Positions 1 to 64,000 of a stretch of DNA of 64,000 nucleotides are shown here, one piece after another. The translations under genes were made by a program, and so were the position numbers. The first letter of the stretch is position 1; each line of letters opens with the position of its first letter. The notes under the pieces were generated by a model that searched no databases, was not told the origin of the DNA, and was given only the letters and a program-made list of their open reading frames with translations. The stretch comes from Candidatus Wolfebacteria bacterium RIFCSPLOWO2_01_FULL_47_17b (lineage in GTDB: Bacteria > Patescibacteriota > Minisyncoccia > UBA6257 > JAGOQP01), in the NCBI GenBank assembly GCA_001793865.1, contig MGIS01000023.1:60137-124136 (forward strand). The letters are read 5' to 3'.

Positions 1-183
1 TATGACATATTCAATCACCTTTTTATTCGGCACTGGAAGCGTTCCGGGGTGCCCCATGCATATCGGGCATACGTTTTTGTTTGGCGTTATCTCTGTCGGA
101 TCGTTCAAGCAGCTGCAGAACATTTTGGTCTGCGTCAGAAGTTCGGCGTGGATTTCCAAACCAATTGTCGGAATATAGTTCAT
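1..183 (-). CDS. gatB: Asp/Glu-tRNA amidotransferase subunit B, N-terminal part (runs off window edge)
   Basis: Minus-strand translation from ATG at 181-183 gives MNYIPTIGLEIHAELLTQTKMFCSCLNDPTEI..., the GatB N-terminal signature; not in ORF track because truncated. Confidence 0.65.
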   Translation of the reverse strand, partial: MNYIPTIGLEIHAELLTQTKMFCSCLNDPTEITPNKNVCPICMGHPGTLPVPNKKVIEYVI

Positions 184-204
184 ACCTCAAATTTAGCAGA
201 AAAA

Positions 205-233
205 AGGAACGATGTAAAAATCGTTCCTTTTTT
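205..233. terminator. Hairpin aggaacgat-gtaaaa-atcgttcct flanked by A-run and T-run; bidirectional rho-independent terminator downstream of rplK
   Basis: Perfect 9-bp stem followed by TTTTT on plus and preceded by AAAAAA. Confidence 0.6.
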
Positions 234-256
234 ATAAAAATCAGTATACAAATCCA

Positions 257-291
257 TGAAGTTCAATCTCCGCAGACCGAGGTTGAACCTC
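257..291. repeat. Degenerate copy of the AGGTTCAACCTC / GAGGTTGAACCT inverted-repeat hairpin family
   Basis: gaagttcaatctcc-gcagac-cgaggttgaacctc; compare 13468, 28803, 34319, 57057. Confidence 0.5.
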
Positions 292-307
292 ATGGATTTT
301 TTGTTCC

Positions 308-733
308 TTATTCTTTTACTTCAATCCCCATTGAGCGGGCGGTGCCAGCAACTATTTTCATTGCCTGTTCCACGTCGTATGCGTTCAAATCGGCTTTTTT
401 CTTTTCAGCTATTTCTTTTAATTGCGCTTTCGTTACGCTTCCAACTTTCTGTTTGAGTATATCCCCCGCTCCTTTTTCCACTCCGGCCGCTTTTTTCAAA
501 AGATCGGATGCTGGCGGCGTTTTGAGCACAAAATCAAACGAGCGGTCTTCGTACACCGTAATAACCGCGGGAACAATGGATCCCGTCATCTCTTTGGTGG
601 CGTCGTTAAACTGCTGACAAAACTGCCCTAGGTTAATGCCGTGCGGACCAAGCGAGGTGCCCACTGGCGGCCCCGGGTTTACGGTGCCTGCCGGAAGCTG
701 TATTTTAATTTTGGTTTTTATTGCTTTGGCCAT
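308..733 (-). CDS. rplK: 50S ribosomal protein L11
   Basis: [25 protein letters not shown]...; full-length L11 signature. Confidence 0.93.
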
Positions 734-735
734 AT

Positions 736-1323
736 TTACATTTTTTGGATTTGCAGTGAGTCTATTTCGGTGATGGTTTCACGCCCAAATACCGGTATAG
801 ATACTCGCACACGACCGTGCTCTTCGTCAACCTCGGTAATCTTGCCTTCATAATCCTTGAACGGGCCGTCCACAACCCGCACCAGATCACCAACCGCGTA
901 TTCTACTTTGAATTTCGCTTCATGATCCTCTTCCATCCGCGAGAGCAGGTTTTCCACCTCACTCTTTGATACCGGTGTTGGTTTGGTTGGATCGGGACCT
1001 ACAAATCCCATCACGCGGGGCGTATTGCGAACCACATACCACGAATCTTCGTTGAGTATCATATCAACAAGCACGTATCCCGGGTAGATCTTTTCCTCGG
1101 TTACCTTGCGCTTGCCGTTCTTGATGCGGATTTTCTTTTCTTTGGGGACCGTGATGCTGAAAATCTTGTCGTTCATTGAGAGCGACTCCACTCGCTGTTT
1201 GAGGTAGCGAGCCACAGCGTCTTCGTAACCGGAATACGTATGCACCGCGTACCAGGCACGCAGAGATTTCGTTTTGTCGTCAATATGCAAACCCTTTGGC
1301 TTCTTTGTTTCGCTTTGTTCCAT
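736..1323 (-). CDS. nusG: Transcription termination/antitermination factor NusG
   Basis: NGN domain plus C-terminal KOW ([22 protein letters not shown]); conserved secE-nusG-rplK order. Confidence 0.9.
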
Positions 1324-1326
1324 AGT

Positions 1327-1506
1327 TTAGAAAAAGAATTGGCTCAGGGCGTTTGAGAAGATAATATCCAATATGCCCAAGAAGATAGCGACTCCAAGCG
1401 AAAAGCCGATAACGATAAGCGTAAGTTTGGTAGTTTCCTGGCGCGTTGGCCAGTTCACCTTCTTCAACTCCGTATATGATTCGGTCAAGTATGATTTAAT
1501 ACCCAT
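1327..1506 (-). CDS. secE: Preprotein translocase subunit SecE (59 aa, below ORF-track cutoff)
   Basis: Manual translation MGIKSYLTESYTELKKVNWPTRQETTKLTLIVIGFSLGVAIFLGILDIIFSNALSQFFF; single TM, position upstream of nusG. Confidence 0.7.
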   Translation of the reverse strand: MGIKSYLTESYTELKKVNWPTRQETTKLTLIVIGFSLGVAIFLGILDIIFSNALSQFFF

Positions 1507-1557
1507 GGTATTTAAAAACCCCGTCGGGGCACCCCCTGATAGTACTCTTGTAACCCT

Positions 1558-4500
1558 TTAGATGTCAAGATTGGACACCATCGACGCGCGGCTCTGAATG
1601 AAATGCTTGCGCGGCGCAACCTTTTCTCCCATCAGCACGTCAAACAGGCGGTCAGCTTCCTGCGCATCCTCAATGGTCACCCTTTTCAACAAGCGTGTGG
1701 CGGGATCCATAGTTGTTTCCCATAGCTGCTGCGGATTCATTTCCCCCAATCCTTTATACCGCTGGATGGAAATACCGCCCTGTGTCTTTGCCTTGGTAAA
1801 CTCCGCTGCTATTTTTTCTTTTTCTTCGTCGTCGAATGCGTACTTGAACTCCTTGCCCGACTGCACACGATACAGTGGCGGCTGGGCTATATATATATAC
1901 CCATTTTCGATTATCGCGCGAAAATGGCGGAAGAATAGAGTTAAAAGGAGCGTGCGGATATGCGCGCCGTCCACGTCGGCATCGGTCATAATAATGATCT
2001 TGTGGTAGCGGATTTTGTCCACCAGAAAGTCCGCGCCTATGGCAGTACCGAGCGCGATAACCAGCGATTTTATCTCATTGTTCGCGAGCATTTTATCAAG
2101 CCGTGCTTTCTCCACGTTTAATATTTTCCCCCGCAGAGGCAGAATTGCCTGCGTTCTCCTATCCCTTCCCTGCTTACCGCTATTGTGTACAAAAACCCCT
2201 GATGCAAGGGCGAAGTTATGCGTTTCCGGCACTTCTATATCGTATACGTCAATCTTTTCTTTGAGCGTGGTGATTTCTTTTATCTTATGGTTGAAATGCA
2301 TCGCCGCTTCTTTCATCTTTTTTTCGTCGCCGCCAAAAAATCTTCCGCACACGGTATCGTATCGGATCAGACTTTTGTCATTTAACGCTTTTCGCAGCTC
2401 ATTATATGCATCCGTGCTTATTGCATGCTTTTTTTCGTACAAGTCGTGCATTGCGCCCAATGCTTTATTGAGATATGTCTGGTTGTATGTTTTCTTCCTT
2501 TTTTCTCTAAATTCAGGTGTCCATTGCTTTTTTGTTTCTTCTCTGCGCCATACGCGCAAATCTTCATCTTGCCACTGTTTTTTTGAAAGTTTTGAAAGTT
2601 CTGTCTTTCTTTCAGGATGTGATTCAAAAAACTCTCTTACCCGTTTTGCCTGCGCTTTCCTGTTCTTTTCATTTGCCCAATATGCCGCCTGCGCCTTATT
2701 GAGTGCCTCTTTATTTGCTTCTCGATACTCAGAATGCGAGTAATAAAACGCAAGGAATTTCTCCATCATATACTCCTTATAATCCTTGTCTTGCCATTGT
2801 TTTTTTGCCCGCGTGCTAAGCAGTTTTTTCATATCCGGCGTTGACATAATCTCACTCATCCTTCTTCGGAATTCCAGCGACTGTTTTATGATGCGGCATT
2901 TTTCTTTTACGTCTTCACGGTGAATCGTCTTGTCCAGCTGCGTTGTATGGTAGAAAAAATGCTCCATTCTGGGCATGCGTACCAAATTATCCGGATTGTT
3001 ATTCCGTTTGTTAAAATCCTTGTGGTGTACTGCCTCATTGACTCCTTTTTTGTACACACCGCTTTTTATGTTGTGCGCGTCCGAGAGCAAATGCGCGAAT
3101 ATCCACCTGTGCGACGCGGGACTAAATACCATTTCATACCCTTTAATAGTTATTCGCTTCCCTAGTCGTGAGAGCTGGCGGTACAGCGGCATAAGCGAAT
3201 CGGATGTGGTTAAATCCTTTGCCTGCTTGTATTCGCCGTTTTTAAGCATAAACCGATGATCGGGCGTGCATATGATTTCCTCTCCGTTATCCAAAACCAC
3301 CTTCAATACTTCGGAATTCTTTTTCGTTATTCTCGGGTTTGTGATCAGCACTATAGCAACATCGCCGTTTTTATCTATCGTATAGCAATAATTTTTCTTT
3401 CCCTCTGTATGTTCTTTCACCAGCTCCTTAAAGGAAACATGCCTCCCGTCTGCAAGAGCAACTTTTGTATCACCCGAAAAACATCCGCCCGCGGAATCTC
3501 CCTCTACAATAAACAGTTCCGATTCGGCTGGGTCTTTGGACGAGCAGTCGGCAAGTTTACCTGGCAGCGTAAGCCCTTCGAACGGGCCTTTGCGCAGAAC
3601 CGTCTCCTTTGCCGCTTTTGCTGCCTTGCGAGCCTTTGCCGCGAGTAGCGCCTTGTTTATGATAACCCGCGCGTCTCCGCTGTATTTCTGGAAAAATTCT
3701 TTCAACCCTTCGGAGACGACGGCCTCCACCGCGGTGCGGGCGGGCGGGTTTCCGAGCCGCGCTTTAGTCTGCCCTTCAAATTGCGGTTCGCGCAATTTTA
3801 TGGATACCACCGCTACCAGGCCCTCACGAACATCGTCTCCCGTGAAATTTTCCTCTTTCTCTTTGACGGCCCCGCTTTCACGCGCGAAATCATTCAGTGC
3901 GCGAGTCAGTGCGGTTCGGAATCCTGTCAGGTGCATTCCCCCGTCCATTGTATAAATGTTATTCGCAAAGCTCAGCTCCTGTGTCTCGGGATCGTTGTTA
4001 TACGTGAATGCGACTTCCACGGGCATTCCCTCATACTCTTTGTTTACATAAAAAGGCGTATCTTGAATTTTGTCTCCGTATTCATTCAAGTAGGACAAAA
4101 ATGAAAGCAATCCTCCTTCAAAACAAAAAGCATAGTACAGCGGCACCTCGGCCCGTGCGTCAATAATTTCGATTTTCACCCCTTTGACCAAAAACGCCTG
4201 CTGACGGAGGTGATCGATTATTTTTTTACGATCATATTCTATTTTCGAAAATATTTCTTCGTCGGCTTGGAATGTGATTTTGGTCCCGGTACGGTCTGTT
4301 TTTCCGATTTTTTTGACGTTATACTGCGGTGCTCCGATCTTGTATTCCTGCACATACATACCACCGTCCTTATGCACTTCGGCCTTGAGATGCCTGGAGA
4401 GCGCGTTTACTACCGAAACTCCCACGCCGTGCAACCCTCCCGACACCTTATACGAATCTCCTCCGAATTTTCCTCCCGCGTGTAGCGTGCAGAGCGCGGT

Positions 4501-4794
4501 CTCAAGCGCGGATTTTTTCGTCTTGGGGTGGATGTCAACCGGGATTCCTCTTCCATCGTCGGTAACTGAAATCACGTTATCGTCCAGCAATTCGACACGG
4601 ATATTCTTGGCGTATCCCGCCATCGCTTCGTCTATGGAGTTGTCCACCACTTCCCAGACCAGATGGTGCAATCCCTCGGTTCCGGTGGAACCGATATACA
4701 TACCGGGGCGCTTACGAACCGGTTCGAGCCCTTCCAGGACGTATATATCTTTCGCGCTGTAACTGTCTTTTTTTTCCTCTTTTTTATCGGCCAT
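1558..4794 (-). CDS. gyrB: DNA gyrase subunit B interrupted by an in-frame 434-aa intein
   Basis: GyrB ATPase and Toprim motifs; exteins total 644 aa; intein between EGDSAGG and SGKQGRDRR. Confidence 0.92.
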   Translation of the reverse strand: MADKKEEKKDSYSAKDIYVLEGLEPVRKRPGMYIGSTGTEGLHHLVWEVVDNSIDEAMAGYAKNIRVELLDDNVISVTDDGRGIPVDIHPKTKKSALETALCTLHAGGKFGGDSYKVSGGLHGVGVSVVNALSRHLKAEVHKDGGMYVQEYKIGAPQYNVKKIGKTDRTGTKITFQADEEIFSKIEYDRKKIIDHLRQQAFLVKGVKIEIIDARAEVPLYYAFCFEGGLLSFLSYLNEYGDKIQDTPFYVNKEYEGMPVEVAFTYNNDPETQELSFANNIYTMDGGMHLTGFRTALTRALNDFARESGAVKEKEENFTGDDVREGLVAVVSIKLREPQFEGQTKARLGNPPARTAVEAVVSEGLKEFFQKYSGDARVIINKALLAAKARKAAKAAKETVLRKGPFEGLTLPGKLADCSSKDPAESELFIVEGDSAGGCFSGDTKVALADGRHVSFKELVKEHTEGKKNYCYTIDKNGDVAIVLITNPRITKKNSEVLKVVLDNGEEIICTPDHRFMLKNGEYKQAKDLTTSDSLMPLYRQLSRLGKRITIKGYEMVFSPASHRWIFAHLLSDAHNIKSGVYKKGVNEAVHHKDFNKRNNNPDNLVRMPRMEHFFYHTTQLDKTIHREDVKEKCRIIKQSLEFRRRMSEIMSTPDMKKLLSTRAKKQWQDKDYKEYMMEKFLAFYYSHSEYREANKEALNKAQAAYWANEKNRKAQAKRVREFFESHPERKTELSKLSKKQWQDEDLRVWRREETKKQWTPEFREKRKKTYNQTYLNKALGAMHDLYEKKHAISTDAYNELRKALNDKSLIRYDTVCGRFFGGDEKKMKEAAMHFNHKIKEITTLKEKIDVYDIEVPETHNFALASGVFVHNSGKQGRDRRTQAILPLRGKILNVEKARLDKMLANNEIKSLVIALGTAIGADFLVDKIRYHKIIIMTDADVDGAHIRTLLLTLFFRHFRAIIENGYIYIAQPPLYRVQSGKEFKYAFDDEEKEKIAAEFTKAKTQGGISIQRYKGLGEMNPQQLWETTMDPATRLLKRVTIEDAQEADRLFDVLMGEKVAPRKHFIQSRASMVSNLDI
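2182..3483 (-). mobile_element. Intein (aa 438-871 of GyrB precursor) with HNH endonuclease motif and K/E/Q/W-rich internal repeats
   Basis: Starts CFSGDTKVALADG (block A), TPDHRF (block B), ends GVFVHN followed by +1 Ser; HNH-like VHHKDFNKRNNNPDNLVRMPRMEH. Confidence 0.85.
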
Positions 4795-4859
4795 AATGCG
4801 AAAAGTATAGCATAAAATAATGCCTATTTCAACTTCACGTACTGAATGATAACCTCTCT

Positions 4860-5129
4860 TTAGAGGCTGTTTATATCGTTATCTACGGACTCAAATTCCG
4901 CGTCAATATCCCCTTGCACTGACGCATCCAATTCCTGCTCAAGCCCCTGCAGAGAGTCGGGCGATGCTGACACTGCCGGAGATGGTGAAATCTGTGGACT
5001 CGGAGAGGAAAGAGGAAGACCTCCTTCATCAAAGATTGCGGGGTTTGTCGTTTGCGTACTATCGAGCCAGAACCATACAGCAGCTAATACGATAACGAAG
5101 ATGAGAATGTATACTATTTTGTGGGTCAT
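4860..5129 (-). CDS. Hypothetical small membrane-anchored protein with Ser/Pro-rich tail
   Basis: N-terminal TM helix, SPSPQISPSPAVSASP low-complexity tail. Confidence 0.45.
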   Translation of the reverse strand: MTHKIVYILIFVIVLAAVWFWLDSTQTTNPAIFDEGGLPLSSPSPQISPSPAVSASPDSLQGLEQELDASVQGDIDAEFESVDNDINSL

Positions 5130-5147
5130 AGAAAAAGATTATTACGT

Positions 5148-5966
5148 TTATGAAGAAGGCGACGATGTTGCCGTTGGAGATGGAGACAATGAGGGGGATG
5201 GACTTGGAGAAACAAGCGGCGATGGCGATAGTGACGGTGATGGTGCCGGCGACGGTCTTGTTCTCGCCGGAGTAAGCGCTTGTATTGCCTCCCGTACCGC
5301 TTCGCGTGCTTTGTGCACAAGATCGCGGAGTGCTTTCAAGTCACGTGCCATTTGAGACCGCACACCGCCAACGTTATTTCTGAGCTGGTCTTCGCCGGTT
5401 ACGGTAATCTCGTATACCTTGCCGGTCGCGTCGCGTATCGCGGTGCTTGCCTCGTCTATCGTGTCTTGCGCGGCCGCTATGGCTCTGAGGGCCGCGTCTA
5501 CATCCACGCCTTCTTCTTCAAGCGAGTTTGCCCGTTCCACGACTCGATCGAGCACGCCTTGGATCTTACCTATCGCTTGTGATAGGTTTTCCAGGATGCG
5601 CTCATACACCTGCGCGAGCGTTTCGTCCACGCGCTCCACTATCCGCCGTTTCGCCTCGTCTTTAACTGTTTGCAAGCGTTCACGAAGCGTTTGTTTTACT
5701 TCTTCACGCTTTTGCTGAAAGTTTGCCTTTCTCTGATCGAGAGCGGCTTTGAATTCCTCCTTTCTATCCTGGGCCTGCGTCTGGTATTCCAAGCGCCGAG
5801 CCTCAAGCTGCTGTTTGAATTCACTCGTGGCCTGATTTCTTTGGTCGACCATGTTTTGTAAGGCGTCTGTGCGCCTCTGTTGCGTCCGTGCTGGCGTTTG
5901 TGCCAATGCCGGCAGTGCGCTCATTATAAACGCGCCGAGCAGCATAAAAATGACTATTTTCTTCAT
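5148..5966 (-). CDS. Hypothetical secreted coiled-coil protein with C-terminal SPSPS repeats
   Basis: Signal peptide MKKIVIFMLLGAFIMSALPALAQ, long Q/E/R/K heptad-like region, SP-repeat tail. Confidence 0.55.
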   Translation of the reverse strand: MKKIVIFMLLGAFIMSALPALAQTPARTQQRRTDALQNMVDQRNQATSEFKQQLEARRLEYQTQAQDRKEEFKAALDQRKANFQQKREEVKQTLRERLQTVKDEAKRRIVERVDETLAQVYERILENLSQAIGKIQGVLDRVVERANSLEEEGVDVDAALRAIAAAQDTIDEASTAIRDATGKVYEITVTGEDQLRNNVGGVRSQMARDLKALRDLVHKAREAVREAIQALTPARTRPSPAPSPSLSPSPLVSPSPSPSLSPSPTATSSPSS

Positions 5967-6013
5967 AGCTTTAGTATATCACATATGGACAGCTTCCGTG
6001 TGGATGAATTTTG

Positions 6014-6087
6014 GGTGAGCAACGGGGGTTGAACCCGTGGCCTCCAGGGCCACAACCTGGCGCTCTACCAACTGAGCTATGCCCACC
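6014..6087 (-). tRNA. tRNA-His (GTG) with extra 5' G-1
   Basis: GGTGGGCATAGCTCAGTTGGTAGAGCGCCAGGTTGTGGCCCTGGAGGCCACGGGTTCAACCCCCGTTGCTCACC; anticodon loop TTGTGGC; G-1:C73. Confidence 0.85.
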
Positions 6088-6096
6088 ATCTTTACA

Positions 6097-6600
6097 CTAT
6101 TTAATTCCTCGCTTGAGTAATATACGTCTTGTATATCCCCAGTCAAGGCCAACTTTTTTTCCAATCTTCCTATAAGAAGCTCCCTTAAGCCTCATTTCTT
6201 CTGCTATTGATATTTTTCTCTCTAAAACTTTCTTTCGATTTTCTTTTTTAGCAAAATACTCATCGAGGGCTTTTATTGTTTTTTGAGCAATACCCTTTTT
6301 AACTACTAAGAATTTATTTACCCCTTTTATAAAGGAATAAACATCTTCTTGACGAGCAATATAATATATCCAGCTATCTTTCCAGTGCTTTTTTCTTTTT
6401 GTCACTTTGGCAACCTTTCCGAAACCGCAAAAATCCGTGATGTCTTTAAGGACATCCTCGTTCGTCTGTGCTATATAAATTCTAAAACCTTTGCCGTTGT
6501 GACAGATTGAACCTTCTCCATCGAAAAAGCCCGCCACATAGTTCCAGCTCATAGTATACTCAGAATACAGTTTTTGTGTGGCATCGTCAATATTGTCCAC
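6097..6600 (-). CDS. Free-standing single-motif LAGLIDADG homing endonuclease with C-terminal HTH
   Basis: WNYVAGFFDGEGSI motif; C-terminal ASYRKIGKKVGLDWGYTRRIL HTH; AT-rich; stop 10 nt from tRNA-His. Confidence 0.8.
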   Translation of the reverse strand: MDNIDDATQKLYSEYTMSWNYVAGFFDGEGSICHNGKGFRIYIAQTNEDVLKDITDFCGFGKVAKVTKRKKHWKDSWIYYIARQEDVYSFIKGVNKFLVVKKGIAQKTIKALDEYFAKKENRKKVLERKISIAEEMRLKGASYRKIGKKVGLDWGYTRRILLKRGIK

Positions 6601-6622
6601 TTATATTAGATACCACATCCGC

Positions 6623-6889
6623 TTATACCTTATGCACCTTTGCGTTTTCGTGAGATGCCTTGTTCACTTTAATCGCAACCTCATCCCCCTTTTTTCCTTT
6701 CTTTATCTTTTCGTGATCTATTTCCATTGATTCCACTTGCTGGGTGAATTCGCTCTCACCGTGCACAAATTTAACTTCGTCCCCTACCGAAAGCGGTGCC
6801 GAAAGTTTTACCACCGCCACCATCGCCTTGTCAAAGTAATGGATGACTTTTCCTATTTCCTTATCTTTTTTATTTTTACCAAAAAACAT
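6623..6889 (-). CDS. Hypothetical small protein, beta-barrel resembling EF-Tu domain 2 (start probably MFFGKNKK)
   Basis: GKVIHYFDKAMVAVVKLSAPLSVGDEVKF...GDEVAIKV pattern; weak. Confidence 0.4.
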   Translation of the reverse strand: MFFGKNKKDKEIGKVIHYFDKAMVAVVKLSAPLSVGDEVKFVHGESEFTQQVESMEIDHEKIKKGKKGDEVAIKVNKASHENAKVHKV

Positions 6890-7000
6890 ATTTTTTATTT
6901 TTCTTATTTCCGACCTTTCCCAGTATATCAACAACGATTTAATCCTGCGGATTTCAGCCGAAGGCTGAAAATATCGTTGTTGTATTACTGGGTTTCTTGG

Positions 7001-7357
7001 TTATGAATAGAGTAAAATGCCGAGTACGACCAGAAAATTTACTATTAAGAAAAGCCCGTCTCCAACAAGCAAATATTTTTCCTTATGTACAGTCGCGTAT
7101 GTGATTGAGATGATAGAGATGACCAGGTATGATGACCAGGTTGTGAGCGAAAGTCCGCTGATCGCGTGATCCCTCCATACCGTAAGCACTTGCGGAAGGG
7201 AAAAGAGCGGCCCTACCATGCCGGCAAAAAGCACGGTAAAATCGAGCGCTCGAACCCACTTGCTTGGATGCGGGTATTCCTGCAATTTTTGATAGGTTCT
7301 CTTTCTGGTATGCAGATGGTGTATCGCTCCTCCTCTCATTTGGATATTATAGCACAA
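7001..7357 (-). CDS. Small 3-TM membrane protein with PQ-loop motif (SemiSWEET-like)
   Basis: FSLPQVLTVWRDHAISGLSLTTWSSYL matches PQ-loop pattern; ~100 aa. Confidence 0.45.
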   Translation of the reverse strand: MCYNIQMRGGAIHHLHTRKRTYQKLQEYPHPSKWVRALDFTVLFAGMVGPLFSLPQVLTVWRDHAISGLSLTTWSSYLVISIISITYATVHKEKYLLVGDGLFLIVNFLVVLGILLYS

Positions 7358-7487
7358 AGATCTTTTGCTGTACTCCCGAAGGGAATCTCACAAATTCACT
7401 TCGTGAATTTTTAAAACCCTGCGGTTTTAATATTTCCGCTACGGGACGTTTACAAAACGTCCCGACCCCCAAAGATTCAATTTCCTT

Positions 7488-7961
7488 GTGAAGTATAAAT
7501 CAAATTATCCCAAAAAGGGAAAATTTGATTTATGGAAAGTGAAAAGTGATATGGACGGAAAGCTGGAGCAACTTGCCCTACGGATTGAAGAGGAAGAAGA
7601 AAAAGAACTGGTAACGGCGGATATCCTGGATGAAATCCTTCAATTCTCAAAGAATATCTACACCGCCTATATGAAAGCCCCTCACTTCATCAAAAGGCAT
7701 TATCTCGGCTTCTTTTGGGATAAGTTTGAGGTTGTGGACGGAGTTATAATAAAATCCTATCCCTCCCTCCTTTTTCAACAACTTTTGGATATCCAACGGG
7801 CATACATCGAAGCCCTTAAAATCAAGAAACACCCTAAGAACAAGGGTGTTTCTTCGGTTATAATAAACCAGTATCAGTGCTCCCGAAGGGAATCGAACCC
7901 CTATTCTCTCCTTAGAAGGGAGATGTTTTATCCATTAAACTACGGGAGCGAGATGTTTTGA
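7488..7961 (+). CDS. Hypothetical protein; last ~25 codons are antisense of tRNA-Arg so true end/validity uncertain
   Basis: ORF track only; lies inside 494-bp segment bracketed by duplicated tRNA-Arg 3' end. Confidence 0.3.
   Translation: MKYKSNYPKKGKFDLWKVKSDMDGKLEQLALRIEEEEEKELVTADILDEILQFSKNIYTAYMKAPHFIKRHYLGFFWDKFEVVDGVIIKSYPSLLFQQLLDIQRAYIEALKIKKHPKNKGVSSVIINQYQCSRRESNPYSLLRREMFYPLNYGSEMF
7878..7949 (-). tRNA. tRNA-Arg (TCT)
   Basis: GCTCCCGTAGTTTAATGGATAAAACATCTCCCTTCTAAGGAGAGAATAGGGGTTCGATTCCCTTCGGGAGCA. Confidence 0.8.
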
Positions 7962-8062
7962 TTGTATGCGGAAAAATGTCCAAAATCAACACAAACTTGT
8001 CAAGATACAGATTGTGTTGTAATATATCGGCAGTTGCTAAAAATAAAATAAAAGGTGTAAGA

Positions 8063-8392
8063 ATGAAGTTCTCTATCAAAAAACAAGAGCATGGAACGGT
8101 TGTTTCATTGAGGGGCGATATCATGAGCTTCGAGCCTGAATTCAGAGAAGCTCTGATAAACACCGTACAAGACGGGAAAAATCCTATCGTGCTGGATTTA
8201 GAAAAAGTAAAATTTGTAAACGCTTCCGGGCTTGGTGTTTTTCTTCAATGCCATATTCTTGCGAAGAAAGCTGGCCGCTCATTGAGAATAGCCAATGCTC
8301 CTGAAAAAGTTTTGTCGCTTTTTGTCATCACAAAGTTTTCTTCCGTATTCCAAATATTTGACTCTGTGGAAAAGGCGCTTAATGCCGCCTGA
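8063..8392 (+). CDS. Anti-sigma factor antagonist (STAS domain, SpoIIAA-like)
   Basis: MKFSIKKQEHGTVVSLRGDI...VNASGLGVFL; start at internal Met of listed ORF. Confidence 0.7.
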   Translation: MKFSIKKQEHGTVVSLRGDIMSFEPEFREALINTVQDGKNPIVLDLEKVKFVNASGLGVFLQCHILAKKAGRSLRIANAPEKVLSLFVITKFSSVFQIFDSVEKALNAA

Positions 8393-8433
8393 CCCTAATG
8401 ATTCCGATCTCCCACACAGTGGGAGATTTTTTG

Positions 8434-15584: not shown

Positions 15585-17087
15585 TTAAAAATCAAGATTT
15601 TTAAACTTGAACATGAGCCGGAACGATATGTGTGTTGCGTCCACCCGCTGGAAGCTGGAAAGCGGCAGGTCGATCTCCGTAACATACGGCAGTTGCGCGA
15701 GCCGATCCCGAAACGCGCTTACTTCACTTTCCGTTGCCGCAGTCCCCGTTACCGTCACTGGCATATTCCGCGCCTGCATATATATGCGGCTTATGACCAC
15801 GCTTGACCCCGTGCGGTCGAATATATCACGCATAAATGTCCCCCACTTCACCTGCTGATTTTTAATTTCAAGCGCTTTTGTAATGCTTGCGTTAAATATG
15901 CCTGCTTCTTTCGTGTAAAATTCATATTGCGCAAGGATCTGAGGGTCGTTGAAGGACGAAATTACCGTCTCGGCCGTATTCTGCACATGCGTATTGAGAA
16001 ATACGAACACCCCCAAAAATGCGGCGAGTATAATAACCGCCGCCCCCGAAAATATCCCCGTCCATAGCGACAAAAACGACGACGTAAGCATTTGCTGATA
16101 GAGTAATTCGGTTCCTTCAGGCGCGAGGCTGATCTGTGTATCCTGTGAACGCGGAGCGACGCCGCGCAGAGCGGCTCCCAATGCCACGAGCCATGCGCCT
16201 GCCTGTCCGGCAGGCAGACGGACCTGCCGTACCGGCACCGTAAAGTTCTCTTGCACGATCTTTGCAATTTCCTCGGAAGAGTTCTGAAGCGCCATGTACG
16301 CACATTCGAATTGCTCGTGGAATTTGTTTGTAAAAAAATTGCTTATTTGGTGGTATTCCCGTACGATAAAATTCCTCAGATCACCTTCCACGCTGTTCCA
16401 ATCGGAAAATCTTCCAAAATACGCCATTCCTTTCCGTACTATAACAAAACTTATGCCATCCGCCGCGTCCATGACAAGCAGATACGACTTCGCGGAGTCG
16501 AATGTCTTTTCAAGATGCCTGATGGTACGCACGGTCGATGCCGCTTTTTGTTCAACTGCCGTTATGAAAAAGCGTTCATCCGCGAATACTTTTACAAGTT
16601 CGTCAATAACTTTTTTTTCGATGAATGAGGCAAGTATTTCGGCTTCTCCGCTTTCCTCTTCCTGGCCGATACGCTCCCAATCGTAATACATTGTGCTCGA
16701 ATCCGAGGGCGATATGGTCTGCAGGTTGAGCTTCACGGCTTCATCAAACTCCGCTCGTTTGAGCGGCGGGAGCGAAAAACGCTGCGTATACACATTCTCA
16801 TCCGAAATTGAAACTACAACCGGGATGGTTTCTTTCTTCTTGTGAGTGATTTTTTGGCGAAGTTCCTGAATGCTTTTTATAAATTTTTCTCGCTGGAGAA
16901 TCTTTCCATTCTCCACAACCGCCTCTTCCAAACGCACTGATGCGCGTTCCCATGATCCATTTTTTTGATCAATCCGAAGAAACGCGAGCGATTGGTCGCT
17001 TATATCAATCCCCCCGATATGGAGCTGGGGCTGAAGAATATTTAGCCACCTAGCACGTTTCTTTCCTTTTGGCTTTGCTTCTCGCAT
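15585..17087 (-). CDS. pilM: Type IV pilus assembly protein, PilM-PilN(-PilO-like) fusion
   Basis: N-terminal actin-like IGGIDISDQSLAFLRID, central TM, C-terminal PilN/O-like periplasmic part; heads pilus cluster. Confidence 0.7.
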   Translation of the reverse strand: MREAKPKGKKRARWLNILQPQLHIGGIDISDQSLAFLRIDQKNGSWERASVRLEEAVVENGKILQREKFIKSIQELRQKITHKKKETIPVVVSISDENVYTQRFSLPPLKRAEFDEAVKLNLQTISPSDSSTMYYDWERIGQEEESGEAEILASFIEKKVIDELVKVFADERFFITAVEQKAASTVRTIRHLEKTFDSAKSYLLVMDAADGISFVIVRKGMAYFGRFSDWNSVEGDLRNFIVREYHQISNFFTNKFHEQFECAYMALQNSSEEIAKIVQENFTVPVRQVRLPAGQAGAWLVALGAALRGVAPRSQDTQISLAPEGTELLYQQMLTSSFLSLWTGIFSGAAVIILAAFLGVFVFLNTHVQNTAETVISSFNDPQILAQYEFYTKEAGIFNASITKALEIKNQQVKWGTFMRDIFDRTGSSVVISRIYMQARNMPVTVTGTAATESEVSAFRDRLAQLPYVTEIDLPLSSFQRVDATHISFRLMFKFKNLDF

Positions 17088-17104
17088 AATTCTAAGTATA
17101 GCAG

Positions 17105-17172
17105 ATAACCGACGTATACCGTAGACCGAATACCGAATACCGCGATATACGCTATACGGTATTCGATATACG
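17105..17172. repeat. CGTATACC/GAATACC degenerate tandem repeats immediately upstream of pilM
   Basis: gacgtataccgtagaccgaataccgaataccgcgatatacgctatacggtattcgatatacgg. Confidence 0.7.
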
Positions 17173-17173
17173 G

Positions 17174-17674
17174 CTAAATACCGCTTTCTACCACGCCTAT
17201 ATTTGAAATGGATCCGTTCTCATCGTCGATAAGCACCGTGCCGGTGATTTTTACGCGTTTCGGACCTGCCGATCCGGTTGAGGCGATGGTATAGAGCACA
17301 TGGGTTGCGTCGGGCAATGTGCGAGTTATTTGTACCGATACAGATCCTTCCGCTACCGAAATCGTATATGGATTCGGGTCTGGAACAAATGTTTTATCGC
17401 GTGATATGCGCAGCAGGACATCCTGTATGCCCGACCGGGCGGCGTATGTCGCTACATGGGATGCCTTCAGCCCAAGCCCCTGTTCCCCTGACAAAAATGC
17501 CGTTATGAGCCCAACCGCCGTTATTTCAACCAGAATAAAGGCGAGTATAAGAATGGTCATCAACGACACCGCGCCGCGGTTTCGTATTCCGTATTTCGTA
17601 TACCGTATACCGCACAGAAAACCCCGTATCTTTGATACGATATTCGGTATATGGTTCGCGGTATACAGTTTCAT
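17174..17674 (-). CDS. Type IV pilin-like (minor/pseudopilin) protein with long N-terminal extension encoded by GTATAC-type repeats
   Basis: Hydrophobic pilin-like helix VSLMTILILAFILVEITAV; N-terminal HIPNIVSKIRGF...GIRYTKYGIRNRG. Confidence 0.55.
   Translation of the reverse strand: MKLYTANHIPNIVSKIRGFLCGIRYTKYGIRNRGAVSLMTILILAFILVEITAVGLITAFLSGEQGLGLKASHVATYAARSGIQDVLLRISRDKTFVPDPNPYTISVAEGSVSVQITRTLPDATHVLYTIASTGSAGPKRVKITGTVLIDDENGSISNIGVVESGI
17590..17665. repeat. GTATACC / ACGATATTCGGTAT repeats at 5' end of pilin-like gene 17174..17674
   Basis: ttccgtatttcgtataccgtataccgc...gatacgatattcggtatatgg. Confidence 0.7.
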
Positions 17675-19410
17675 GGTGTCCAGTTGATGTGCACATCGTC
17701 AACGGTTGGCGTGCTTGTACCGTTCGGCTCCAAAAATACTTTATATCTAAAATAGCGATAGTTATTCACATTCCATATTTCTGCTTGTTCGTCCGCGGTT
17801 GATGGCGTGAAGTATGTTCCGCTTGTGCCGTCCGATCCGATATAGCTCCACGGTCCCGAGCTGGTATTGGATGCCGCGATCTGGAATTTGACCACCGTGC
17901 CCGCGGGCAGAGTCCCTTGCCAGAGCACGCTGTGTAGCGCACCGCCGCTTGCCGCCTGCGTATCATATGTAGTTGATTCAAGCCAGCCGGATGCGGTGGT
18001 GGTCGCAAGCTCCAGCGACGCTCCAGCGAGGGCAGTCGTGATATTGGACGATGTCGCAAACCCGGTCGGCGATGACGTTGCCGGCCCATCCATGCCGTAC
18101 CCGCTGTCCCAGTCCAATTGCGAAAAGGTTCTGGTGCCGCTTCTTGTTACATACTCTTTGTAAGCAAAGATTTTGTTTTCTGTTGTCGTAGCCATGACGG
18201 TGAGTGACATTGTTGATGGGTCAAGCGTATTGCCGCTTGGCTCTTCCGTGATGTCTCCATTCCCATCACGATACACGTTGCCGATCGTAAAATATCTCGT
18301 ATTCACCCTGCTTTCATAGAGTTGTTCCACTTCATAGCTGGAGAGGGCGCGAGCATACACGCGTACGTCGTCTATAAGGCCGTCAAACAAAGACCACGGC
18401 GCATCATACGATTTTCCGCCTATATCAAGCGGGTATTCAGAGGCATGCAGAACCGCCGGTATATCGGTCGTATCTTCATCCTCAAGCACGCCATTCACAT
18501 ATAAACGGACGAATTGAGATGGTTCATACACGCCAACTGCGTGGGTCCATGTATTCAACGGCGGAGGATTTGTGCCTGTCGTGCCGACATCTAAATCTTG
18601 TCCCGGGCCCGCTGCATAAAATCCAAGACCTCCGTACGTAACTTTTTCTGGCCAAGAACATTCAATCATCATATCGAACTGTTCTTCTCCTCCAGCGAAG
18701 TTGCCCCCTTTTGCCACTATACGCGGGTTGTTGTCTTCTCCATTACATCCTGAACGCTGATAAAACCAGACGGAGACTGTCACGGCACCTGTTATCTGCA
18801 CTTCGGGCTGATTTCCAATGGTTATATAGCTATCGCCATCAAAATCAACACACAACCCCATCATGCATGACGAAGTTGCTTTTATCGGATCTCCTGTGCT
18901 CGTTCCCGTCAGCATATTCCCGGAGCTGTCGTACGCGGTTATGGTCGCCGTTTCATCCAACTTCCAATGTCCCACCAGCCCATACGAGACATCGTCAACA
19001 AGAATACTCTCTTGCCCTCCAATGTAGTACGATGTGGTGGTTCCATTAATAACATAATAGTCACCCGCCGGCAGCGACCAGATTCCCTGCCAGTTGCTTG
19101 CCGCAAGCTGTTCCAGCTTATTCATAATGTCCGCCGCGTGAAATGCCGTCACTTGGGCGATGCGTGACTCGAAGTTGTAGCGCAGGAGCGATACGATTGC
19201 CAACGTCGCGCCGATTAAAAACAAACCCCCCACGGTGATTGATATGAGGACCTCCAGGAGGAGCTGCCCCTTTGCAGATCGTAGACCGCGAAAGAAAGCT
19301 CGTATTTTTAATACGATATTCGGTATACGATATTCGGTATACTGATTAGTAGCTTTCATAGATTCTCTTAATTTCCTCCGCCGACAACGCGCGGTTGTAA
19401 ATACGAACAT
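17671..19410 (-). CDS. Large pilin-like protein: N-terminal type IV pilin helix plus C-terminal LamG/concanavalin-like domain
   Basis: RSAKG|QLLLEVLISI prepilin-like site; LamG-like region DFDGDSYITIGN...LIDDVRVYARALSSYEVEQLY. Confidence 0.65.
   Translation of the reverse strand: MFVFTTARCRRRKLRESMKATNQYTEYRIPNIVLKIRAFFRGLRSAKGQLLLEVLISITVGGLFLIGATLAIVSLLRYNFESRIAQVTAFHAADIMNKLEQLAASNWQGIWSLPAGDYYVINGTTTSYYIGGQESILVDDVSYGLVGHWKLDETATITAYDSSGNMLTGTSTGDPIKATSSCMMGLCVDFDGDSYITIGNQPEVQITGAVTVSVWFYQRSGCNGEDNNPRIVAKGGNFAGGEEQFDMMIECSWPEKVTYGGLGFYAAGPGQDLDVGTTGTNPPPLNTWTHAVGVYEPSQFVRLYVNGVLEDEDTTDIPAVLHASEYPLDIGGKSYDAPWSLFDGLIDDVRVYARALSSYEVEQLYESRVNTRYFTIGNVYRDGNGDITEEPSGNTLDPSTMSLTVMATTTENKIFAYKEYVTRSGTRTFSQLDWDSGYGMDGPATSSPTGFATSSNITTALAGASLELATTTASGWLESTTYDTQAASGGALHSVLWQGTLPAGTVVKFQIAASNTSSGPWSYIGSDGTSGTYFTPSTADEQAEIWNVNNYRYFRYKVFLEPNGTSTPTVDDVHINWTP
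19301..19345. repeat. Tandem 16-mer ACGATATTCGGTATAC x2 at 5' end of gene 17671..19410
   Basis: aatacgatattcggtatacgatattcggtatactg. Confidence 0.75.
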
Positions 19411-20491
19411 CGTCTATATAACCATCAAAGTAATATGATTCTCCAGGGCTATTGCCGATTTGGAAATCGTTTGAGGTGGTTGTCCAATCAATAGTTTCAT
19501 TCGTGCTACTTGCTGATTCCAATCCATCTACAAATATTTGAGTTTTTTTTGTGTCGCCATTATACACCCCCGCAACATAAACCCAATTCCCCGTTTCTAT
19601 TGACGAAGGCGCTTCTAATATCATGTTGTTCGAATCAAGTCTAAATGAAAAGGCCGTGTTGTTCTGGGCAAAACGATAGTCTAAATAAGATTTTCCTGCG
19701 ATATGTTTAAACCCCGACGATACACTGTCGGCGTATATCCAAGCTGTGAGTGTGAAGCTACTTGAATGAATAAACTGATATTGGCTAGGATTTCCAATAA
19801 ATATATAATCATTGCTCCCATCAAAACTCAATGCTCCACCACTTTTCCCCAACGACACCCAATCGGAGCTGCCACTGAAATCAAAGTTGGTCAGCGTACC
19901 TGTATTTCCATTCCCACTCGCATCGTATGCATTCGTTCCCGATCCCTCATCAAATTCCCACATTCCCACCAATCCCGTTTCTTTATATATTTCTATTTTC
20001 CCCAGCGAACTGACTGTTACCATATATACCGAATCGGCTGAACCATCCTTCCCCAGTACGATGGTGTGGGCAGTCGAAGGCAAGCCGGTAAGCGCCGTAA
20101 ATAATATCGTTTTTATATTCCCCGCGACGGGATTTAAAAACTTACTCGCGCTGCTCAAGTTTTTGAGTTCGGCAACGGTTGAAGTGCTGTATGAAGATCC
20201 TTGGAATATTTCAAGGTATCCTCCGTTCGCCTCGCCGCTCAAACGTATGCCCCAATCGACGCCACCGTCCCCAAGCTGCGCCTTGCTCTGCGCAAAATGG
20301 AGCGCCCCAGCGACCATCTGCGCGTCCTGCTTTAATGCCTGTTCCGTGCGAAAATTTAAAATATTCACCGTCGCAACCGCCACCAGAATCGCGACAAGCG
20401 CAATTACGATGACTAGCTCAACAACAGTAAAGGATCGTATACCGTATACCGTATACCGTATACCGCGTGCAAATTGTGTACCGCTATTCAT
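19346..20491 (-). CDS. Pilin-like protein with LamG/concanavalin-like domain
   Basis: FTVVELVIVIALVAILVAVA pilin helix; LamG-like LSFDGSNDYIFIGN...YIDDVRIYNRALSAEEIKRIY. Confidence 0.65.
   Translation of the reverse strand: MNSGTQFARGIRYTVYGIRSFTVVELVIVIALVAILVAVATVNILNFRTEQALKQDAQMVAGALHFAQSKAQLGDGGVDWGIRLSGEANGGYLEIFQGSSYSTSTVAELKNLSSASKFLNPVAGNIKTILFTALTGLPSTAHTIVLGKDGSADSVYMVTVSSLGKIEIYKETGLVGMWEFDEGSGTNAYDASGNGNTGTLTNFDFSGSSDWVSLGKSGGALSFDGSNDYIFIGNPSQYQFIHSSSFTLTAWIYADSVSSGFKHIAGKSYLDYRFAQNNTAFSFRLDSNNMILEAPSSIETGNWVYVAGVYNGDTKKTQIFVDGLESASSTNETIDWTTTSNDFQIGNSPGESYYFDGYIDDVRIYNRALSAEEIKRIYESY
20437..20464. repeat. Perfect tandem heptamer GTATACC x4 (codes GIRYTVYGIR in the annotated N-terminus)
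   Basis: cgtataccgtataccgtataccgtataccgcg. Confidence 0.85.
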
Positions 20492-20855
20492 GGTAAATTC
20501 TTTTTAGCCCGCTTAAGACCTTTTTTGCCTCAATGCTCTGCCGATAAAGAGAATTAAAATCATTCTCTAATAGGTATCCTATGTCTTGTGCAATAAAAAA
20601 TTGACTTTGTAGTTCTGTTAGAGAACCTGTAGCGATTGTATAAAACTGATTCTTATCTTTTGCGCTCCCGCGTGAAAAACCTTCTGCTATGTTTGAAGTT
20701 ATTGATATTGCTGCTCTTCTCATTTGGCTTGTTAACCCAAATAGTTCTTCTTTTGGAAGTTTCTTTGTGATTTCATATACTAAAAGAACAAGCTTGTGAG
20801 CTTCTTTCCATGCGCGTAAATCTGTGAAGTTTTTAATCTTTTTGCTTTGTTCCAT
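20484..20855 (-). CDS. Four-helix-bundle protein (23S rRNA-intervening-sequence-protein family)
   Basis: FTDLRAWKEAHKLVLLVYEITKKLPKEE...SITSNIAEGFSRGS...GSLTELQSQ signature. Confidence 0.8.
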   Translation of the reverse strand: MEQSKKIKNFTDLRAWKEAHKLVLLVYEITKKLPKEELFGLTSQMRRAAISITSNIAEGFSRGSAKDKNQFYTIATGSLTELQSQFFIAQDIGYLLENDFNSLYRQSIEAKKVLSGLKRIYHE

Positions 20856-20888
20856 ACGGAATACGATATACGGTCTTCGGTATACGGT
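20856..20888. repeat. GGTATACG/GAATACG repeats between pilC stop and four-helix-bundle gene start
   Basis: catacggaatacgatatacggtcttcggtatacgg. Confidence 0.7.
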
Positions 20889-22097
20889 TTAGAACGCACT
20901 CGTAAGTTGGTACACCGGCACAATGACCGCGAGCGCGATCGTTCCGATCACTACTCCTATCAGAAGAAGCATAATCGGTTCGATAAAGGTGACCAGTGTT
21001 TTGACCGACATTTCGACTTCTTTCGCATAAAAATCGGCAAGCGTACTCAAGATGCTTTCCAGATGCCCCGATTTTTCCGATATCGCGATGAGGTTTGCCA
21101 CTATTTTGGGAAATACTGTCTCCCGCCGAAATGCTTCCCCTACGGTGAGCCCTTTCGCGATGCCTTCCTGCGCTATCCTTCGTATGGAGTTCCGCAAGTC
21201 CGGCATACCAACCGAGTCCGCGGTCACCTCAAGCGATTCTATAATAGGAAGGCCCGACGACAAAAGAGATGAAAATGTCGCCGCAAAACGCTGAACCGCT
21301 ATATTTCGTATGACTTTTTTTATAACGGGTATGTGGAGCGCGATGTCGTATATCAGCTTTCTGCCCACCATGGTTTTGATGAAAAAGATAAGCGATCCGA
21401 TGGTAATCCCGAAAAAGAGCGTCAAAAGCAACGCGAGGTGATCGCCTATAAAAAGCCCGACCGTAAACACGATCTTCGAAAATCCGGGCGGTTCGAATCC
21501 GCCGGTTGTGAATACGCCTGCGATTTTCGGGAGCGAATAGCTCACCAGCAGTATGAGGATAATGATGGACGCAATAAAAAGAATAACTGGATACGTAAGG
21601 GCTGATTTTATCTTTGAGCGGAGGTCTTTGTCTTTTTCGAGCGATACGCTCACTTCATCAAACACCGTTTCCAGTTTTCCCGATACCTCTCCCGCCTTGA
21701 TCAGATTTACAAATACCGGTGAGAATGACTTGGGATACTTCGCAAACGTTGAATAAAACGGCTTCCCCTTTTCCAGGTTTGCCCGCACTTCCATGAGAAG
21801 ATCTTTGACGGCACGCTTTTCAAAGTCATCCACCAGGATGTTTATCGCCTTGAAGAGATCGGTGCCGACTTTCATCATAAGCGATAGATACTTTGTTATG
21901 AAAATCTTGTCCTGCAGCGTGACTTTTCCTTGGAATAGCTTCGAGAAATCCAGCGAAGTGTTGCGTATTTCCTGCAGAGATACGGGACGCAGTTTTTGCG
22001 CGCTGATTTTAACAAGCGCGTCTGTGGAGTTTGTCGCCTGGAGTATACCTTCAACTATTTTTTGCGATGCATCTAGGGCTTTGTATCGAAATTTCAT
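20889..22097 (-). CDS. pilC: Type IV pilus / type II secretion platform protein PilC (GspF family)
   Basis: Two GspF repeats, 3 TM segments, 402 aa. Confidence 0.88.
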   Translation of the reverse strand: MKFRYKALDASQKIVEGILQATNSTDALVKISAQKLRPVSLQEIRNTSLDFSKLFQGKVTLQDKIFITKYLSLMMKVGTDLFKAINILVDDFEKRAVKDLLMEVRANLEKGKPFYSTFAKYPKSFSPVFVNLIKAGEVSGKLETVFDEVSVSLEKDKDLRSKIKSALTYPVILFIASIIILILLVSYSLPKIAGVFTTGGFEPPGFSKIVFTVGLFIGDHLALLLTLFFGITIGSLIFFIKTMVGRKLIYDIALHIPVIKKVIRNIAVQRFAATFSSLLSSGLPIIESLEVTADSVGMPDLRNSIRRIAQEGIAKGLTVGEAFRRETVFPKIVANLIAISEKSGHLESILSTLADFYAKEVEMSVKTLVTFIEPIMLLLIGVVIGTIALAVIVPVYQLTSAF

Positions 22098-22229
22098 CCC
22101 GTTAGAAATCTGTCACTTACTAGTAATGTATATAGTGTAGCAAAATCACGTTTTATTTTCATTTCTTGTTTAGCTTGAGCAGAAAATTTTTAATAAAATT
22201 TTCTGCCGATGATTTCTAACGGGATTCAT
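22093..22229. repeat. Inverted-repeat cassette copy A: TIRs ATCCCGTTAGAAATC / GATTTCTAACGGGAT; internal AT-rich hairpin; left TIR abuts pilC ATG
   Basis: 15-bp perfect TIRs; internal gcagaaaattt-ttaataa-aattttctgc hairpin; fills the pilB-pilC gap exactly. Confidence 0.8.
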
Positions 22230-22233
22230 ATGT

Positions 22234-23961
22234 TTATTCGCGTATTACTCGGAGCACTTCCTCAATCGTCGTCACGCCGACCGCCGCCTTCTGCAATCCG
22301 TCTTCAAACATCGTTTTCATCCCATTCTTTTTTGCGATTTCATATACGTGGTCCATGGTGAAATCCGGTGATGCAATAGTTCTGCGCATATCATCGTTAA
22401 TCTCCATAATTTCAAATATGCCCAACCGGCCCCGGTAGCCGATGCCGTGGCATGCCTTGCATCCTTTACCGCGGTACAGGCTTTTGGGAAGTTCCGCATT
22501 TGGCAATTTTAGCTCTTCAAACTGGTTTTTTAGCTCCTTTTTGAATTCCTCGGATAGCTCATACGATTCGATGCAATCAATGCAGATTTTTCGCACCAGA
22601 CGCTGGGCGACTGCTACGTTCAACACCGCTGCGGCCAAAAATGGCGGGATATCCATATCAAGCATGCGCGCGACTGTTGAAGGAGCATCGTTGGTATGCA
22701 GAGACGAAAGCACGATATGCCCCGTGAGTGCCGACTGTACCGCAATATCAGCCGTTTCGTTGTCGCGGATTTCACCGACCATGATGATGTTTGGATCCTG
22801 ACGAAGTATAGAACGCAGCCCCGATGCAAAGGTAATGCCCGCAAGCGGATTTACTTGGATCTGGTTGATGTACCTGATGTTATATTCGATCGGGTCTTCG
22901 ATCGTGACGATATTTACCTCTGGCCGGTTGAGAAGATTGAGAATGGAATAGAGCGTTGTCGTCTTGCCGGATCCGGTCGGCCCTGTCACGAGCACCATGC
23001 CGTAGGTTTTTTTGATATTTTCTTCTACAAGATCCGCCATATTCTCGGAAAATCCCAGTTCGGCAAGCGAAAGCGGCCGCTGAGCGGCGGAAAGAAGACG
23101 CATAACGATCTTTTCTCCGTAGAGCGTCGGAATAATCGAGATACGCACATCTATAACCGATCCGCCCACTTGATAGCGGAATCTGCCGTCTTGCGGTTTT
23201 TGATGTTCGTCCACCTTCAGCGCTCCGAGCAGTTTTACGCGCGCCACGACCGGTGCGTGGATCTGGCGCGGGATGGTAATAATCTCGTGTAAAATACCAT
23301 CAATACGGAATCGTACAAGCACCGACTGCTCCATTGCCTCAATATGCACATCAGATGCGCCCAAATACGTCGCGTACGAAAGAAGGTTATTCACCAGATC
23401 AACGATCGAGACTTCCTTTGCGGCGTCCTCGGCTTTATCGGCATGGTACCGAAGTGATTTTTGAATGCTTGTTTCGAGTACTTTTTTAAAATCTTCCGTT
23501 TGCGCATGGCTGTAGAGCGAAAATCCTGATGCAAGATCCTCGCTGGATGCCAAAAAAATGCGGAGTTTTGCGTTGAGTTTTTTTTCAAGAAACTCGATCG
23601 TCTGCAGATCGCTGGGATCTTCCATCGCTATGTCGATCGTGCCGTCCTGCTCTTTGGCGAATGCCACCGCTTTCTTTTCCTGCGCGAGCTTCTCGTCCAC
23701 AAGCAAAAGCACCGACTGATCGATGCCGCGTGAACGGAGCGACGCCCGCTCCACTCCGAAATACCGCGCAATGAAGTTATATAAAAAATCCGCCGCGACA
23801 AATCCTTTGGAAATGAGGAGTTCCAGCACGTCCTGGTTCATGCGTCCTGCCTCATCGGAAATCTCCCGGAATTGCTCATCGGTAATGAGTCCTTGTTCTT
23901 TAAGCCAGTCTTTTAGTTTGTCGTGAGAAATTTGTATCATGGACGCAATAACAGCCACCAA
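22234..23961 (-). CDS. pilB: Type IV pilus assembly ATPase PilB (GspE family)
   Basis: N-terminal GspE_N, Walker A GPTGSGKTTT, Asp box, His box, zinc CxxC. Confidence 0.9.
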   Translation of the reverse strand: MVAVIASMIQISHDKLKDWLKEQGLITDEQFREISDEAGRMNQDVLELLISKGFVAADFLYNFIARYFGVERASLRSRGIDQSVLLLVDEKLAQEKKAVAFAKEQDGTIDIAMEDPSDLQTIEFLEKKLNAKLRIFLASSEDLASGFSLYSHAQTEDFKKVLETSIQKSLRYHADKAEDAAKEVSIVDLVNNLLSYATYLGASDVHIEAMEQSVLVRFRIDGILHEIITIPRQIHAPVVARVKLLGALKVDEHQKPQDGRFRYQVGGSVIDVRISIIPTLYGEKIVMRLLSAAQRPLSLAELGFSENMADLVEENIKKTYGMVLVTGPTGSGKTTTLYSILNLLNRPEVNIVTIEDPIEYNIRYINQIQVNPLAGITFASGLRSILRQDPNIIMVGEIRDNETADIAVQSALTGHIVLSSLHTNDAPSTVARMLDMDIPPFLAAAVLNVAVAQRLVRKICIDCIESYELSEEFKKELKNQFEELKLPNAELPKSLYRGKGCKACHGIGYRGRLGIFEIMEINDDMRRTIASPDFTMDHVYEIAKKNGMKTMFEDGLQKAAVGVTTIEEVLRVIRE

Positions 23962-24515
23962 CTACTTTGGCTAAAAAATAGATATACTGTCAGTATAACA
24001 CACAGAGCGGTGGGAAACCACATATAATACGGCGATACGCGATATTCTTTTCCCTTTCGGAGAGTTTGCACGGCTGTGGTCAGCAGGAAAAGCATAAAAA
24101 ACACAGGCACGAATAGCACCACCCCCGGAAAACCCGAGAGAAGTATCGCGCTCCCCGCGATCCATTCTTCATGTTCGCGCAAAAGCGCTCCCTCTTTCTT
24201 CTTGTTGTATATTCTCAGCCCATATACAGCAAGAAGCGCGAACCCGAACGACATAATGTGTGAACTCCATATTCGGAAAAACACGTATTGTATGAAATAT
24301 GAGACCGATGTTTTGGGCGGAAGCAGATATGCGGTAAGCGGCGAATTCGCCCAGCCGCTATACTGCAGATACGTGAGGACGGAAAGAAAGAGGAAAACAA
24401 ATATGGCGTTCAACCAAAAGAGGTCCAATCTTCGTCTGGGAAAGTTGAACCTCTGTGATGCGAAGTTTGTCGCAAACAATACGATCGAAAAAATCAGTAT
24501 CCAATCATGAAACAT
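23937..24515 (-). CDS. Hypothetical polytopic membrane protein in pilus cluster
   Basis: 5-6 predicted TM helices; lacks the conserved Asp motifs of A24 peptidases. Confidence 0.45.
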   Translation of the reverse strand: MFHDWILIFSIVLFATNFASQRFNFPRRRLDLFWLNAIFVFLFLSVLTYLQYSGWANSPLTAYLLPPKTSVSYFIQYVFFRIWSSHIMSFGFALLAVYGLRIYNKKKEGALLREHEEWIAGSAILLSGFPGVVLFVPVFFMLFLLTTAVQTLRKGKEYRVSPYYMWFPTALCVILTVYLFFSQSSWWLLLRP

Positions 24516-24524
24516 GACATACGC

Positions 24525-25082
24525 TTAGAGGGTTAGATCGGTCCCGGCTTCGTATGCCTGAGCTTCATCTCCTCCGTCAGTGCTTTCCTTGTCGCTGCCC
24601 CCTCCGTTTATATATTTCGTGCTTTCAAGAAACGCGTTTATCTCAAATGTAAGAGCGGTGCTTCCTCCTGCATACGCATAAAAGTATGTTGTACCATGGC
24701 TTGGATCAATAGGAAGTACGCTGAGTGGAGAACCACCTGATATCGCGTCAAAATTCACCGGTATCCATCCGGTACCGTCCGTTACGCGAGTCGTGCTTCC
24801 TGTCGCTGAATAGGATGCCGTGAATAATCCCCCACAGTTTGTGGTTGTGGTTGTTGCTCCGGTATACATATAGCAACTACTTCCAACCGACGGATCGGTT
24901 ACGTCAACCAGATACAATGATATGGCATTCTTGACCGAGTCAAGATCCGAGAATCTTTGGCTATCGCGCGCTTGGCGCAGAAGCTCTGCCGGATTCAGAA
25001 TGACGACGACCGCTGCGGTTAATATTGCCAAGATGCCGATAACAATCAGCAGCTCAACGAGTGTAAACCCTGTCTTTTTCAT
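24525..25082 (-). CDS. Type IV major pilin
   Basis: Class III signal MKKTG|FTLVELLIVIGILAILTAAV, Thr/Gly/Ser-rich variable domain. Confidence 0.85.
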   Translation of the reverse strand: MKKTGFTLVELLIVIGILAILTAAVVVILNPAELLRQARDSQRFSDLDSVKNAISLYLVDVTDPSVGSSCYMYTGATTTTTNCGGLFTASYSATGSTTRVTDGTGWIPVNFDAISGGSPLSVLPIDPSHGTTYFYAYAGGSTALTFEINAFLESTKYINGGGSDKESTDGGDEAQAYEAGTDLTL

Positions 25083-25137
25083 ATGGTTATTTTTTATATG
25101 TTTAGTATAGCACACTTTTTAAAAATGATGTGTATAA

Positions 25138-25524
25138 CTATTGACGTTTTGTAAGAAACTCCAGTACGTTTTTCACCAGATCGTCGATGGATGTTTTTGC
25201 TTTTACAAAATACTCTACCGCGCCAAGTTCCTGGCCTTTTTGCATATCTTCCGGCTGGCCGAGGTTCGATATGATAATAATAGGCGCGTCCCGCAGCTGC
25301 GGATCCTGCCGGATAGCCTCCATGACCTCAAAGCCTGATTTTTTCGGAAGTATGAGATCAAGCAGAATGACATCGGGACTCGCGTCTTTAAGGATAGTCA
25401 CGGCTTCCTGTCCGTCCTTTGCGTACATAACCTCAAGCCCTTCCTTTGAAAATCTGTTCTTTAAAAGCGACGAAAGGAACGGGTCATCTTCAATGAGGAG
25501 AATTTTCTTTTTTGTATCTTCCAT
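25138..25524 (-). CDS. Single-domain response regulator (CheY-like, PilH/PilG-type); start at MEDTKKKILLIEDD
   Basis: DD...D...T...K receiver signature; upstream part of listed ORF overlaps 16S 3' end. Confidence 0.75.
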   Translation of the reverse strand: MEDTKKKILLIEDDPFLSSLLKNRFSKEGLEVMYAKDGQEAVTILKDASPDVILLDLILPKKSGFEVMEAIRQDPQLRDAPIIIISNLGQPEDMQKGQELGAVEYFVKAKTSIDDLVKNVLEFLTKRQ

Positions 25525-25616
25525 AGGTGTTTTTAAGCATACCACAAGAAGTGAGTGGTGAGTAGTGGGTCGTGTGTATAACTGGCTTGAAAACTTTTTT
25601 AGTTGTCCCAGCCGAG

Positions 25617-27222
<1,606 letters not shown>

Positions 27223-27346
27223 AAATTAACGATGTCAAAAATTCCAAGCCTTCGACCTAAGTCTTGACTTGAAACTTCTGGCATCTTGCTATCGGGACAA
27301 CTAAAAAAATCTTCAAATTAACACATTTGTGGATGCCCCCAATCTT

Positions 27347-27362
27347 TCCGCCAGCTGGCGGA
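27347..27362. repeat. 16-bp palindrome TCCGCCAGCTGGCGGA, intergenic copy upstream of 16S
   Basis: Exact match. Confidence 0.85.
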
Positions 27363-27518
27363 TGGGGACTTTTTTGTTATAAAGGTCTGGCTTTTCAGTA
27401 GGAGGGCAGTATAAGCGAGGGCACATGTGAAGTCAAGGTTCGTAATGATGGAAGTGAAAAAGTAATTTTCCGCTCCCCTGTCTTACAGACATCGGAGCCC
27501 CATTAAAAAAATTCTTTA

Positions 27519-27548
27519 GCCGCCTCAATAGAGGCGGCTTTTTCTAAC
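27519..27548. terminator. Hairpin gccgcctc-aata-gaggcggc followed by TTTTT
   Basis: 8-bp GC stem plus U-tract on plus strand; A/T-run also on other side. Confidence 0.5.
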
Positions 27549-27709
27549 GGGGTATACGCATTTTTTATACATTTCCCAAAGCGTCAGAATCTTCCCGATC
27601 GAGGAAATTCTGACGCTTTTCTTTTTTCCGTTTTTTCAGCCCACTTCTCACGACTCATAACTCAATTATAGTGGACAAAGTCCGTGCTTTGCGCTATCAT
27701 TTCCTCGAT

Positions 27710-27991
27710 ATGAAAAAAGACACCCATCCAGCCTACTATCCGGACGCGAAGGTTTCCTGCGCGTGCGGGAATACATTCACGATCGGCTCCACCAAAAAAG
27801 AAATCCGGGTGGAAATCTGCTACAACTGCCATCCGTTTTATACCGGCAAAGACAAGCTTATAGATACGGCCGGTCGCGTAGACAAGTTCAAAGCGCGCCG
27901 CGAAAAGGCGGCAAAGGCCACTGTCCGCACAAAGACCGCGAAGCGTGCCGCCAAAGCTGCGAAGAAAGTGAAGAAACCGGTTAAAAAATAG
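27710..27991 (+). CDS. rpmE: 50S ribosomal protein L31 with Lys/Ala-rich C-terminal extension
   Basis: [10 protein letters not shown]...CACGNTF...[11 protein letters not shown] zinc-ribbon L31 signature. Confidence 0.85.
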
Positions 27992-27994
27992 TGT

Positions 27995-28057
27995 TTAGGG
28001 ATTAGGTTTTAGGGACTAGGGTAGAATCTAACCCCTTTTCACTAACCACTAATCCCT
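27995..28057. repeat. TTAGGGATTAG / CTAATCCCT palindromic leader element, copy a (upstream of prfA)
   Basis: tttagggattagg...cactaaccactaatccct; related to 43287 and 46270. Confidence 0.7.
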
Positions 28058-28069
28058 ATTTTATTAAGT

Positions 28070-28810
28070 ATGTCCGACATCAATACCATCATTCTTGAAG
28101 TCCGTGCAGGCGCAGGCGGCGATGAGGCGTCTATTTTTGCGGGAGATCTTGTGCATATGTACCAGAAGTACGCGCAGTCCCGGGGGTGGCGTTTTTCGGA
28201 GCTCGACTCCAGTCGCTCGTCACTTGATGGATTTAAAACATTTATCGGAAGAATCGACGGCCAAGGCGCGTACGAAGCGCTGAAGCAGGAATCGGGCGTA
28301 CACCGAGTTCAGCGCATTCCCAAGACCGAAAAATCCGGCCGCGTGCATACTTCCACCGCTTCGGTCGCCATACTCCCCCAGATAGAGCCGAGGGAAGTGG
28401 ACATAAACCCAAGTGATCTTGAGATTTCTTTTTTTCGCTCGTCGGGACCGGGTGGTCAAAACGTAAATAAAGTGGAAACTGCCGTACGCATTCTGCACAA
28501 ACCCACGGGCGTCGTGGTTGCGTCTCAAAACGAACGGTCTCAAACCGCGAATAAAGAAAATGCTATGTCCGTACTTCGCTCAAAATTATATGAAGCAATG
28601 CAGCAGCAGCAGGCGGCATCTCTTGGAGCATTGCGCAAAGAGCAGATCGGGACCATGGATCGGTCCGAGAAGATCCGCACGTGGAATTTTCCGCAAGATC
28701 GCGTTACCGATCATCGCATAGGCAAAAAGTGGCACAATATCGAAAAGATACTGGCGGGCGATTTGGACCCTGTTGTGAAAGCGTTCAAAAAGGAGTCTGA
28801 TCAAGGTTGA
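28070..28810 (+). CDS. prfA: Class-1 peptide chain release factor, RF1-like (P-K-T anticodon motif, GGQ) lacking N-terminal domain 1
   Basis: VQRIPKTEKSGRVHTS (PxT), SSGPGGQNVNKVETAVRILHKPTG (GGQ); only 246 aa. Confidence 0.8.
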   Translation: MSDINTIILEVRAGAGGDEASIFAGDLVHMYQKYAQSRGWRFSELDSSRSSLDGFKTFIGRIDGQGAYEALKQESGVHRVQRIPKTEKSGRVHTSTASVAILPQIEPREVDINPSDLEISFFRSSGPGGQNVNKVETAVRILHKPTGVVVASQNERSQTANKENAMSVLRSKLYEAMQQQQAASLGALRKEQIGTMDRSEKIRTWNFPQDRVTDHRIGKKWHNIEKILAGDLDPVVKAFKKESDQG

Positions 28811-28842
28811 ACCTCGCTCAAGGTTGAGTGAGGTTCAACCTT
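28803..28842. terminator. 18-bp inverted repeat AAGGTTGAACCTCGCTCA hairpin between convergent prfA and galT
   Basis: Near-perfect 18-bp stem overlapping prfA stop codon. Confidence 0.6.
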
Positions 28843-29827
28843 GGAGACGCAGAAGTTTCGCGGCGTCTTCCGGAAATACGGTGTTTATCTGGACCCCGGT
28901 TCCCAATTCGAATCCTGCGTCTATATTAGATTTTGGCAGAATCCGTATATACCAGTGATGATAGGGATATTCTCCTCCGTCGGTTGCCGGAGCGGTGTGT
29001 ATATACATATTGTAATCCGGGTCGGATAGTTTTTTTTGTATTGATTTGAGTACTTTTTTGAAAGCGATCGCCATATCTTTGAGTACGGCATCCGATGCAG
29101 TCTCGAAGAATACCTCGTGCTCCTTTGGAAACAGCAAAACTTCATACGGTTCCTGAGCGGCATAGGGCACGAACGCGACTACGTGCTTATTTTCGAACAC
29201 GATGCGCTTTTTCCCTTTTCGCTCCGATTTGATTATGTCGCAATACAGGCAGGATTTGTGCTTTTCGTAACAGCGGAGGGAATAAACGAGTTCGTGCGAT
29301 ATATGCGAAGGCACTACCGGCAGAGCAATAATCTGCATATGCGGATGGTACAGCGACGCACCAACCGACGGTCCCCAGTTCTGAAACATTGAGATGTAGT
29401 CTATTTTCGGATCGCCACTCACCTGCAGGTAGCGTTTCCGCAGAGCCTGAAATACGTCAAAGATTTCTCCCTCGGTAAGCTCTGAAAAACGGGTTTCGTG
29501 GTCTTTGGTTATCAGGAGGTCGTGGTATCCATACCCCGCGATTGTCATATGGAATTTTTCGCTGTGTAGGATGTGTTCTTTAGGCGACGTGTCCAAGCCT
29601 GGAAATTTGTTCGGCATGACGGCCGTTTTCCACGAACCGGATTCTGGGAACTGAAAATATGGCGGGAGGTTCCCCGATTTTTCAAGATTTTCAAACGGAC
29701 ACTTTGATTTCGGCGATACCGGTCGTTTTTTCTCAAAAATATCATGGGGCCTTTTTGCGCCCTGCCGCTTCGGCGAAAACAGCACCCATTCGCCCCGCAA
29801 CGCATTAAATCGCAATTCCGAGTTCAT
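28835..29827 (-). CDS. galT: Galactose-1-phosphate uridylyltransferase-like (HIT superfamily)
   Basis: Zn site CPFENLEKSG..., HPHMQIIALP active-site His-Pro-His. Confidence 0.75.
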   Translation of the reverse strand: MNSELRFNALRGEWVLFSPKRQGAKRPHDIFEKKRPVSPKSKCPFENLEKSGNLPPYFQFPESGSWKTAVMPNKFPGLDTSPKEHILHSEKFHMTIAGYGYHDLLITKDHETRFSELTEGEIFDVFQALRKRYLQVSGDPKIDYISMFQNWGPSVGASLYHPHMQIIALPVVPSHISHELVYSLRCYEKHKSCLYCDIIKSERKGKKRIVFENKHVVAFVPYAAQEPYEVLLFPKEHEVFFETASDAVLKDMAIAFKKVLKSIQKKLSDPDYNMYIHTAPATDGGEYPYHHWYIRILPKSNIDAGFELGTGVQINTVFPEDAAKLLRLQG

Positions 29828-29948
29828 ATGCTTATAGTATATGGTATTACGTTAAAACTATAAAGTATGAAAAGGAAAACCGATTTTGTTTCGAAAAACC
29901 GCCGCGCAGGACGACGGTCCGAGCGAGAAGAAAAAATCCAGCAGGATT

Positions 29949-31838
29949 TTATTCTGTGTTTTGAGAAATAGAATCGGTTTTCCTTTCCGAAACACGATGC
30001 TCGTAATACCAAGACAGCACCTCTTGCGCCACAGGCACCGCGTTCAAGCTCCCCTCTTTTGCGTCTTCGATGAGTACGAGTATTGCTATCTCGGGATTAG
30101 GCACCGGCGCATAGCCCACAAAGAACGCGTTTGTTTTCTGGTTATTTTGTATCTGCGCACTACCTGTCTTTCCGGCGATTGCCATGGGGATGCCGGCAAG
30201 CATATGCGAGGTGCCGTACTCCTCAGATACGCCATACAGCATACCCCGCTCCACATCCTCTATTGATTGGGGATTTTTTTGTTCTATGGTATTGAATCGT
30301 TGGTCCTTGGTGTAGTATAGACTCTCCCCGTTTTCTACTTTCGATACGACGTAGGGTTCGTACAGCTTTCCTTTTGCGGCAATACCGCCGATGTAGCGTA
30401 GAAGCTCTATAGGAGAAACCAACAAATCCCCTTGTCCGATGGACACGTTATACGTGTCACCGATCCTCCATATCTGGCCCGTGCGCTTTTCTTTTGATTC
30501 GGGATCCGGCAGATTTCCTTGTGCTTCGCCCGGCAGGTCTATGCCGGTTTTTTCGCCAAGCAGGAATTTTCCCCAGTACGCGCGCAAGCGCTCAATACCC
30601 AATCCCTGCTGCTGCTCAAATCCTCCCCCCACTTCATAGAAGTACACGTTACTCGAGCGCGCCAGCGCGGAGTACACATTCACCCATCCATGCGCCTTCC
30701 AATCCACGAAACGCGACGGCTGTGAAGGCGTGTAGGGGTTGGGCAACTCAATGTAGCCGGTGGAAAGTATTGATGTCATCGGATCCACAATGCCCTCTTC
30801 CAGCGCACCGAACGCGACGAGTGGTTTGATAATGGATCCGGGGCTATATACGCCCGACAGTACTCTGTTGAATGCCGGTTTGGCCGGATCGGAAAATATC
30901 TCGCCCGTTAATTTATTCGTATCGAAACTCGGCAGACTCACAAGCGCCAGCACTTCTCCGGTACGGGGGTTTATTGCAAGGCCGGCGCCCGCGTTCCTAT
31001 CCAAGGACGTGAGTCGGTTTTTTAACGATGTGTAGAGTACTTTTTGCAATTCGGCGTCTATGGTGGTGTAAACTTTTGCGCCGCTTTGCACCGTTTTATC
31101 CACGCGTTCGCCGAGCAGATTGTTTTGTGCGTCTCGCAGGATAATTCGCGAGCCGTTTTCCCCGCGAAGATATTTGTCGTACATAAACTCAATACCCGAT
31201 TTTCCTATCTCGTCGTTTAAATCGAGGTTCGCATTCCCTTGTAAATCGTCCGCGCTCACCAGGCCCGTATAACCGACTACGTGCGCAAACATTTCGGCAT
31301 CCGTATATGAGCGGCTGAAGCCGTCTTCCACGATAACCGCCGGAATTTGAGCTTTTTTAAGCTCAATAATCGATTGCAATGGCACGTTGCGCGCGAGAAT
31401 AAGATACGACTGCGTTTCGAGGTTAATGTGTTCAAGCGCTTCCTGTGCGGCATTCATATCATACTCAACATATGAACGCACTGCCGAAAGTATGTCTCCT
31501 ATCTTCTCCTTTTGTTTGAACAGCTCGGAAAGATTCAAGCTTACATTAAAGCTCGCTTCGTTCTTAACAAGCGGTATGCCGTAGCGGTCGTATATGATTC
31601 CTCGCGGCGCACGCAGAATAATTTCCTGCCCCGCGTTCGCGTACGCGCGGCTTGCGAACTGGCCGTTTTTGGCGAGTCCGAAATATGCCGTCCGTCCGAC
31701 AAAGAGCAGCGCAACAAGCACCGTTATCGCGCCAAATAGTATAAACAATCGTCCCGAAAGAGGCCGCTCAAGTATGTCGTAGCCCTCGTGCAGATCATCA
31801 AGCACCGCGTCTTCTAATGTGAAATCTTCTGTGCCCAT
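29949..31838 (-). CDS. mrdA: Penicillin-binding protein 2 (elongasome transpeptidase)
   Basis: SPGSIIKP (SxxK), SSN, KTGSA motifs; N-terminal TM and dimerisation domain. Confidence 0.88.
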   Translation of the reverse strand: MGTEDFTLEDAVLDDLHEGYDILERPLSGRLFILFGAITVLVALLFVGRTAYFGLAKNGQFASRAYANAGQEIILRAPRGIIYDRYGIPLVKNEASFNVSLNLSELFKQKEKIGDILSAVRSYVEYDMNAAQEALEHINLETQSYLILARNVPLQSIIELKKAQIPAVIVEDGFSRSYTDAEMFAHVVGYTGLVSADDLQGNANLDLNDEIGKSGIEFMYDKYLRGENGSRIILRDAQNNLLGERVDKTVQSGAKVYTTIDAELQKVLYTSLKNRLTSLDRNAGAGLAINPRTGEVLALVSLPSFDTNKLTGEIFSDPAKPAFNRVLSGVYSPGSIIKPLVAFGALEEGIVDPMTSILSTGYIELPNPYTPSQPSRFVDWKAHGWVNVYSALARSSNVYFYEVGGGFEQQQGLGIERLRAYWGKFLLGEKTGIDLPGEAQGNLPDPESKEKRTGQIWRIGDTYNVSIGQGDLLVSPIELLRYIGGIAAKGKLYEPYVVSKVENGESLYYTKDQRFNTIEQKNPQSIEDVERGMLYGVSEEYGTSHMLAGIPMAIAGKTGSAQIQNNQKTNAFFVGYAPVPNPEIAILVLIEDAKEGSLNAVPVAQEVLSWYYEHRVSERKTDSISQNTE

Positions 31839-32281
31839 ATATGAAGTCCGTATAACAGTATAGCAAGGGCGCCAGTATACAAAAACTCAAGATAAAAGTA
31901 CACCGAAGTGAAGAATGTTCCTTCAAAGAATATAAGCCAAAACAGAATGTGAAAGCATGCCAGCATCAGAAGGCCCATAAAAAATGACTTCTTCAAAACA
32001 AGGAACCGTACAACGGCAAACGCGGCAACGCTTGCTGCTGCGGTAAAAAATAATTCGGCTGTCACGCTCGGCGCATACTTCAGCCACACCAGCAGAAGCA
32101 GCGTGTACAGCGCGTACGCGGTAATCTCGCTTAAAAAAAATGCTCCTACGACCGCCGCCGCGAGCGCGTAATTTACCGACACCGGCAGTAGTGGAAAAAC
32201 GGTGTAGGATAAAGCGACAATAATAAGAAATATGATTGCCGTCTGCAGAAGTTGGGATTGAAGAAAGTGTCTGTCTTTCAT
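31814..32281 (-). CDS. mreD: Rod shape-determining protein MreD-like membrane protein
   Basis: 5 TM helices, position between mreC and mrdA. Confidence 0.55.
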   Translation of the reverse strand: MKDRHFLQSQLLQTAIIFLIIVALSYTVFPLLPVSVNYALAAAVVGAFFLSEITAYALYTLLLLVWLKYAPSVTAELFFTAAASVAAFAVVRFLVLKKSFFMGLLMLACFHILFWLIFFEGTFFTSVYFYLEFLYTGALAILLYGLHIWAQKISH

Positions 32282-32357
32282 ATGGCAATTTCGAAACTTC
32301 AGTCATTCATCCGCCAGCTGGCGGATTGAATCGAAATTAGAAATTCGAAATTAGAAA
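32282..32357. repeat. Palindromic element: AATTTCGAAACTTCAGTCATTCA-TCCGCCAGCTGGCGGA-TTGAATCGAAATT plus GAAATTA tandem repeats, between mreC and mreD
   Basis: Near-identical to 37747-37840. Confidence 0.85.
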
Positions 32358-33071
32358 TTAGTTTGTTAATACGAACACCGTTCTCAAGGCGTTCAAATTA
32401 TATGGCACCTCTATCGTGGCTTGAAAGAACGCGCCCGACGCGTCTTCGCTTACGCTTTTTACGTAACCGACACTCAGCCCGTACGGCATATCGCGCGACG
32501 CGGTGACGATCCTGTCTCCCGACGCGATTTGCTTGGACTTGTCTATGAGCGTGAGCCGCGGCGCAATACCTCCCTGCAACAGCGCGTCGGTCTCCTGCAT
32601 ACCTACGCGAACCGGCAGCGCAAACGACGTGTCATAAAGCGTTATAATTTCGCTTCGATTCTCCGATACTTTCTCAACAATACCCACAAAAACAGTGTCC
32701 GAAATAAGGACCGCTTTGCCCTTTGTAACTCCTTCTTCCGCTCCGCTTCCGATGTATATGCGATTTTTCGTATTGAACGGATACAGCGAGTATACCTTTG
32801 CGGATATAACGTCATTGCGAGCGAGCGTAGCGAGCGCGGCAATCTCTCCCTCTTCGTCATTCTGAGCAAAGCGAAGAATCTCATTATTTTTATCTTCAAT
32901 TTGTAACCTGAGACTCTGATTCTCCTCCAGGAGCTGCGGTATCCGCCACACGGCCGAAATATAGTCCCCTATGGAAAGATTTTTTTTAAAATAAAAAGGC
33001 GTTGCCACAAGCACCGCCGCAAGCACCAGAATTATGACATATAAAACCGTGTTGTTCTTTCGTCCGATCAT
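32358..33071 (-). CDS. mreC: Rod shape-determining protein MreC
   Basis: N-terminal TM, coiled coil, two beta-barrel MreC domains. Confidence 0.8.
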   Translation of the reverse strand: MIGRKNNTVLYVIILVLAAVLVATPFYFKKNLSIGDYISAVWRIPQLLEENQSLRLQIEDKNNEILRFAQNDEEGEIAALATLARNDVISAKVYSLYPFNTKNRIYIGSGAEEGVTKGKAVLISDTVFVGIVEKVSENRSEIITLYDTSFALPVRVGMQETDALLQGGIAPRLTLIDKSKQIASGDRIVTASRDMPYGLSVGYVKSVSEDASGAFFQATIEVPYNLNALRTVFVLTN

Positions 33072-33141
33072 TTCTCACCCATCTTACAATAAAAAACAGA
33101 CCTTCTCAATGGCGAGAAGGCCTGGTTGATCTATCTTTGTT

Positions 33142-33486
33142 TTATTTAAACTCAGCATCGACAGTATGAACTGATTGGAATTTTACCTTTCCAGAATCAT
33201 CGAGGATTTGAATTCCATCAATAGAAATATCATCCTCCTCATTATATCCTTCAAAGCCGCCGAATGCATATAAACGAACACGCTCTCCACAGTCTATTCT
33301 GTAATTTGCGTCGCTCACCGTCATTTTTCCCTTAAAGTTATCGATCCTAACGGTTAGATTGCTGTACCCCTTTCTGTCAGTTGAAAAATTGTATGCAGAT
33401 GAAAATTCTATAATTCCCTCAATAAAAAGTGCTTCCTGAGCTTTCTCGCCTTCGTTGATGAAGTCGGTAGATACTAACCTCTCCAT
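33142..33486 (-). CDS. Hypothetical protein
   Basis: ORF only, 114 aa. Confidence 0.4.
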   Translation of the reverse strand: MERLVSTDFINEGEKAQEALFIEGIIEFSSAYNFSTDRKGYSNLTVRIDNFKGKMTVSDANYRIDCGERVRLYAFGGFEGYNEEDDISIDGIQILDDSGKVKFQSVHTVDAEFK

Positions 33487-33591
33487 TTTGTCTCCTTTTT
33501 TTTATTAATTTAATTTGTTTGGGTCAAGATTCGAAGTTAGCTGTCATCCTGAGCGAAGCGAAGGATCTCTACATAACAATGAGATTCTTCA

Positions 33592-33607
33592 TCCGCCAGC
33601 TGGCGGA
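33592..33607. repeat. 16-bp palindrome TCCGCCAGCTGGCGGA, intergenic copy
   Basis: Exact match; flanked by GTCATCCTGAGCGAAGCGAAGGATCTC motif (33544-33570). Confidence 0.85.
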
Positions 33608-33763
33608 TTCAGAATGACGAGAATACTCGTCACCTGAATCAAACAAATTAAATCCAATGAAATTTTCAATGTTCCTAGCGGACATTATAGCACACTTCCC
33701 GCAAAAAAGTCAATCCCTCACATAAATTTTTATGTGAGGGATAAAGCCCCTCTATTTAAGCCG

Positions 33764-34030
33764 TTATCGGTAAATATCGTGCGTTCCTATTTCCAAGAAC
33801 AGCACGGTTTCCTCTTCAAGAAAAATAAACTTTATTCTATGTGATTTCGTAACTGAAAATGACCACGCTTCTTTGTCCTTGCCGTGAAGTTTATGCGTGT
33901 CTAACCTCGGATTAAACGGATCTTCTTTAAAAATCTTTTCTCTTTCTACGGCAACGGCCTGTATCCTCTTTGGGAGCTTTCTGTACTGCTTCTGAAATTT
34001 TGTGCTTACGCGCACTTCACGGACAGCCAT
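33764..34030 (-). CDS. Type II toxin, RelE/ParE superfamily
   Basis: 88 aa; C-terminal HRIKFIFLEEETVLFLEIGTHDIY typical of RelE/ParE fold. Confidence 0.65.
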   Translation of the reverse strand: MAVREVRVSTKFQKQYRKLPKRIQAVAVEREKIFKEDPFNPRLDTHKLHGKDKEAWSFSVTKSHRIKFIFLEEETVLFLEIGTHDIYR

Positions 34031-34042
34031 AGTTTTAAATAA

Positions 34043-34270
34043 TTATGCCAAATCAGCTAGTGACTTTAGTCTTTTTGTTTTCCCTGCTTTATATTCCCGC
34101 AATCCTTCTTTTACAAGTTTGTCCAATTTTTCAGCTTTTTTACCTTTGAGATAAAATGTTGGTACTACGCGTGCAATGAGTTCCTTGTACTTTTTCACAG
34201 GCAAGACCACCACACCTTCGTGTTTTTCAACACTTTCCTTTCTGATGGTAATTACATTATTCATATACAC
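34043..34270 (-). CDS. Cognate antitoxin (75 aa) upstream of the RelE-like toxin
   Basis: Small basic protein immediately upstream with 12-nt spacing; classic TA architecture. Confidence 0.55.
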   Translation of the reverse strand: MYMNNVITIRKESVEKHEGVVVLPVKKYKELIARVVPTFYLKGKKAEKLDKLVKEGLREYKAGKTKRLKSLADLA

Positions 34271-34318
34271 AGTATAACGAATTATGGGCGGAATTGCTAC
34301 AGATGAGATTATCGCACA

Positions 34319-34352
34319 CGAGGTTCAACCTCCCCAAACCGAGGTTGAACCT
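34319..34352. terminator. AGGTTCAACCTC...GAGGTTGAACCT hairpin just downstream of mreB stop
   Basis: Perfect 12-bp inverted repeat, identical to the in-frame copy in leuS. Confidence 0.6.
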
Positions 34353-34360
34353 CGTGTTCC

Positions 34361-35398
34361 TTATTCTAATATAATCGGCTTGAGAGACAGCGAAAATATC
34401 GGCTCAAAACGCTCAATGTTTTCCGCGGCCGTGCCGCATCCGCGCACCACGCACGTGAGCGGATCGTCAACAAGCACCGTTTTAACGCCGAGTTCTTTTT
34501 CAATAAGCTGATCCAGCCCGCGCAGGAGCGATCCTCCGCCGGACAAGTGTATGCCGTTTCTGATCACATCCCCCGAAAGCTCGGGTGGAATTTTTTCAAT
34601 CGTGTCTTTGATAGCTTCGAGTATATGCTTGAGTGAAAGCATTAAAGCCATGCGCACGTGTGAATCCTTGAGCATGATTTCTTTCGGCAAACCCGACGCC
34701 GCGTCGCGACCCGCGACAGTCATTTCCAATTTTTCTTGGGACGGGATTGCCGCGCCTATTTCCATTTTAATACGCTCCGACGTCGCTTCACCAATTATAA
34801 GTTTGAATTCCTCACGAACATATTGCCGGATGTCGTCGTTGCACTTGTCTCCCGCTATCTTTAAGCTTCGCGACACCACAACGCCTCCCATGGAAATAAC
34901 GGCGATTTCGGTCGTCCCACCTCCGATATCTACGATCATATTGGCGGTCGGCTCGTCTATAGGGAGCCCCGCGCCAAGTACAGCCGCGATAGGCTCTTCC
35001 AACAAGTACACGCTTGATGCGCCGGAAGATATAACCGCATCTTCAACCGACTTGCGCTCCACTTCGGTCAGATTCGTGGGTACCGCGACCACCGCCCGAA
35101 CGTATTTAAAGATCGAATCTTTTTTTATTTTTTGAAGGTAGTGCTTGAGCACCTCCTGTGCCATCAAAAAATCCGATATCACGCCATTTACCAGTGGACG
35201 TACCACTTCGATGTGCACGGGTGTCCGCCCCAGCATCCGTTTCGCGGCTTCGCCGATCGCGACGGTCTGGCCGCTTTTGGTGTTTATTGCTATGACGGTC
35301 GGCTCGTTTGCCACGATGCCCTCGCCTTTTGCGTACACGAGCGTATTGGCCGTTCCGAGATCCACACCGATATCTGTTTTAACGCTGAATAGTCCCAT
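34361..35398 (-). CDS. mreB: Rod shape-determining protein MreB
   Basis: DIGVDLGTANTLVY phosphate-1 motif, actin fold, 345 aa. Confidence 0.9.
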   Translation of the reverse strand: MGLFSVKTDIGVDLGTANTLVYAKGEGIVANEPTVIAINTKSGQTVAIGEAAKRMLGRTPVHIEVVRPLVNGVISDFLMAQEVLKHYLQKIKKDSIFKYVRAVVAVPTNLTEVERKSVEDAVISSGASSVYLLEEPIAAVLGAGLPIDEPTANMIVDIGGGTTEIAVISMGGVVVSRSLKIAGDKCNDDIRQYVREEFKLIIGEATSERIKMEIGAAIPSQEKLEMTVAGRDAASGLPKEIMLKDSHVRMALMLSLKHILEAIKDTIEKIPPELSGDVIRNGIHLSGGGSLLRGLDQLIEKELGVKTVLVDDPLTCVVRGCGTAAENIERFEPIFSLSLKPIILE

Positions 35399-36621
35399 TA
35401 TTTCTTGAAATATTTTCTAATAAATGTTTCGTCAACCAGCTTTGTTGTTTCTTCGTTCCGCTTTTTGAACTCGATCTTTTTGCCGGTTTTGGAGCTTACC
35501 ACGAGTCGAACGGGAATTCCAATGAGGTCGCTTTCGGCAAATTTTTCACCCGCCGAAACACTTCTTTCATCATACAAGACATCGATACCCGCCTCGATCA
35601 GCTCTTTATATAATTTTTTCGCCTTTCCGTTAGTTCCCGGAAGCTCTATGAGATGCGCGTCAAACGGAGCCACTTCCGCGGGCCACACGATACCTCTATC
35701 GTCGTGCAGGGCTTCAACAATCGTTCCCATCAGCCGTGATATACCCATGCCGTAGCAGCCCATTATAACCGGATGTGTATTTCCTTTCGCATCCTTATAT
35801 GTGAGTGAAAATGGTTCGCTATATTTCGTGCCAAGACGGAATATGTTGCCGACTTCCGCTCCCTGCCGGATTGAAACTATCGCTCCGCATACCGGGCATG
35901 GCCCTCCTTCACGCGTATCGTTTATTTCCCTGTTCTGCGCAAGTCCGCATTTTTTGCAGTATACAATCTGGTCCTCGCCGCTTTCCAAGAACACCTGGAA
36001 TTCATGCGAGAATTTCGAAAATGTACCTCCCGAAGCTTCCACGAGCACCGTGTCTACACCGAGTTTTTTGAACACCTTTTTGTACGCCTTGATTGCCTGT
36101 TCGTAGTATGCATCCAAGTCCTTCGTACTCGCGTGAAACGAATAAAGGTCCTTCATTAAAAACTCCCTTCCGCGCAGAAGCCCCGATTTGGCGCGCGGTT
36201 CGTCGCGGAATTTTGTCTGAATCTGGTACAGCCCCAGCGGCAGATCTTTGTAAGAAAATATCGCTTTTTGCGCGAGCGGAGATATCACCTCTTCATGCGT
36301 GGGTCCGAGCGCGTACTCTTTTTTGTCGCGTCCAGCGATCTTAAAAAGCACATCCAGCGTCTTCCATCTTCCGGTTTTTTCCCAGTTTTCTTTGGGATGC
36401 ATGACGGGCATCAGAAGCTCATGCGCGCCGAGCGCGTCCATTTCTTTTCGCACAATACTCTCAATATTTTTCAGCACGCGGATGCCCAGCGGCAGATACG
36501 TGTACACGCCGGACGCGAGCTTGTCTACAAATCCGCCGCGGATAAGAAGACGCGCACTGACGGCCTCCTCGTCTCGAGGAGATTCCTTTCGTATAAAGTT
36601 GGGAAGCTGGGATTGCAACAT
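35398..36621 (-). CDS. proS: Prolyl-tRNA synthetase (class II, compact form)
   Basis: Class II motifs 1-3 incl. GCYGMGISRLMG, Cys cluster, C-terminal anticodon-binding domain. Confidence 0.8.
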   Translation of the reverse strand: MLQSQLPNFIRKESPRDEEAVSARLLIRGGFVDKLASGVYTYLPLGIRVLKNIESIVRKEMDALGAHELLMPVMHPKENWEKTGRWKTLDVLFKIAGRDKKEYALGPTHEEVISPLAQKAIFSYKDLPLGLYQIQTKFRDEPRAKSGLLRGREFLMKDLYSFHASTKDLDAYYEQAIKAYKKVFKKLGVDTVLVEASGGTFSKFSHEFQVFLESGEDQIVYCKKCGLAQNREINDTREGGPCPVCGAIVSIRQGAEVGNIFRLGTKYSEPFSLTYKDAKGNTHPVIMGCYGMGISRLMGTIVEALHDDRGIVWPAEVAPFDAHLIELPGTNGKAKKLYKELIEAGIDVLYDERSVSAGEKFAESDLIGIPVRLVVSSKTGKKIEFKKRNEETTKLVDETFIRKYFKK

Positions 36622-37685
36622 TAAAATATTCTACTGATATCTTGTATGCTAACAGCGATGATGAATAAAATCAAAATCGCAAACCCGATGCCGTTGAACC
36701 ACAGCTGCGTTTTCGCGCGCACGGGAGATCCCTTTATCTTTTCAATGAGAACCAAAAGTATGCGCCCTCCATCAAGCGCCGGAAATGGGAATATATTGAG
36801 TGCCGCCAGGTTCAGCGAGATAAGCGCGATGAGATGCCCCAGATAGACCAGCCCCAAATCCGCCGCCTGCGAGGTTACTTGAAATATGCCTATCGGTCCC
36901 GCGAGCCGTGAGAATAGATCTTCGCCGCTTACGACGCTTGCGATAAGCCGCGCAATGAGTATGAATATCATACTGAAAATTTCCCATGACAGCTCTAGCC
37001 CCTTGCCGATCGCCGAAAAAAAGGATTGCCGTTCAATGCCCGCCCCTTGAATCTGTATGCCTACGGGGCCTTCTCCTTGTGGAGGCGCTTCGCGCGGCAC
37101 CAGTGTTATTTCCTTTATTTCCTCTCCTCGCTGAATGCTGAACGTGAAATTCTGACCGATATGCTCATCCGTGCTTTGGATAAATGCCTCCGCGGTTTCG
37201 TACCCCATAAGGGCGTCGCCCGCCTCAAGGCCTGCTTGAGCAGCCGGGGAATCTGGCGCAATGGTGCCGACGTACGCTTGCTGAGGGATTCCCGCCATAA
37301 ATACAGCCGTCAGGAATATCCAGCCGATAATGAAGTTCATAAAAACGCCCGCCATCAGAACGAAAATTCTTTGCCAAGCCGGCTTGCTGTAAAAATATTG
37401 CTCTTCCGGTATCTGCGCGATTTGCTTTGCAGGATTGAGCCTTATCTCCTCTTCCAGCACTTCTTTCCCGTTCTCGCCCGGGATTTTTACATATCCGCCT
37501 ATCGGGATCGCGCCAACCGAAAAATTTGTCCCGTTTCTCTTTTTTGAAAAAATTTTTGGCGGGAATCCGATCGCAAATTCCTCCACATACATTTTGCACA
37601 TCCGAGCGGTCGAAAAATGCCCGTACTCGTGGGCCAAGATCAGGAAAGCCAATATAACTATGAATACTATGAGATCGACGATCAT
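36621..37685 (-). CDS. rseP: Site-2 protease RseP (M50 family) with PDZ domain
   Basis: HEYGH zinc motif at N-terminus, PDZ, C-terminal LDGG. Confidence 0.85.
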   Translation of the reverse strand: MIVDLIVFIVILAFLILAHEYGHFSTARMCKMYVEEFAIGFPPKIFSKKRNGTNFSVGAIPIGGYVKIPGENGKEVLEEEIRLNPAKQIAQIPEEQYFYSKPAWQRIFVLMAGVFMNFIIGWIFLTAVFMAGIPQQAYVGTIAPDSPAAQAGLEAGDALMGYETAEAFIQSTDEHIGQNFTFSIQRGEEIKEITLVPREAPPQGEGPVGIQIQGAGIERQSFFSAIGKGLELSWEIFSMIFILIARLIASVVSGEDLFSRLAGPIGIFQVTSQAADLGLVYLGHLIALISLNLAALNIFPFPALDGGRILLVLIEKIKGSPVRAKTQLWFNGIGFAILILFIIAVSIQDISRIF

Positions 37686-37699
37686 GGTGACGTATGGAT

Positions 37700-37856
37700 G
37701 GTTCTTAAATTTTGAATTTCGAGTTCCGAATTTCGAATCAAATCCTAATGTATTAATTTCGAAACTTCAGTCATTCATCCGCCAGCTGGCGGATCGCGGA
37801 TTGAATCGAAATTCAAAATTAGAAATTAGAAATTATTTTATATCCGCTGGTACATA
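37700..37856. repeat. Second copy of the ~60-bp palindromic element around TCCGCCAGCTGGCGGA (core 37778-37793) with 7-nt duplication and GAAATTA/GAATTTCGA tandem repeats; rseP-frr spacer
   Basis: aatttcgaaacttcagtcattcatccgccagctggcggatcgcggattgaatcgaaatt. Confidence 0.85.
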
Positions 37857-38402
37857 TTATTCATTAATTTCAATTTCTTTTTTCTTCAACATATCGTCAA
37901 TCGTGGCGTTGAATTCCTCCATCTGTTTTTGCATTGTTTCCTGTAGTTCGAATTTATCGTCTTCGGTCATATCACCGCTCTTTTCCTTCGCGCCAATTTC
38001 TTTTTTGATTTCATCTCTGATGGTGCGCGATTTGATCCGCGCTTCTTCGGCTTTGGATCTGATTACCTTCAAAAGTTCTTCACGCCGCTCCTGCGTGAGC
38101 TGGGGCAGGTTGGCATGAATGATATTTCCTTCGCGTGCCGCCTGCAGATTCAGCTTGTCAGATATCGCTTTGGCAACCGCGTCCGCCGCGCTCCCGTCCC
38201 ACACGCTCACCTGCACCTCGCGGGGTGGGATAACCGAAATGGAACCCAGTTGTTTAATGGGCAGCCTTTGGCCAAAATATTCCACCTGAATATCCTCCAC
38301 CAGCGCGGGTGAGGGCCTTGATCCGCGTATCGACGAGATCTCGTCTCTGAAAAACTTCATTATCTCCGCAAGCTTTTGTTTAAGTTGTTCTGAAAAATCC
38401 AT
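37857..38402 (-). CDS. frr: Ribosome recycling factor
   Basis: 181 aa, RRF signature. Confidence 0.88.
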   Translation of the reverse strand: MDFSEQLKQKLAEIMKFFRDEISSIRGSRPSPALVEDIQVEYFGQRLPIKQLGSISVIPPREVQVSVWDGSAADAVAKAISDKLNLQAAREGNIIHANLPQLTQERREELLKVIRSKAEEARIKSRTIRDEIKKEIGAKEKSGDMTEDDKFELQETMQKQMEEFNATIDDMLKKKEIEINE

Positions 38403-38476
38403 GAGAAATATAATGCTAATCTCAAATGCGTATGCGAATGATACTAATAAAAAGCCAAAAATACAAATGCCCGTTC

Positions 38477-38578
38477 ACCCCCACACCATAACGAGTATGG
38501 CACTGCGTGCTTTGTGAAAATAACACTCGTTTGGTGTGGGGGAAATAAAATCCCCCGCACAAGACGCGGGATTTTTAT
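38477..38578. terminator. Inverted repeat CCCCCACACCATAACGAGT...ACTCGTTTGGTGTGGGGG followed by hairpin TCCCCCGC-ACAAGAC-GCGGGA and T-run
   Basis: Two consecutive stem-loops after stop of 38575..39642; second has U-tract. Confidence 0.55.
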
Positions 38579-39642
38579 TGAGTCAATATGACTCTCCCTC
38601 CTCCCATAAAGTAAGATTGCCACAGTGGGCGGGGGTAGGGCACTTCACGAACGCTCCATTCAACGCCCGCATATGAACTTGTGTAGAGACGACCGGCGGA
38701 GAGGATGTAAATGTTTCCATCCTGCACGCCAAATGTGTCTATAGCGTTTGCAAGCAATGGAATTTGGTCATACAGCGCAAAGCTCGCTCCGGAATTGGTG
38801 CTGCGATATATGCCGCTTTTGGTGCGAATGTATATCGCTCCCCGTTCGTCATCGGCAAATTGCAGAATAGATGCGGCTGAAAAGAGACTCCCGCCCGGAA
38901 TGCGCACCCGGCGAAAATCACCGTATGGCCCCGCTCCCCTATAGAGCGTTCCATTTTTGAGCAGAATATACATGAAATTATCCGATGCGTACGTGATGCC
39001 GGTTACCTGCTGATCAAATTCCGAAAGCGTCTCAAACACCTTTTTGGTCAAGTTGTAGCGTAAAAGCTGACCGTTGGACATGCCGATGTACACGTCATCT
39101 CCAAAAAGATACATAGCGTATACCGCCTCCCTTTGGAAGTCGGTTATTTTTTCGATGGTAAAGAAATCGTTATCGGTTCTGTACAGGGCTCCTCTGCTGT
39201 TTTCATATACGCTTATGAAATATTCTCCTTGCGATTTTCCTTCAATGACGTCGAGTATGATCGCTTCCGAAGAAAAGTTGGACCTAGGTTTGTAGTTGAG
39301 TCCTCCGTCCAAACTCACGAAAAGTCCCCGAGTAGTCCCGATGAATATTGTTTTTCCGTTTTGTGCAGTGCGAACGTTCGTAATTCTTGCTCCTCCTGCG
39401 TCCTTAATGCGGACCGGATGTATATTCTGTAAATTATCATATGATGCGTAAAAAACCATCTCACCTTCGGCTCCGTCATCACTGCGAGCAGATCCCACAA
39501 CCGAAAGCACATTTGCAGAAAGTGATCCCCCCGTGCCTCCGCCAAACGCGTCGAGCACTCCCGGCTGGATTATGGAAAACGCAAAAAAGACGCCGATGGC
39601 GCCTATGGCGAGCAGTATGATGAATTTTACTGTATCGTCCAT
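38575..39642 (-). CDS. Hypothetical exported protein, probable beta-propeller
   Basis: N-terminal TM/signal, repeated G/S/T-rich beta-strand segments; no specific motif. Confidence 0.45.
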   Translation of the reverse strand: MDDTVKFIILLAIGAIGVFFAFSIIQPGVLDAFGGGTGGSLSANVLSVVGSARSDDGAEGEMVFYASYDNLQNIHPVRIKDAGGARITNVRTAQNGKTIFIGTTRGLFVSLDGGLNYKPRSNFSSEAIILDVIEGKSQGEYFISVYENSRGALYRTDNDFFTIEKITDFQREAVYAMYLFGDDVYIGMSNGQLLRYNLTKKVFETLSEFDQQVTGITYASDNFMYILLKNGTLYRGAGPYGDFRRVRIPGGSLFSAASILQFADDERGAIYIRTKSGIYRSTNSGASFALYDQIPLLANAIDTFGVQDGNIYILSAGRLYTSSYAGVEWSVREVPYPRPLWQSYFMGGGRVILTQ

Positions 39643-40487
39643 AAGAGCTTTTTTATATGAATTCTTTTTTGTATGGTGACGGTCTGCAGATTATACGCGA
39701 ATTCACTCAATTCTTTTAAAACACTCGCGTGCTTCTTGGGATCAAGCATACCTGCCAACGACTCTATAAACAGCTCCGTGTTGTGCGGATGTTCGTTGAA
39801 AAATTCGATAATCTCATCGGAAACGTTTTTCTTGTTGGTCGTCGATGAGGCTCGAATCGCCTGTTTAGCAAGTTTCGTGGCCGTGTGCAAGGCCGAACCT
39901 TGACCATTTTGTGCTTCGGCAAAGGTTCTAGCCCGTCCGACACGCCCACGTGCTGTATCCGCAATTTCAAGTTTCCTGTCTTGCATTATATCATACTGGT
40001 CTAAAAAGTCAAGTACCTCCTCCCGGGGCAGGATTGGCATAAACACCAGCTGGAATCGTGATCGCACTGCCGGCAGAAATATGTCCGAGTCGGTAGCAGT
40101 TGCAAGTATTATCCCCGACTTAGGCGGCTCCTCCAGTATTTTTAGAAGCGCATTCTGCGCCTGATCCGTGAGCCACTGCGCATCCCTAATAATGGCGATT
40201 CGATAGGAGGGCTTGCCCTCCGTAGCCTTGGCGGAGGAGGGGGTCTGGTAGAGAAAATGCTCAAGCTCACGTACTTTTTCTATACCGACACTCTCTTTGT
40301 CGCTTCCTTCTTCTGCTGAAAAATCTACCGTGAGTATGTCGCTTGGATGGGCAATCTTTGCCGCAAGCTCCCGCGCAAACAAAAACTTTCCTATCTGCGG
40401 TTCGCCGTAGAAAAGGTAGGTATGTGAGAGGTTGCCCCCTTCAATAAGCCGATCAAAATCCTTTTGCAGTGATTCGTATCCGAACAT
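39627..40487 (-). CDS. holB: DNA polymerase III delta-prime subunit
   Basis: AAA+ clamp-loader fold, HTYLFYGEPQIGKF Walker A variant, 286 aa. Confidence 0.7.
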   Translation of the reverse strand: MFGYESLQKDFDRLIEGGNLSHTYLFYGEPQIGKFLFARELAAKIAHPSDILTVDFSAEEGSDKESVGIEKVRELEHFLYQTPSSAKATEGKPSYRIAIIRDAQWLTDQAQNALLKILEEPPKSGIILATATDSDIFLPAVRSRFQLVFMPILPREEVLDFLDQYDIMQDRKLEIADTARGRVGRARTFAEAQNGQGSALHTATKLAKQAIRASSTTNKKNVSDEIIEFFNEHPHNTELFIESLAGMLDPKKHASVLKELSEFAYNLQTVTIQKRIHIKKLLWTIQ

Positions 40488-41530
40488 TATTTTTTATTCA
40501 AAAGTGTGCGCTTGTAGACATCCAGATGGCTCAGGATGAGTCCGGTGCCTTTGGCAACGCATAGCAGCGGCTCTTCCGCGACGTACGCCTGCACGCCCAG
40601 CGCTTTTTTGAAAAACGAGGTGAGGTTTTCTATCTGCGCGCCGCCGCCCGAAAGCACGATCCCCTTTTCCATAATGTCGGCAACAAGTTCTGGAGGCGTT
40701 TGGTTGAACACCTGTTGAACATTTTTTGCAATCTCCAGAAGGTAGGGATGCAGAGCTTCGGCCACTTCATTTGAATTTATAGTCAGGTCTTTTGGGAGTC
40801 CCGAGGACACATCTCGTCCCCGAACCTGATATTCTTTTTTGGAACGTGTGGTCATCGCGGAGCTTATGGCGATTTTGAGGTTCTCGGCTGTTTGTTCGCC
40901 GATAATAAGCGAGTATTTTTTCTTGATGTATTCCATTATCGCCTCATCAAATCGATTACCTGCTATGCGCAAGCTTGCCCACGACACGATACCACCCAAC
41001 GACACCACCGCCACTTCCGCTGTCCCTCCGCCGATATTCACAATCATATTGCCCGAATGCGTGTTGATAGGAATGCCCGCGCCAAGCGCTGCAAGTATCG
41101 GCTCTTTGACAATATGCGCCGCTTTCGCGCCCGCTTCCACTGCGGCATTCACAACCGCCCGGCGCTCGGTCTGCGTGATGCCCGCGGGAACCGATATGAC
41201 CACATCGGGCTTCATAAACGCGTTGAACGAACCCACTGCCTTTGAAATAAAGTATTTCAAAAGAGCTTTGGTGATGTAGTAGTCGGCAATCACGCCGTCT
41301 TTGAGCGGTTTGTACGCAATGATGTCTGCCGGGGTTTTCCCGATCATATCTTTCGCCTCACGGCCGACGGCAAGCACGTTGTTGTCGGGCACGCTGAGCG
41401 CAACAATAGTCGGTTCGTTTATGACAAAACCCTTGGTGGGCACGAATACAACCGTATTTGCGGTTCCAAGATCAACACCGATTTTTTTGGTAAATAGAGG
41501 CATAACGTAATACGAATCTACAAATCGCAC
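40487..41530 (-). CDS. Second MreB/Mbl-family actin homologue
   Basis: KIGVDLGTANTVVF, full actin fold, 347 aa. Confidence 0.85.
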   Translation of the reverse strand: MRFVDSYYVMPLFTKKIGVDLGTANTVVFVPTKGFVINEPTIVALSVPDNNVLAVGREAKDMIGKTPADIIAYKPLKDGVIADYYITKALLKYFISKAVGSFNAFMKPDVVISVPAGITQTERRAVVNAAVEAGAKAAHIVKEPILAALGAGIPINTHSGNMIVNIGGGTAEVAVVSLGGIVSWASLRIAGNRFDEAIMEYIKKKYSLIIGEQTAENLKIAISSAMTTRSKKEYQVRGRDVSSGLPKDLTINSNEVAEALHPYLLEIAKNVQQVFNQTPPELVADIMEKGIVLSGGGAQIENLTSFFKKALGVQAYVAEEPLLCVAKGTGLILSHLDVYKRTLLNKK

Positions 41531-41618
41531 TCATTCTACGAATAATCAAATAAAAAAGCAAACCATTCTGAAACGCAACCTCTTTATACAGTATGCGGTA
41601 TGCGGTATACTCGCTTGT

Positions 41619-42887
41619 ATGACTCTACGCACCCGCAGAAAGCTGTTCGTCTTTTTTATATTTCTGTTTATTTTGGCAAGCGTCGGCACGGTATATTACA
41701 CGCAGGGTTATCGTTTTGATTTTCAGGAATGGAAACCAACCCGTACCGGCTCGCTCTATGTGGAGTCGTACATCCGCCCCGTGTCTATTTTTCTCAACGA
41801 TAAACAGCACGACGACCGATCGGGCCTTTTGAAACGTGGCACGCTTATTTCGAGCGTTATCCCAAAAAAATACACGGTGCGCATTGAAAAAGAAGGTTTT
41901 ATACCGTATGAAAAAAATATTGATATACGTGAATCCCGCGTGGTACGGCTCTATTATGTACTGCCCGTTCCTGAAAATCTTCGTCCTTCCGCTACGTTTC
42001 CCGTTGCCGATGCGCTGCGGCTCGTAGACTCGAATGAGTCGGGAAAGGTGCTTGTTGAAGGAACGGGCTCGTACACCGTACTTGATATGCTATCTCCTGG
42101 GGCGCCGCTCGCGCTCGATCCCTACCTTGCGTCGCTTACCCGCAACGCCTATAGCGGCTTTCGGTTCCAGCGCGGGACGTCCGATGGGCTTATCGGGCTT
42201 CGAGAGGAGTCGGTTGACGTCATTCGTATCGGGGCCGATGCTATTTCCGTATTACTGCGTAATACATTCGACGGTTTTTTCGTCGGCGGCCGGAATCTTT
42301 TCGGCTTTGTTGCTTCCTCTCCGGGCGCGGGACAGGCTTCATCGACGGTGTTCGTGCATGATTTACGCACCGGTTCCCGCTTGGACACGTTCGATGTTCC
42401 CTTTGAAGCGAGTGACGTTGTTCGCGCTGAAGGATTCGATTTACGATACCTGTTTCTTCTTTCCAACGGCGACGTATGGGTTCGCGAGGATGGTGAATTC
42501 CAAAAAATTGCGCACGATGCCGTATTTGGCGCGCTTTCGCCGGATGGCTATAAGGTGCTGTATCAGGACTCGGGAGGATCCGTGTTCGTATACATGCTTC
42601 GCGATGAATTTGAGGCACTTGACCTGCCGGCGCGTTCCACAACACGCGTACAACTTGCCGATGCCGCGGAGGCGCGCGACTTGCAATGGCATGCCGATTC
42701 CTATCATATATTTGCCGGCTTCAGAGACAAAATCGTATTAAGTGAGATCATCCGGGGCGAACCTACCAATCAGCCCGCTGTCTGGCAGGGGCCGTATGAT
42801 TCCTTTTTGCATGATGCGCAATCGGGAGGGTTATTCGTTTTGCGAGACGGAGTTATTTCGCGCTTTGATGCGTGGTATAACAAATAG
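41619..42887 (+). CDS. Membrane-anchored PEGA-domain protein
   Basis: N-terminal TM; KKYTVRIEKEGFIPYEKNIDI resembles PEGA motif. Confidence 0.5.
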   Translation: MTLRTRRKLFVFFIFLFILASVGTVYYTQGYRFDFQEWKPTRTGSLYVESYIRPVSIFLNDKQHDDRSGLLKRGTLISSVIPKKYTVRIEKEGFIPYEKNIDIRESRVVRLYYVLPVPENLRPSATFPVADALRLVDSNESGKVLVEGTGSYTVLDMLSPGAPLALDPYLASLTRNAYSGFRFQRGTSDGLIGLREESVDVIRIGADAISVLLRNTFDGFFVGGRNLFGFVASSPGAGQASSTVFVHDLRTGSRLDTFDVPFEASDVVRAEGFDLRYLFLLSNGDVWVREDGEFQKIAHDAVFGALSPDGYKVLYQDSGGSVFVYMLRDEFEALDLPARSTTRVQLADAAEARDLQWHADSYHIFAGFRDKIVLSEIIRGEPTNQPAVWQGPYDSFLHDAQSGGLFVLRDGVISRFDAWYNK

Positions 42888-43277
42888 CACAATCGCGGCG
42901 TACAAGACCGCTCCTACAATATCCATGCACAAATCACCAAGCGTATCCCGAACGCTCACCTGCGCGAACCCTTCGAATCCTTCCAGTTGCCCGAGAACAA
43001 ACTCAAGAAATTCCCACAGTACTCCCATGAAGCTTCCGAAAATTCCGGTAAGACCGGCAAGCTTGAGTCGTTCAATCGTGTGAGCGTACAGATCGGGCAG
43101 TATGTAACCTCTCCCCAGAAATAGGAATAAAGCTCCAGCCCATGCTCCTCCCAACAGGTGCATTGGAATATCTATCCACGGAGCAAGATCAAACCAGCCG
43201 AAGATGATCGCCAATACATAGAGGACAAAAAGTATTCCGAATAAGTAGATAACAGGCCGTATAGTTCCAATGTTCAT
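42831..43277 (-). CDS. Hypothetical membrane protein
   Basis: 4 TM helices, 148 aa. Confidence 0.45.
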   Translation of the reverse strand: MNIGTIRPVIYLFGILFVLYVLAIIFGWFDLAPWIDIPMHLLGGAWAGALFLFLGRGYILPDLYAHTIERLKLAGLTGIFGSFMGVLWEFLEFVLGQLEGFEGFAQVSVRDTLGDLCMDIVGAVLYAAIVLFVIPRIKARNNSVSQNE

Positions 43278-43286
43278 GGGAAAGGT

Positions 43287-43350
43287 TTTAGTGGTTAGTG
43301 GTTAGGGATTAGTGTTTTATTAACAACTAACACCTGATCCCTAATCCCTC
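43287..43350. repeat. TTAGGGATTAG / CTAATCCCT palindromic leader element, copy b
   Basis: gtggttagtggttagggattagtg...aactaacacctgatccctaatccct. Confidence 0.7.
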
Positions 43351-43352
43351 TT

Positions 43353-43778
43353 CTATCTTTTGCTCCACTGTGGTGCTCGGCGCGCTTTCTTAAGTCCGTA
43401 TTTCTTGCGTTCCACCATGCGCGCGTCGCGAGTCAGGTAGCCGAATTTTTTGAGCTTTTTACGAAGATCTGGCTGGAGCAGAACAAGCGCCCGCGCAATA
43501 CCGTGCCGGATAGCTTCCGCCTGCGCGTTAAACCCGCCTCCCTGCACATGCGTTGATATCTCGAACGAATCAAGTAAATCCGTCTTTTCAAGCGGGCTTT
43601 GTACCTTTTTTTGCAGTGTGGCAAGCGGGAAATACTCCTGCATCTTTTTTTCATTCACGACGATTCCTCCTTTGCTTGATGCCTTTTTTGCATCGGAGAG
43701 GCGTACGCGAGCTACCGCCGTTTTTCGCCGCCCTACCGTCTCTGTATATTTTTCTTTTTTTACTGTTGTTTTTGTCAT
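43353..43778 (-). CDS. rpsI: 30S ribosomal protein S9
   Basis: C-terminal GYLTRDARMVERKKYGLKKARRAPQWSKR signature. Confidence 0.9.
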   Translation of the reverse strand: MTKTTVKKEKYTETVGRRKTAVARVRLSDAKKASSKGGIVVNEKKMQEYFPLATLQKKVQSPLEKTDLLDSFEISTHVQGGGFNAQAEAIRHGIARALVLLQPDLRKKLKKFGYLTRDARMVERKKYGLKKARRAPQWSKR

Positions 43779-43780
43779 AT

Positions 43781-44122
43781 TTATGCAAATTTCATTCGCT
43801 TGATTCGTTTTGCCTGTAATTTATTCTTGGGCAGCATCCGCAGTACCGCGTGGCGGAGTACGTATTTTTTTCCGTGCTTTGCAATCACATCCTGTAGCTT
43901 CCGTTCTTTCAGGTGGCCAATCTGCGTGGTATGCGAATAGTATTTCTTCTGCTCCAGCTTGCTTCCGCTCAGTTCGATTTTATCCACATTCTGCACCACA
44001 ACCGTATCCACACCCTCAAGGCGCGGGTCGTATTCCGGCTCTTTTTTCCCTTGCAGGATGGTGGCTATCTCTGAAGCAACTCTGCCTAGTCTTTTGTTTT
44101 TACAATCGATAGTATATTCCAT
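43781..44122 (-). CDS. rplM: 50S ribosomal protein L13
   Basis: L13 signature; start trimmed to avoid overlap with fusA stop. Confidence 0.85.
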   Translation of the reverse strand: MEYTIDCKNKRLGRVASEIATILQGKKEPEYDPRLEGVDTVVVQNVDKIELSGSKLEQKKYYSHTTQIGHLKERKLQDVIAKHGKKYVLRHAVLRMLPKNKLQAKRIKRMKFA

Positions 44123-44123
44123 A

Positions 44124-46268
44124 TTATTTTTTCCCCTCAACTATTTGCGCCTCGATATTCTTTGGCACTTCTTCATAATGGCTGAATTCCATCGTGAATG
44201 TGCCGCGGCCCTGCGTGATGGAACGAATTTTCGTCGCGTAGCCGAACATTTCAGATAATGGCACCATCGCGTCGATTACCTTCATCATACCACGATCGCT
44301 CATTTCTTCTATCTTTCCCCGTTTTGAGCTCAGGTCTCCCGTCGCGTCACCCAAGAAATCAGGTGGCACGATGACCTGCACCCGCATAATGGGTTCCAGC
44401 AGTACCGGCGATGAAGATTTTACCGCGTCCTGCAATGCCAGAGATCCTGCTATTTTAAATGCTGCCTCGGATGAGTCAACCTCGTGGAACGATCCGTCAT
44501 ACAGCGCTACTTCCATATCCACCAGCTGGTAGCCTGCTACAATGCCCTTTGCCATCGCTTCCTTGATTCCTTTTTCGATCGCCGGAATAAATTCCTGCGG
44601 GATAACTCCTCCTCTGATCTGGTTCAGAAATTCAAATCCTTTGCCTCGCTCAAGCGGCCGCACTTTGATTTTCGCGTGTCCGTACTGACCGCGGCCTCCG
44701 GACTGGCGGATGTATTTGCCTTCCGCTTCCGCGCTTGCCTTGATTGTTTCCTTATACGATACCTGTGGGCGCCCCACGTTTGCTTCTACGCCAAATTCCC
44801 GCTTCATGCGGTCCACGAGGATTTCCAGATGCAGTTCGCCCATCCCCCAAATAATTGTTTCGCCTGTTTCCGAATTTCCGGTAACACGGAATGTCGGATC
44901 TTCGTCCGCGAGCCGTTTAAGAGACAGACCCAGCTTTTCCTGGTCTGCTTTTGTCTTTGGCTCAATGCGCAAGTTTATAACCGGTTCGGGGAACGTGATC
45001 GTTTCAAGCGTAATAGGATGCTCGGGGTCGCACAGCGTGTCCCCGGTGGTGGTGTTTTTAAGACCCACAATGGCGCCGAGGTCTCCGGTGTGCATTTCTT
45101 CCACGTCTTCACGATGATTCGCGTGCATGCGCACGATACGGCCAATGCGTTCCTGCGAATCTTTGGTAGCGTTCAGAATATACGATCCTTTTTTCAATAC
45201 GCCGCTATACACGCGGAAATATGTCAGGTTCCCCACGAAGGGGTCTGTTGCTATTTTAAATGCCATGGCGGTCAGCGGCTCGTTGTCGCTAGGCTGTCGT
45301 ATGACGTCGGTGCCACTCTTCTGGTCAAGCCCTTTAATCGGTTTTGATTCCGCTATATCCAGTGGCGAGGGCAGATAATCAACCACACCATCCAAAAGCA
45401 GCTGCACGCCCTTGTTTTTAAGCGCGCTGCCGCAGAACACAGGCACCAATTTATTATCAATCGTCGCTTTACGAAGCACCTTCTTTAGATCCGCGACTGG
45501 GATTTCTTCTCCCGCAAGATATTTTTCCATCATTGTCTCGTCGTGCTCGACTATTTTTTCAATAAGCTGAGCGCGCGCTTTTTTCACTTCATCCTGCATA
45601 CCATCCGGGATCGGAATTTCTTCAAGAATTTCTCCGTTGCTTCCGCTTGTACTGAACGCTTTCAGTTCTATAAGATCAACAACCCCTGAGAAATTTTCTT
45701 CGGCCCCAATGGGCAATTGCACCGGAATCGCGTTGGGCGTAAGCCGCTCAAGTATGGATCGATATGAAAAATCAAAACTGGCTCCGGTACGGTCCATTTT
45801 ATTCAAAAAACAAATGCGCGGCACACTATACTTATCCGCCTGGTGCCATACCGTTTCGGACTGCGGCTCCACTCCCGACACGCTATCAAACACCGTTACA
45901 CCTCCGTCAAGCACGCGCAGTGAGCGTTCCACTTCGGCGGTAAAGTCCACGTGGCCCGGCGTGTCGATGATATTGATACGATGCTCGTGCTCATCTCGGA
46001 TTTTCATTTTCTCTTCGTCGGTTTTCGCGTTACGAAGTTCGTAGCGTGGCGTCCAAAAACAGGTCGTCGCGGCGGAGGTAATGGTAATGCCGCGTTCACG
46101 CTCCTGCTCCATCCAGTCCATAACGGCGGCTCCTTCGTGCACCTCTCCTATTTTGTGCGAAATGCCCGTATAAAAAAGTATGCGCTCGGAAACGGTCGTC
46201 TTTCCCGCGTCAATGTGAGCTATGATGCCTATATTACGATATTTTTCCAAAGGATACTGTTTGAACAT
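44124..46268 (-). CDS. fusA: Elongation factor G
   Basis: G1-G5 GTPase motifs ([18 protein letters not shown]), 714 aa. Confidence 0.95.
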
Positions 46269-46269
46269 A

Positions 46270-46336
46270 GTGGTTAGTGATTAGGGTTTAGGGATTAGTA
46301 TTTCCTGACAACTAACACCTAATCCCTGATCCCTGC
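46270..46336. repeat. TTAGGGATTAG / CTAATCCCT palindromic leader element, copy c (immediately upstream of fusA ATG)
   Basis: agtggttagtgattagggtttagggattagta...aactaacacctaatccctgatccct. Confidence 0.7.
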
Positions 46337-46342
46337 TTTTGC

Positions 46343-46810
46343 TCATCTGGCAAAGTGAGCAAAAGCTCTGTTGGCTTCCGCCATCTTGTGCACCTGTTGT
46401 TTCTTCTTGATTGCGTTGCCGTCGTTGTTATACGCCGCGATGAGTTCGTCCGCGAGCTTTTCACTCATTGCCCGTCCTTTTGCCGCGCGTGCACCATCTA
46501 TAATCCAGTTGCATGCCAAAAAGAACCGTCGTTCCGCCCGAACCTCACGTGGCACCTGGTAGTTTGCGCCTCCCACGCGCTTAGAAACAACTTCATATAC
46601 GGGGGATGCGTTTTCAATAGCTTTTTCAAATATTTCTATCGGTTCTTTTTTAAGCTTTTTCGCGGCGGCATCGAACGCGGCGTACGCTATGCGCTGTGCG
46701 GTTGATTTTTTTCCGTCCCTCATTATGTAGTTTACAAAGCGCGAAATAGCGACATTGTCGAATTTAATATCGGGGTCGATGTCTTTGGTATATACTCTTT
46801 TTTTTCTCAT
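46343..46810 (-). CDS. rpsG: 30S ribosomal protein S7
   Basis: S7 signature, 155 aa. Confidence 0.92.
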   Translation of the reverse strand: MRKKRVYTKDIDPDIKFDNVAISRFVNYIMRDGKKSTAQRIAYAAFDAAAKKLKKEPIEIFEKAIENASPVYEVVSKRVGGANYQVPREVRAERRFFLACNWIIDGARAAKGRAMSEKLADELIAAYNNDGNAIKKKQQVHKMAEANRAFAHFAR

Positions 46811-46813
46811 ATA

Positions 46814-47224
46814 TTATTTCCCTTTCTTCACTCCATATTTTGATCGTTCTTGTTTGCGGTTCTCCACCCCTGTCGCGTCCAAACGTCCGCGGACGATATG
46901 GTAGCGCACACCCGGCAAGTCCTTTACGCGGCCGCCGCGGATAACTACCATTGAGTGCTCCTGTAGATTGTGTCCTTCGCCGGGGATATATGCCGTGACT
47001 TCCATGCCGTTGGTGAGCCGCACGCGAGCCACCTTTCGGAGTGCCGAGTTTGGTTTTTTCGGGGTTGTGGTAAATACCTTCAGGCATACGCCGCGTTTGA
47101 ATGGTGAGTCGGAGTACACCGGTCGGTTTCGTATGGTATTAAAATAGAGCCCCATCGCCGGAGACTTGGATTTCTTCGTCTTGCTTTTTCTTCCCTGTTT
47201 TATTAGCTGGTGGACTGTCGGCAT
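46814..47224 (-). CDS. rpsL: 30S ribosomal protein S12
   Basis: [12 protein letters not shown]...PNSALRKV signature, 136 aa. Confidence 0.93.
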
Positions 47225-47349
47225 ACAAATAAAAGCTCCAGGCGTGAGCTTGGAGCTCTATAACGCTTGATGGATAGTGGTGTAAATCTAGCAAAACGGC
47301 ATTTCTTTGTCAATACAAAGAAATAAGTCGAAAGTTACACGTTATAAAG

Positions 47350-47985
47350 TTATAAAGCCGCTCCTGTTATAAATGTGAACAAAAACGAAACAATTGGCGG
47401 CAAAATAGAGTACGCGAGAATAAGAGCGAGGATGATACCGAAGAATCCCAATTGCATAACCGCGGCACCTACGCGTGGGAACAAGTCATAGAATATTTTG
47501 GACCCATCCAACGGCGGCACTGGTATTAGATTAAATATTGCAAGTACGATATTTACCATTACCACAAATGAAATGAGTTGCCCTTCAATCGGAAATCCTC
47601 CTTGTTCAAAATACACAAACCGCAATACTAACCCCAGCACAACCGCGATCGCGATGTTTGAAAGTGGACCCGCGATCGCGACTTTCAGATTGCCTGTTTT
47701 CTGGTCACGAAGATTATACGGATTATAGGGCACCGGCTTTGCCCAACCCAAAAATATTCCGGAGGTAAACAATAGTAGTAGCGGCAAAATGACCGTGCCA
47801 ACCATATCCAGATGTACGAATGGATTAAGCGTCAGCCGCCCCTGCTGTTCAGCGGTATTGTCTCCCAAGTGTTTTGCCATCGCCGCATGCGAAAACTCAT
47901 GCACCACGGCAGATAATACAATAACGATATATATGAAAATGATGTTTGTGAAATCCATATAAGTTATCCACAACCCCGCTTGCAC
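47350..47985 (-). CDS. M50-family membrane metalloprotease (SpoIVFB/site-2-protease-like)
   Basis: HEFSH zinc motif in TM helix, LDG motif downstream. Confidence 0.7.
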   Translation of the reverse strand: MQAGLWITYMDFTNIIFIYIVIVLSAVVHEFSHAAMAKHLGDNTAEQQGRLTLNPFVHLDMVGTVILPLLLLFTSGIFLGWAKPVPYNPYNLRDQKTGNLKVAIAGPLSNIAIAVVLGLVLRFVYFEQGGFPIEGQLISFVVMVNIVLAIFNLIPVPPLDGSKIFYDLFPRVGAAVMQLGFFGIILALILAYSILPPIVSFLFTFITGAAL

Positions 47986-48280
47986 CTCTAGTATACGGGT
48001 GTATACTGTGAATGTACATTAAAGCAGATACGAATGGTTTTGTAGGCCTTTTGGCCATTACCATTTCGAAAGTGTTTTACGCACTTTACGTAGAGACAGC
48101 GTTTTGTCTTTGGGAATATTATAAATCTATTCGTACTTCATCTTTGGTACACACTGTTCATTAACAATTATGTTAAACAGGCGCATCACATTTTTTTACT
48201 CGATGCGCCTTTTTTATTGGCACCACAGAGACACGGAATGCAGATGAGACACGGAGATCTATTTCTGTGTTGCCTTGGTT

Positions 48281-49321
48281 TTATTGTTGATTTTCCCAAA
48301 TGAGTATGCTTTCAAACGGCGTAGTCACGGCATCAAACGGTATCTCCGTATGCCTATTCAGGTTTTGTATAGTCACCGTCACCGATTTAAACACAAGACC
48401 TACGAGCCCTTCCCGCGATCGGATATCGAGTATATATGTCTGTGGTTTTTTGTTCGATGCGAACAAATGCCATTGTGAAACCGAAATGTCGTCAAGGAAG
48501 TCACTATCATAGCGATCAAGTATGTACTCCGCCAGCTGCCGTTTATATACCGCATCCGCCTGTAGCAGCACACCTTTCATCCCCCGTGGGGCTGGCACGA
48601 CCGGACTTTTGGTTGAACTTCGTAGAATACGGTCCAAAAGGCGCCGCGCATCCTCTCCTCTTTCTTTTGAGACGTCTCGAAATAAGCCGGATCTATTAGA
48701 AATAGCATCGAGCCCGAACCGGTACGCTTCTGAAAAAAATGTTTCTGGATTTGCCTGTATCCATGCGTACTGCGAAAGAATATGCTCGCCTTCGGTCTTG
48801 AATACAAGTTCACCATTTTCTCTTCGTATGGCGGCAAAAGCCATGCCGCCTGCCATAGGCGCTTCAATCTCAATCGATATTGCCGGTTTGTTTTGTACGA
48901 TTGCGATGCCGCGCGCGCTAACCCCCGCTTCATTCTGCGGAAGTATGGCCTGCACTTCAAATTCGAATGATTTCGCATCCTCAAGAGCCGTGTACACGCG
49001 GTTTGCAACAACCTGCGGCTGGTTCTGATACCACGCCCATCCTCCATACAGCAACACCACCACACCCAACACAACGCCTATTCCTATAAAAGTTTTTTTT
49101 CGCCCATCATCTGATATCCGCTCTGCCGACACCGCCGGCGCGGTACGCACAGTGCCATCCCAGAAAGATGGGGGAAGTTCACCTGCGGCATAGAGACGAT
49201 TTATTGCATCTTCAATGTCATCGGACGCATATCCTTCGTGAACAAGCTCTGTTACGATTTCTGAACGTTTTTTCCCTTTGGATGCAAAGCTTTTTATGAG
49301 TAATACGATTTGTTCGTTCAT
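48281..49321 (-). CDS. Hypothetical single-pass membrane protein
   Basis: TM FIGIGVVLGVVVLLYGGWAWY; no domain call. Confidence 0.45.
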   Translation of the reverse strand: MNEQIVLLIKSFASKGKKRSEIVTELVHEGYASDDIEDAINRLYAAGELPPSFWDGTVRTAPAVSAERISDDGRKKTFIGIGVVLGVVVLLYGGWAWYQNQPQVVANRVYTALEDAKSFEFEVQAILPQNEAGVSARGIAIVQNKPAISIEIEAPMAGGMAFAAIRRENGELVFKTEGEHILSQYAWIQANPETFFSEAYRFGLDAISNRSGLFRDVSKERGEDARRLLDRILRSSTKSPVVPAPRGMKGVLLQADAVYKRQLAEYILDRYDSDFLDDISVSQWHLFASNKKPQTYILDIRSREGLVGLVFKSVTVTIQNLNRHTEIPFDAVTTPFESILIWENQQ

Positions 49322-50319
49322 AGATAATCAATCTTCATGGCTTTGCGCACGACGTGCATTGTCTTTGCCGCCTCAGTCCGAGCGTGCTCGGTCCCTTTTT
49401 CCAGTATGCGCATAACCGCTTTGGGATTCTTCGCTAACTTTTGGCGTTTCTCTCGTATAGGACGAATGGTGCTTTCCAAAATTTCTGCGAGTCTTTTTTT
49501 GAGCGCTACATCTCCCAATCCGCCCTCCTGGTACTGTTTTTTAAGCCGCTGTACTTCTTTTACATCCGGATCGAATGCATCCAAATAGGTAAACACTGTG
49601 TTTCCTTCCACGCGCCCGGGGTCGGATACATGGATATGTTTTGGGTCGGTATACATTTTCTGCACTTTCTCACGGATCTCTTTTCCGGAATCTGCCAGAA
49701 ATATGGCATTACCGAGTGATTTTCCCATTTTTGCTTTTCCGTCTATGCCGGGCAAGCGCGGGGTTTTAGAAAGAAGCGGAGCAACCTTCTTAAACGTTTT
49801 TTTATATATTCGGTTGAATTTGTCGGCGATCTCATTTGTCTGCTCGATCATAGGCAACTGGTCCTCTCCTACCGGTACTACATCCGAGCGAAACGCGAGT
49901 ATGTCGGCCGCTTGGTTTACCGGATGCATAAAAAATCCTGCGGGCACAGTTTTGGTAAATCCCTTTTCCACCATTTCAGTTTTGACAGTCGGATTTTGTC
50001 CGAGCCGCAAGACAGTCACCAAGTTCAGAAAATACACCGTAAGTTCGGCGATTTCTGGAACAAGTGACTGGATAAATATAGTTGTCTTCTTCGGATCAAT
50101 TCCCGCGGCTAGATAATCCAGCGCCAGCTCCAGGATGTTTTCACGCACTTTTTCCGGATGTTCCGCTTGTGCCGAAAGCGCTTGCACGTCCGCGATCATA
50201 ACAAACTGGTCATATCCTTTTTTTTGGAGTTCCAACCTGTTTTGTAGCGATCCTATGTAGTGGCCCAGGTGCAGTCTGCCCGTCGGCCTGTCTCCTGTGA
50301 GTGAACGTTTTGTGTGCAT
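49318..50319 (-). CDS. trpS: Tryptophanyl-tRNA synthetase
   Basis: Class I HIGH-like GHYIGS and KMGKS motifs, 333 aa. Confidence 0.88.
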   Translation of the reverse strand: MHTKRSLTGDRPTGRLHLGHYIGSLQNRLELQKKGYDQFVMIADVQALSAQAEHPEKVRENILELALDYLAAGIDPKKTTIFIQSLVPEIAELTVYFLNLVTVLRLGQNPTVKTEMVEKGFTKTVPAGFFMHPVNQAADILAFRSDVVPVGEDQLPMIEQTNEIADKFNRIYKKTFKKVAPLLSKTPRLPGIDGKAKMGKSLGNAIFLADSGKEIREKVQKMYTDPKHIHVSDPGRVEGNTVFTYLDAFDPDVKEVQRLKKQYQEGGLGDVALKKRLAEILESTIRPIREKRQKLAKNPKAVMRILEKGTEHARTEAAKTMHVVRKAMKIDYL

Positions 50320-50365
50320 AATGCTAATCTACGAATTATATGCGAATGCCGCGAATCAAACAATG

Positions 50366-50436
50366 TCGGGCCGCAGGGAATCGAACCCTGACTACAAGAC
50401 CCCCAGCCTTGTGTACTACCACTATACGACGGCCCG
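50366..50436 (-). tRNA. tRNA-Pro (GGG)
   Basis: CGGGCCGTCGTATAGTGGTAGTACACAAGGCTGGGGGTCTTGTAGTCAGGGTTCGATTCCCTGCGGCCCGA. Confidence 0.75.
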
Positions 50437-50462
50437 TCGTTTTTGTATAATAAGATAAATAA

Positions 50463-50960
50463 ATGAATAATGGAAGAAGATATCTTCCAGAGGTAAAAGA
50501 AAAGGCTGTTATACTTAGAAGGAAGAATGGGCTGTCTCACAGAGAAATATCAAAAAAACTTGGAATAAGTGTTGGAACAGCCTTTTTGTGGACCCGAGGA
50601 ATTAGTTTGACCGCCAAACAGAAGGAAGCTCTCACGGATAGAGCTGATAAGTCATACGTTGTAAGAAACCATGAAAAAATGGCAAGAGTTGGATGCGCTA
50701 ATCTTTTGAAATACAGAAGCATTCCGACAAATCAAGAATTGATTTTGAGAATAAAAAGATTTAATAAAAAACACGGAAGGATCCCTCTTAAAAGAGAATT
50801 TAATAGCACATACATCTTGTACTTAAAGAGATTTGGTGGATGGAACAATGCTGTTCGTATTGCTGGTTTTAATCCTAACCCTGTTTTCTTTGCAAAAAAA
50901 TTTATAGCCCTGGATGGCCATGTATGTGATTCCTTTGCTGAAAAAATTATTGATGACTAG
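50463..50960 (+). CDS. HTH-domain protein (IS3-OrfA-like N-terminal HTH plus uncharacterised C-terminal domain) in AT-rich segment next to tRNA-Pro
   Basis: LSHREISKKLGISVGTAFLW HTH; AT-rich; plus strand in a minus-strand region. Confidence 0.45.
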   Translation: MNNGRRYLPEVKEKAVILRRKNGLSHREISKKLGISVGTAFLWTRGISLTAKQKEALTDRADKSYVVRNHEKMARVGCANLLKYRSIPTNQELILRIKRFNKKHGRIPLKREFNSTYILYLKRFGGWNNAVRIAGFNPNPVFFAKKFIALDGHVCDSFAEKIIDD

Positions 50961-51014
50961 TTTTTTAGACATAATATTCTTCATGCAAGGAATGTTCTTT
51001 ATGAGGATTCTAAA

Positions 51015-51230
51015 ATGACCGCTGACTTTGCTGTTAATAACTTGCGCATAGAATATTTTGGTCTAGCGGGAGAAGTATATGGTTACGATGATAATATTAA
51101 ATTAAAAAGGAAAATGTGCAAAAGAGACGGATTAATTCTAATTGAAATTTATCCAAAAGACTTATTTAAAAAAGATTGCAGGATTTACCTTCGAAGTCTC
51201 GTATCGAAAATTAAAAAATATAAGGAATAA
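51015..51230 (+). CDS. Hypothetical small protein, possibly a frameshifted continuation of 50463..50960
   Basis: ORF only; same strand and AT-rich block. Confidence 0.3.
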   Translation: MTADFAVNNLRIEYFGLAGEVYGYDDNIKLKRKMCKRDGLILIEIYPKDLFKKDCRIYLRSLVSKIKKYKE

Positions 51231-51258
51231 AAGTCTTTTACGGACGACTGTTGATTAA

Positions 51259-51285
51259 CCCCCACACCAAAGTTTGGTGTGGGGG
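51259..51285. terminator. Perfect hairpin CCCCCACACCAAA-GTT-TGGTGTGGGGG downstream of the large secreted-protein gene
   Basis: 11-13 bp stem; same CCCCCACACCA motif as 38477/38525. Confidence 0.55.
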
Positions 51286-51293
51286 TATACTTC

Positions 51294-54200
51294 CTATGGA
51301 TTCCCGCTAATATACTCCCTCGTGAACGGTCCAAAGTATCCCTGTGGAGGATTGATGCCATTGGCCTGCTGGAATCTGGCCAGAGCTTGTTGAGTTCGTT
51401 GGCCAAAGAGCGTGGTTTCATTGTTTGGAGATCCAGCTCCTGAGGTAGCAACCAGAAAGCCTTTTTGGTTGAGGTAGATTTGGAGTTGCCTGACGTCTTC
51501 TCCTTGAGATCCGATGGTGAGGTTTCTGTTGAATCCTGAGCTTGCTTGCCCTGAGTTTATCGAAGGGGTCGAAGGAGAGGTTGGAGTAAATATATCCCCT
51601 CCACTCACACTACAGATACCATTGGGGCATGGATCGATCTGAGATGGTTGTATGGGAGTGGTATTGATGAGGGGTGCGGTTTGTAATGCTTTCTGCTGGG
51701 CTACCTTGAGGAATAATGATTGGAGTATGGAGAATAAGGTTTGGATGCGGGATTGGAGATCGGAAAGGGGGTTGATGGAATCGGAAGTCGGAGGTTGGGT
51801 GGTGGAAGTTGGAGAGGGACGGGGGCTGGGAGAGCGTCTGATCGTAGAACCTCCGCCACCACCACCGCTTCCTCCGGTTGAGGTTGTTTGGGTAGGGGTT
51901 GGAGAGGGGGTGGGTTGTATATCTCGATAGAAACATTGTTTTTTATAGCCTTGGTAGGGATCGGGGAATACCTCATTACCGCAGGCGGTTCCATCGGTGA
52001 TGATTCTAGTTGTGTAATGTCCTGCAAGACCGTATTGGACTTCTTTGGCGCCTGAAAAGTCGCAATACGCAAATTCATATGAACAGAATGTCCAGCCGGG
52101 ACGCGATTCGGGCGATTCGGTTTGCGTTGGAGATATTTGCGGTGAGGTAATAGTGATACCGACACTTTGTGAGATTGTCTGTGTATTATTATTGTCCGTT
52201 GCCTTGGCAACAAGCGTATATGTACCAGCTGGAGGGTTGGGCCAGGTGTATTGATGGGGAAATGAGGTATCGGTTCCAAGTAGGGTGGTACCTCGAAAGA
52301 ATTCTACCTTGGTGACCGTGCCATCGGAATCTGATGCGGACGCGCTCAGAATAAGAGGCGATCCTGCGGGATGGGACGAGTTGTGAGACGGAGAGGTGAG
52401 AGAGATAGTTGGGGGTATATTTTGCGGTTCAACGAGTACAAAAGATCTTCTCGCTTCGACTGGCGGATTAACACCGTCCGAAATTACAAGAACAAGTTCA
52501 TATATGGCTCCGATGGCTTCAAGAGATACCAATTGATTATTTTCATTTGTTTTTGATCCCGCCATACTTAACGAGCCAGAGCTTTGGCCGGGAGCTTGTG
52601 TCGTTTGTTTGATAAGAGCTTTCTCCCACCCATCTCCTAGACGATCAATGTGCCATCCAACTGTTAGCGAAGACGAATCAGCATCCGTCGCTGTTCCGCC
52701 GAATTGCACGGTTGATCCCTTGGAAACAGTGCCGTTGTTTGAAGACGGCTGACTGATACTTGCGGCGGGAGGATTATTTTGAGGCGTTGGGGTTGTAGAT
52801 TGTGTCCCCTGCCATATACGGAGCGCGTAATGGCTGGCAGGGGGCGTTACACTGACCGAGCTTCCGGCATTCAACGAGAATTCAGATCCCCACGTTCCGT
52901 TTGTCGCGTTGTACCATTGTGCTTGCACCGTCCCCATCATATCGGATAGGTTAATCGCAAATGCTCCGCTTGACTCTGTCCAATACACGTGCTCTAAGCC
53001 GTTTTTCTTAGCTTCAAATCTATTGCTTCCTAAATCAATGAATGAATTAAACTTCCAATATTGAATTCCGGAATTCCAAAAATCTGCAAGATGAGAGGTG
53101 TAAATAGCACCCTGTTGGGACAGGGAATCTTCATCACCATATCTCCACCATTCAAAGTTTCCATAAACTAACCCCGCAGAACCGCCCATTATCAGTCGCC
53201 AACTATCAATAAGGATATTTATTGCGTCCTGCGAAGAATGATAACCAGCGGGTTCATATCCGTATTCTCCATTTATATATGGCATCCCAAGACTACGCGC
53301 AGTAACTGCATCGCTAAATAAGTTGGTGTATTTCTGCACCATGTAAAAATCTAAATGGTCTTCGGGATCTAATTCAGGAAATTCATTATTAGGGTGAATG
53401 GTGGTTAAATTATTATATGGATCATTTGTTCTAAAATAATCGGCTATATCATCCCAATCTGTTTCAGATCCATACTCATTATATTCTCCCACAGAAACCC
53501 AAATTACTGGATAAGCCGCGTATCTATTAATTATATACTGAGCAAAATTATGCCTTTGGGCTATAGTAAACTGAGAATAGAAATTATCATCAGCCCAGCC
53601 CAAAAGAAGGCCTATTATAAAATTTTTATCAGCTGCGTACTGAATTCTGCTATCTACGTACTGAAAAAACTCAGGATTTATTGTGTTTTTATTACCATTT
53701 GTAAAAGATGTTTCCCCGTGAAGAGTATTGTTGGTATTGCTGTACCAAATATTTATTTGGGCATAATTAAAATTCTGATTAATTCGTGTGTTTACACCGA
53801 TATTGAAAAGAGTATCGGTAAAGGCTTTTTCATTAGCGGGCGTTCCGCTATCATATAAATGATCCCACCAGGTATCTCCGACCATTAGATACCGGTCTCC
53901 GTTGCTCCATTTGAAATAAAGCGGGTTGCTTGGATCAATAGTCACTCTTCCCTTCTTTGATGAAGAAACTGCTGTTATCGCCCCGGACTTGTTATTGAGA
54001 CCCGAATCTGACGAGGAAGTCTGATACGAATAGGTTCCTGTATACGGAGGAGCAAACCGTATTTTCCATGTATCTCCTCCGTCCCAAAAACCTTTTATGG
54101 TCATCGATTTGCCTGACGCGTTACCCGACGTCCCGGTAAATGTTGCGGATACCGTTGCTTGAGTGTATGGATTAGCATAGGTGCCGCTGTCCTGAAGCGT

Positions 54201-54365
54201 TAATTCATATATTTCATACTGCCCAATCGTTGCTCCTCCAACTTGCGCGGTTAGCAATAGGCTGTTGTAATTTTTCCCTCCTTCTTGCGCATAGAGAAAT
54301 ATGTTCGCCACAATAAACAACAAAATAAGAAATGCCGTTGCGGCGTGAATATGTTTTTCTTCCAT
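51294..54365 (-). CDS. Large secreted multidomain protein: glycoside-hydrolase-like TIM barrel, Ig/FN3-like domains, Pro/Thr/Gly linker, C-terminal peptidoglycan-binding domain
   Basis: Signal peptide; hydrolase-like core; C-terminal GSQGEDVRQLQIYLNQKGF...ALARFQQANGI resembles PG_binding_1. Confidence 0.6.
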   Translation of the reverse strand: MEEKHIHAATAFLILLFIVANIFLYAQEGGKNYNSLLLTAQVGGATIGQYEIYELTLQDSGTYANPYTQATVSATFTGTSGNASGKSMTIKGFWDGGDTWKIRFAPPYTGTYSYQTSSSDSGLNNKSGAITAVSSSKKGRVTIDPSNPLYFKWSNGDRYLMVGDTWWDHLYDSGTPANEKAFTDTLFNIGVNTRINQNFNYAQINIWYSNTNNTLHGETSFTNGNKNTINPEFFQYVDSRIQYAADKNFIIGLLLGWADDNFYSQFTIAQRHNFAQYIINRYAAYPVIWVSVGEYNEYGSETDWDDIADYFRTNDPYNNLTTIHPNNEFPELDPEDHLDFYMVQKYTNLFSDAVTARSLGMPYINGEYGYEPAGYHSSQDAINILIDSWRLIMGGSAGLVYGNFEWWRYGDEDSLSQQGAIYTSHLADFWNSGIQYWKFNSFIDLGSNRFEAKKNGLEHVYWTESSGAFAINLSDMMGTVQAQWYNATNGTWGSEFSLNAGSSVSVTPPASHYALRIWQGTQSTTPTPQNNPPAASISQPSSNNGTVSKGSTVQFGGTATDADSSSLTVGWHIDRLGDGWEKALIKQTTQAPGQSSGSLSMAGSKTNENNQLVSLEAIGAIYELVLVISDGVNPPVEARRSFVLVEPQNIPPTISLTSPSHNSSHPAGSPLILSASASDSDGTVTKVEFFRGTTLLGTDTSFPHQYTWPNPPAGTYTLVAKATDNNNTQTISQSVGITITSPQISPTQTESPESRPGWTFCSYEFAYCDFSGAKEVQYGLAGHYTTRIITDGTACGNEVFPDPYQGYKKQCFYRDIQPTPSPTPTQTTSTGGSGGGGGGSTIRRSPSPRPSPTSTTQPPTSDSINPLSDLQSRIQTLFSILQSLFLKVAQQKALQTAPLINTTPIQPSQIDPCPNGICSVSGGDIFTPTSPSTPSINSGQASSGFNRNLTIGSQGEDVRQLQIYLNQKGFLVATSGAGSPNNETTLFGQRTQQALARFQQANGINPPQGYFGPFTREYISGNP

Positions 54366-54415
54366 GTATATTATATTAACAAATAAATAAAAATCCCGCT
54401 ATTTCCGCGGGATCT

Positions 54416-54604
54416 TCATTTTCCGTCCTTGTTCATCTTCTTTATGCAGTTGGCGCAAGCTAAAATGCGCTTCCCCTCAAGGGTACGCGTTTTTTGCAGA
54501 TTCGGATATTTTCGAGACCAGTTGACGGGGTTGTAATTTCCTCGCAGTTTTCTGCGCGTTCCTCCCATCACGGATCCTTTTTCGCAAATTTGGCAAACTT
54601 TCAT
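54416..54604 (-). CDS. rpmB: 50S ribosomal protein L28 (zinc-ribbon type); start at MKVCQICEK
   Basis: MKVCQICEKGSVMGG...RKYPNLQKTR...CANC; ATG is the CAT inside the cassette-B left TIR. Confidence 0.7.
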   Translation of the reverse strand: MKVCQICEKGSVMGGTRRKLRGNYNPVNWSRKYPNLQKTRTLEGKRILACANCIKKMNKDGK

Positions 54605-54710
54605 CCCGTTAGAAATTTTAGATACGTAATAATATAAACAATCTATGCTCATTGCTATATGCATATCCCGTTTAGAAAATCATTTATTCCCAAATTTCTA
54701 ACGGGATTCA
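54600..54710. repeat. Inverted-repeat cassette copy B (TIRs CCCGTTAGAAATTT / AAATTTCTAACGGG), abuts rpmB ATG; has an internal degenerate TIR copy
   Basis: ttcatcccgttagaaatttta...aaatttctaacgggattcat. Confidence 0.75.
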
Positions 54711-55016
54711 TAAACACGAATGAGCCCCCTTAAAGATTTCCCGGCGAAGAGCCAGGTGGGTGGGCTCAATTCCGACCCACAGGCCGAAATAATTCGCCCT
54801 CCCTAACATAATCAATCCGGAATCTTTAATAGGGCTCATCTACAAGATACCGCCATCCACAGCGAAAGTCAATCCACACCCAGCGGGGTTTTACGGCATA
54901 GCCGTCTTGCACGCGAAGTGAACCATGAAATCATACCGGAAATCGATCTTCCCGATCTTCCGTTCGAAGAGACCCTTTCCCCCATTGGCAAGCGGTGGCT
55001 CATGCGGGAACTTTCA
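54711..55016. ncRNA. ~300-nt non-coding region with extensive local complementarity and a terminator; candidate structured RNA (identity unresolved)
   Basis: No ORF >60 aa; GC-rich paired segments (gggtgggctcaattccgacccac; ccagcggggttttacggcatagccg); ends at hairpin 55017-55037. Confidence 0.3.
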
Positions 55017-55041
55017 AAAGCGGCGTAATGCCGCTTTTTGC
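55017..55041. terminator. Hairpin aaagcggc-gtaat-gccgcttt plus T-run; bidirectional terminator at ndk 3' end
   Basis: 7-bp GC stem, TTTTTG following. Confidence 0.6.
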
Positions 55042-55610
55042 TACTTATACAAGACGGTTTCTCTCGGATTTACATATTCCAGTAATTCATCGGGTGTGAA
55101 CCACACATCAATTTCGTATTGAGAATCGAATTCGTTTGCCGATGCGTGCACGAGGTTACGAACTGCTCGATTATGTGTATCCGCGATGTGATACGAATCA
55201 ACGGTGAAATCCCCCCGTATGGTTCCAACATCCGACTGCAACGGTTCGGTTGAACCGACGATCTTCCGAGTCACCTTGATTGCTTGGTGGCCCTCCAGCA
55301 CGAATGCCACGACTGGCGCGGAGGAAAGAAACGTCACGAGCCGGTCGACGATTGATTGACCAAGTTTTTTCGGATCGTCGTGAACTTCAGCCCCACCTTT
55401 GCGCTTACCTTCTATAGATCGATTTCCAAGTGCTTCAATTTCCTCCTCGTTTTTTACATAGTGCTTGTACGCAAGCTCCTTTGAGGGTTGCAGGAGTTTC
55501 ATAGCAACAAGCTTCAATCCCACCCGCTCAAACCGGGAAATAATTTCGCCGATAAGGTTGCGTTGTACGGCATCGGGTTTTAATAACACTAACGTTCGTT
55601 CCTTTGTCAT
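55041..55610 (-). CDS. ndk: Nucleoside diphosphate kinase (extended form)
   Basis: ERTLVLLKPDAVQRNLIGEIISRFE..., active-site His region. Confidence 0.8.
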   Translation of the reverse strand: MTKERTLVLLKPDAVQRNLIGEIISRFERVGLKLVAMKLLQPSKELAYKHYVKNEEEIEALGNRSIEGKRKGGAEVHDDPKKLGQSIVDRLVTFLSSAPVVAFVLEGHQAIKVTRKIVGSTEPLQSDVGTIRGDFTVDSYHIADTHNRAVRNLVHASANEFDSQYEIDVWFTPDELLEYVNPRETVLYK

Positions 55611-55611
55611 A

Positions 55612-64000: not shown

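Follow-up and report, generated by a model that had tools for sequence, protein, structure and literature searches.

A gene for a single-motif LAGLIDADG endonuclease with a C-terminal helix-turn-helix (HTH) lies directly in front of an intact tRNA-His(GTG) gene in the window, by which we mean the whole 64,000-nucleotide stretch of DNA analysed here. We consider it probable, at roughly 60%, that the two genes and their promoter form a mobile cassette, which enters a resident tRNA-His gene at its anticodon loop and replaces it. On this reading, the nuclease family would exist only as a compact unit in which a promoter and its palindromic operator are followed by the nuclease gene and by a complete tRNA-His(GTG), and the unit would move among Parcubacteria, which belong to the candidate phyla radiation (CPR). 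It would land in the anticodon loop of the resident tRNA-His, with the 5' junction exactly after G37. The resident gene would be broken by the insertion, the carried tRNA-His would take over, and the halves of the old gene would decay on both sides of the cassette. A full-text search of the literature returned no description of a nuclease-tRNA-His unit. The features found in the window are listed in Table 1.

Table 1. Features of the nuclease-tRNA-His unit and its flank (window positions)
Feature	Position	Strand	Basis or remark
Flanking gene, 88 aa (earlier given as a 103-aa ORF)	6623..6889	-	Stop abuts GTGG arm
Inverted repeat GTGG-N31-CCAC around the -35 element	6578..6616	.	Sequence and family comparison
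Sigma-70-type promoter of the unit	6562..6590	-	-35 TTGACG 6590-6585, 17 nt, -10 TATTCT 6567-6562
LAGLIDADG-HTH endonuclease gene	6097..6552	-	151 aa and stop; identical to P0001
LAGLIDADG motif YVAGFFDGEG, aa 5-14	6511..6540	-	Alignment to I-CreI and family alignment
C-terminal helix-turn-helix region, aa ~116-147	6112..6207	-	AlphaFold2 and conserved motif
Promoter-like TTGACT-16-TATATT within the ORF's 3' end, some 30 nt ahead of the tRNA	6119..6146	-	Sequence
Spacer from stop codon to G-1, 9 nt, TGTAAAGAT	6088..6096	-	Sequence
tRNA-His(GTG) including genome-encoded G-1 (6087)	6013..6087	-	ARAGORN; Rfam tRNA, 66.8 bits

The nuclease gene and its neighbour

The nuclease frame is open on the minus strand from 6097 to 6600, and the ORF listing gives it 167 aa from a GTG codon. 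The initial annotation was right about the frame but not about the length. The true start is almost certainly the ATG at 6552, which gives 151 aa, because all homologues in the family alignment begin at the equivalent MxW, because the database protein P0001 (hypothetical protein A2755_02605 of Candidatus Wolfebacteria RIFCSPHIGHO2_01_FULL_48_22), which is 100% identical to the nuclease, has 151 aa, and because a -35/-10 pair falls within the supposed N-terminal extension of the 167-aa frame. The gene is AT-rich, as had been noticed earlier: GC is 0.36 and GC3 0.33, against 0.48 +/- 0.03 for the window's long ORFs. GC3 in the host is about 0.5, and the nuclease value resembles that of the GyrB intein. 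The description of the gene as free-standing was also borne out. An Rfam search of positions 5800-7100 returned tRNA only, no intron or intein surrounds the ORF, and the ORF, with a promoter and a start of its own, is out of frame with any host protein. No further copies of the LAGLIDADG-HTH family were found within the window.

The small gene on the other side of the promoter, given earlier as a 103-aa ORF resembling EF-Tu domain 2, most likely begins at the ATG at 6889 and thus has 88 aa. It may encode a small EF-Tu-domain-2-like barrel protein; the resemblance is below threshold (17.7 bits versus 30.3), and under every curated cut-off. This gene had been called an orphan that was equally AT-rich, and neither description held. 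A homologue with 46% identity occupies the same place in L004, the only locus in which one lies upstream of the nuclease gene, and the GC3 of 0.46 is normal for the window, so the gene is not AT-rich in the relevant sense. It is an ordinary flanking gene outside the nuclease-tRNA-His unit.

The predicted protein

The nuclease frame contains YVAGFFDGEGSI, and the protein matches the Pfam model LAGLIDADG_3 with 33.6 bits (curated cut-off 22.5). Across 38 family sequences, the motif residues Y5, G8, F9, D11, G12, E13 and G14 are invariant. By alignment, E13, Q29 and K85 correspond to D20, Q47 and K98 of I-CreI, and all three are invariant or nearly so; E13, placed opposite I-CreI D20, would be the acidic metal-binding position of the LAGLIDADG motif. 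The AlphaFold2 model (pLDDT 96.5) has a core of helix 3-13, strands 14-18 and 23-29, helix 32-42, strands 46-50 and 60-65 and helix 68-79, which is the alpha-beta-beta-alpha-beta-beta-alpha fold of single-motif LAGLIDADG enzymes. When the model was compared with the PDB using Foldseek, the best matches were I-CreI, I-CvuI, I-MsoI and I-Vdi141I (E 2e-6, TM about 0.55), and the top 40 were all of the I-CreI type. At the sequence level, the resemblance to I-CreI is marginal (phmmer E 0.05-0.3).

In the same model, the HTH region consists of the end of a long helix (86-122) and the helices 127-134 and 138-147, and the family alignment shows the conserved motif YRxIGKxLxxDxGYARRL in this region. 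HTH_Cbp1 matches here weakly, and the family member P0078 has Pfam HTH_24/38/7. Judged from the model, the protein is an I-CreI-like single-motif LAGLIDADG homing endonuclease with an added C-terminal HTH, in agreement with the initial annotation, and it is presumably homodimeric.

Linkage to tRNA-His

The TAG stop codon of the nuclease gene (6099-6097) lies 10 nt before tRNA-His, as had been reported, or 9 nt before it when the count runs to G-1; the pair G-1/C73 can be read directly from the sequence. This adjacency is not a local chance event. Among 50 family loci from Parcubacteria MAGs and metagenomes, tRNA-His adjoins the 3' end of the nuclease ORF in 49 (36 of 37 genome loci and 13 of 13 metagenome loci), and the linkage holds across very different Parcubacteria. 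The distance from the end of the ORF to the intact tRNA-His is 2-90 nt, mostly 2-30 nt, and in five loci the ORF runs into the tRNA. A terminator usually follows the intact carried tRNA-His. An 'ATG' before G+1 of tRNA-His was considered as a signature of the element and rejected: 'ATGG' precedes tRNA-His at two sites that are empty of the nuclease gene (L065 and L066), and the 'AT' before G-1 is not element-specific. The 'ATG' is probably RNase P context.

Upstream, the -10 element lies 9 nt before the ATG, so that the mRNA would be nearly leaderless, and a family-wide equivalent, TGnTAnAAT, is found 8-10 nt ahead of the ATG. The inverted repeat GTGG-N31-CCAC is present in 41 of 46 family loci, where 0.47 would be expected, and its arms covary (GTGA occurs with TCAC); the repeat is the putative operator of the dimeric nuclease protein. 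From the anticodon loop of a broken tRNA-His, the window retains only the upstream arm (6616-6613, minus strand); in L019, L014, L011, L029, L033, and L097, the corresponding arm is where a tRNA-His 5' half ends, at GTG-G37. A second promoter, serving tRNA-His, may lie in the promoter-like sequence at 6119..6146, which is also kept in L001, L002, L003, and L026. As a family feature, an ORF-embedded tRNA-His promoter was rejected, being restricted to the window's clade and L026; ORF-internal promoters were found in 10 of 36 loci, against 4.1 in shuffles.

Remnants of broken tRNA-His genes

The initial annotation had proposed that the nuclease gene invaded a tRNA-proximal site. The invasion is supported, but tRNA-His is more than a landmark that happens to be near: it is linked to the gene throughout the family, and remnants of broken tRNA-His genes flank the unit. 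At several loci, the nuclease promoter has a tRNA-His 5' half just in front of it, which breaks off exactly behind the anticodon (GTG-G37). The halves end in GTGG 52-57 nt before the ATG in L029 (E 4.5e-7), L097 (E 6.8e-7), L014, L019, L033, and L008, and the half in L028 lies 102 nt before the ATG. In L004, L018, L036, and L093, the intact tRNA is followed at 8-25 nt by a remnant of the 3' part, and the E-values of these remnants are weak (0.1 to 5). The two kinds of remnant were never seen together in one family locus. No tyrosine or serine recombinase lies between the remnants; the unit consists of the nuclease ORF and the tRNA only.

The acceptor sequences of the remnants are unlike those of the intact tRNA-His genes. 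In L019, no pairing is possible between the acceptor strand of the remnant, GGAGATAT, and the 3' end of the intact tRNA, ..CGAGCACC; the intact tRNA-His is therefore a complete and different gene and no repaired resident. The same holds for L176, a locus of another nuclease family, in which a type-A remnant accompanies an intact tRNA of the GGAG type and the acceptor strands are unpairable. This second family, of the HNH type, has at least 304 members and is unrelated to the LAGLIDADG family, with which it shares the layout. The HNH ORF abuts tRNA-His in five of five sampled loci, and 5' tRNA-His remnants lie upstream in two HNH loci, L172 and L176. Both families meet in L097, where the order is remnant, HNH nuclease, broken tRNA-His, LAGLIDADG nuclease, intact tRNA-His. 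Here the tRNA-His of the HNH cassette was broken at the same point by the LAGLIDADG cassette, which shows serial invasion.

The sequence type of the carried tRNA is scattered over the poorly resolved neighbor-joining (NJ) tree of the nuclease, and therefore nuclease and tRNA do not simply co-diverge. Co-divergence was looked for on this crude tree and not seen; to explain the mismatch, one has to assume re-assortment, gene conversion or remnants travelling as homology arms. In these organisms, tRNA genes generally diverge fast: L065 and the window share 74% identity in tRNA-His and 61-85% in the other tRNAs, so the window's tRNA-His is not demonstrably foreign. The anticodon loop of the carried tRNA-His is identical to that of the victim genes, and no feature of the carried gene that would give immunity was found. 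Immunity through a lost CCAC half-site at 69-72 is unsupported, as 23 of 36 carried tRNAs keep [CT]CAC. The spacing GTGG(34-37)-N30/31-NCAC(69-72) inside tRNA-His equals that of the operator, by coincidence or mimicry.

Distribution and selection

The family is rare. It was found in 36 of 185,579 species genomes, and 56 cluster representatives were obtained at E<=1e-30 among 1.84 billion. Comparison of the tRNA-His loci of relatives, as the initial annotation had suggested, revealed the presence/absence polymorphism that it anticipated. L065 and L066 (GyrB 84% and 81% to the window) have tRNA-His without the nuclease gene, whereas L002 and L003 (GyrB 78% and 80%) carry it; in these two and in the window, the unit occupies the tRNA-His locus that lies upstream of gyrB. 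On the GyrB tree, where only 3-4 carriers have a host marker, carriers are mixed with non-carriers, and the NJ tree of the nuclease is star-like. The copies in L035, L036, and L037 are frameshifted or have a deletion; assembly errors could account for the frameshifts, since MAGs and metagenome contigs are the source of all data. That close relatives have empty sites and that some copies are degraded agrees with the invader behaviour that had been ascribed to the gene. Phage carriage was considered and rejected, since IMG/VR gives only distant LAGLIDADG relatives with at most 38% identity.

In unsaturated homologue pairs, dN/dS is 0.05-0.09, and the window ORF is intact and under purifying selection. 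For this reason, and because only the GTGG arm remains and the unit also lies upstream of gyrB in two relatives, the insertion in this window would be an old event. Strong purifying selection and the position shared by the window, L002, and L003 would also fit a gene that is useful to the host.

Proposed mechanism and alternative explanations

If the unit is a mobile cassette, its nuclease would cut tRNA-His genes. The cut would probably fall in the anticodon arm; the stem of this arm forms a natural DNA palindrome, which would suit a homodimer. The protein may also repress its own promoter through the GTGG/CCAC arms. Nuclease mRNA and tRNA would be co-transcribed and parted by RNase P, and spread would occur by double-strand-break repair following DNA uptake. 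More tentatively, and with somewhat less than even confidence, we suggest a natural cleave-and-replace system, in which the nuclease destroys the single essential tRNA-His at the anticodon loop and the carried copy rescues the CPR cell, and in which LAGLIDADG and HNH elements have converged and overwrite each other. The nuclease gene would then serve as 5' leader and promoter of the carried tRNA-His, so the host could not easily lose it. On this view, the turnover of such elements would explain why Parcubacteria have so unusual a diversity of tRNA-His sequence types.

The nuclease could instead be a free-standing gene beside a resident tRNA-His, copied in by repair as the seg and mob genes of T4 are (intronless homing), which we regard as unlikely. 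The enzyme would then cut nuclease-free alleles in or near tRNA-His, the downstream tRNA-His would mostly be the host's own, and the upstream 5' halves would be by-products of imprecise repair or partial duplication. The linkage to tRNA-His fits this equally well, and so do the empty sites, the lack of a 3' remnant at most loci and the carried tRNA type, which does not track the nuclease tree. However, the acceptor strand of well-kept 5' halves, such as those of L019 and L176, is unable to pair with the intact tRNA's 3' end, the 3' remnants in L004, L018, L036, and L093 are not predicted, and L097 holds a formerly complete carried tRNA that was broken in turn. It seems more doubtful still that the protein is a domesticated regulator of the tRNA-His operon, a 'half-WhiA' inherited vertically from an early Parcubacteria ancestor and mostly lost. 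The invariance of the metal-binding acid and of the Lys/Gln of active enzymes, unlike in WhiA, argues against this, as do the extreme patchiness of the family, interleaved with empty sites in close relatives, the deviant composition, the pseudogenised copies, the foreign-type broken tRNA-His halves that flank the nuclease, and the unrelated HNH nuclease that fills the same niche. A regulator would nonetheless account for the low dN/dS, for the conserved palindromic operator overlapping the promoter that drives the tRNA, for the position common to the window, L002, and L003, and for the match to the Pfam WhiA-type LAGLIDADG model (22.2 bits, just below the 23.2 cut-off). The initial annotation had named universal presence at the locus with conserved synteny as the sign of a domesticated gene. 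The linkage to tRNA-His is indeed universal in the family, but the wider neighbourhood is not conserved, and a family so rare, with carriers and non-carriers interleaved, is not universally present.

It had also been suggested that the gene is a leftover of a lost intron, here a group I intron of the tRNA-His anticodon loop of which the ribozyme has gone and the ORF was kept. We consider this very improbable. No group I intron (Rfam RF00028) was found in the window region or in 10 family loci, so a lost intron does not describe the present state; RF00028 picks up an intron in tRNA-Phe of the same tRNA cluster, 2 kb away, at 77 bits. The ORF is followed by a tRNA-His that is intact and uninterrupted, and the 55 nt upstream and 2-30 nt downstream of the ORF leave no space for a ribozyme core. 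As an origin, and at most as an origin, a lost intron is reasonable, because the break point lies in the anticodon loop, which is where group I introns of bacterial tRNAs are inserted; such introns are numerous in Patescibacteria, and some of them contain HNH genes (PMC13011429).

Comparison with known systems

Like the nuclease described here, I-CreI, I-CvuI, I-MsoI, and I-Vdi141I have one motif, about 150 aa, the same core and the conserved acid, Gln and Lys. As homodimers, single-motif LAGLIDADG enzymes cut a ~22-bp pseudo-palindromic site and leave 4-nt 3' overhangs; that the present protein may do likewise is indicated indirectly by its single motif and by the palindromic GTGG-N31-CCAC repeat at its promoter. 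Enzymes of the I-CreI type lie inside group I or archaeal introns of rRNA genes, whereas the present nuclease is free-standing, has a 37-residue helix and an HTH appended, possesses its own promoter and putative operator, and is tied to a tRNA gene. WhiA likewise has a LAGLIDADG scaffold fused to a C-terminal HTH. In contrast to the single domain, retained catalytic residues and patchy occurrence of the nuclease, WhiA is a monomer with two degenerate LAGLIDADG domains without catalytic residues, and it is a transcription factor that is broadly and vertically conserved.

Integrase-borne genomic islands and prophages enter tRNA genes and restore them; the islands use tyrosine or serine recombinases and duplicate the tRNA 3' end only. 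Synthetic cleave-and-rescue gene drives are engineered to target an essential gene and supply a functional copy. Their logic is shared by the proposed cassette, which has no integrase: as an essential gene is hit and a functional copy supplied, the host would stay viable and the element would be hard to lose. We know of no natural version of cleave-and-rescue that uses a homing endonuclease and a tRNA.

Fungal mitochondrial mORFs carry a replacement piece of the gene they invade, as in atp6 of Allomyces macrogynus and in atp6, atp9, cox2, and nad3 of Glomus (PMC3630166). A LAGLIDADG or GIY-YIG ORF moves together with a foreign copy of the displaced gene part, the native piece is left beside it as a decaying duplicate, and the inserted and native pieces differ in phylogenetic affinity (PMC3630166). 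Similarly, the intact tRNA-His described here differs in its acceptor stem from the flanking remnants. The mORFs occur in mitochondria and in protein-coding genes, and they supply only the C-terminal part, upstream of the ORF and often in frame. Here, in contrast, a tRNA gene on a bacterial chromosome is broken in the anticodon loop, the whole gene lies downstream of the ORF, and the ORF would serve as 5' leader of the supplied tRNA gene. Free-standing homing endonucleases are also found in T4-like phages, including SegB in a tRNA gene cluster (PMC2988022, PMC13096335). As in the present case, these genes lie between other genes, and they spread by cutting a nearby conserved gene with co-conversion of flanking markers; SegB also acts in a tRNA gene region. 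The phage enzymes, however, are of the GIY-YIG or HNH type and reside in phage genomes, the target gene is not destroyed by their insertion, and they are not tied to a single tRNA species. In Patescibacteria, tRNA group I introns occupy the anticodon loop of tRNAs with a GUN anticodon and a few have HNH genes; neither tRNA-His nor LAGLIDADG is reported among them (PMC13011429). These introns share the phylum and the kind of target with the cassette, which has no ribozyme. They splice, so no replacement gene is needed.

Implications

Homing endonucleases normally need a self-splicing intron or an intein for harmless insertion into essential genes. The cassette appears to solve this problem in another way, by carrying along a spare copy of the gene that it breaks. 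If this is true, the fungal mitochondrial mORFs would have a bacterial counterpart built on an RNA gene, and the engineered cleave-and-rescue drives a natural analogue. An essential tRNA gene in many CPR bacteria would be mobile DNA that has changed hands repeatedly, which would be a concrete example of gene flow among organisms whose genomes are tiny and for which no conjugation is known. The nuclease would also offer a compact LAGLIDADG-HTH scaffold, with a site of likely 35-40 bp. For annotation, tRNA-His 'halves' in such genomes would best be read as scars and not as split genes.

Genomic Context and Start of the Nuclease Gene

The LAGLIDADG gene of the window is directly followed by tRNA-His(GTG). 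The simplest account of the findings below, which we hold at a probability of about 0.6, is that promoter/operator, nuclease gene, and complete tRNA-His constitute a mobile unit that replaced a resident tRNA-His. The initial annotation, which proposed a free-standing homing endonuclease invading a site near tRNA-His, was right in spirit but missed that the tRNA is part of the element. It also read the gene as a 167-aa ORF. The gene is real; its start is almost certainly the internal ATG, because an identical database protein (P0001, from Candidatus Wolfebacteria bacterium RIFCSPHIGHO2_01_FULL_48_22) has 151 aa, the equivalent MxW opens every homologue, and a sigma-70-type promoter falls within the supposed N-terminal extension. 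The TAG stop (6099-6097) lies 9 nt from the encoded G-1 of tRNA-His.

Features of the nuclease-tRNA-His region in the window
Feature	Position (nt)	Strand	Remarks
tRNA-Arg(TCT)	7949-7877	minus	
SemiSWEET-like membrane protein	7357-7001	minus	118 aa
Small protein	6889/6934-6623	minus	88/103 aa
Inverted repeat GTGG/CCAC	6578-6616		
Nuclease promoter, sigma-70 type	TTGACG 6590-6585; TATTCT 6567-6562	minus	17-nt spacer
LAGLIDADG ORF	6600-6097	minus	longest open frame, 167 aa with GTG start; 151 aa from ATG 6552
tRNA-His(GTG)	6086-6013	minus	encoded G-1 at 6087
Secreted coiled-coil protein	5966-5148	minus	
89-aa protein	between coiled-coil gene and gyrB	minus	
gyrB	4794-1558	minus	

A second promoter-like sequence, TTGACT-16-TATATT (6119-6146, minus strand; 10/12 sigma-70 match), lies about 30 nt before tRNA-His and overlaps the codons of the conserved C-terminal DWGYTRRIL; elsewhere it occurs within the nuclease ORF only in L001, L002, L003, and L026. 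A 157-aa ORF (7488-7961, plus strand) overlaps tRNA-Arg(TCT), and its C-terminal matches in L016, L003, and L028 fall within the tRNA-Arg coordinates of those loci; it is probably not a gene.

The Nuclease Resembles I-CreI

The earlier description of a free-standing, single-motif LAGLIDADG protein with a C-terminal helix-turn-helix was borne out by Pfam (LAGLIDADG_3, 33.6 bits; cut-off, 22.5), an AlphaFold2 model, and structure matches. In the model (mean pLDDT 96.5, 38 family members as input), residues 3-79 form the canonical alpha-beta-beta-alpha-beta-beta-alpha core and residues 86-122 a helix of 37 residues, after which two short helices (127-134 and 138-147) complete the helix-turn-helix. 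Among solved structures, I-CreI, I-CvuI, I-MsoI, and I-Vdi141I, homodimeric enzymes from introns, matched best (E about 2e-6, TM about 0.55, 112-122 columns). Residues E13, Q29, and K85, invariant or nearly so throughout the family, aligned with I-CreI D20, Q47, and K98. By motif, profile, predicted fold, and active-site residues, the nuclease is assigned to the I-CreI-type LAGLIDADG class; unlike those enzymes, it is not intron-encoded.

Rfam found no group I intron at the nuclease region of the window or at ten family loci, and an intron reading of the unit was rejected. The same tool readily detected a group I intron 2 kb away, in a tRNA-Phe(GAA) gene of the same tRNA cluster. This gene (8436-8729, minus strand), missed by ARAGORN, is split by a 240-nt ORF-less intron (about 8464-8703; RF00028, 77.3 bits) lying immediately before the anticodon (upstream exon ..GCGCATCCCT, intron, then GAAGAGGATG..). 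LAGLIDADG-encoding insertions are common in CPR rRNA genes; the 16S rRNA gene of the window (25672-27228, minus strand; 1,557 nt) is full-length and carries no large insertion.

The Nuclease Family Is Linked to tRNA-His

A word-indexed protein search recovered 78 relatives; they are about 147-155 aa long and come almost exclusively from Patescibacteria. An exhaustive profile search among 1.84 billion gave 56 cluster representatives at E<=1e-30; the surrounding LAGLIDADG superfamily is far larger (2,121 at 1e-10). Scanning one genome for each of 185,579 species yielded 37 true family loci (L001-L037), and a metagenome scan added 13, some of which duplicate genome loci. An intact same-strand tRNA-His(GTG) directly follows the nuclease ORF in 36/37 genome loci and 13/13 metagenome loci, the sole exception being L034 (40% identity, labelled Bacillota), with no tRNA nearby. 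The gap is mostly 2-30 nt (about 90 nt in L093), and in L005, L022, L025, L029, and L032 the ORF enters tRNA-His by 10-23 nt, such that the D-arm encodes the last residues. An intrinsic terminator usually lies 3' of the carried tRNA-His, and another tRNA gene, most commonly tRNA-Arg(TCT), lies within 350 nt upstream in 23 of the 37 genome loci. No family members were found on IMG/VR phage contigs.

Remnants of a Broken tRNA-His Flank the Unit

All loci were searched with a tRNA-His profile built from intact genes. This revealed 5' halves that start at 'ATG G', include the D-arm, and break off at the anticodon, exactly at GTG-G37, 52-57 nt upstream of the nuclease ATG, their final GTGG being the upstream arm of the inverted repeat. 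Such halves were found in L029 (E 4.5e-7), L097 (6.8e-7), L014 (two copies), L019, L033, and L008, and by eye in L011, L010, and L006. In L028, the remnant lies 102 nt upstream and extends to the far side of the stem of the anticodon arm, from which it follows that the repeat is part of the inserted unit. In L004, L018, L036, and L093, 3' remnants extending from the T-loop along the acceptor strand as far as C73-CCA lie 8-25 nt past the intact tRNA-His. Their E-values are weak (0.1 to 5); all four have the acceptor strand and C73, CCA follows in L004, L036, and L093, and L093 has a perfect T-stem. No locus has both 5' and 3' scars. In the window, the GTGG arm is all that survives of the old tRNA-His, and the insertion there is therefore old.

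Judged by their sequences, the remnants are something other than degenerate duplicates of the adjacent intact gene. The L019 5' half is identical to the L004 tRNA-His at 34/39 positions, and its acceptor strand (GGAGATAT) is unable to pair with the 3' end of its neighbour (..CGAGCACC). The L018 3' remnant is similar to the carried tRNA-His of L021, its nuclease sister.

One locus, L097, contains two such halves in series: tRNA-Arg, a tRNA-His 5' half (..TTTGTGG), a promoter, and a 169-aa HNH endonuclease ORF (450-959) that runs into the next element, followed by a second 5' half (..TCTGTGG), repeat and promoter, LAGLIDADG gene, and intact tRNA-His. This order implies that the tRNA-His of an HNH cassette was in turn broken, at the same nucleotide, by a LAGLIDADG cassette. 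The HNH protein (21 bits to Pfam HNH_3, under the cut-off) has at least 304 homologues of 155-175 aa in Parcubacteria. At each of the five loci sampled (L172, L174-L177), the HNH ORF ends against or inside tRNA-His. A tRNA-His 5' half with GTG(G) at its end lies upstream of the HNH promoter in L172 and L176, and in L176 the remnant and the intact gene differ in type. Thus, two unrelated nucleases share one architecture and one insertion point.

A Putative Operator Upstream of the Nuclease Gene

Aligned at the ATG, the upstream regions read GTGG - N29-32 (mostly 31) - CCAC(A) - N8-10 - TGnTAnAAT - N8-10 - ATG, with the -35 element between the repeat arms. Of 46 non-redundant loci, 41 have the pattern GTG[GA]-N28-33-[CT]CAC no more than 95 nt from the ATG (shuffled sequences: average 0.47, maximum 3). 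The arms covary, GTGA pairing with TCAC in 5/7 cases and GTGG with TCAC in 3/34, and each extends into a GTGGWTA-like half-site. The repeat is presumably the binding site of the nuclease as a dimer, with the core at mid-site and the HTH domains on the arms, through which the nuclease may regulate its own expression. Within tRNA-His, the same distance (30-31 nt) separates the GTGG of the anticodon from the NCAC of the acceptor, a match compatible with mimicry, descent of the operator from the tRNA 3' half, or chance alike.

Distribution and Proposed Mode of Replacement

With GyrB as the host marker, two relatives at 78% (L002) and 80% (L003) identity share the window's order nuclease - tRNA-His - gyrB. 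Two at 84% (L065; tRNA-Phe, 45 nt, tRNA-His) and 81% (L066; tRNA-Arg, 96 nt, tRNA-His, gyrB) have neither nuclease gene nor scar, and carriers and non-carriers are interleaved in a GyrB neighbour-joining tree. Degraded nuclease copies occur with one (L035) or two frameshifts (L037) or a deletion of residues 67-103 (L036). For homologue pairs unsaturated at synonymous sites, dN/dS was 0.05-0.09; such strong purifying selection would likewise be expected of a domesticated regulator, a reading that we consider improbable.

Under the cassette model, the unit would insert into the anticodon loop of a resident tRNA-His and take over its function. The target would probably be the anticodon arm, whose stem is a natural DNA palindrome fitting a homodimer; with G34-G37 as the central four bases, the top strand would be broken at 37/38. 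Since the carried tRNA-His has the nuclease ORF as its 5' leader, RNase P cleavage would make the mRNA 3' end, and at loci whose stop codon falls within the tRNA, it would leave a non-stop message and hence low nuclease levels. No feature protecting the carried tRNA-His from the nuclease was found: the anticodon loop does not differ, and 23/36 carried tRNAs retain [CT]CAC at 69-72.

On a star-like nuclease tree, the carried tRNAs do not group by type (ordinary D-arm, GGTGTAG D-arm, GGAG acceptor), possibly through module re-assortment, conversion of the carried gene, or remnants travelling with the unit as homology arms. The window tRNA-His is not demonstrably foreign by identity alone, the tRNAs of these genomes diverging fast. 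One distinctive type (acceptor GGAGrCAT.., D-arm GGTGTAG, 3' end ..CTCC-C) occurs in the distant loci L004, L018, L027, L036, L095, L101, L175, and L176; it is an intact gene in some loci and a broken remnant in others (L019, L008). The three LAGLIDADG loci from genomes that have a 3' remnant (L004, L018, L036) all carry it intact.

In its logic, the unit most resembles the mORF of fungal mitochondria, in which an endonuclease ORF travels with a foreign C-terminal replacement of atp6, atp9, cox2, or nad3 while the native gene end stays behind as a duplicate (PMC3630166). T4 seg/mob genes also home as free-standing genes, including within a tRNA cluster (PMC2988022, PMC13096335). Group I introns in Patescibacteria tRNAs hit the same loop, but those splice (PMC13011429). 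Full-text literature searches returned no description of a nuclease-tRNA-His unit.

Flanking Genes and Other Mobile Elements

The small ORF upstream of the nuclease, more likely 88 aa from ATG 6889 than the 103 aa first proposed, had been called an equally AT-rich orphan. Its third-position composition is normal, and a 46%-identical homologue occupies the same position in L004; none of the remaining family loci has it. It resembles EF-Tu/EF-1alpha domain 2 only at sub-threshold scores. It is a flanking host gene outside the unit.

L063 is the closest relative by GyrB (86.5% identity). Its contig breaks off 180 nt upstream of the 272-aa gene's orthologue; this end (L063 1-180) corresponds to the position of tRNA-His and the nuclease gene in the window, and the assembly break may reflect strain variation there.

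GC3 of the nuclease gene is 0.33 (neighbours, 0.46-0.56), equal to that of another mobile element, the intein in GyrB (0.32, versus 0.56 for the extein). This intein (about aa 446-871; Pfam Intein_splicing, 82 bits) is missing from all 120 closest GyrB homologues (639-707 aa) and contains an HNH-like insert (HNH_3, 23.5 bits, slightly below the cut-off).

Follow-up and report, generated by a model that had tools for sequence, protein, structure and literature searches.

Intervening sequences (IVSs) of 23S rRNA that carry an S23p/PF05635 ORF are regarded as selfish, horizontally moved elements, of which ORF-less variants exist (PMC4990558). In Coxiella, the terminal stem of the 23S IVS is 28 bp long, two to three tandem GACAGAT units, their number varying between strains, directly precede the S23p ATG, and RNase III cuts at the first of these units (PMC4990558). 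Within a pilus cluster of the 64,000-nt stretch of DNA analyzed here (the window), we found a cassette that has the size and build of such an IVS. It shares with those of Leptospira and Coxiella burnetii a length of ~430-450 nt and a PF05635 ORF, which encodes a four-helix-bundle (4HB) protein, between inverted repeats that form a terminal stem of ~28-37 bp. On the other hand, it lies in a protein-coding operon, between pilC and a pilin gene, and not in helix 25 or 45 of 23S rRNA. Moreover, unlike in IVSs, heptamer arrays locked to the start and the stop codon make up both of its arms, translation probably runs through the 3' arm, and gene-less copies occur at neighboring junctions.

Tandem 7-nt units, mostly intergenic and sometimes in inverted pairs, are known as the cyanobacterial STRR and the GGGAATC and GGGGA(C/T)T repeats (Xanthomonas, Nostoc); they differ between close relatives and are commoner than other unit sizes (PMC4692102). 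The arrays described here are likewise tandem 7-nt units that sometimes form inverted pairs. However, those reports tied no gene family to the heptamers, whereas here, and in 12 of the 14 plasmid loci sampled, which have the same layout (ten of the 12 cyanobacterial, one from Bacteroidota and one from Gemmatimonadota), the arrays bracket PF05635 genes. The unit sequences (GGTATAC, GGTATTC and similar) are also unrelated to STRR, and the host is CPR/Paceibacterota-like instead of cyanobacterial.

Rickettsia palindromic elements and enterobacterial ERIC/RU sequences are small palindromes that insert in transcribed regions and can fall in-frame within ORFs, to which they add peptide segments. The repeats of this locus resemble them in being small and palindromic, in lying in transcribed regions and in probably adding peptide segments, but the former have a fixed consensus of 100-170 bp, are not made of tandem heptamers and carry no 4HB gene. 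REP/BIME sequences with RAYT transposases are similar as dispersed extragenic palindromes at operon gene junctions, but here the arms are arrays instead of a single REP hairpin, and no Y1/RAYT gene or other Y1 homologue was found in the window or in 80 related loci. As in the SSR contingency loci of Haemophilus and Neisseria, a non-triplet repeat unit stands between the start codon and the region coding for a mature surface structure; unlike in those loci, there are only ~4 units, no length polymorphism among six assemblies, and arrays before housekeeping genes elsewhere.

Anatomy of the cassette and its gene-less copies

The initial annotation had reported five GTATAC-based blocks at the 5' ends of the genes of the pilin sub-cluster, 4HB gene through pilM, and both the blocks and their placement were confirmed (Table 1). 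GGTATAC occurs 25 times in the window against 3.6 +/- 2.1 expected, a count that no shuffle reached, and 11 of the 25 copies fall within 17114-20885. With up to two mismatches allowed, ACGATATTCGGTAT has 10 matches against 0.6 expected, all of them within the five blocks. Each block is a period-7 array, and Tandem Repeats Finder located arrays of period 7 or 14 at 17116-17172, 17580-17612, 19311-19342, 20436-20465 (4.3 perfect units) and 20854-20888. The true start of block B is 17580, and block C extends to 19271 via a decayed second arm.

Table 1. Repeat blocks and genes of the pilus cluster (a slash marks the predicted prepilin cleavage site)
Feature	Position	Strand	Description or method
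pilC (T2SSF), upstream neighbor of the cassette	20889..22097	-	
Whole IVS-like cassette: arm, 4HB ORF, arm	20436..20888	-	453 nt; fold
Block E, 5' arm of the gene-bearing cassette	20856..20888	-	tandem-repeat and inverted-repeat search
4HB gene, 123 aa, PF05635 23S_rRNA_IVP / TIGR02436	20484..20855	-	profile matches
Block D, 3' arm, (GGTATAC)x4.3 perfect	20436..20472	-	tandem-repeat and inverted-repeat search
Pilin-like 3, 381 aa, Laminin_G_3 domain	19346..20491	-	inferred leader MNSGTQFARGIRYTVYGIRS/FTVVEL
Block C, gene-less copy	19271..19345	-	5'-type arm (ATACCGAATATCGT x2), mini-hairpin CGTATTAAAAATACG, decayed 3' arm
Pilin-like 2, 562 aa, Laminin_G_3 domain	17671..19359	-	inferred leader MKATNQYTEYRIPNIVLKIRAFFRGLRSAKG/QLLLEV
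Block B, gene-less copy	17580..17666	-	5' arm, mini-hairpin CGTATCAAAGATACG, 3' arm
Pilin-like 1, 166 aa, no Pfam match	17174..17674	-	
Block A, gene-less copy, tight hairpin	17105..17173	-	fold and alignment
pilM/pilN fusion, gene downstream of block A	15585..17087	-	

On the minus (gene) strand, the arms D and E bracket precisely the 4HB gene. They contain an inverted pair (20436-20472 and 20850-20886; 37 nt, 81% complementary, 377 nt apart), and in the minimum-free-energy fold of the cassette the arms pair and close off the ORF as a loop (-111.4 kcal/mol, z -4.1). Block E begins one base past the pilC stop, its final unit provides the ATG of the 4HB gene (..CGTATTCCGTATG), and block D falls in the leader-coding part of pilin-like 3. 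The 4HB protein matches its family profile at 5.7e-38 (129.8 bits; 118 bits against a cutoff of 24 in a second search) and PDB 2GSC at 1.8e-22. The PF05635/TIGR02436 ORF, the stem-forming terminal inverted repeats and a size within ~0.4-0.75 kb are those of an IVS; insertion in rRNA is not, as the cassette sits between pilC and a pilin-like gene and the only rRNA of the window is a 16S (25672-27228). No linked recombinase, reverse transcriptase or Y1 transposase was found.

Blocks A, B, and C are collinear with E+D, the 4HB ORF occupying the position of the mini-hairpin in B and C, and they follow the cassette's junction one per junction in the direction from pilC to pilM. B and C are 74% identical over 77 nt. 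Block C begins directly past the stop of pilin-like 3 and would be translated as residues 6-30 of pilin-like 2, block B, without a stop in any sense frame, lies in the first part of the pilin-like 1 ORF, and block A fills the gap that separates the stop of pilin-like 1 from the start of pilM/N. A and B each form a self-complementary hairpin on the sense strand (-31.8 and -28.7 kcal/mol, z -4.4 and -3.9). Taken together, we consider it probable that all five blocks belong, as arms, to a single family of small palindromic elements made of tandem 7-nt units, with one copy that holds the 4HB gene and three that do not. In the manner of MITE- or REP-like elements, four copies with inverted termini are present here, and one cassette of this class occurs in unrelated contexts: loci L038 and L048 share 429 nt at 88% identity, which span the ORF together with 24 and 14 nt of arm sequence, and their flanks are unrelated.

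Heptamer arrays with other unit sequences are spread over the window (12 at lag 7 against 0.1 in shuffles, with essentially no arrays at lags other than 7 and 14). They fill other junctions of the same genome and have no 4HB gene close by. Within ~80 kb of this genome, GTATAC arrays are confined to the surroundings of the only 4HB gene, and they are nearly stop-free, whereas the remaining array families are rich in stop codons. The idea of a cluster-specific repeat system thus applies to the GTATAC flavor but not to period-7 arrays in general, which have at least three tandem 7-nt units and are commoner than other unit sizes, as is typical of heptameric SSRs. Over 15001-26000, the consensus sequences of six assemblies from several samples, at least three of them from the Rifle aquifer, are 100% identical, repeat copy number included, and no slippage or movement was seen among them.

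A diversity-generating retroelement was also considered and rejected: there is no reverse transcriptase within +/-10 kb, the match to the Avd equivalog, 23 bits, falls short of the cutoff of 80, and no TR/VR-like repeat was found. Both the inverted arrangement of D and E around the 4HB gene and the heptamer arrays at other junctions had been missed by the initial annotation.

Start codons and leaders of the pilin-like genes

The sole canonical start of pilin-like 3 (ATG 20491) lies within the last codons of the 4HB gene, the ATG of pilin-like 2 (19359) overlaps the end of pilin-like 3, and that of pilin-like 1 (17674) overlaps the pilin-like 2 stop as ATGA. Previously, the true pilin starts were proposed to lie downstream of the repeats. 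This is not supported for pilin-like 3 and 2, in which none of the codons ATG, GTG, and TTG occurs after the repeat and ahead of the predicted cleavage site, and is possible only for pilin-like 1, where alternative starts past the repeat (GTG 17569, TTG 17563, and ATG 17560) make translation of the repeat uncertain. For pilin-like 3, the rare start ATA 20440 would possibly give a 3-residue leader (MRS). Since the sole canonical start of two pilin-like genes lies upstream of the repeat and the units are nearly stop-free, the odd peptides, which were correctly quoted as translations of minus-strand ORFs, are, judging from start-codon logic, probably translated as by-product extensions of the leader.

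Pilin-like 3 (S/FTVVE) and pilin-like 2 (G/QLLLE) fit the prepilin pattern except for their leaders of 20 and 31 residues. Pilin-like 1 has its Glu at +16, whereas the class III prepilin signal has it at +5, and the N_methyl Pfam model matches the major pilin only. The minor pilins beside pilC in orthologous clusters have leaders of 10-14 residues without any such peptide (L007, MNQFFKQKKS/FTLIEL; L008, MHLFLKQRSS/FTLIEL; L010, MIKIKKYFFQIDKA/FTLIEL). Their pilC-pilin junctions contain no cassette, and GTATAC arrays are absent from all three clusters. Nevertheless, the 'empty' junctions of L007 and L008 already contain heptamer arrays of other sequence, so arrays may pre-exist and the gene-less copies may represent an older state.

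Heptamer arrays at 4HB genes in other loci

We then compared 76 metagenomic loci with 4HB genes 57-67% identical. Of the 76 loci, 70 have a lag-7 array at most 80 nt from the 4HB gene on one side or the other (54 upstream of it, 57 downstream); period-7 arrays touch its start or stop codon in 70 loci and are in phase with both the ATG and the stop. When lags from 4 to 12 were tested, only one near array was found at any other lag (lag 9). Array density is 8.4 per kb near the 4HB gene versus 0.26 per kb elsewhere. Repeat units vary widely among loci whose proteins are 60-70% identical. The two arms co-vary: cognate arms pair at -20.8 kcal/mol, more tightly than non-cognate arms that share their core (-15.4 kcal/mol; p = 2.5e-10). 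Related loci often have gene-less inverted pairs, and gene-less arrays more than 130 nt off have the same core as the cassette of their locus (23:1 and 2:7, Fisher p = 6e-5).

The neighbor downstream of the 4HB gene is co-directional at a ratio of 53:1, and the median gap from the upstream stop to the 4HB ATG is 33 nt. The repeat-armed layout occurs in dozens of non-pilus contexts, and heptamer arrays precede housekeeping genes such as porA, atpD, topA, and rpsG. Read-through of the 3' arm is also seen elsewhere, in L020 (MKFNTRYKIHNTRYKYSRSARKA/FTLMELL), L045, L062, and L068, and in the N-termini of porA (e.g., MKKNTKYQIPNTKY..). Such cassettes are widespread in CPR bacteria. They are placed directly ahead of a host gene of the same orientation, and their arms and ORF appear to move together. 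PF05635 genes with arrays were found in five phyla, namely CPR, Cyanobacteriota, Bacteroidota, Gemmatimonadota, and Pseudomonadota (the Coxiella 23S IVS).

Origin of the repeats and competing explanations

If the blocks are arms of one element family, copies would spread locally by DNA-level copying, and slippage would alter their unit numbers. In the transcript, the arms may pair into a ~30-bp stem that, by analogy with true IVSs, could be cut by RNase III, and such a cut would lower or uncouple expression of the genes behind. In the uncut transcript, translation would begin at an ATG where the upstream gene ends and continue through the 3' arm without interruption. Leaders of 20-31 residues, removable by prepilin processing, would thereby be added to the pilin-like proteins, and the leader peptides would be tolerated by-products and not functional motifs. 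Several points speak against this explanation. An RNase III cut here would detach the coding regions of pilin-like 3 and 2 from their start codons, and arm pairing is equally strong in sense and antisense (values below). No gene for movement is linked, the six assemblies do not differ, arrays of other sequence already occupy the orthologous junctions of L007 and L008, and in two non-CPR loci, L104 and L113, the arrays are direct instead of inverted.

Could the stems instead serve the host? Inter-cistron hairpins may be kept for their function as RNase III sites, stabilizers, or attenuators that keep minor pilins and assembly proteins at low levels compared with pilin, PilB, and PilC, with the 4HB gene being incidental. 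Stable hairpins (z -3.2 to -7.7) do lie precisely at cistron junctions, U-rich tracts follow the B and C mini-hairpins (with one terminator-like score, 17640-17624), arms of this kind are cut by RNase III in Coxiella, and the 4HB-porA arrangement is retained in several lineages. We nonetheless judge this rather unlikely. Arm pairing has no asymmetry between sense and antisense (-22.7 versus -22.9 kcal/mol; 136 versus 140 G-U pairs), so nothing points to selection on RNA rather than DNA; the sequences are not conserved at orthologous junctions; the same cassette is found in unrelated contexts; and the link to the 4HB ORF in 70 of 76 loci is left unaccounted for. The arrays might also be binding sites through which the pentameric 4HB protein regulates or packages its own nucleic acid, with A-C as extra sites placing the neighboring pilus genes under its control. 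Arrays that accompany PF05635 genes across phyla, the relationship of the 4HB family to the nucleic-acid-binding DGR protein Avd, and nearby gene-less arrays with the cassette's core are consistent with this, but the wide differences in units among loci with 60-70% identical proteins and the array families of the window that lack a neighboring 4HB gene make it quite improbable.

Phase variation is suggested by pilin-like 3, in which 4.3 perfect GGTATAC units separate ATG 20491 from the part coding for the mature protein: seven is not divisible by three, the tract is in the 5' coding region, and gain or loss of a unit would shift the frame and switch minor pilins on or off. One-unit differences do exist among related loci (L049 and L057 are one 7-nt unit apart) and among Coxiella strains. 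We consider it very unlikely here, as the six assemblies, drawn from several samples, have the same copy number in their consensus sequences, all tracts are short and all but D imperfect, and arrays also precede porA, atpD, topA, and rpsG, where switching would harm. The earlier proposal of reiterated operators or promoter elements for a pilus-specific regulator, possibly the partner of the adjacent CheY-like receiver, is favored by the repeats at the 5' ends of consecutive genes and by the receiver gene in the cluster. It now appears extremely unlikely: the gene strand of 16900-21100 has no promoter-like (sigma-70-like) site, the CheY-like protein consists of a Response_reg domain alone and has no DNA-binding domain, orthologous clusters lack the motif, the ORFs in which B-D lie overlap the gene before them, and the same architecture is tied to 4HB genes outside pilus contexts. 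We give next to no credence to a conserved, functional long leader peptide, even though related peptides precede three hydrophobic helices and pilins in other CPR loci carry similar N/T/Y/K-rich leaders. Close orthologues have short, unrelated leaders, the same units are non-coding in A and E, and leaders elsewhere vary with the local heptamer. Peptide likeness follows the DNA repeat and not a conserved protein motif, and the preference of the initial annotation for an origin at the nucleic-acid level is the better reading.

The palindromic-element reading replaces a pilus-specific explanation with a general one, in which an IVS-type element can reside in protein-coding operons, and its arms can be copied to neighboring junctions and read as protein. 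More speculatively, PF05635 4HB genes might be carried as cargo by mobile palindromic cassettes of a widespread class that has not been described before, rRNA IVSs included, with start/stop-locked heptamer arrays as termini. Such cassettes would insert directly ahead of host genes, which would receive start codons and N-terminal extensions from them (here the pilins), and the pentameric 4HB protein may act on the arrays. Together with their gene-less derivatives, they would explain much of the heptamer excess of bacteria, cyanobacterial STRR included. This suggests a testable source for a long-noted and unexplained excess of heptameric tandem repeats, of which STRR has been known for decades. 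For annotation, odd long N-termini rich in Y, T, I, R, N, and K behind a 4HB gene should be taken as repeat-encoded. PF05635/TIGR02436, a very abundant family so far without an assigned function, is tied to a precise nucleic-acid signature in at least five phyla.

Four copies of one palindromic heptamer element between pilC and pilM

The five GTATAC-type repeat blocks (A to E) reported in the initial annotation were present at the described places, and the peptides quoted alongside them were correct translations of the minus-strand genes. The motif GGTATAC matched 25 times in the window (3.6 ± 2.1 in shuffles), and 11 of these matches fell in 17114-20885. The 14-mer ACGATATTCGGTAT, allowing up to two mismatches, was found ten times against 0.6 expected, always within the five blocks. 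Each block was called as a period-7 or period-14 array by Tandem Repeats Finder, and the array at 20436-20465 (block D) consisted of 4.3 perfect CGTATAC units. All genes from the CheY-like receiver to leuS are located on the minus strand.

Block E starts one base past the pilC stop and terminates in ..CGTATTCCGTATG, the closing ATG of which is the start of a 123-aa protein assigned to PF05635 (23S_rRNA_IVP, 5.7e-38) and TIGR02436 ("four helix bundle protein", hereafter 4HB), with XCC0516 (PDB 2GSC) as a solved relative. Block D begins 18 nt past the stop of this gene. Over 37 nt, E is an inverted repeat of D (81% complementarity, 377 nt between them), and folding of 20425-20900 at minimum free energy pairs the two arms with each other around the ORF (-111.4 kcal/mol, z -4.1), the whole cassette being 453 nt long. 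Without the ORF, E+D is collinear with each of blocks C, B, and A, in which a 5' arm (..GTATACCG..ATCGTAT) and a 3' arm (GCGGTATACGG..) flank a centre; the position of the ORF is occupied by a mini-hairpin in B and C (CGTATCAAAGATACG and CGTATTAAAAATACG) and by almost nothing in A. A and B are hairpins (z -4.4 and -3.9), while the 3' arm of C is mostly lost. This comparison showed that the blocks belong, as arms, to a single palindromic heptamer element present in four copies, one of which carries the 4HB gene. One copy lies at every gene junction from pilC to pilM, four in all (pilC/4HB-pilin3, pilin3/pilin2, pilin2/pilin1, and pilin1/pilM).

The repeats had been described as specific to this cluster, which holds for the GTATAC flavour: it is confined to pilC-pilM and absent elsewhere in ~80 kb of genome (the window and a further 16.5 kb outside it), where neither further 4HB genes nor further GTATAC arrays were found, so the sole 4HB gene is the one flanked by these arrays. 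It does not hold for period-7 arrays of other sequences, which are a property of this genome: the window contains 12 lag-7 arrays where shuffles gave 0.1, and practically none at any lag other than 7 and its harmonic 14. Most of the non-GTATAC arrays form hairpins that occupy spacers between co-directional genes (fold z-scores from -3.6 to -7.7). Rfam searches (whole window at gathering scores; 16900-21100 at E <= 1) gave no match in the region. The repeats displayed no copy-number polymorphism across six assemblies, which were 100% identical over 15001-26000. At least three contigs with this region derive from Rifle aquifer metagenomes, and the organism therefore occurs there.

Window positions of the repeat blocks, associated genes, and other repeat or selfish elements (blocks and genes from pilC to pilM/N on the minus strand)
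Feature	Position	Hairpin region
Block A	17105-17173	
Block B	17580-17666	
Block C	19271-19345	
Block D	20436-20472	
4HB gene	20484-20855	
Block E	20888-20856	
pilM/N	15585-17087	
Pilin-like 1	17174-17674	
Pilin-like 2	17671-19359	
Pilin-like 3	19346-20491	
pilC	20889-22097	
ATTTATA family	13004/13088	12995-13125
TTAGTGG/TTAGGGA family	27989, 43288, 46268	27985-28062, 43283-43354, 46263-46340
GAAATTA family	32333, 37708/37806	32280-32365, 37700-37840
CTCACTA family	59306-59372	59300-59376
Exact 37-nt repeat	32290-32326, 37758-37794	
GAAT-core repeat sites of leuS	13649-13690, 15539-15580	
CheY-like receiver	25138-25524	
Extra N-terminus of CheY-like ORF	25525-25672	
ACTCACC-type array	25550-25578	
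~192-aa membrane protein	23937-24515	
gyrB intein, LAGLIDADG_3 ORF, group I intron	1558-4794, 6097-6600, 8464-8703	

Several further features were recorded in the window. Two hairpins of other heptamer families (H11 and H12) have the right arm CAACTAACACCTRATCCCTRATCCCT in common, and the exact 37-nt repeat TTCGAAACTTCAGTCATTCATCCGCCAGCTGGCGGAT contains a GC-rich palindrome and is adjoined at each copy by GAAATTA arrays. The leuS ORF includes an in-frame GAAT-core repeat encoding ..NIMRMPQIHNANAANENS.., ~76% identical over 42 nt to the spacer directly 5' of leuS; a repeat element appears to reside inside a variable loop of this housekeeping gene. The CheY-like ORF is listed as 163 aa, but its receiver domain begins at MEDTKK (25524); the additional N-terminal stretch coincides in part with a heptamer array of the ACTCACC type that lies just downstream of the 16S rRNA gene. 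Other selfish elements are dense, as indicated by a gyrB intein (PF14890), a LAGLIDADG_3 ORF adjoining a tRNA, and a group I intron among tRNA genes (Rfam, 77 bits).

Heptamer arrays and mobility of 4HB genes

Relatives of the 4HB protein number in the thousands at 60-75% identity across CPR lineages, and heptamer arrays hug the gene in the first five loci inspected. Using the family alignment, 80 metagenomic loci were fetched, all of them close relatives (57-67% identity) of one subfamily, and the 76 usable ones were analyzed with a home-made array detector run identically on every lag. Within 80 nt of the gene, 54 loci had lag-7 arrays upstream of the start and 57 had them past the stop; at least one side had such arrays in 70 loci, and both sides did in 41. 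Among the other lags from 4 to 12, a single near array was detected (lag 9). Array density reached 8.4 per kb near the gene versus 0.26 per kb elsewhere. The arrays are phase-locked: upstream, the units are G[A/T]AT plus three variable bases, terminating ..GAATTATG or ..GTATG, and downstream, the first unit is continuous with the stop codon (TAATTC.., TGATTC.., TAATAC..). These results show that the architecture of arrays hugging start and stop is general for this gene family. The variable bases of the two arms co-vary, cognate duplexes averaging -20.8 kcal/mol versus -15.4 kcal/mol for non-cognate arms with the same core (p = 2.5e-10). Sense and antisense duplex energies and G-U counts gave no signal of strand-specific RNA selection; since both strands pair equally well, arm complementarity does not discriminate between RNA and DNA.

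These loci often also contain inverted pairs of arrays that lack a gene and have the same cores. Where arrays lie more than 130 nt from the gene, their core agrees with that of the local cassette (23:1 and 2:7, Fisher p = 6e-5), a pattern mirrored by blocks A-C. The gene directly downstream of the cassette is co-directional in a ratio of 53:1 and the upstream gene of 43:9. The median gap between the upstream stop and the 4HB ATG is 33 nt, and hence holds little besides the arm. Host-gene contexts are diverse (porA, atpD, topA, rpsG, pheT, ksgA, pilin-like genes). Two cassettes, L038 and L048, have 429 nt in common at 88% identity, consisting of the ORF together with arm sequence (24 nt on the 5' side and 14 nt on the 3' side), and their available flanks (471 and 1709 nt) are unrelated, so that arms and ORF moved as one. 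Movement of the cassette between contexts is thereby shown. Between L049 and L057 the difference is exactly one 7-nt unit, and their homology ends 24 nt past the stop.

No transposase, recombinase, or reverse transcriptase linked to the cassette was found. A connection to Y1/RAYT transposases, prompted by locus L018, was discarded as no homologue occurs in the window or the 80 loci, and so was a DGR reading of the Avd-like 4HB gene, as both a reverse transcriptase and a TR/VR pair are absent. Among ~55 distinct contexts, the gene directly behind the cassette is recurrently porA (PFOR alpha; at least eight loci: L019, L021, L022, L027, L030, L032, L033, L096) or a pilin-like gene (at least seven: L020, L023, L029, L045, L062, L068, L073). 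L023 carries a GC-rich palindromic segment of ~70 nt (~950-1020) nested in its 3' heptamer arm, missing from the 86% identical cassette of L045; both precede a pilin-like gene. In L071 (1351-2781) and L094 (3001-4032), the 4HB ORF lacks a stop and is continuous in frame with the gene behind it (product lengths, 476 and 343 aa). The L052 contig opens with at least 15 perfect TACTTAA units (1-108), the longest array in the CPR set.

Plasmid relatives and published precedents

A protein search of a plasmid collection retrieved 4HB genes mainly from Nostoc, Calothrix, Anabaena, and related cyanobacteria. The 14 plasmid loci analyzed (L101-L114) comprised Riemerella, Gemmatirosa, and 12 cyanobacterial loci (Calothrix, Trichormus, Aulosira, Pseudanabaena, Picosynechococcus, Nostoc, Anabaena, Stanieria, and Geminocystis). 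Twelve of the 14 had lag-7 arrays no more than 130 nt from the gene ends, with 22 arrays in ~4.8 kb near gene ends versus 12 in ~41 kb. The Trichormus locus has ..GAATTCAGGAGTCAGAATAAATG upstream and TGACTCCTGA.. downstream, that of Anabaena sp. 90 has ~35 ACAGGTG/ACAGGGA units upstream and (CTGTCAC)x4 downstream, and Riemerella has AAGGTTT versus AAACCTT; in two loci (L104, L113) the arrays are direct, not inverted. Bacterial heptamer excess and the cyanobacterial STRR heptamer repeats are documented and unexplained (PMC4692102), and our observations hint at a link between STRR-type heptamers and the PF05635 family.

Our literature search, which covered palindromic CPR repeats as well as heptamer arrays flanking 4HB genes, yielded one published precedent, Coxiella burnetii's 23S rRNA intervening sequence (IVS). 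It spans 428-444 nt, has a 28-bp terminal stem around an S23p ORF, and has two to three tandem GACAGAT units, depending on the strain, immediately in front of the S23p ATG; RNase III makes its 5' cut at the first unit (PMC4990558). 4HB genes wedged between cas genes or inside CPR rRNA insertions were reported earlier with no mention of arrays. Structurally, the gene-bearing copy fits what defines an S23p-type IVS, resembling that of Coxiella in size (453 versus 428-444 nt) and in its terminal stem around an ORF of the same family, but it is not located in rRNA. We therefore call it IVS-like, not a member of the S23p-type IVSs.

Pilin leaders, proposed mechanism, and alternatives

The repeats had also been proposed to encode a conserved long pilin leader. 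In the orthologous pilus clusters of three relatives (L007, L008, and L010, all Paceibacterota/Patescibacteria, PilC 54-70% identical), no 4HB gene follows pilC and the minor-pilin leaders are short (MNQFFKQKKS/FTLIEL, MHLFLKQRSS/FTLIEL, and MIKIKKYFFQIDKA/FTLIEL, the slash marking the cleavage site), so the long leaders are lineage-specific and a conserved leader peptide is not supported. L007 and L008 have heptamer arrays of other sequences in the corresponding spacers. The related suggestion that the true pilin starts lie downstream of the repeats is not supported for pilin-like 3 and 2, whose sole starts are ATG 20491, within the last codons of the 4HB gene, and ATG 19359, overlapping the end of pilin-like 3; the next canonical start falls inside the hydrophobic helix in both. 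It stays viable for pilin-like 1, which starts in an ATGA overlap and has GTG, TTG, and ATG also at 17569-17560.

The GTATAC blocks are nearly stop-free (B has no stop in any sense frame, D and E none in all six), and the other array families are full of stop codons. By start-codon logic, the repeats are probably translated into 20- and 31-residue leaders of pilin-like 3 and 2, which prepilin processing, if it operates on these proteins, would remove at S/FTVVE and G/QLLLE; in that case pilins would be unusually tolerant of insertions of this kind. In 11 of the ~55 contexts, the start ATG of the gene that follows overlaps the 4HB end and its reading frame runs through the 3' arm, as in pilin-like proteins (MKFNTRYKIHNTRYKYSRSARKA/FTLMELL, MKKFNTEYRMQNTEYSHSCSERKG/FTLMELI, MFDTKYKIQNTKYNLG/FTIIELV) and PFOR alpha subunits (MKKNTKYQIPNTKY..).

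We propose that copies spread locally by DNA-level copying and that unit numbers change by slippage. Transcribed arms may form a ~30-bp stem cleavable by RNase III, by analogy with true IVSs. A cut here would separate or decapitate the downstream cistrons and lower minor-pilin expression, and coupling to the upstream gene would carry the translation of uncut messages across the stop-free arm.

Much of the data agrees with hairpins that serve the host between cistrons, but these leave unexplained both the tie to the 4HB gene and the movement of the cassette. The cross-phylum association would be accounted for if the arrays were binding sites for the 4HB protein, a reading which is strained by the diversity of units beside proteins 60-70% identical. 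Phase variation is structurally possible at pilin-like 3; however, the six identical assemblies give it no support and housekeeping genes are preceded by the same arrays. Operators or promoters for a pilus regulator, the role favoured initially, are not supported either: a sigma-70 scan found no site on the gene strand of the region, and period-7 arrays are not pilus-specific.

Further observations concern the pilus clusters themselves. No recognisable prepilin peptidase is encoded in the cluster, and a conserved membrane protein of ~192 aa with no Pfam match lies between the major pilin gene and pilB, both here and in L008 (2824-3408) and L009 (688-1284). In the pilC-pilin spacer of L008, a perfect 36-nt palindrome (6770-6806, ATCCATTCGCCAATTCGCGCGAATTGGCGAATGGAT) is located beside AGTAACN and TTTTCAA heptamers.
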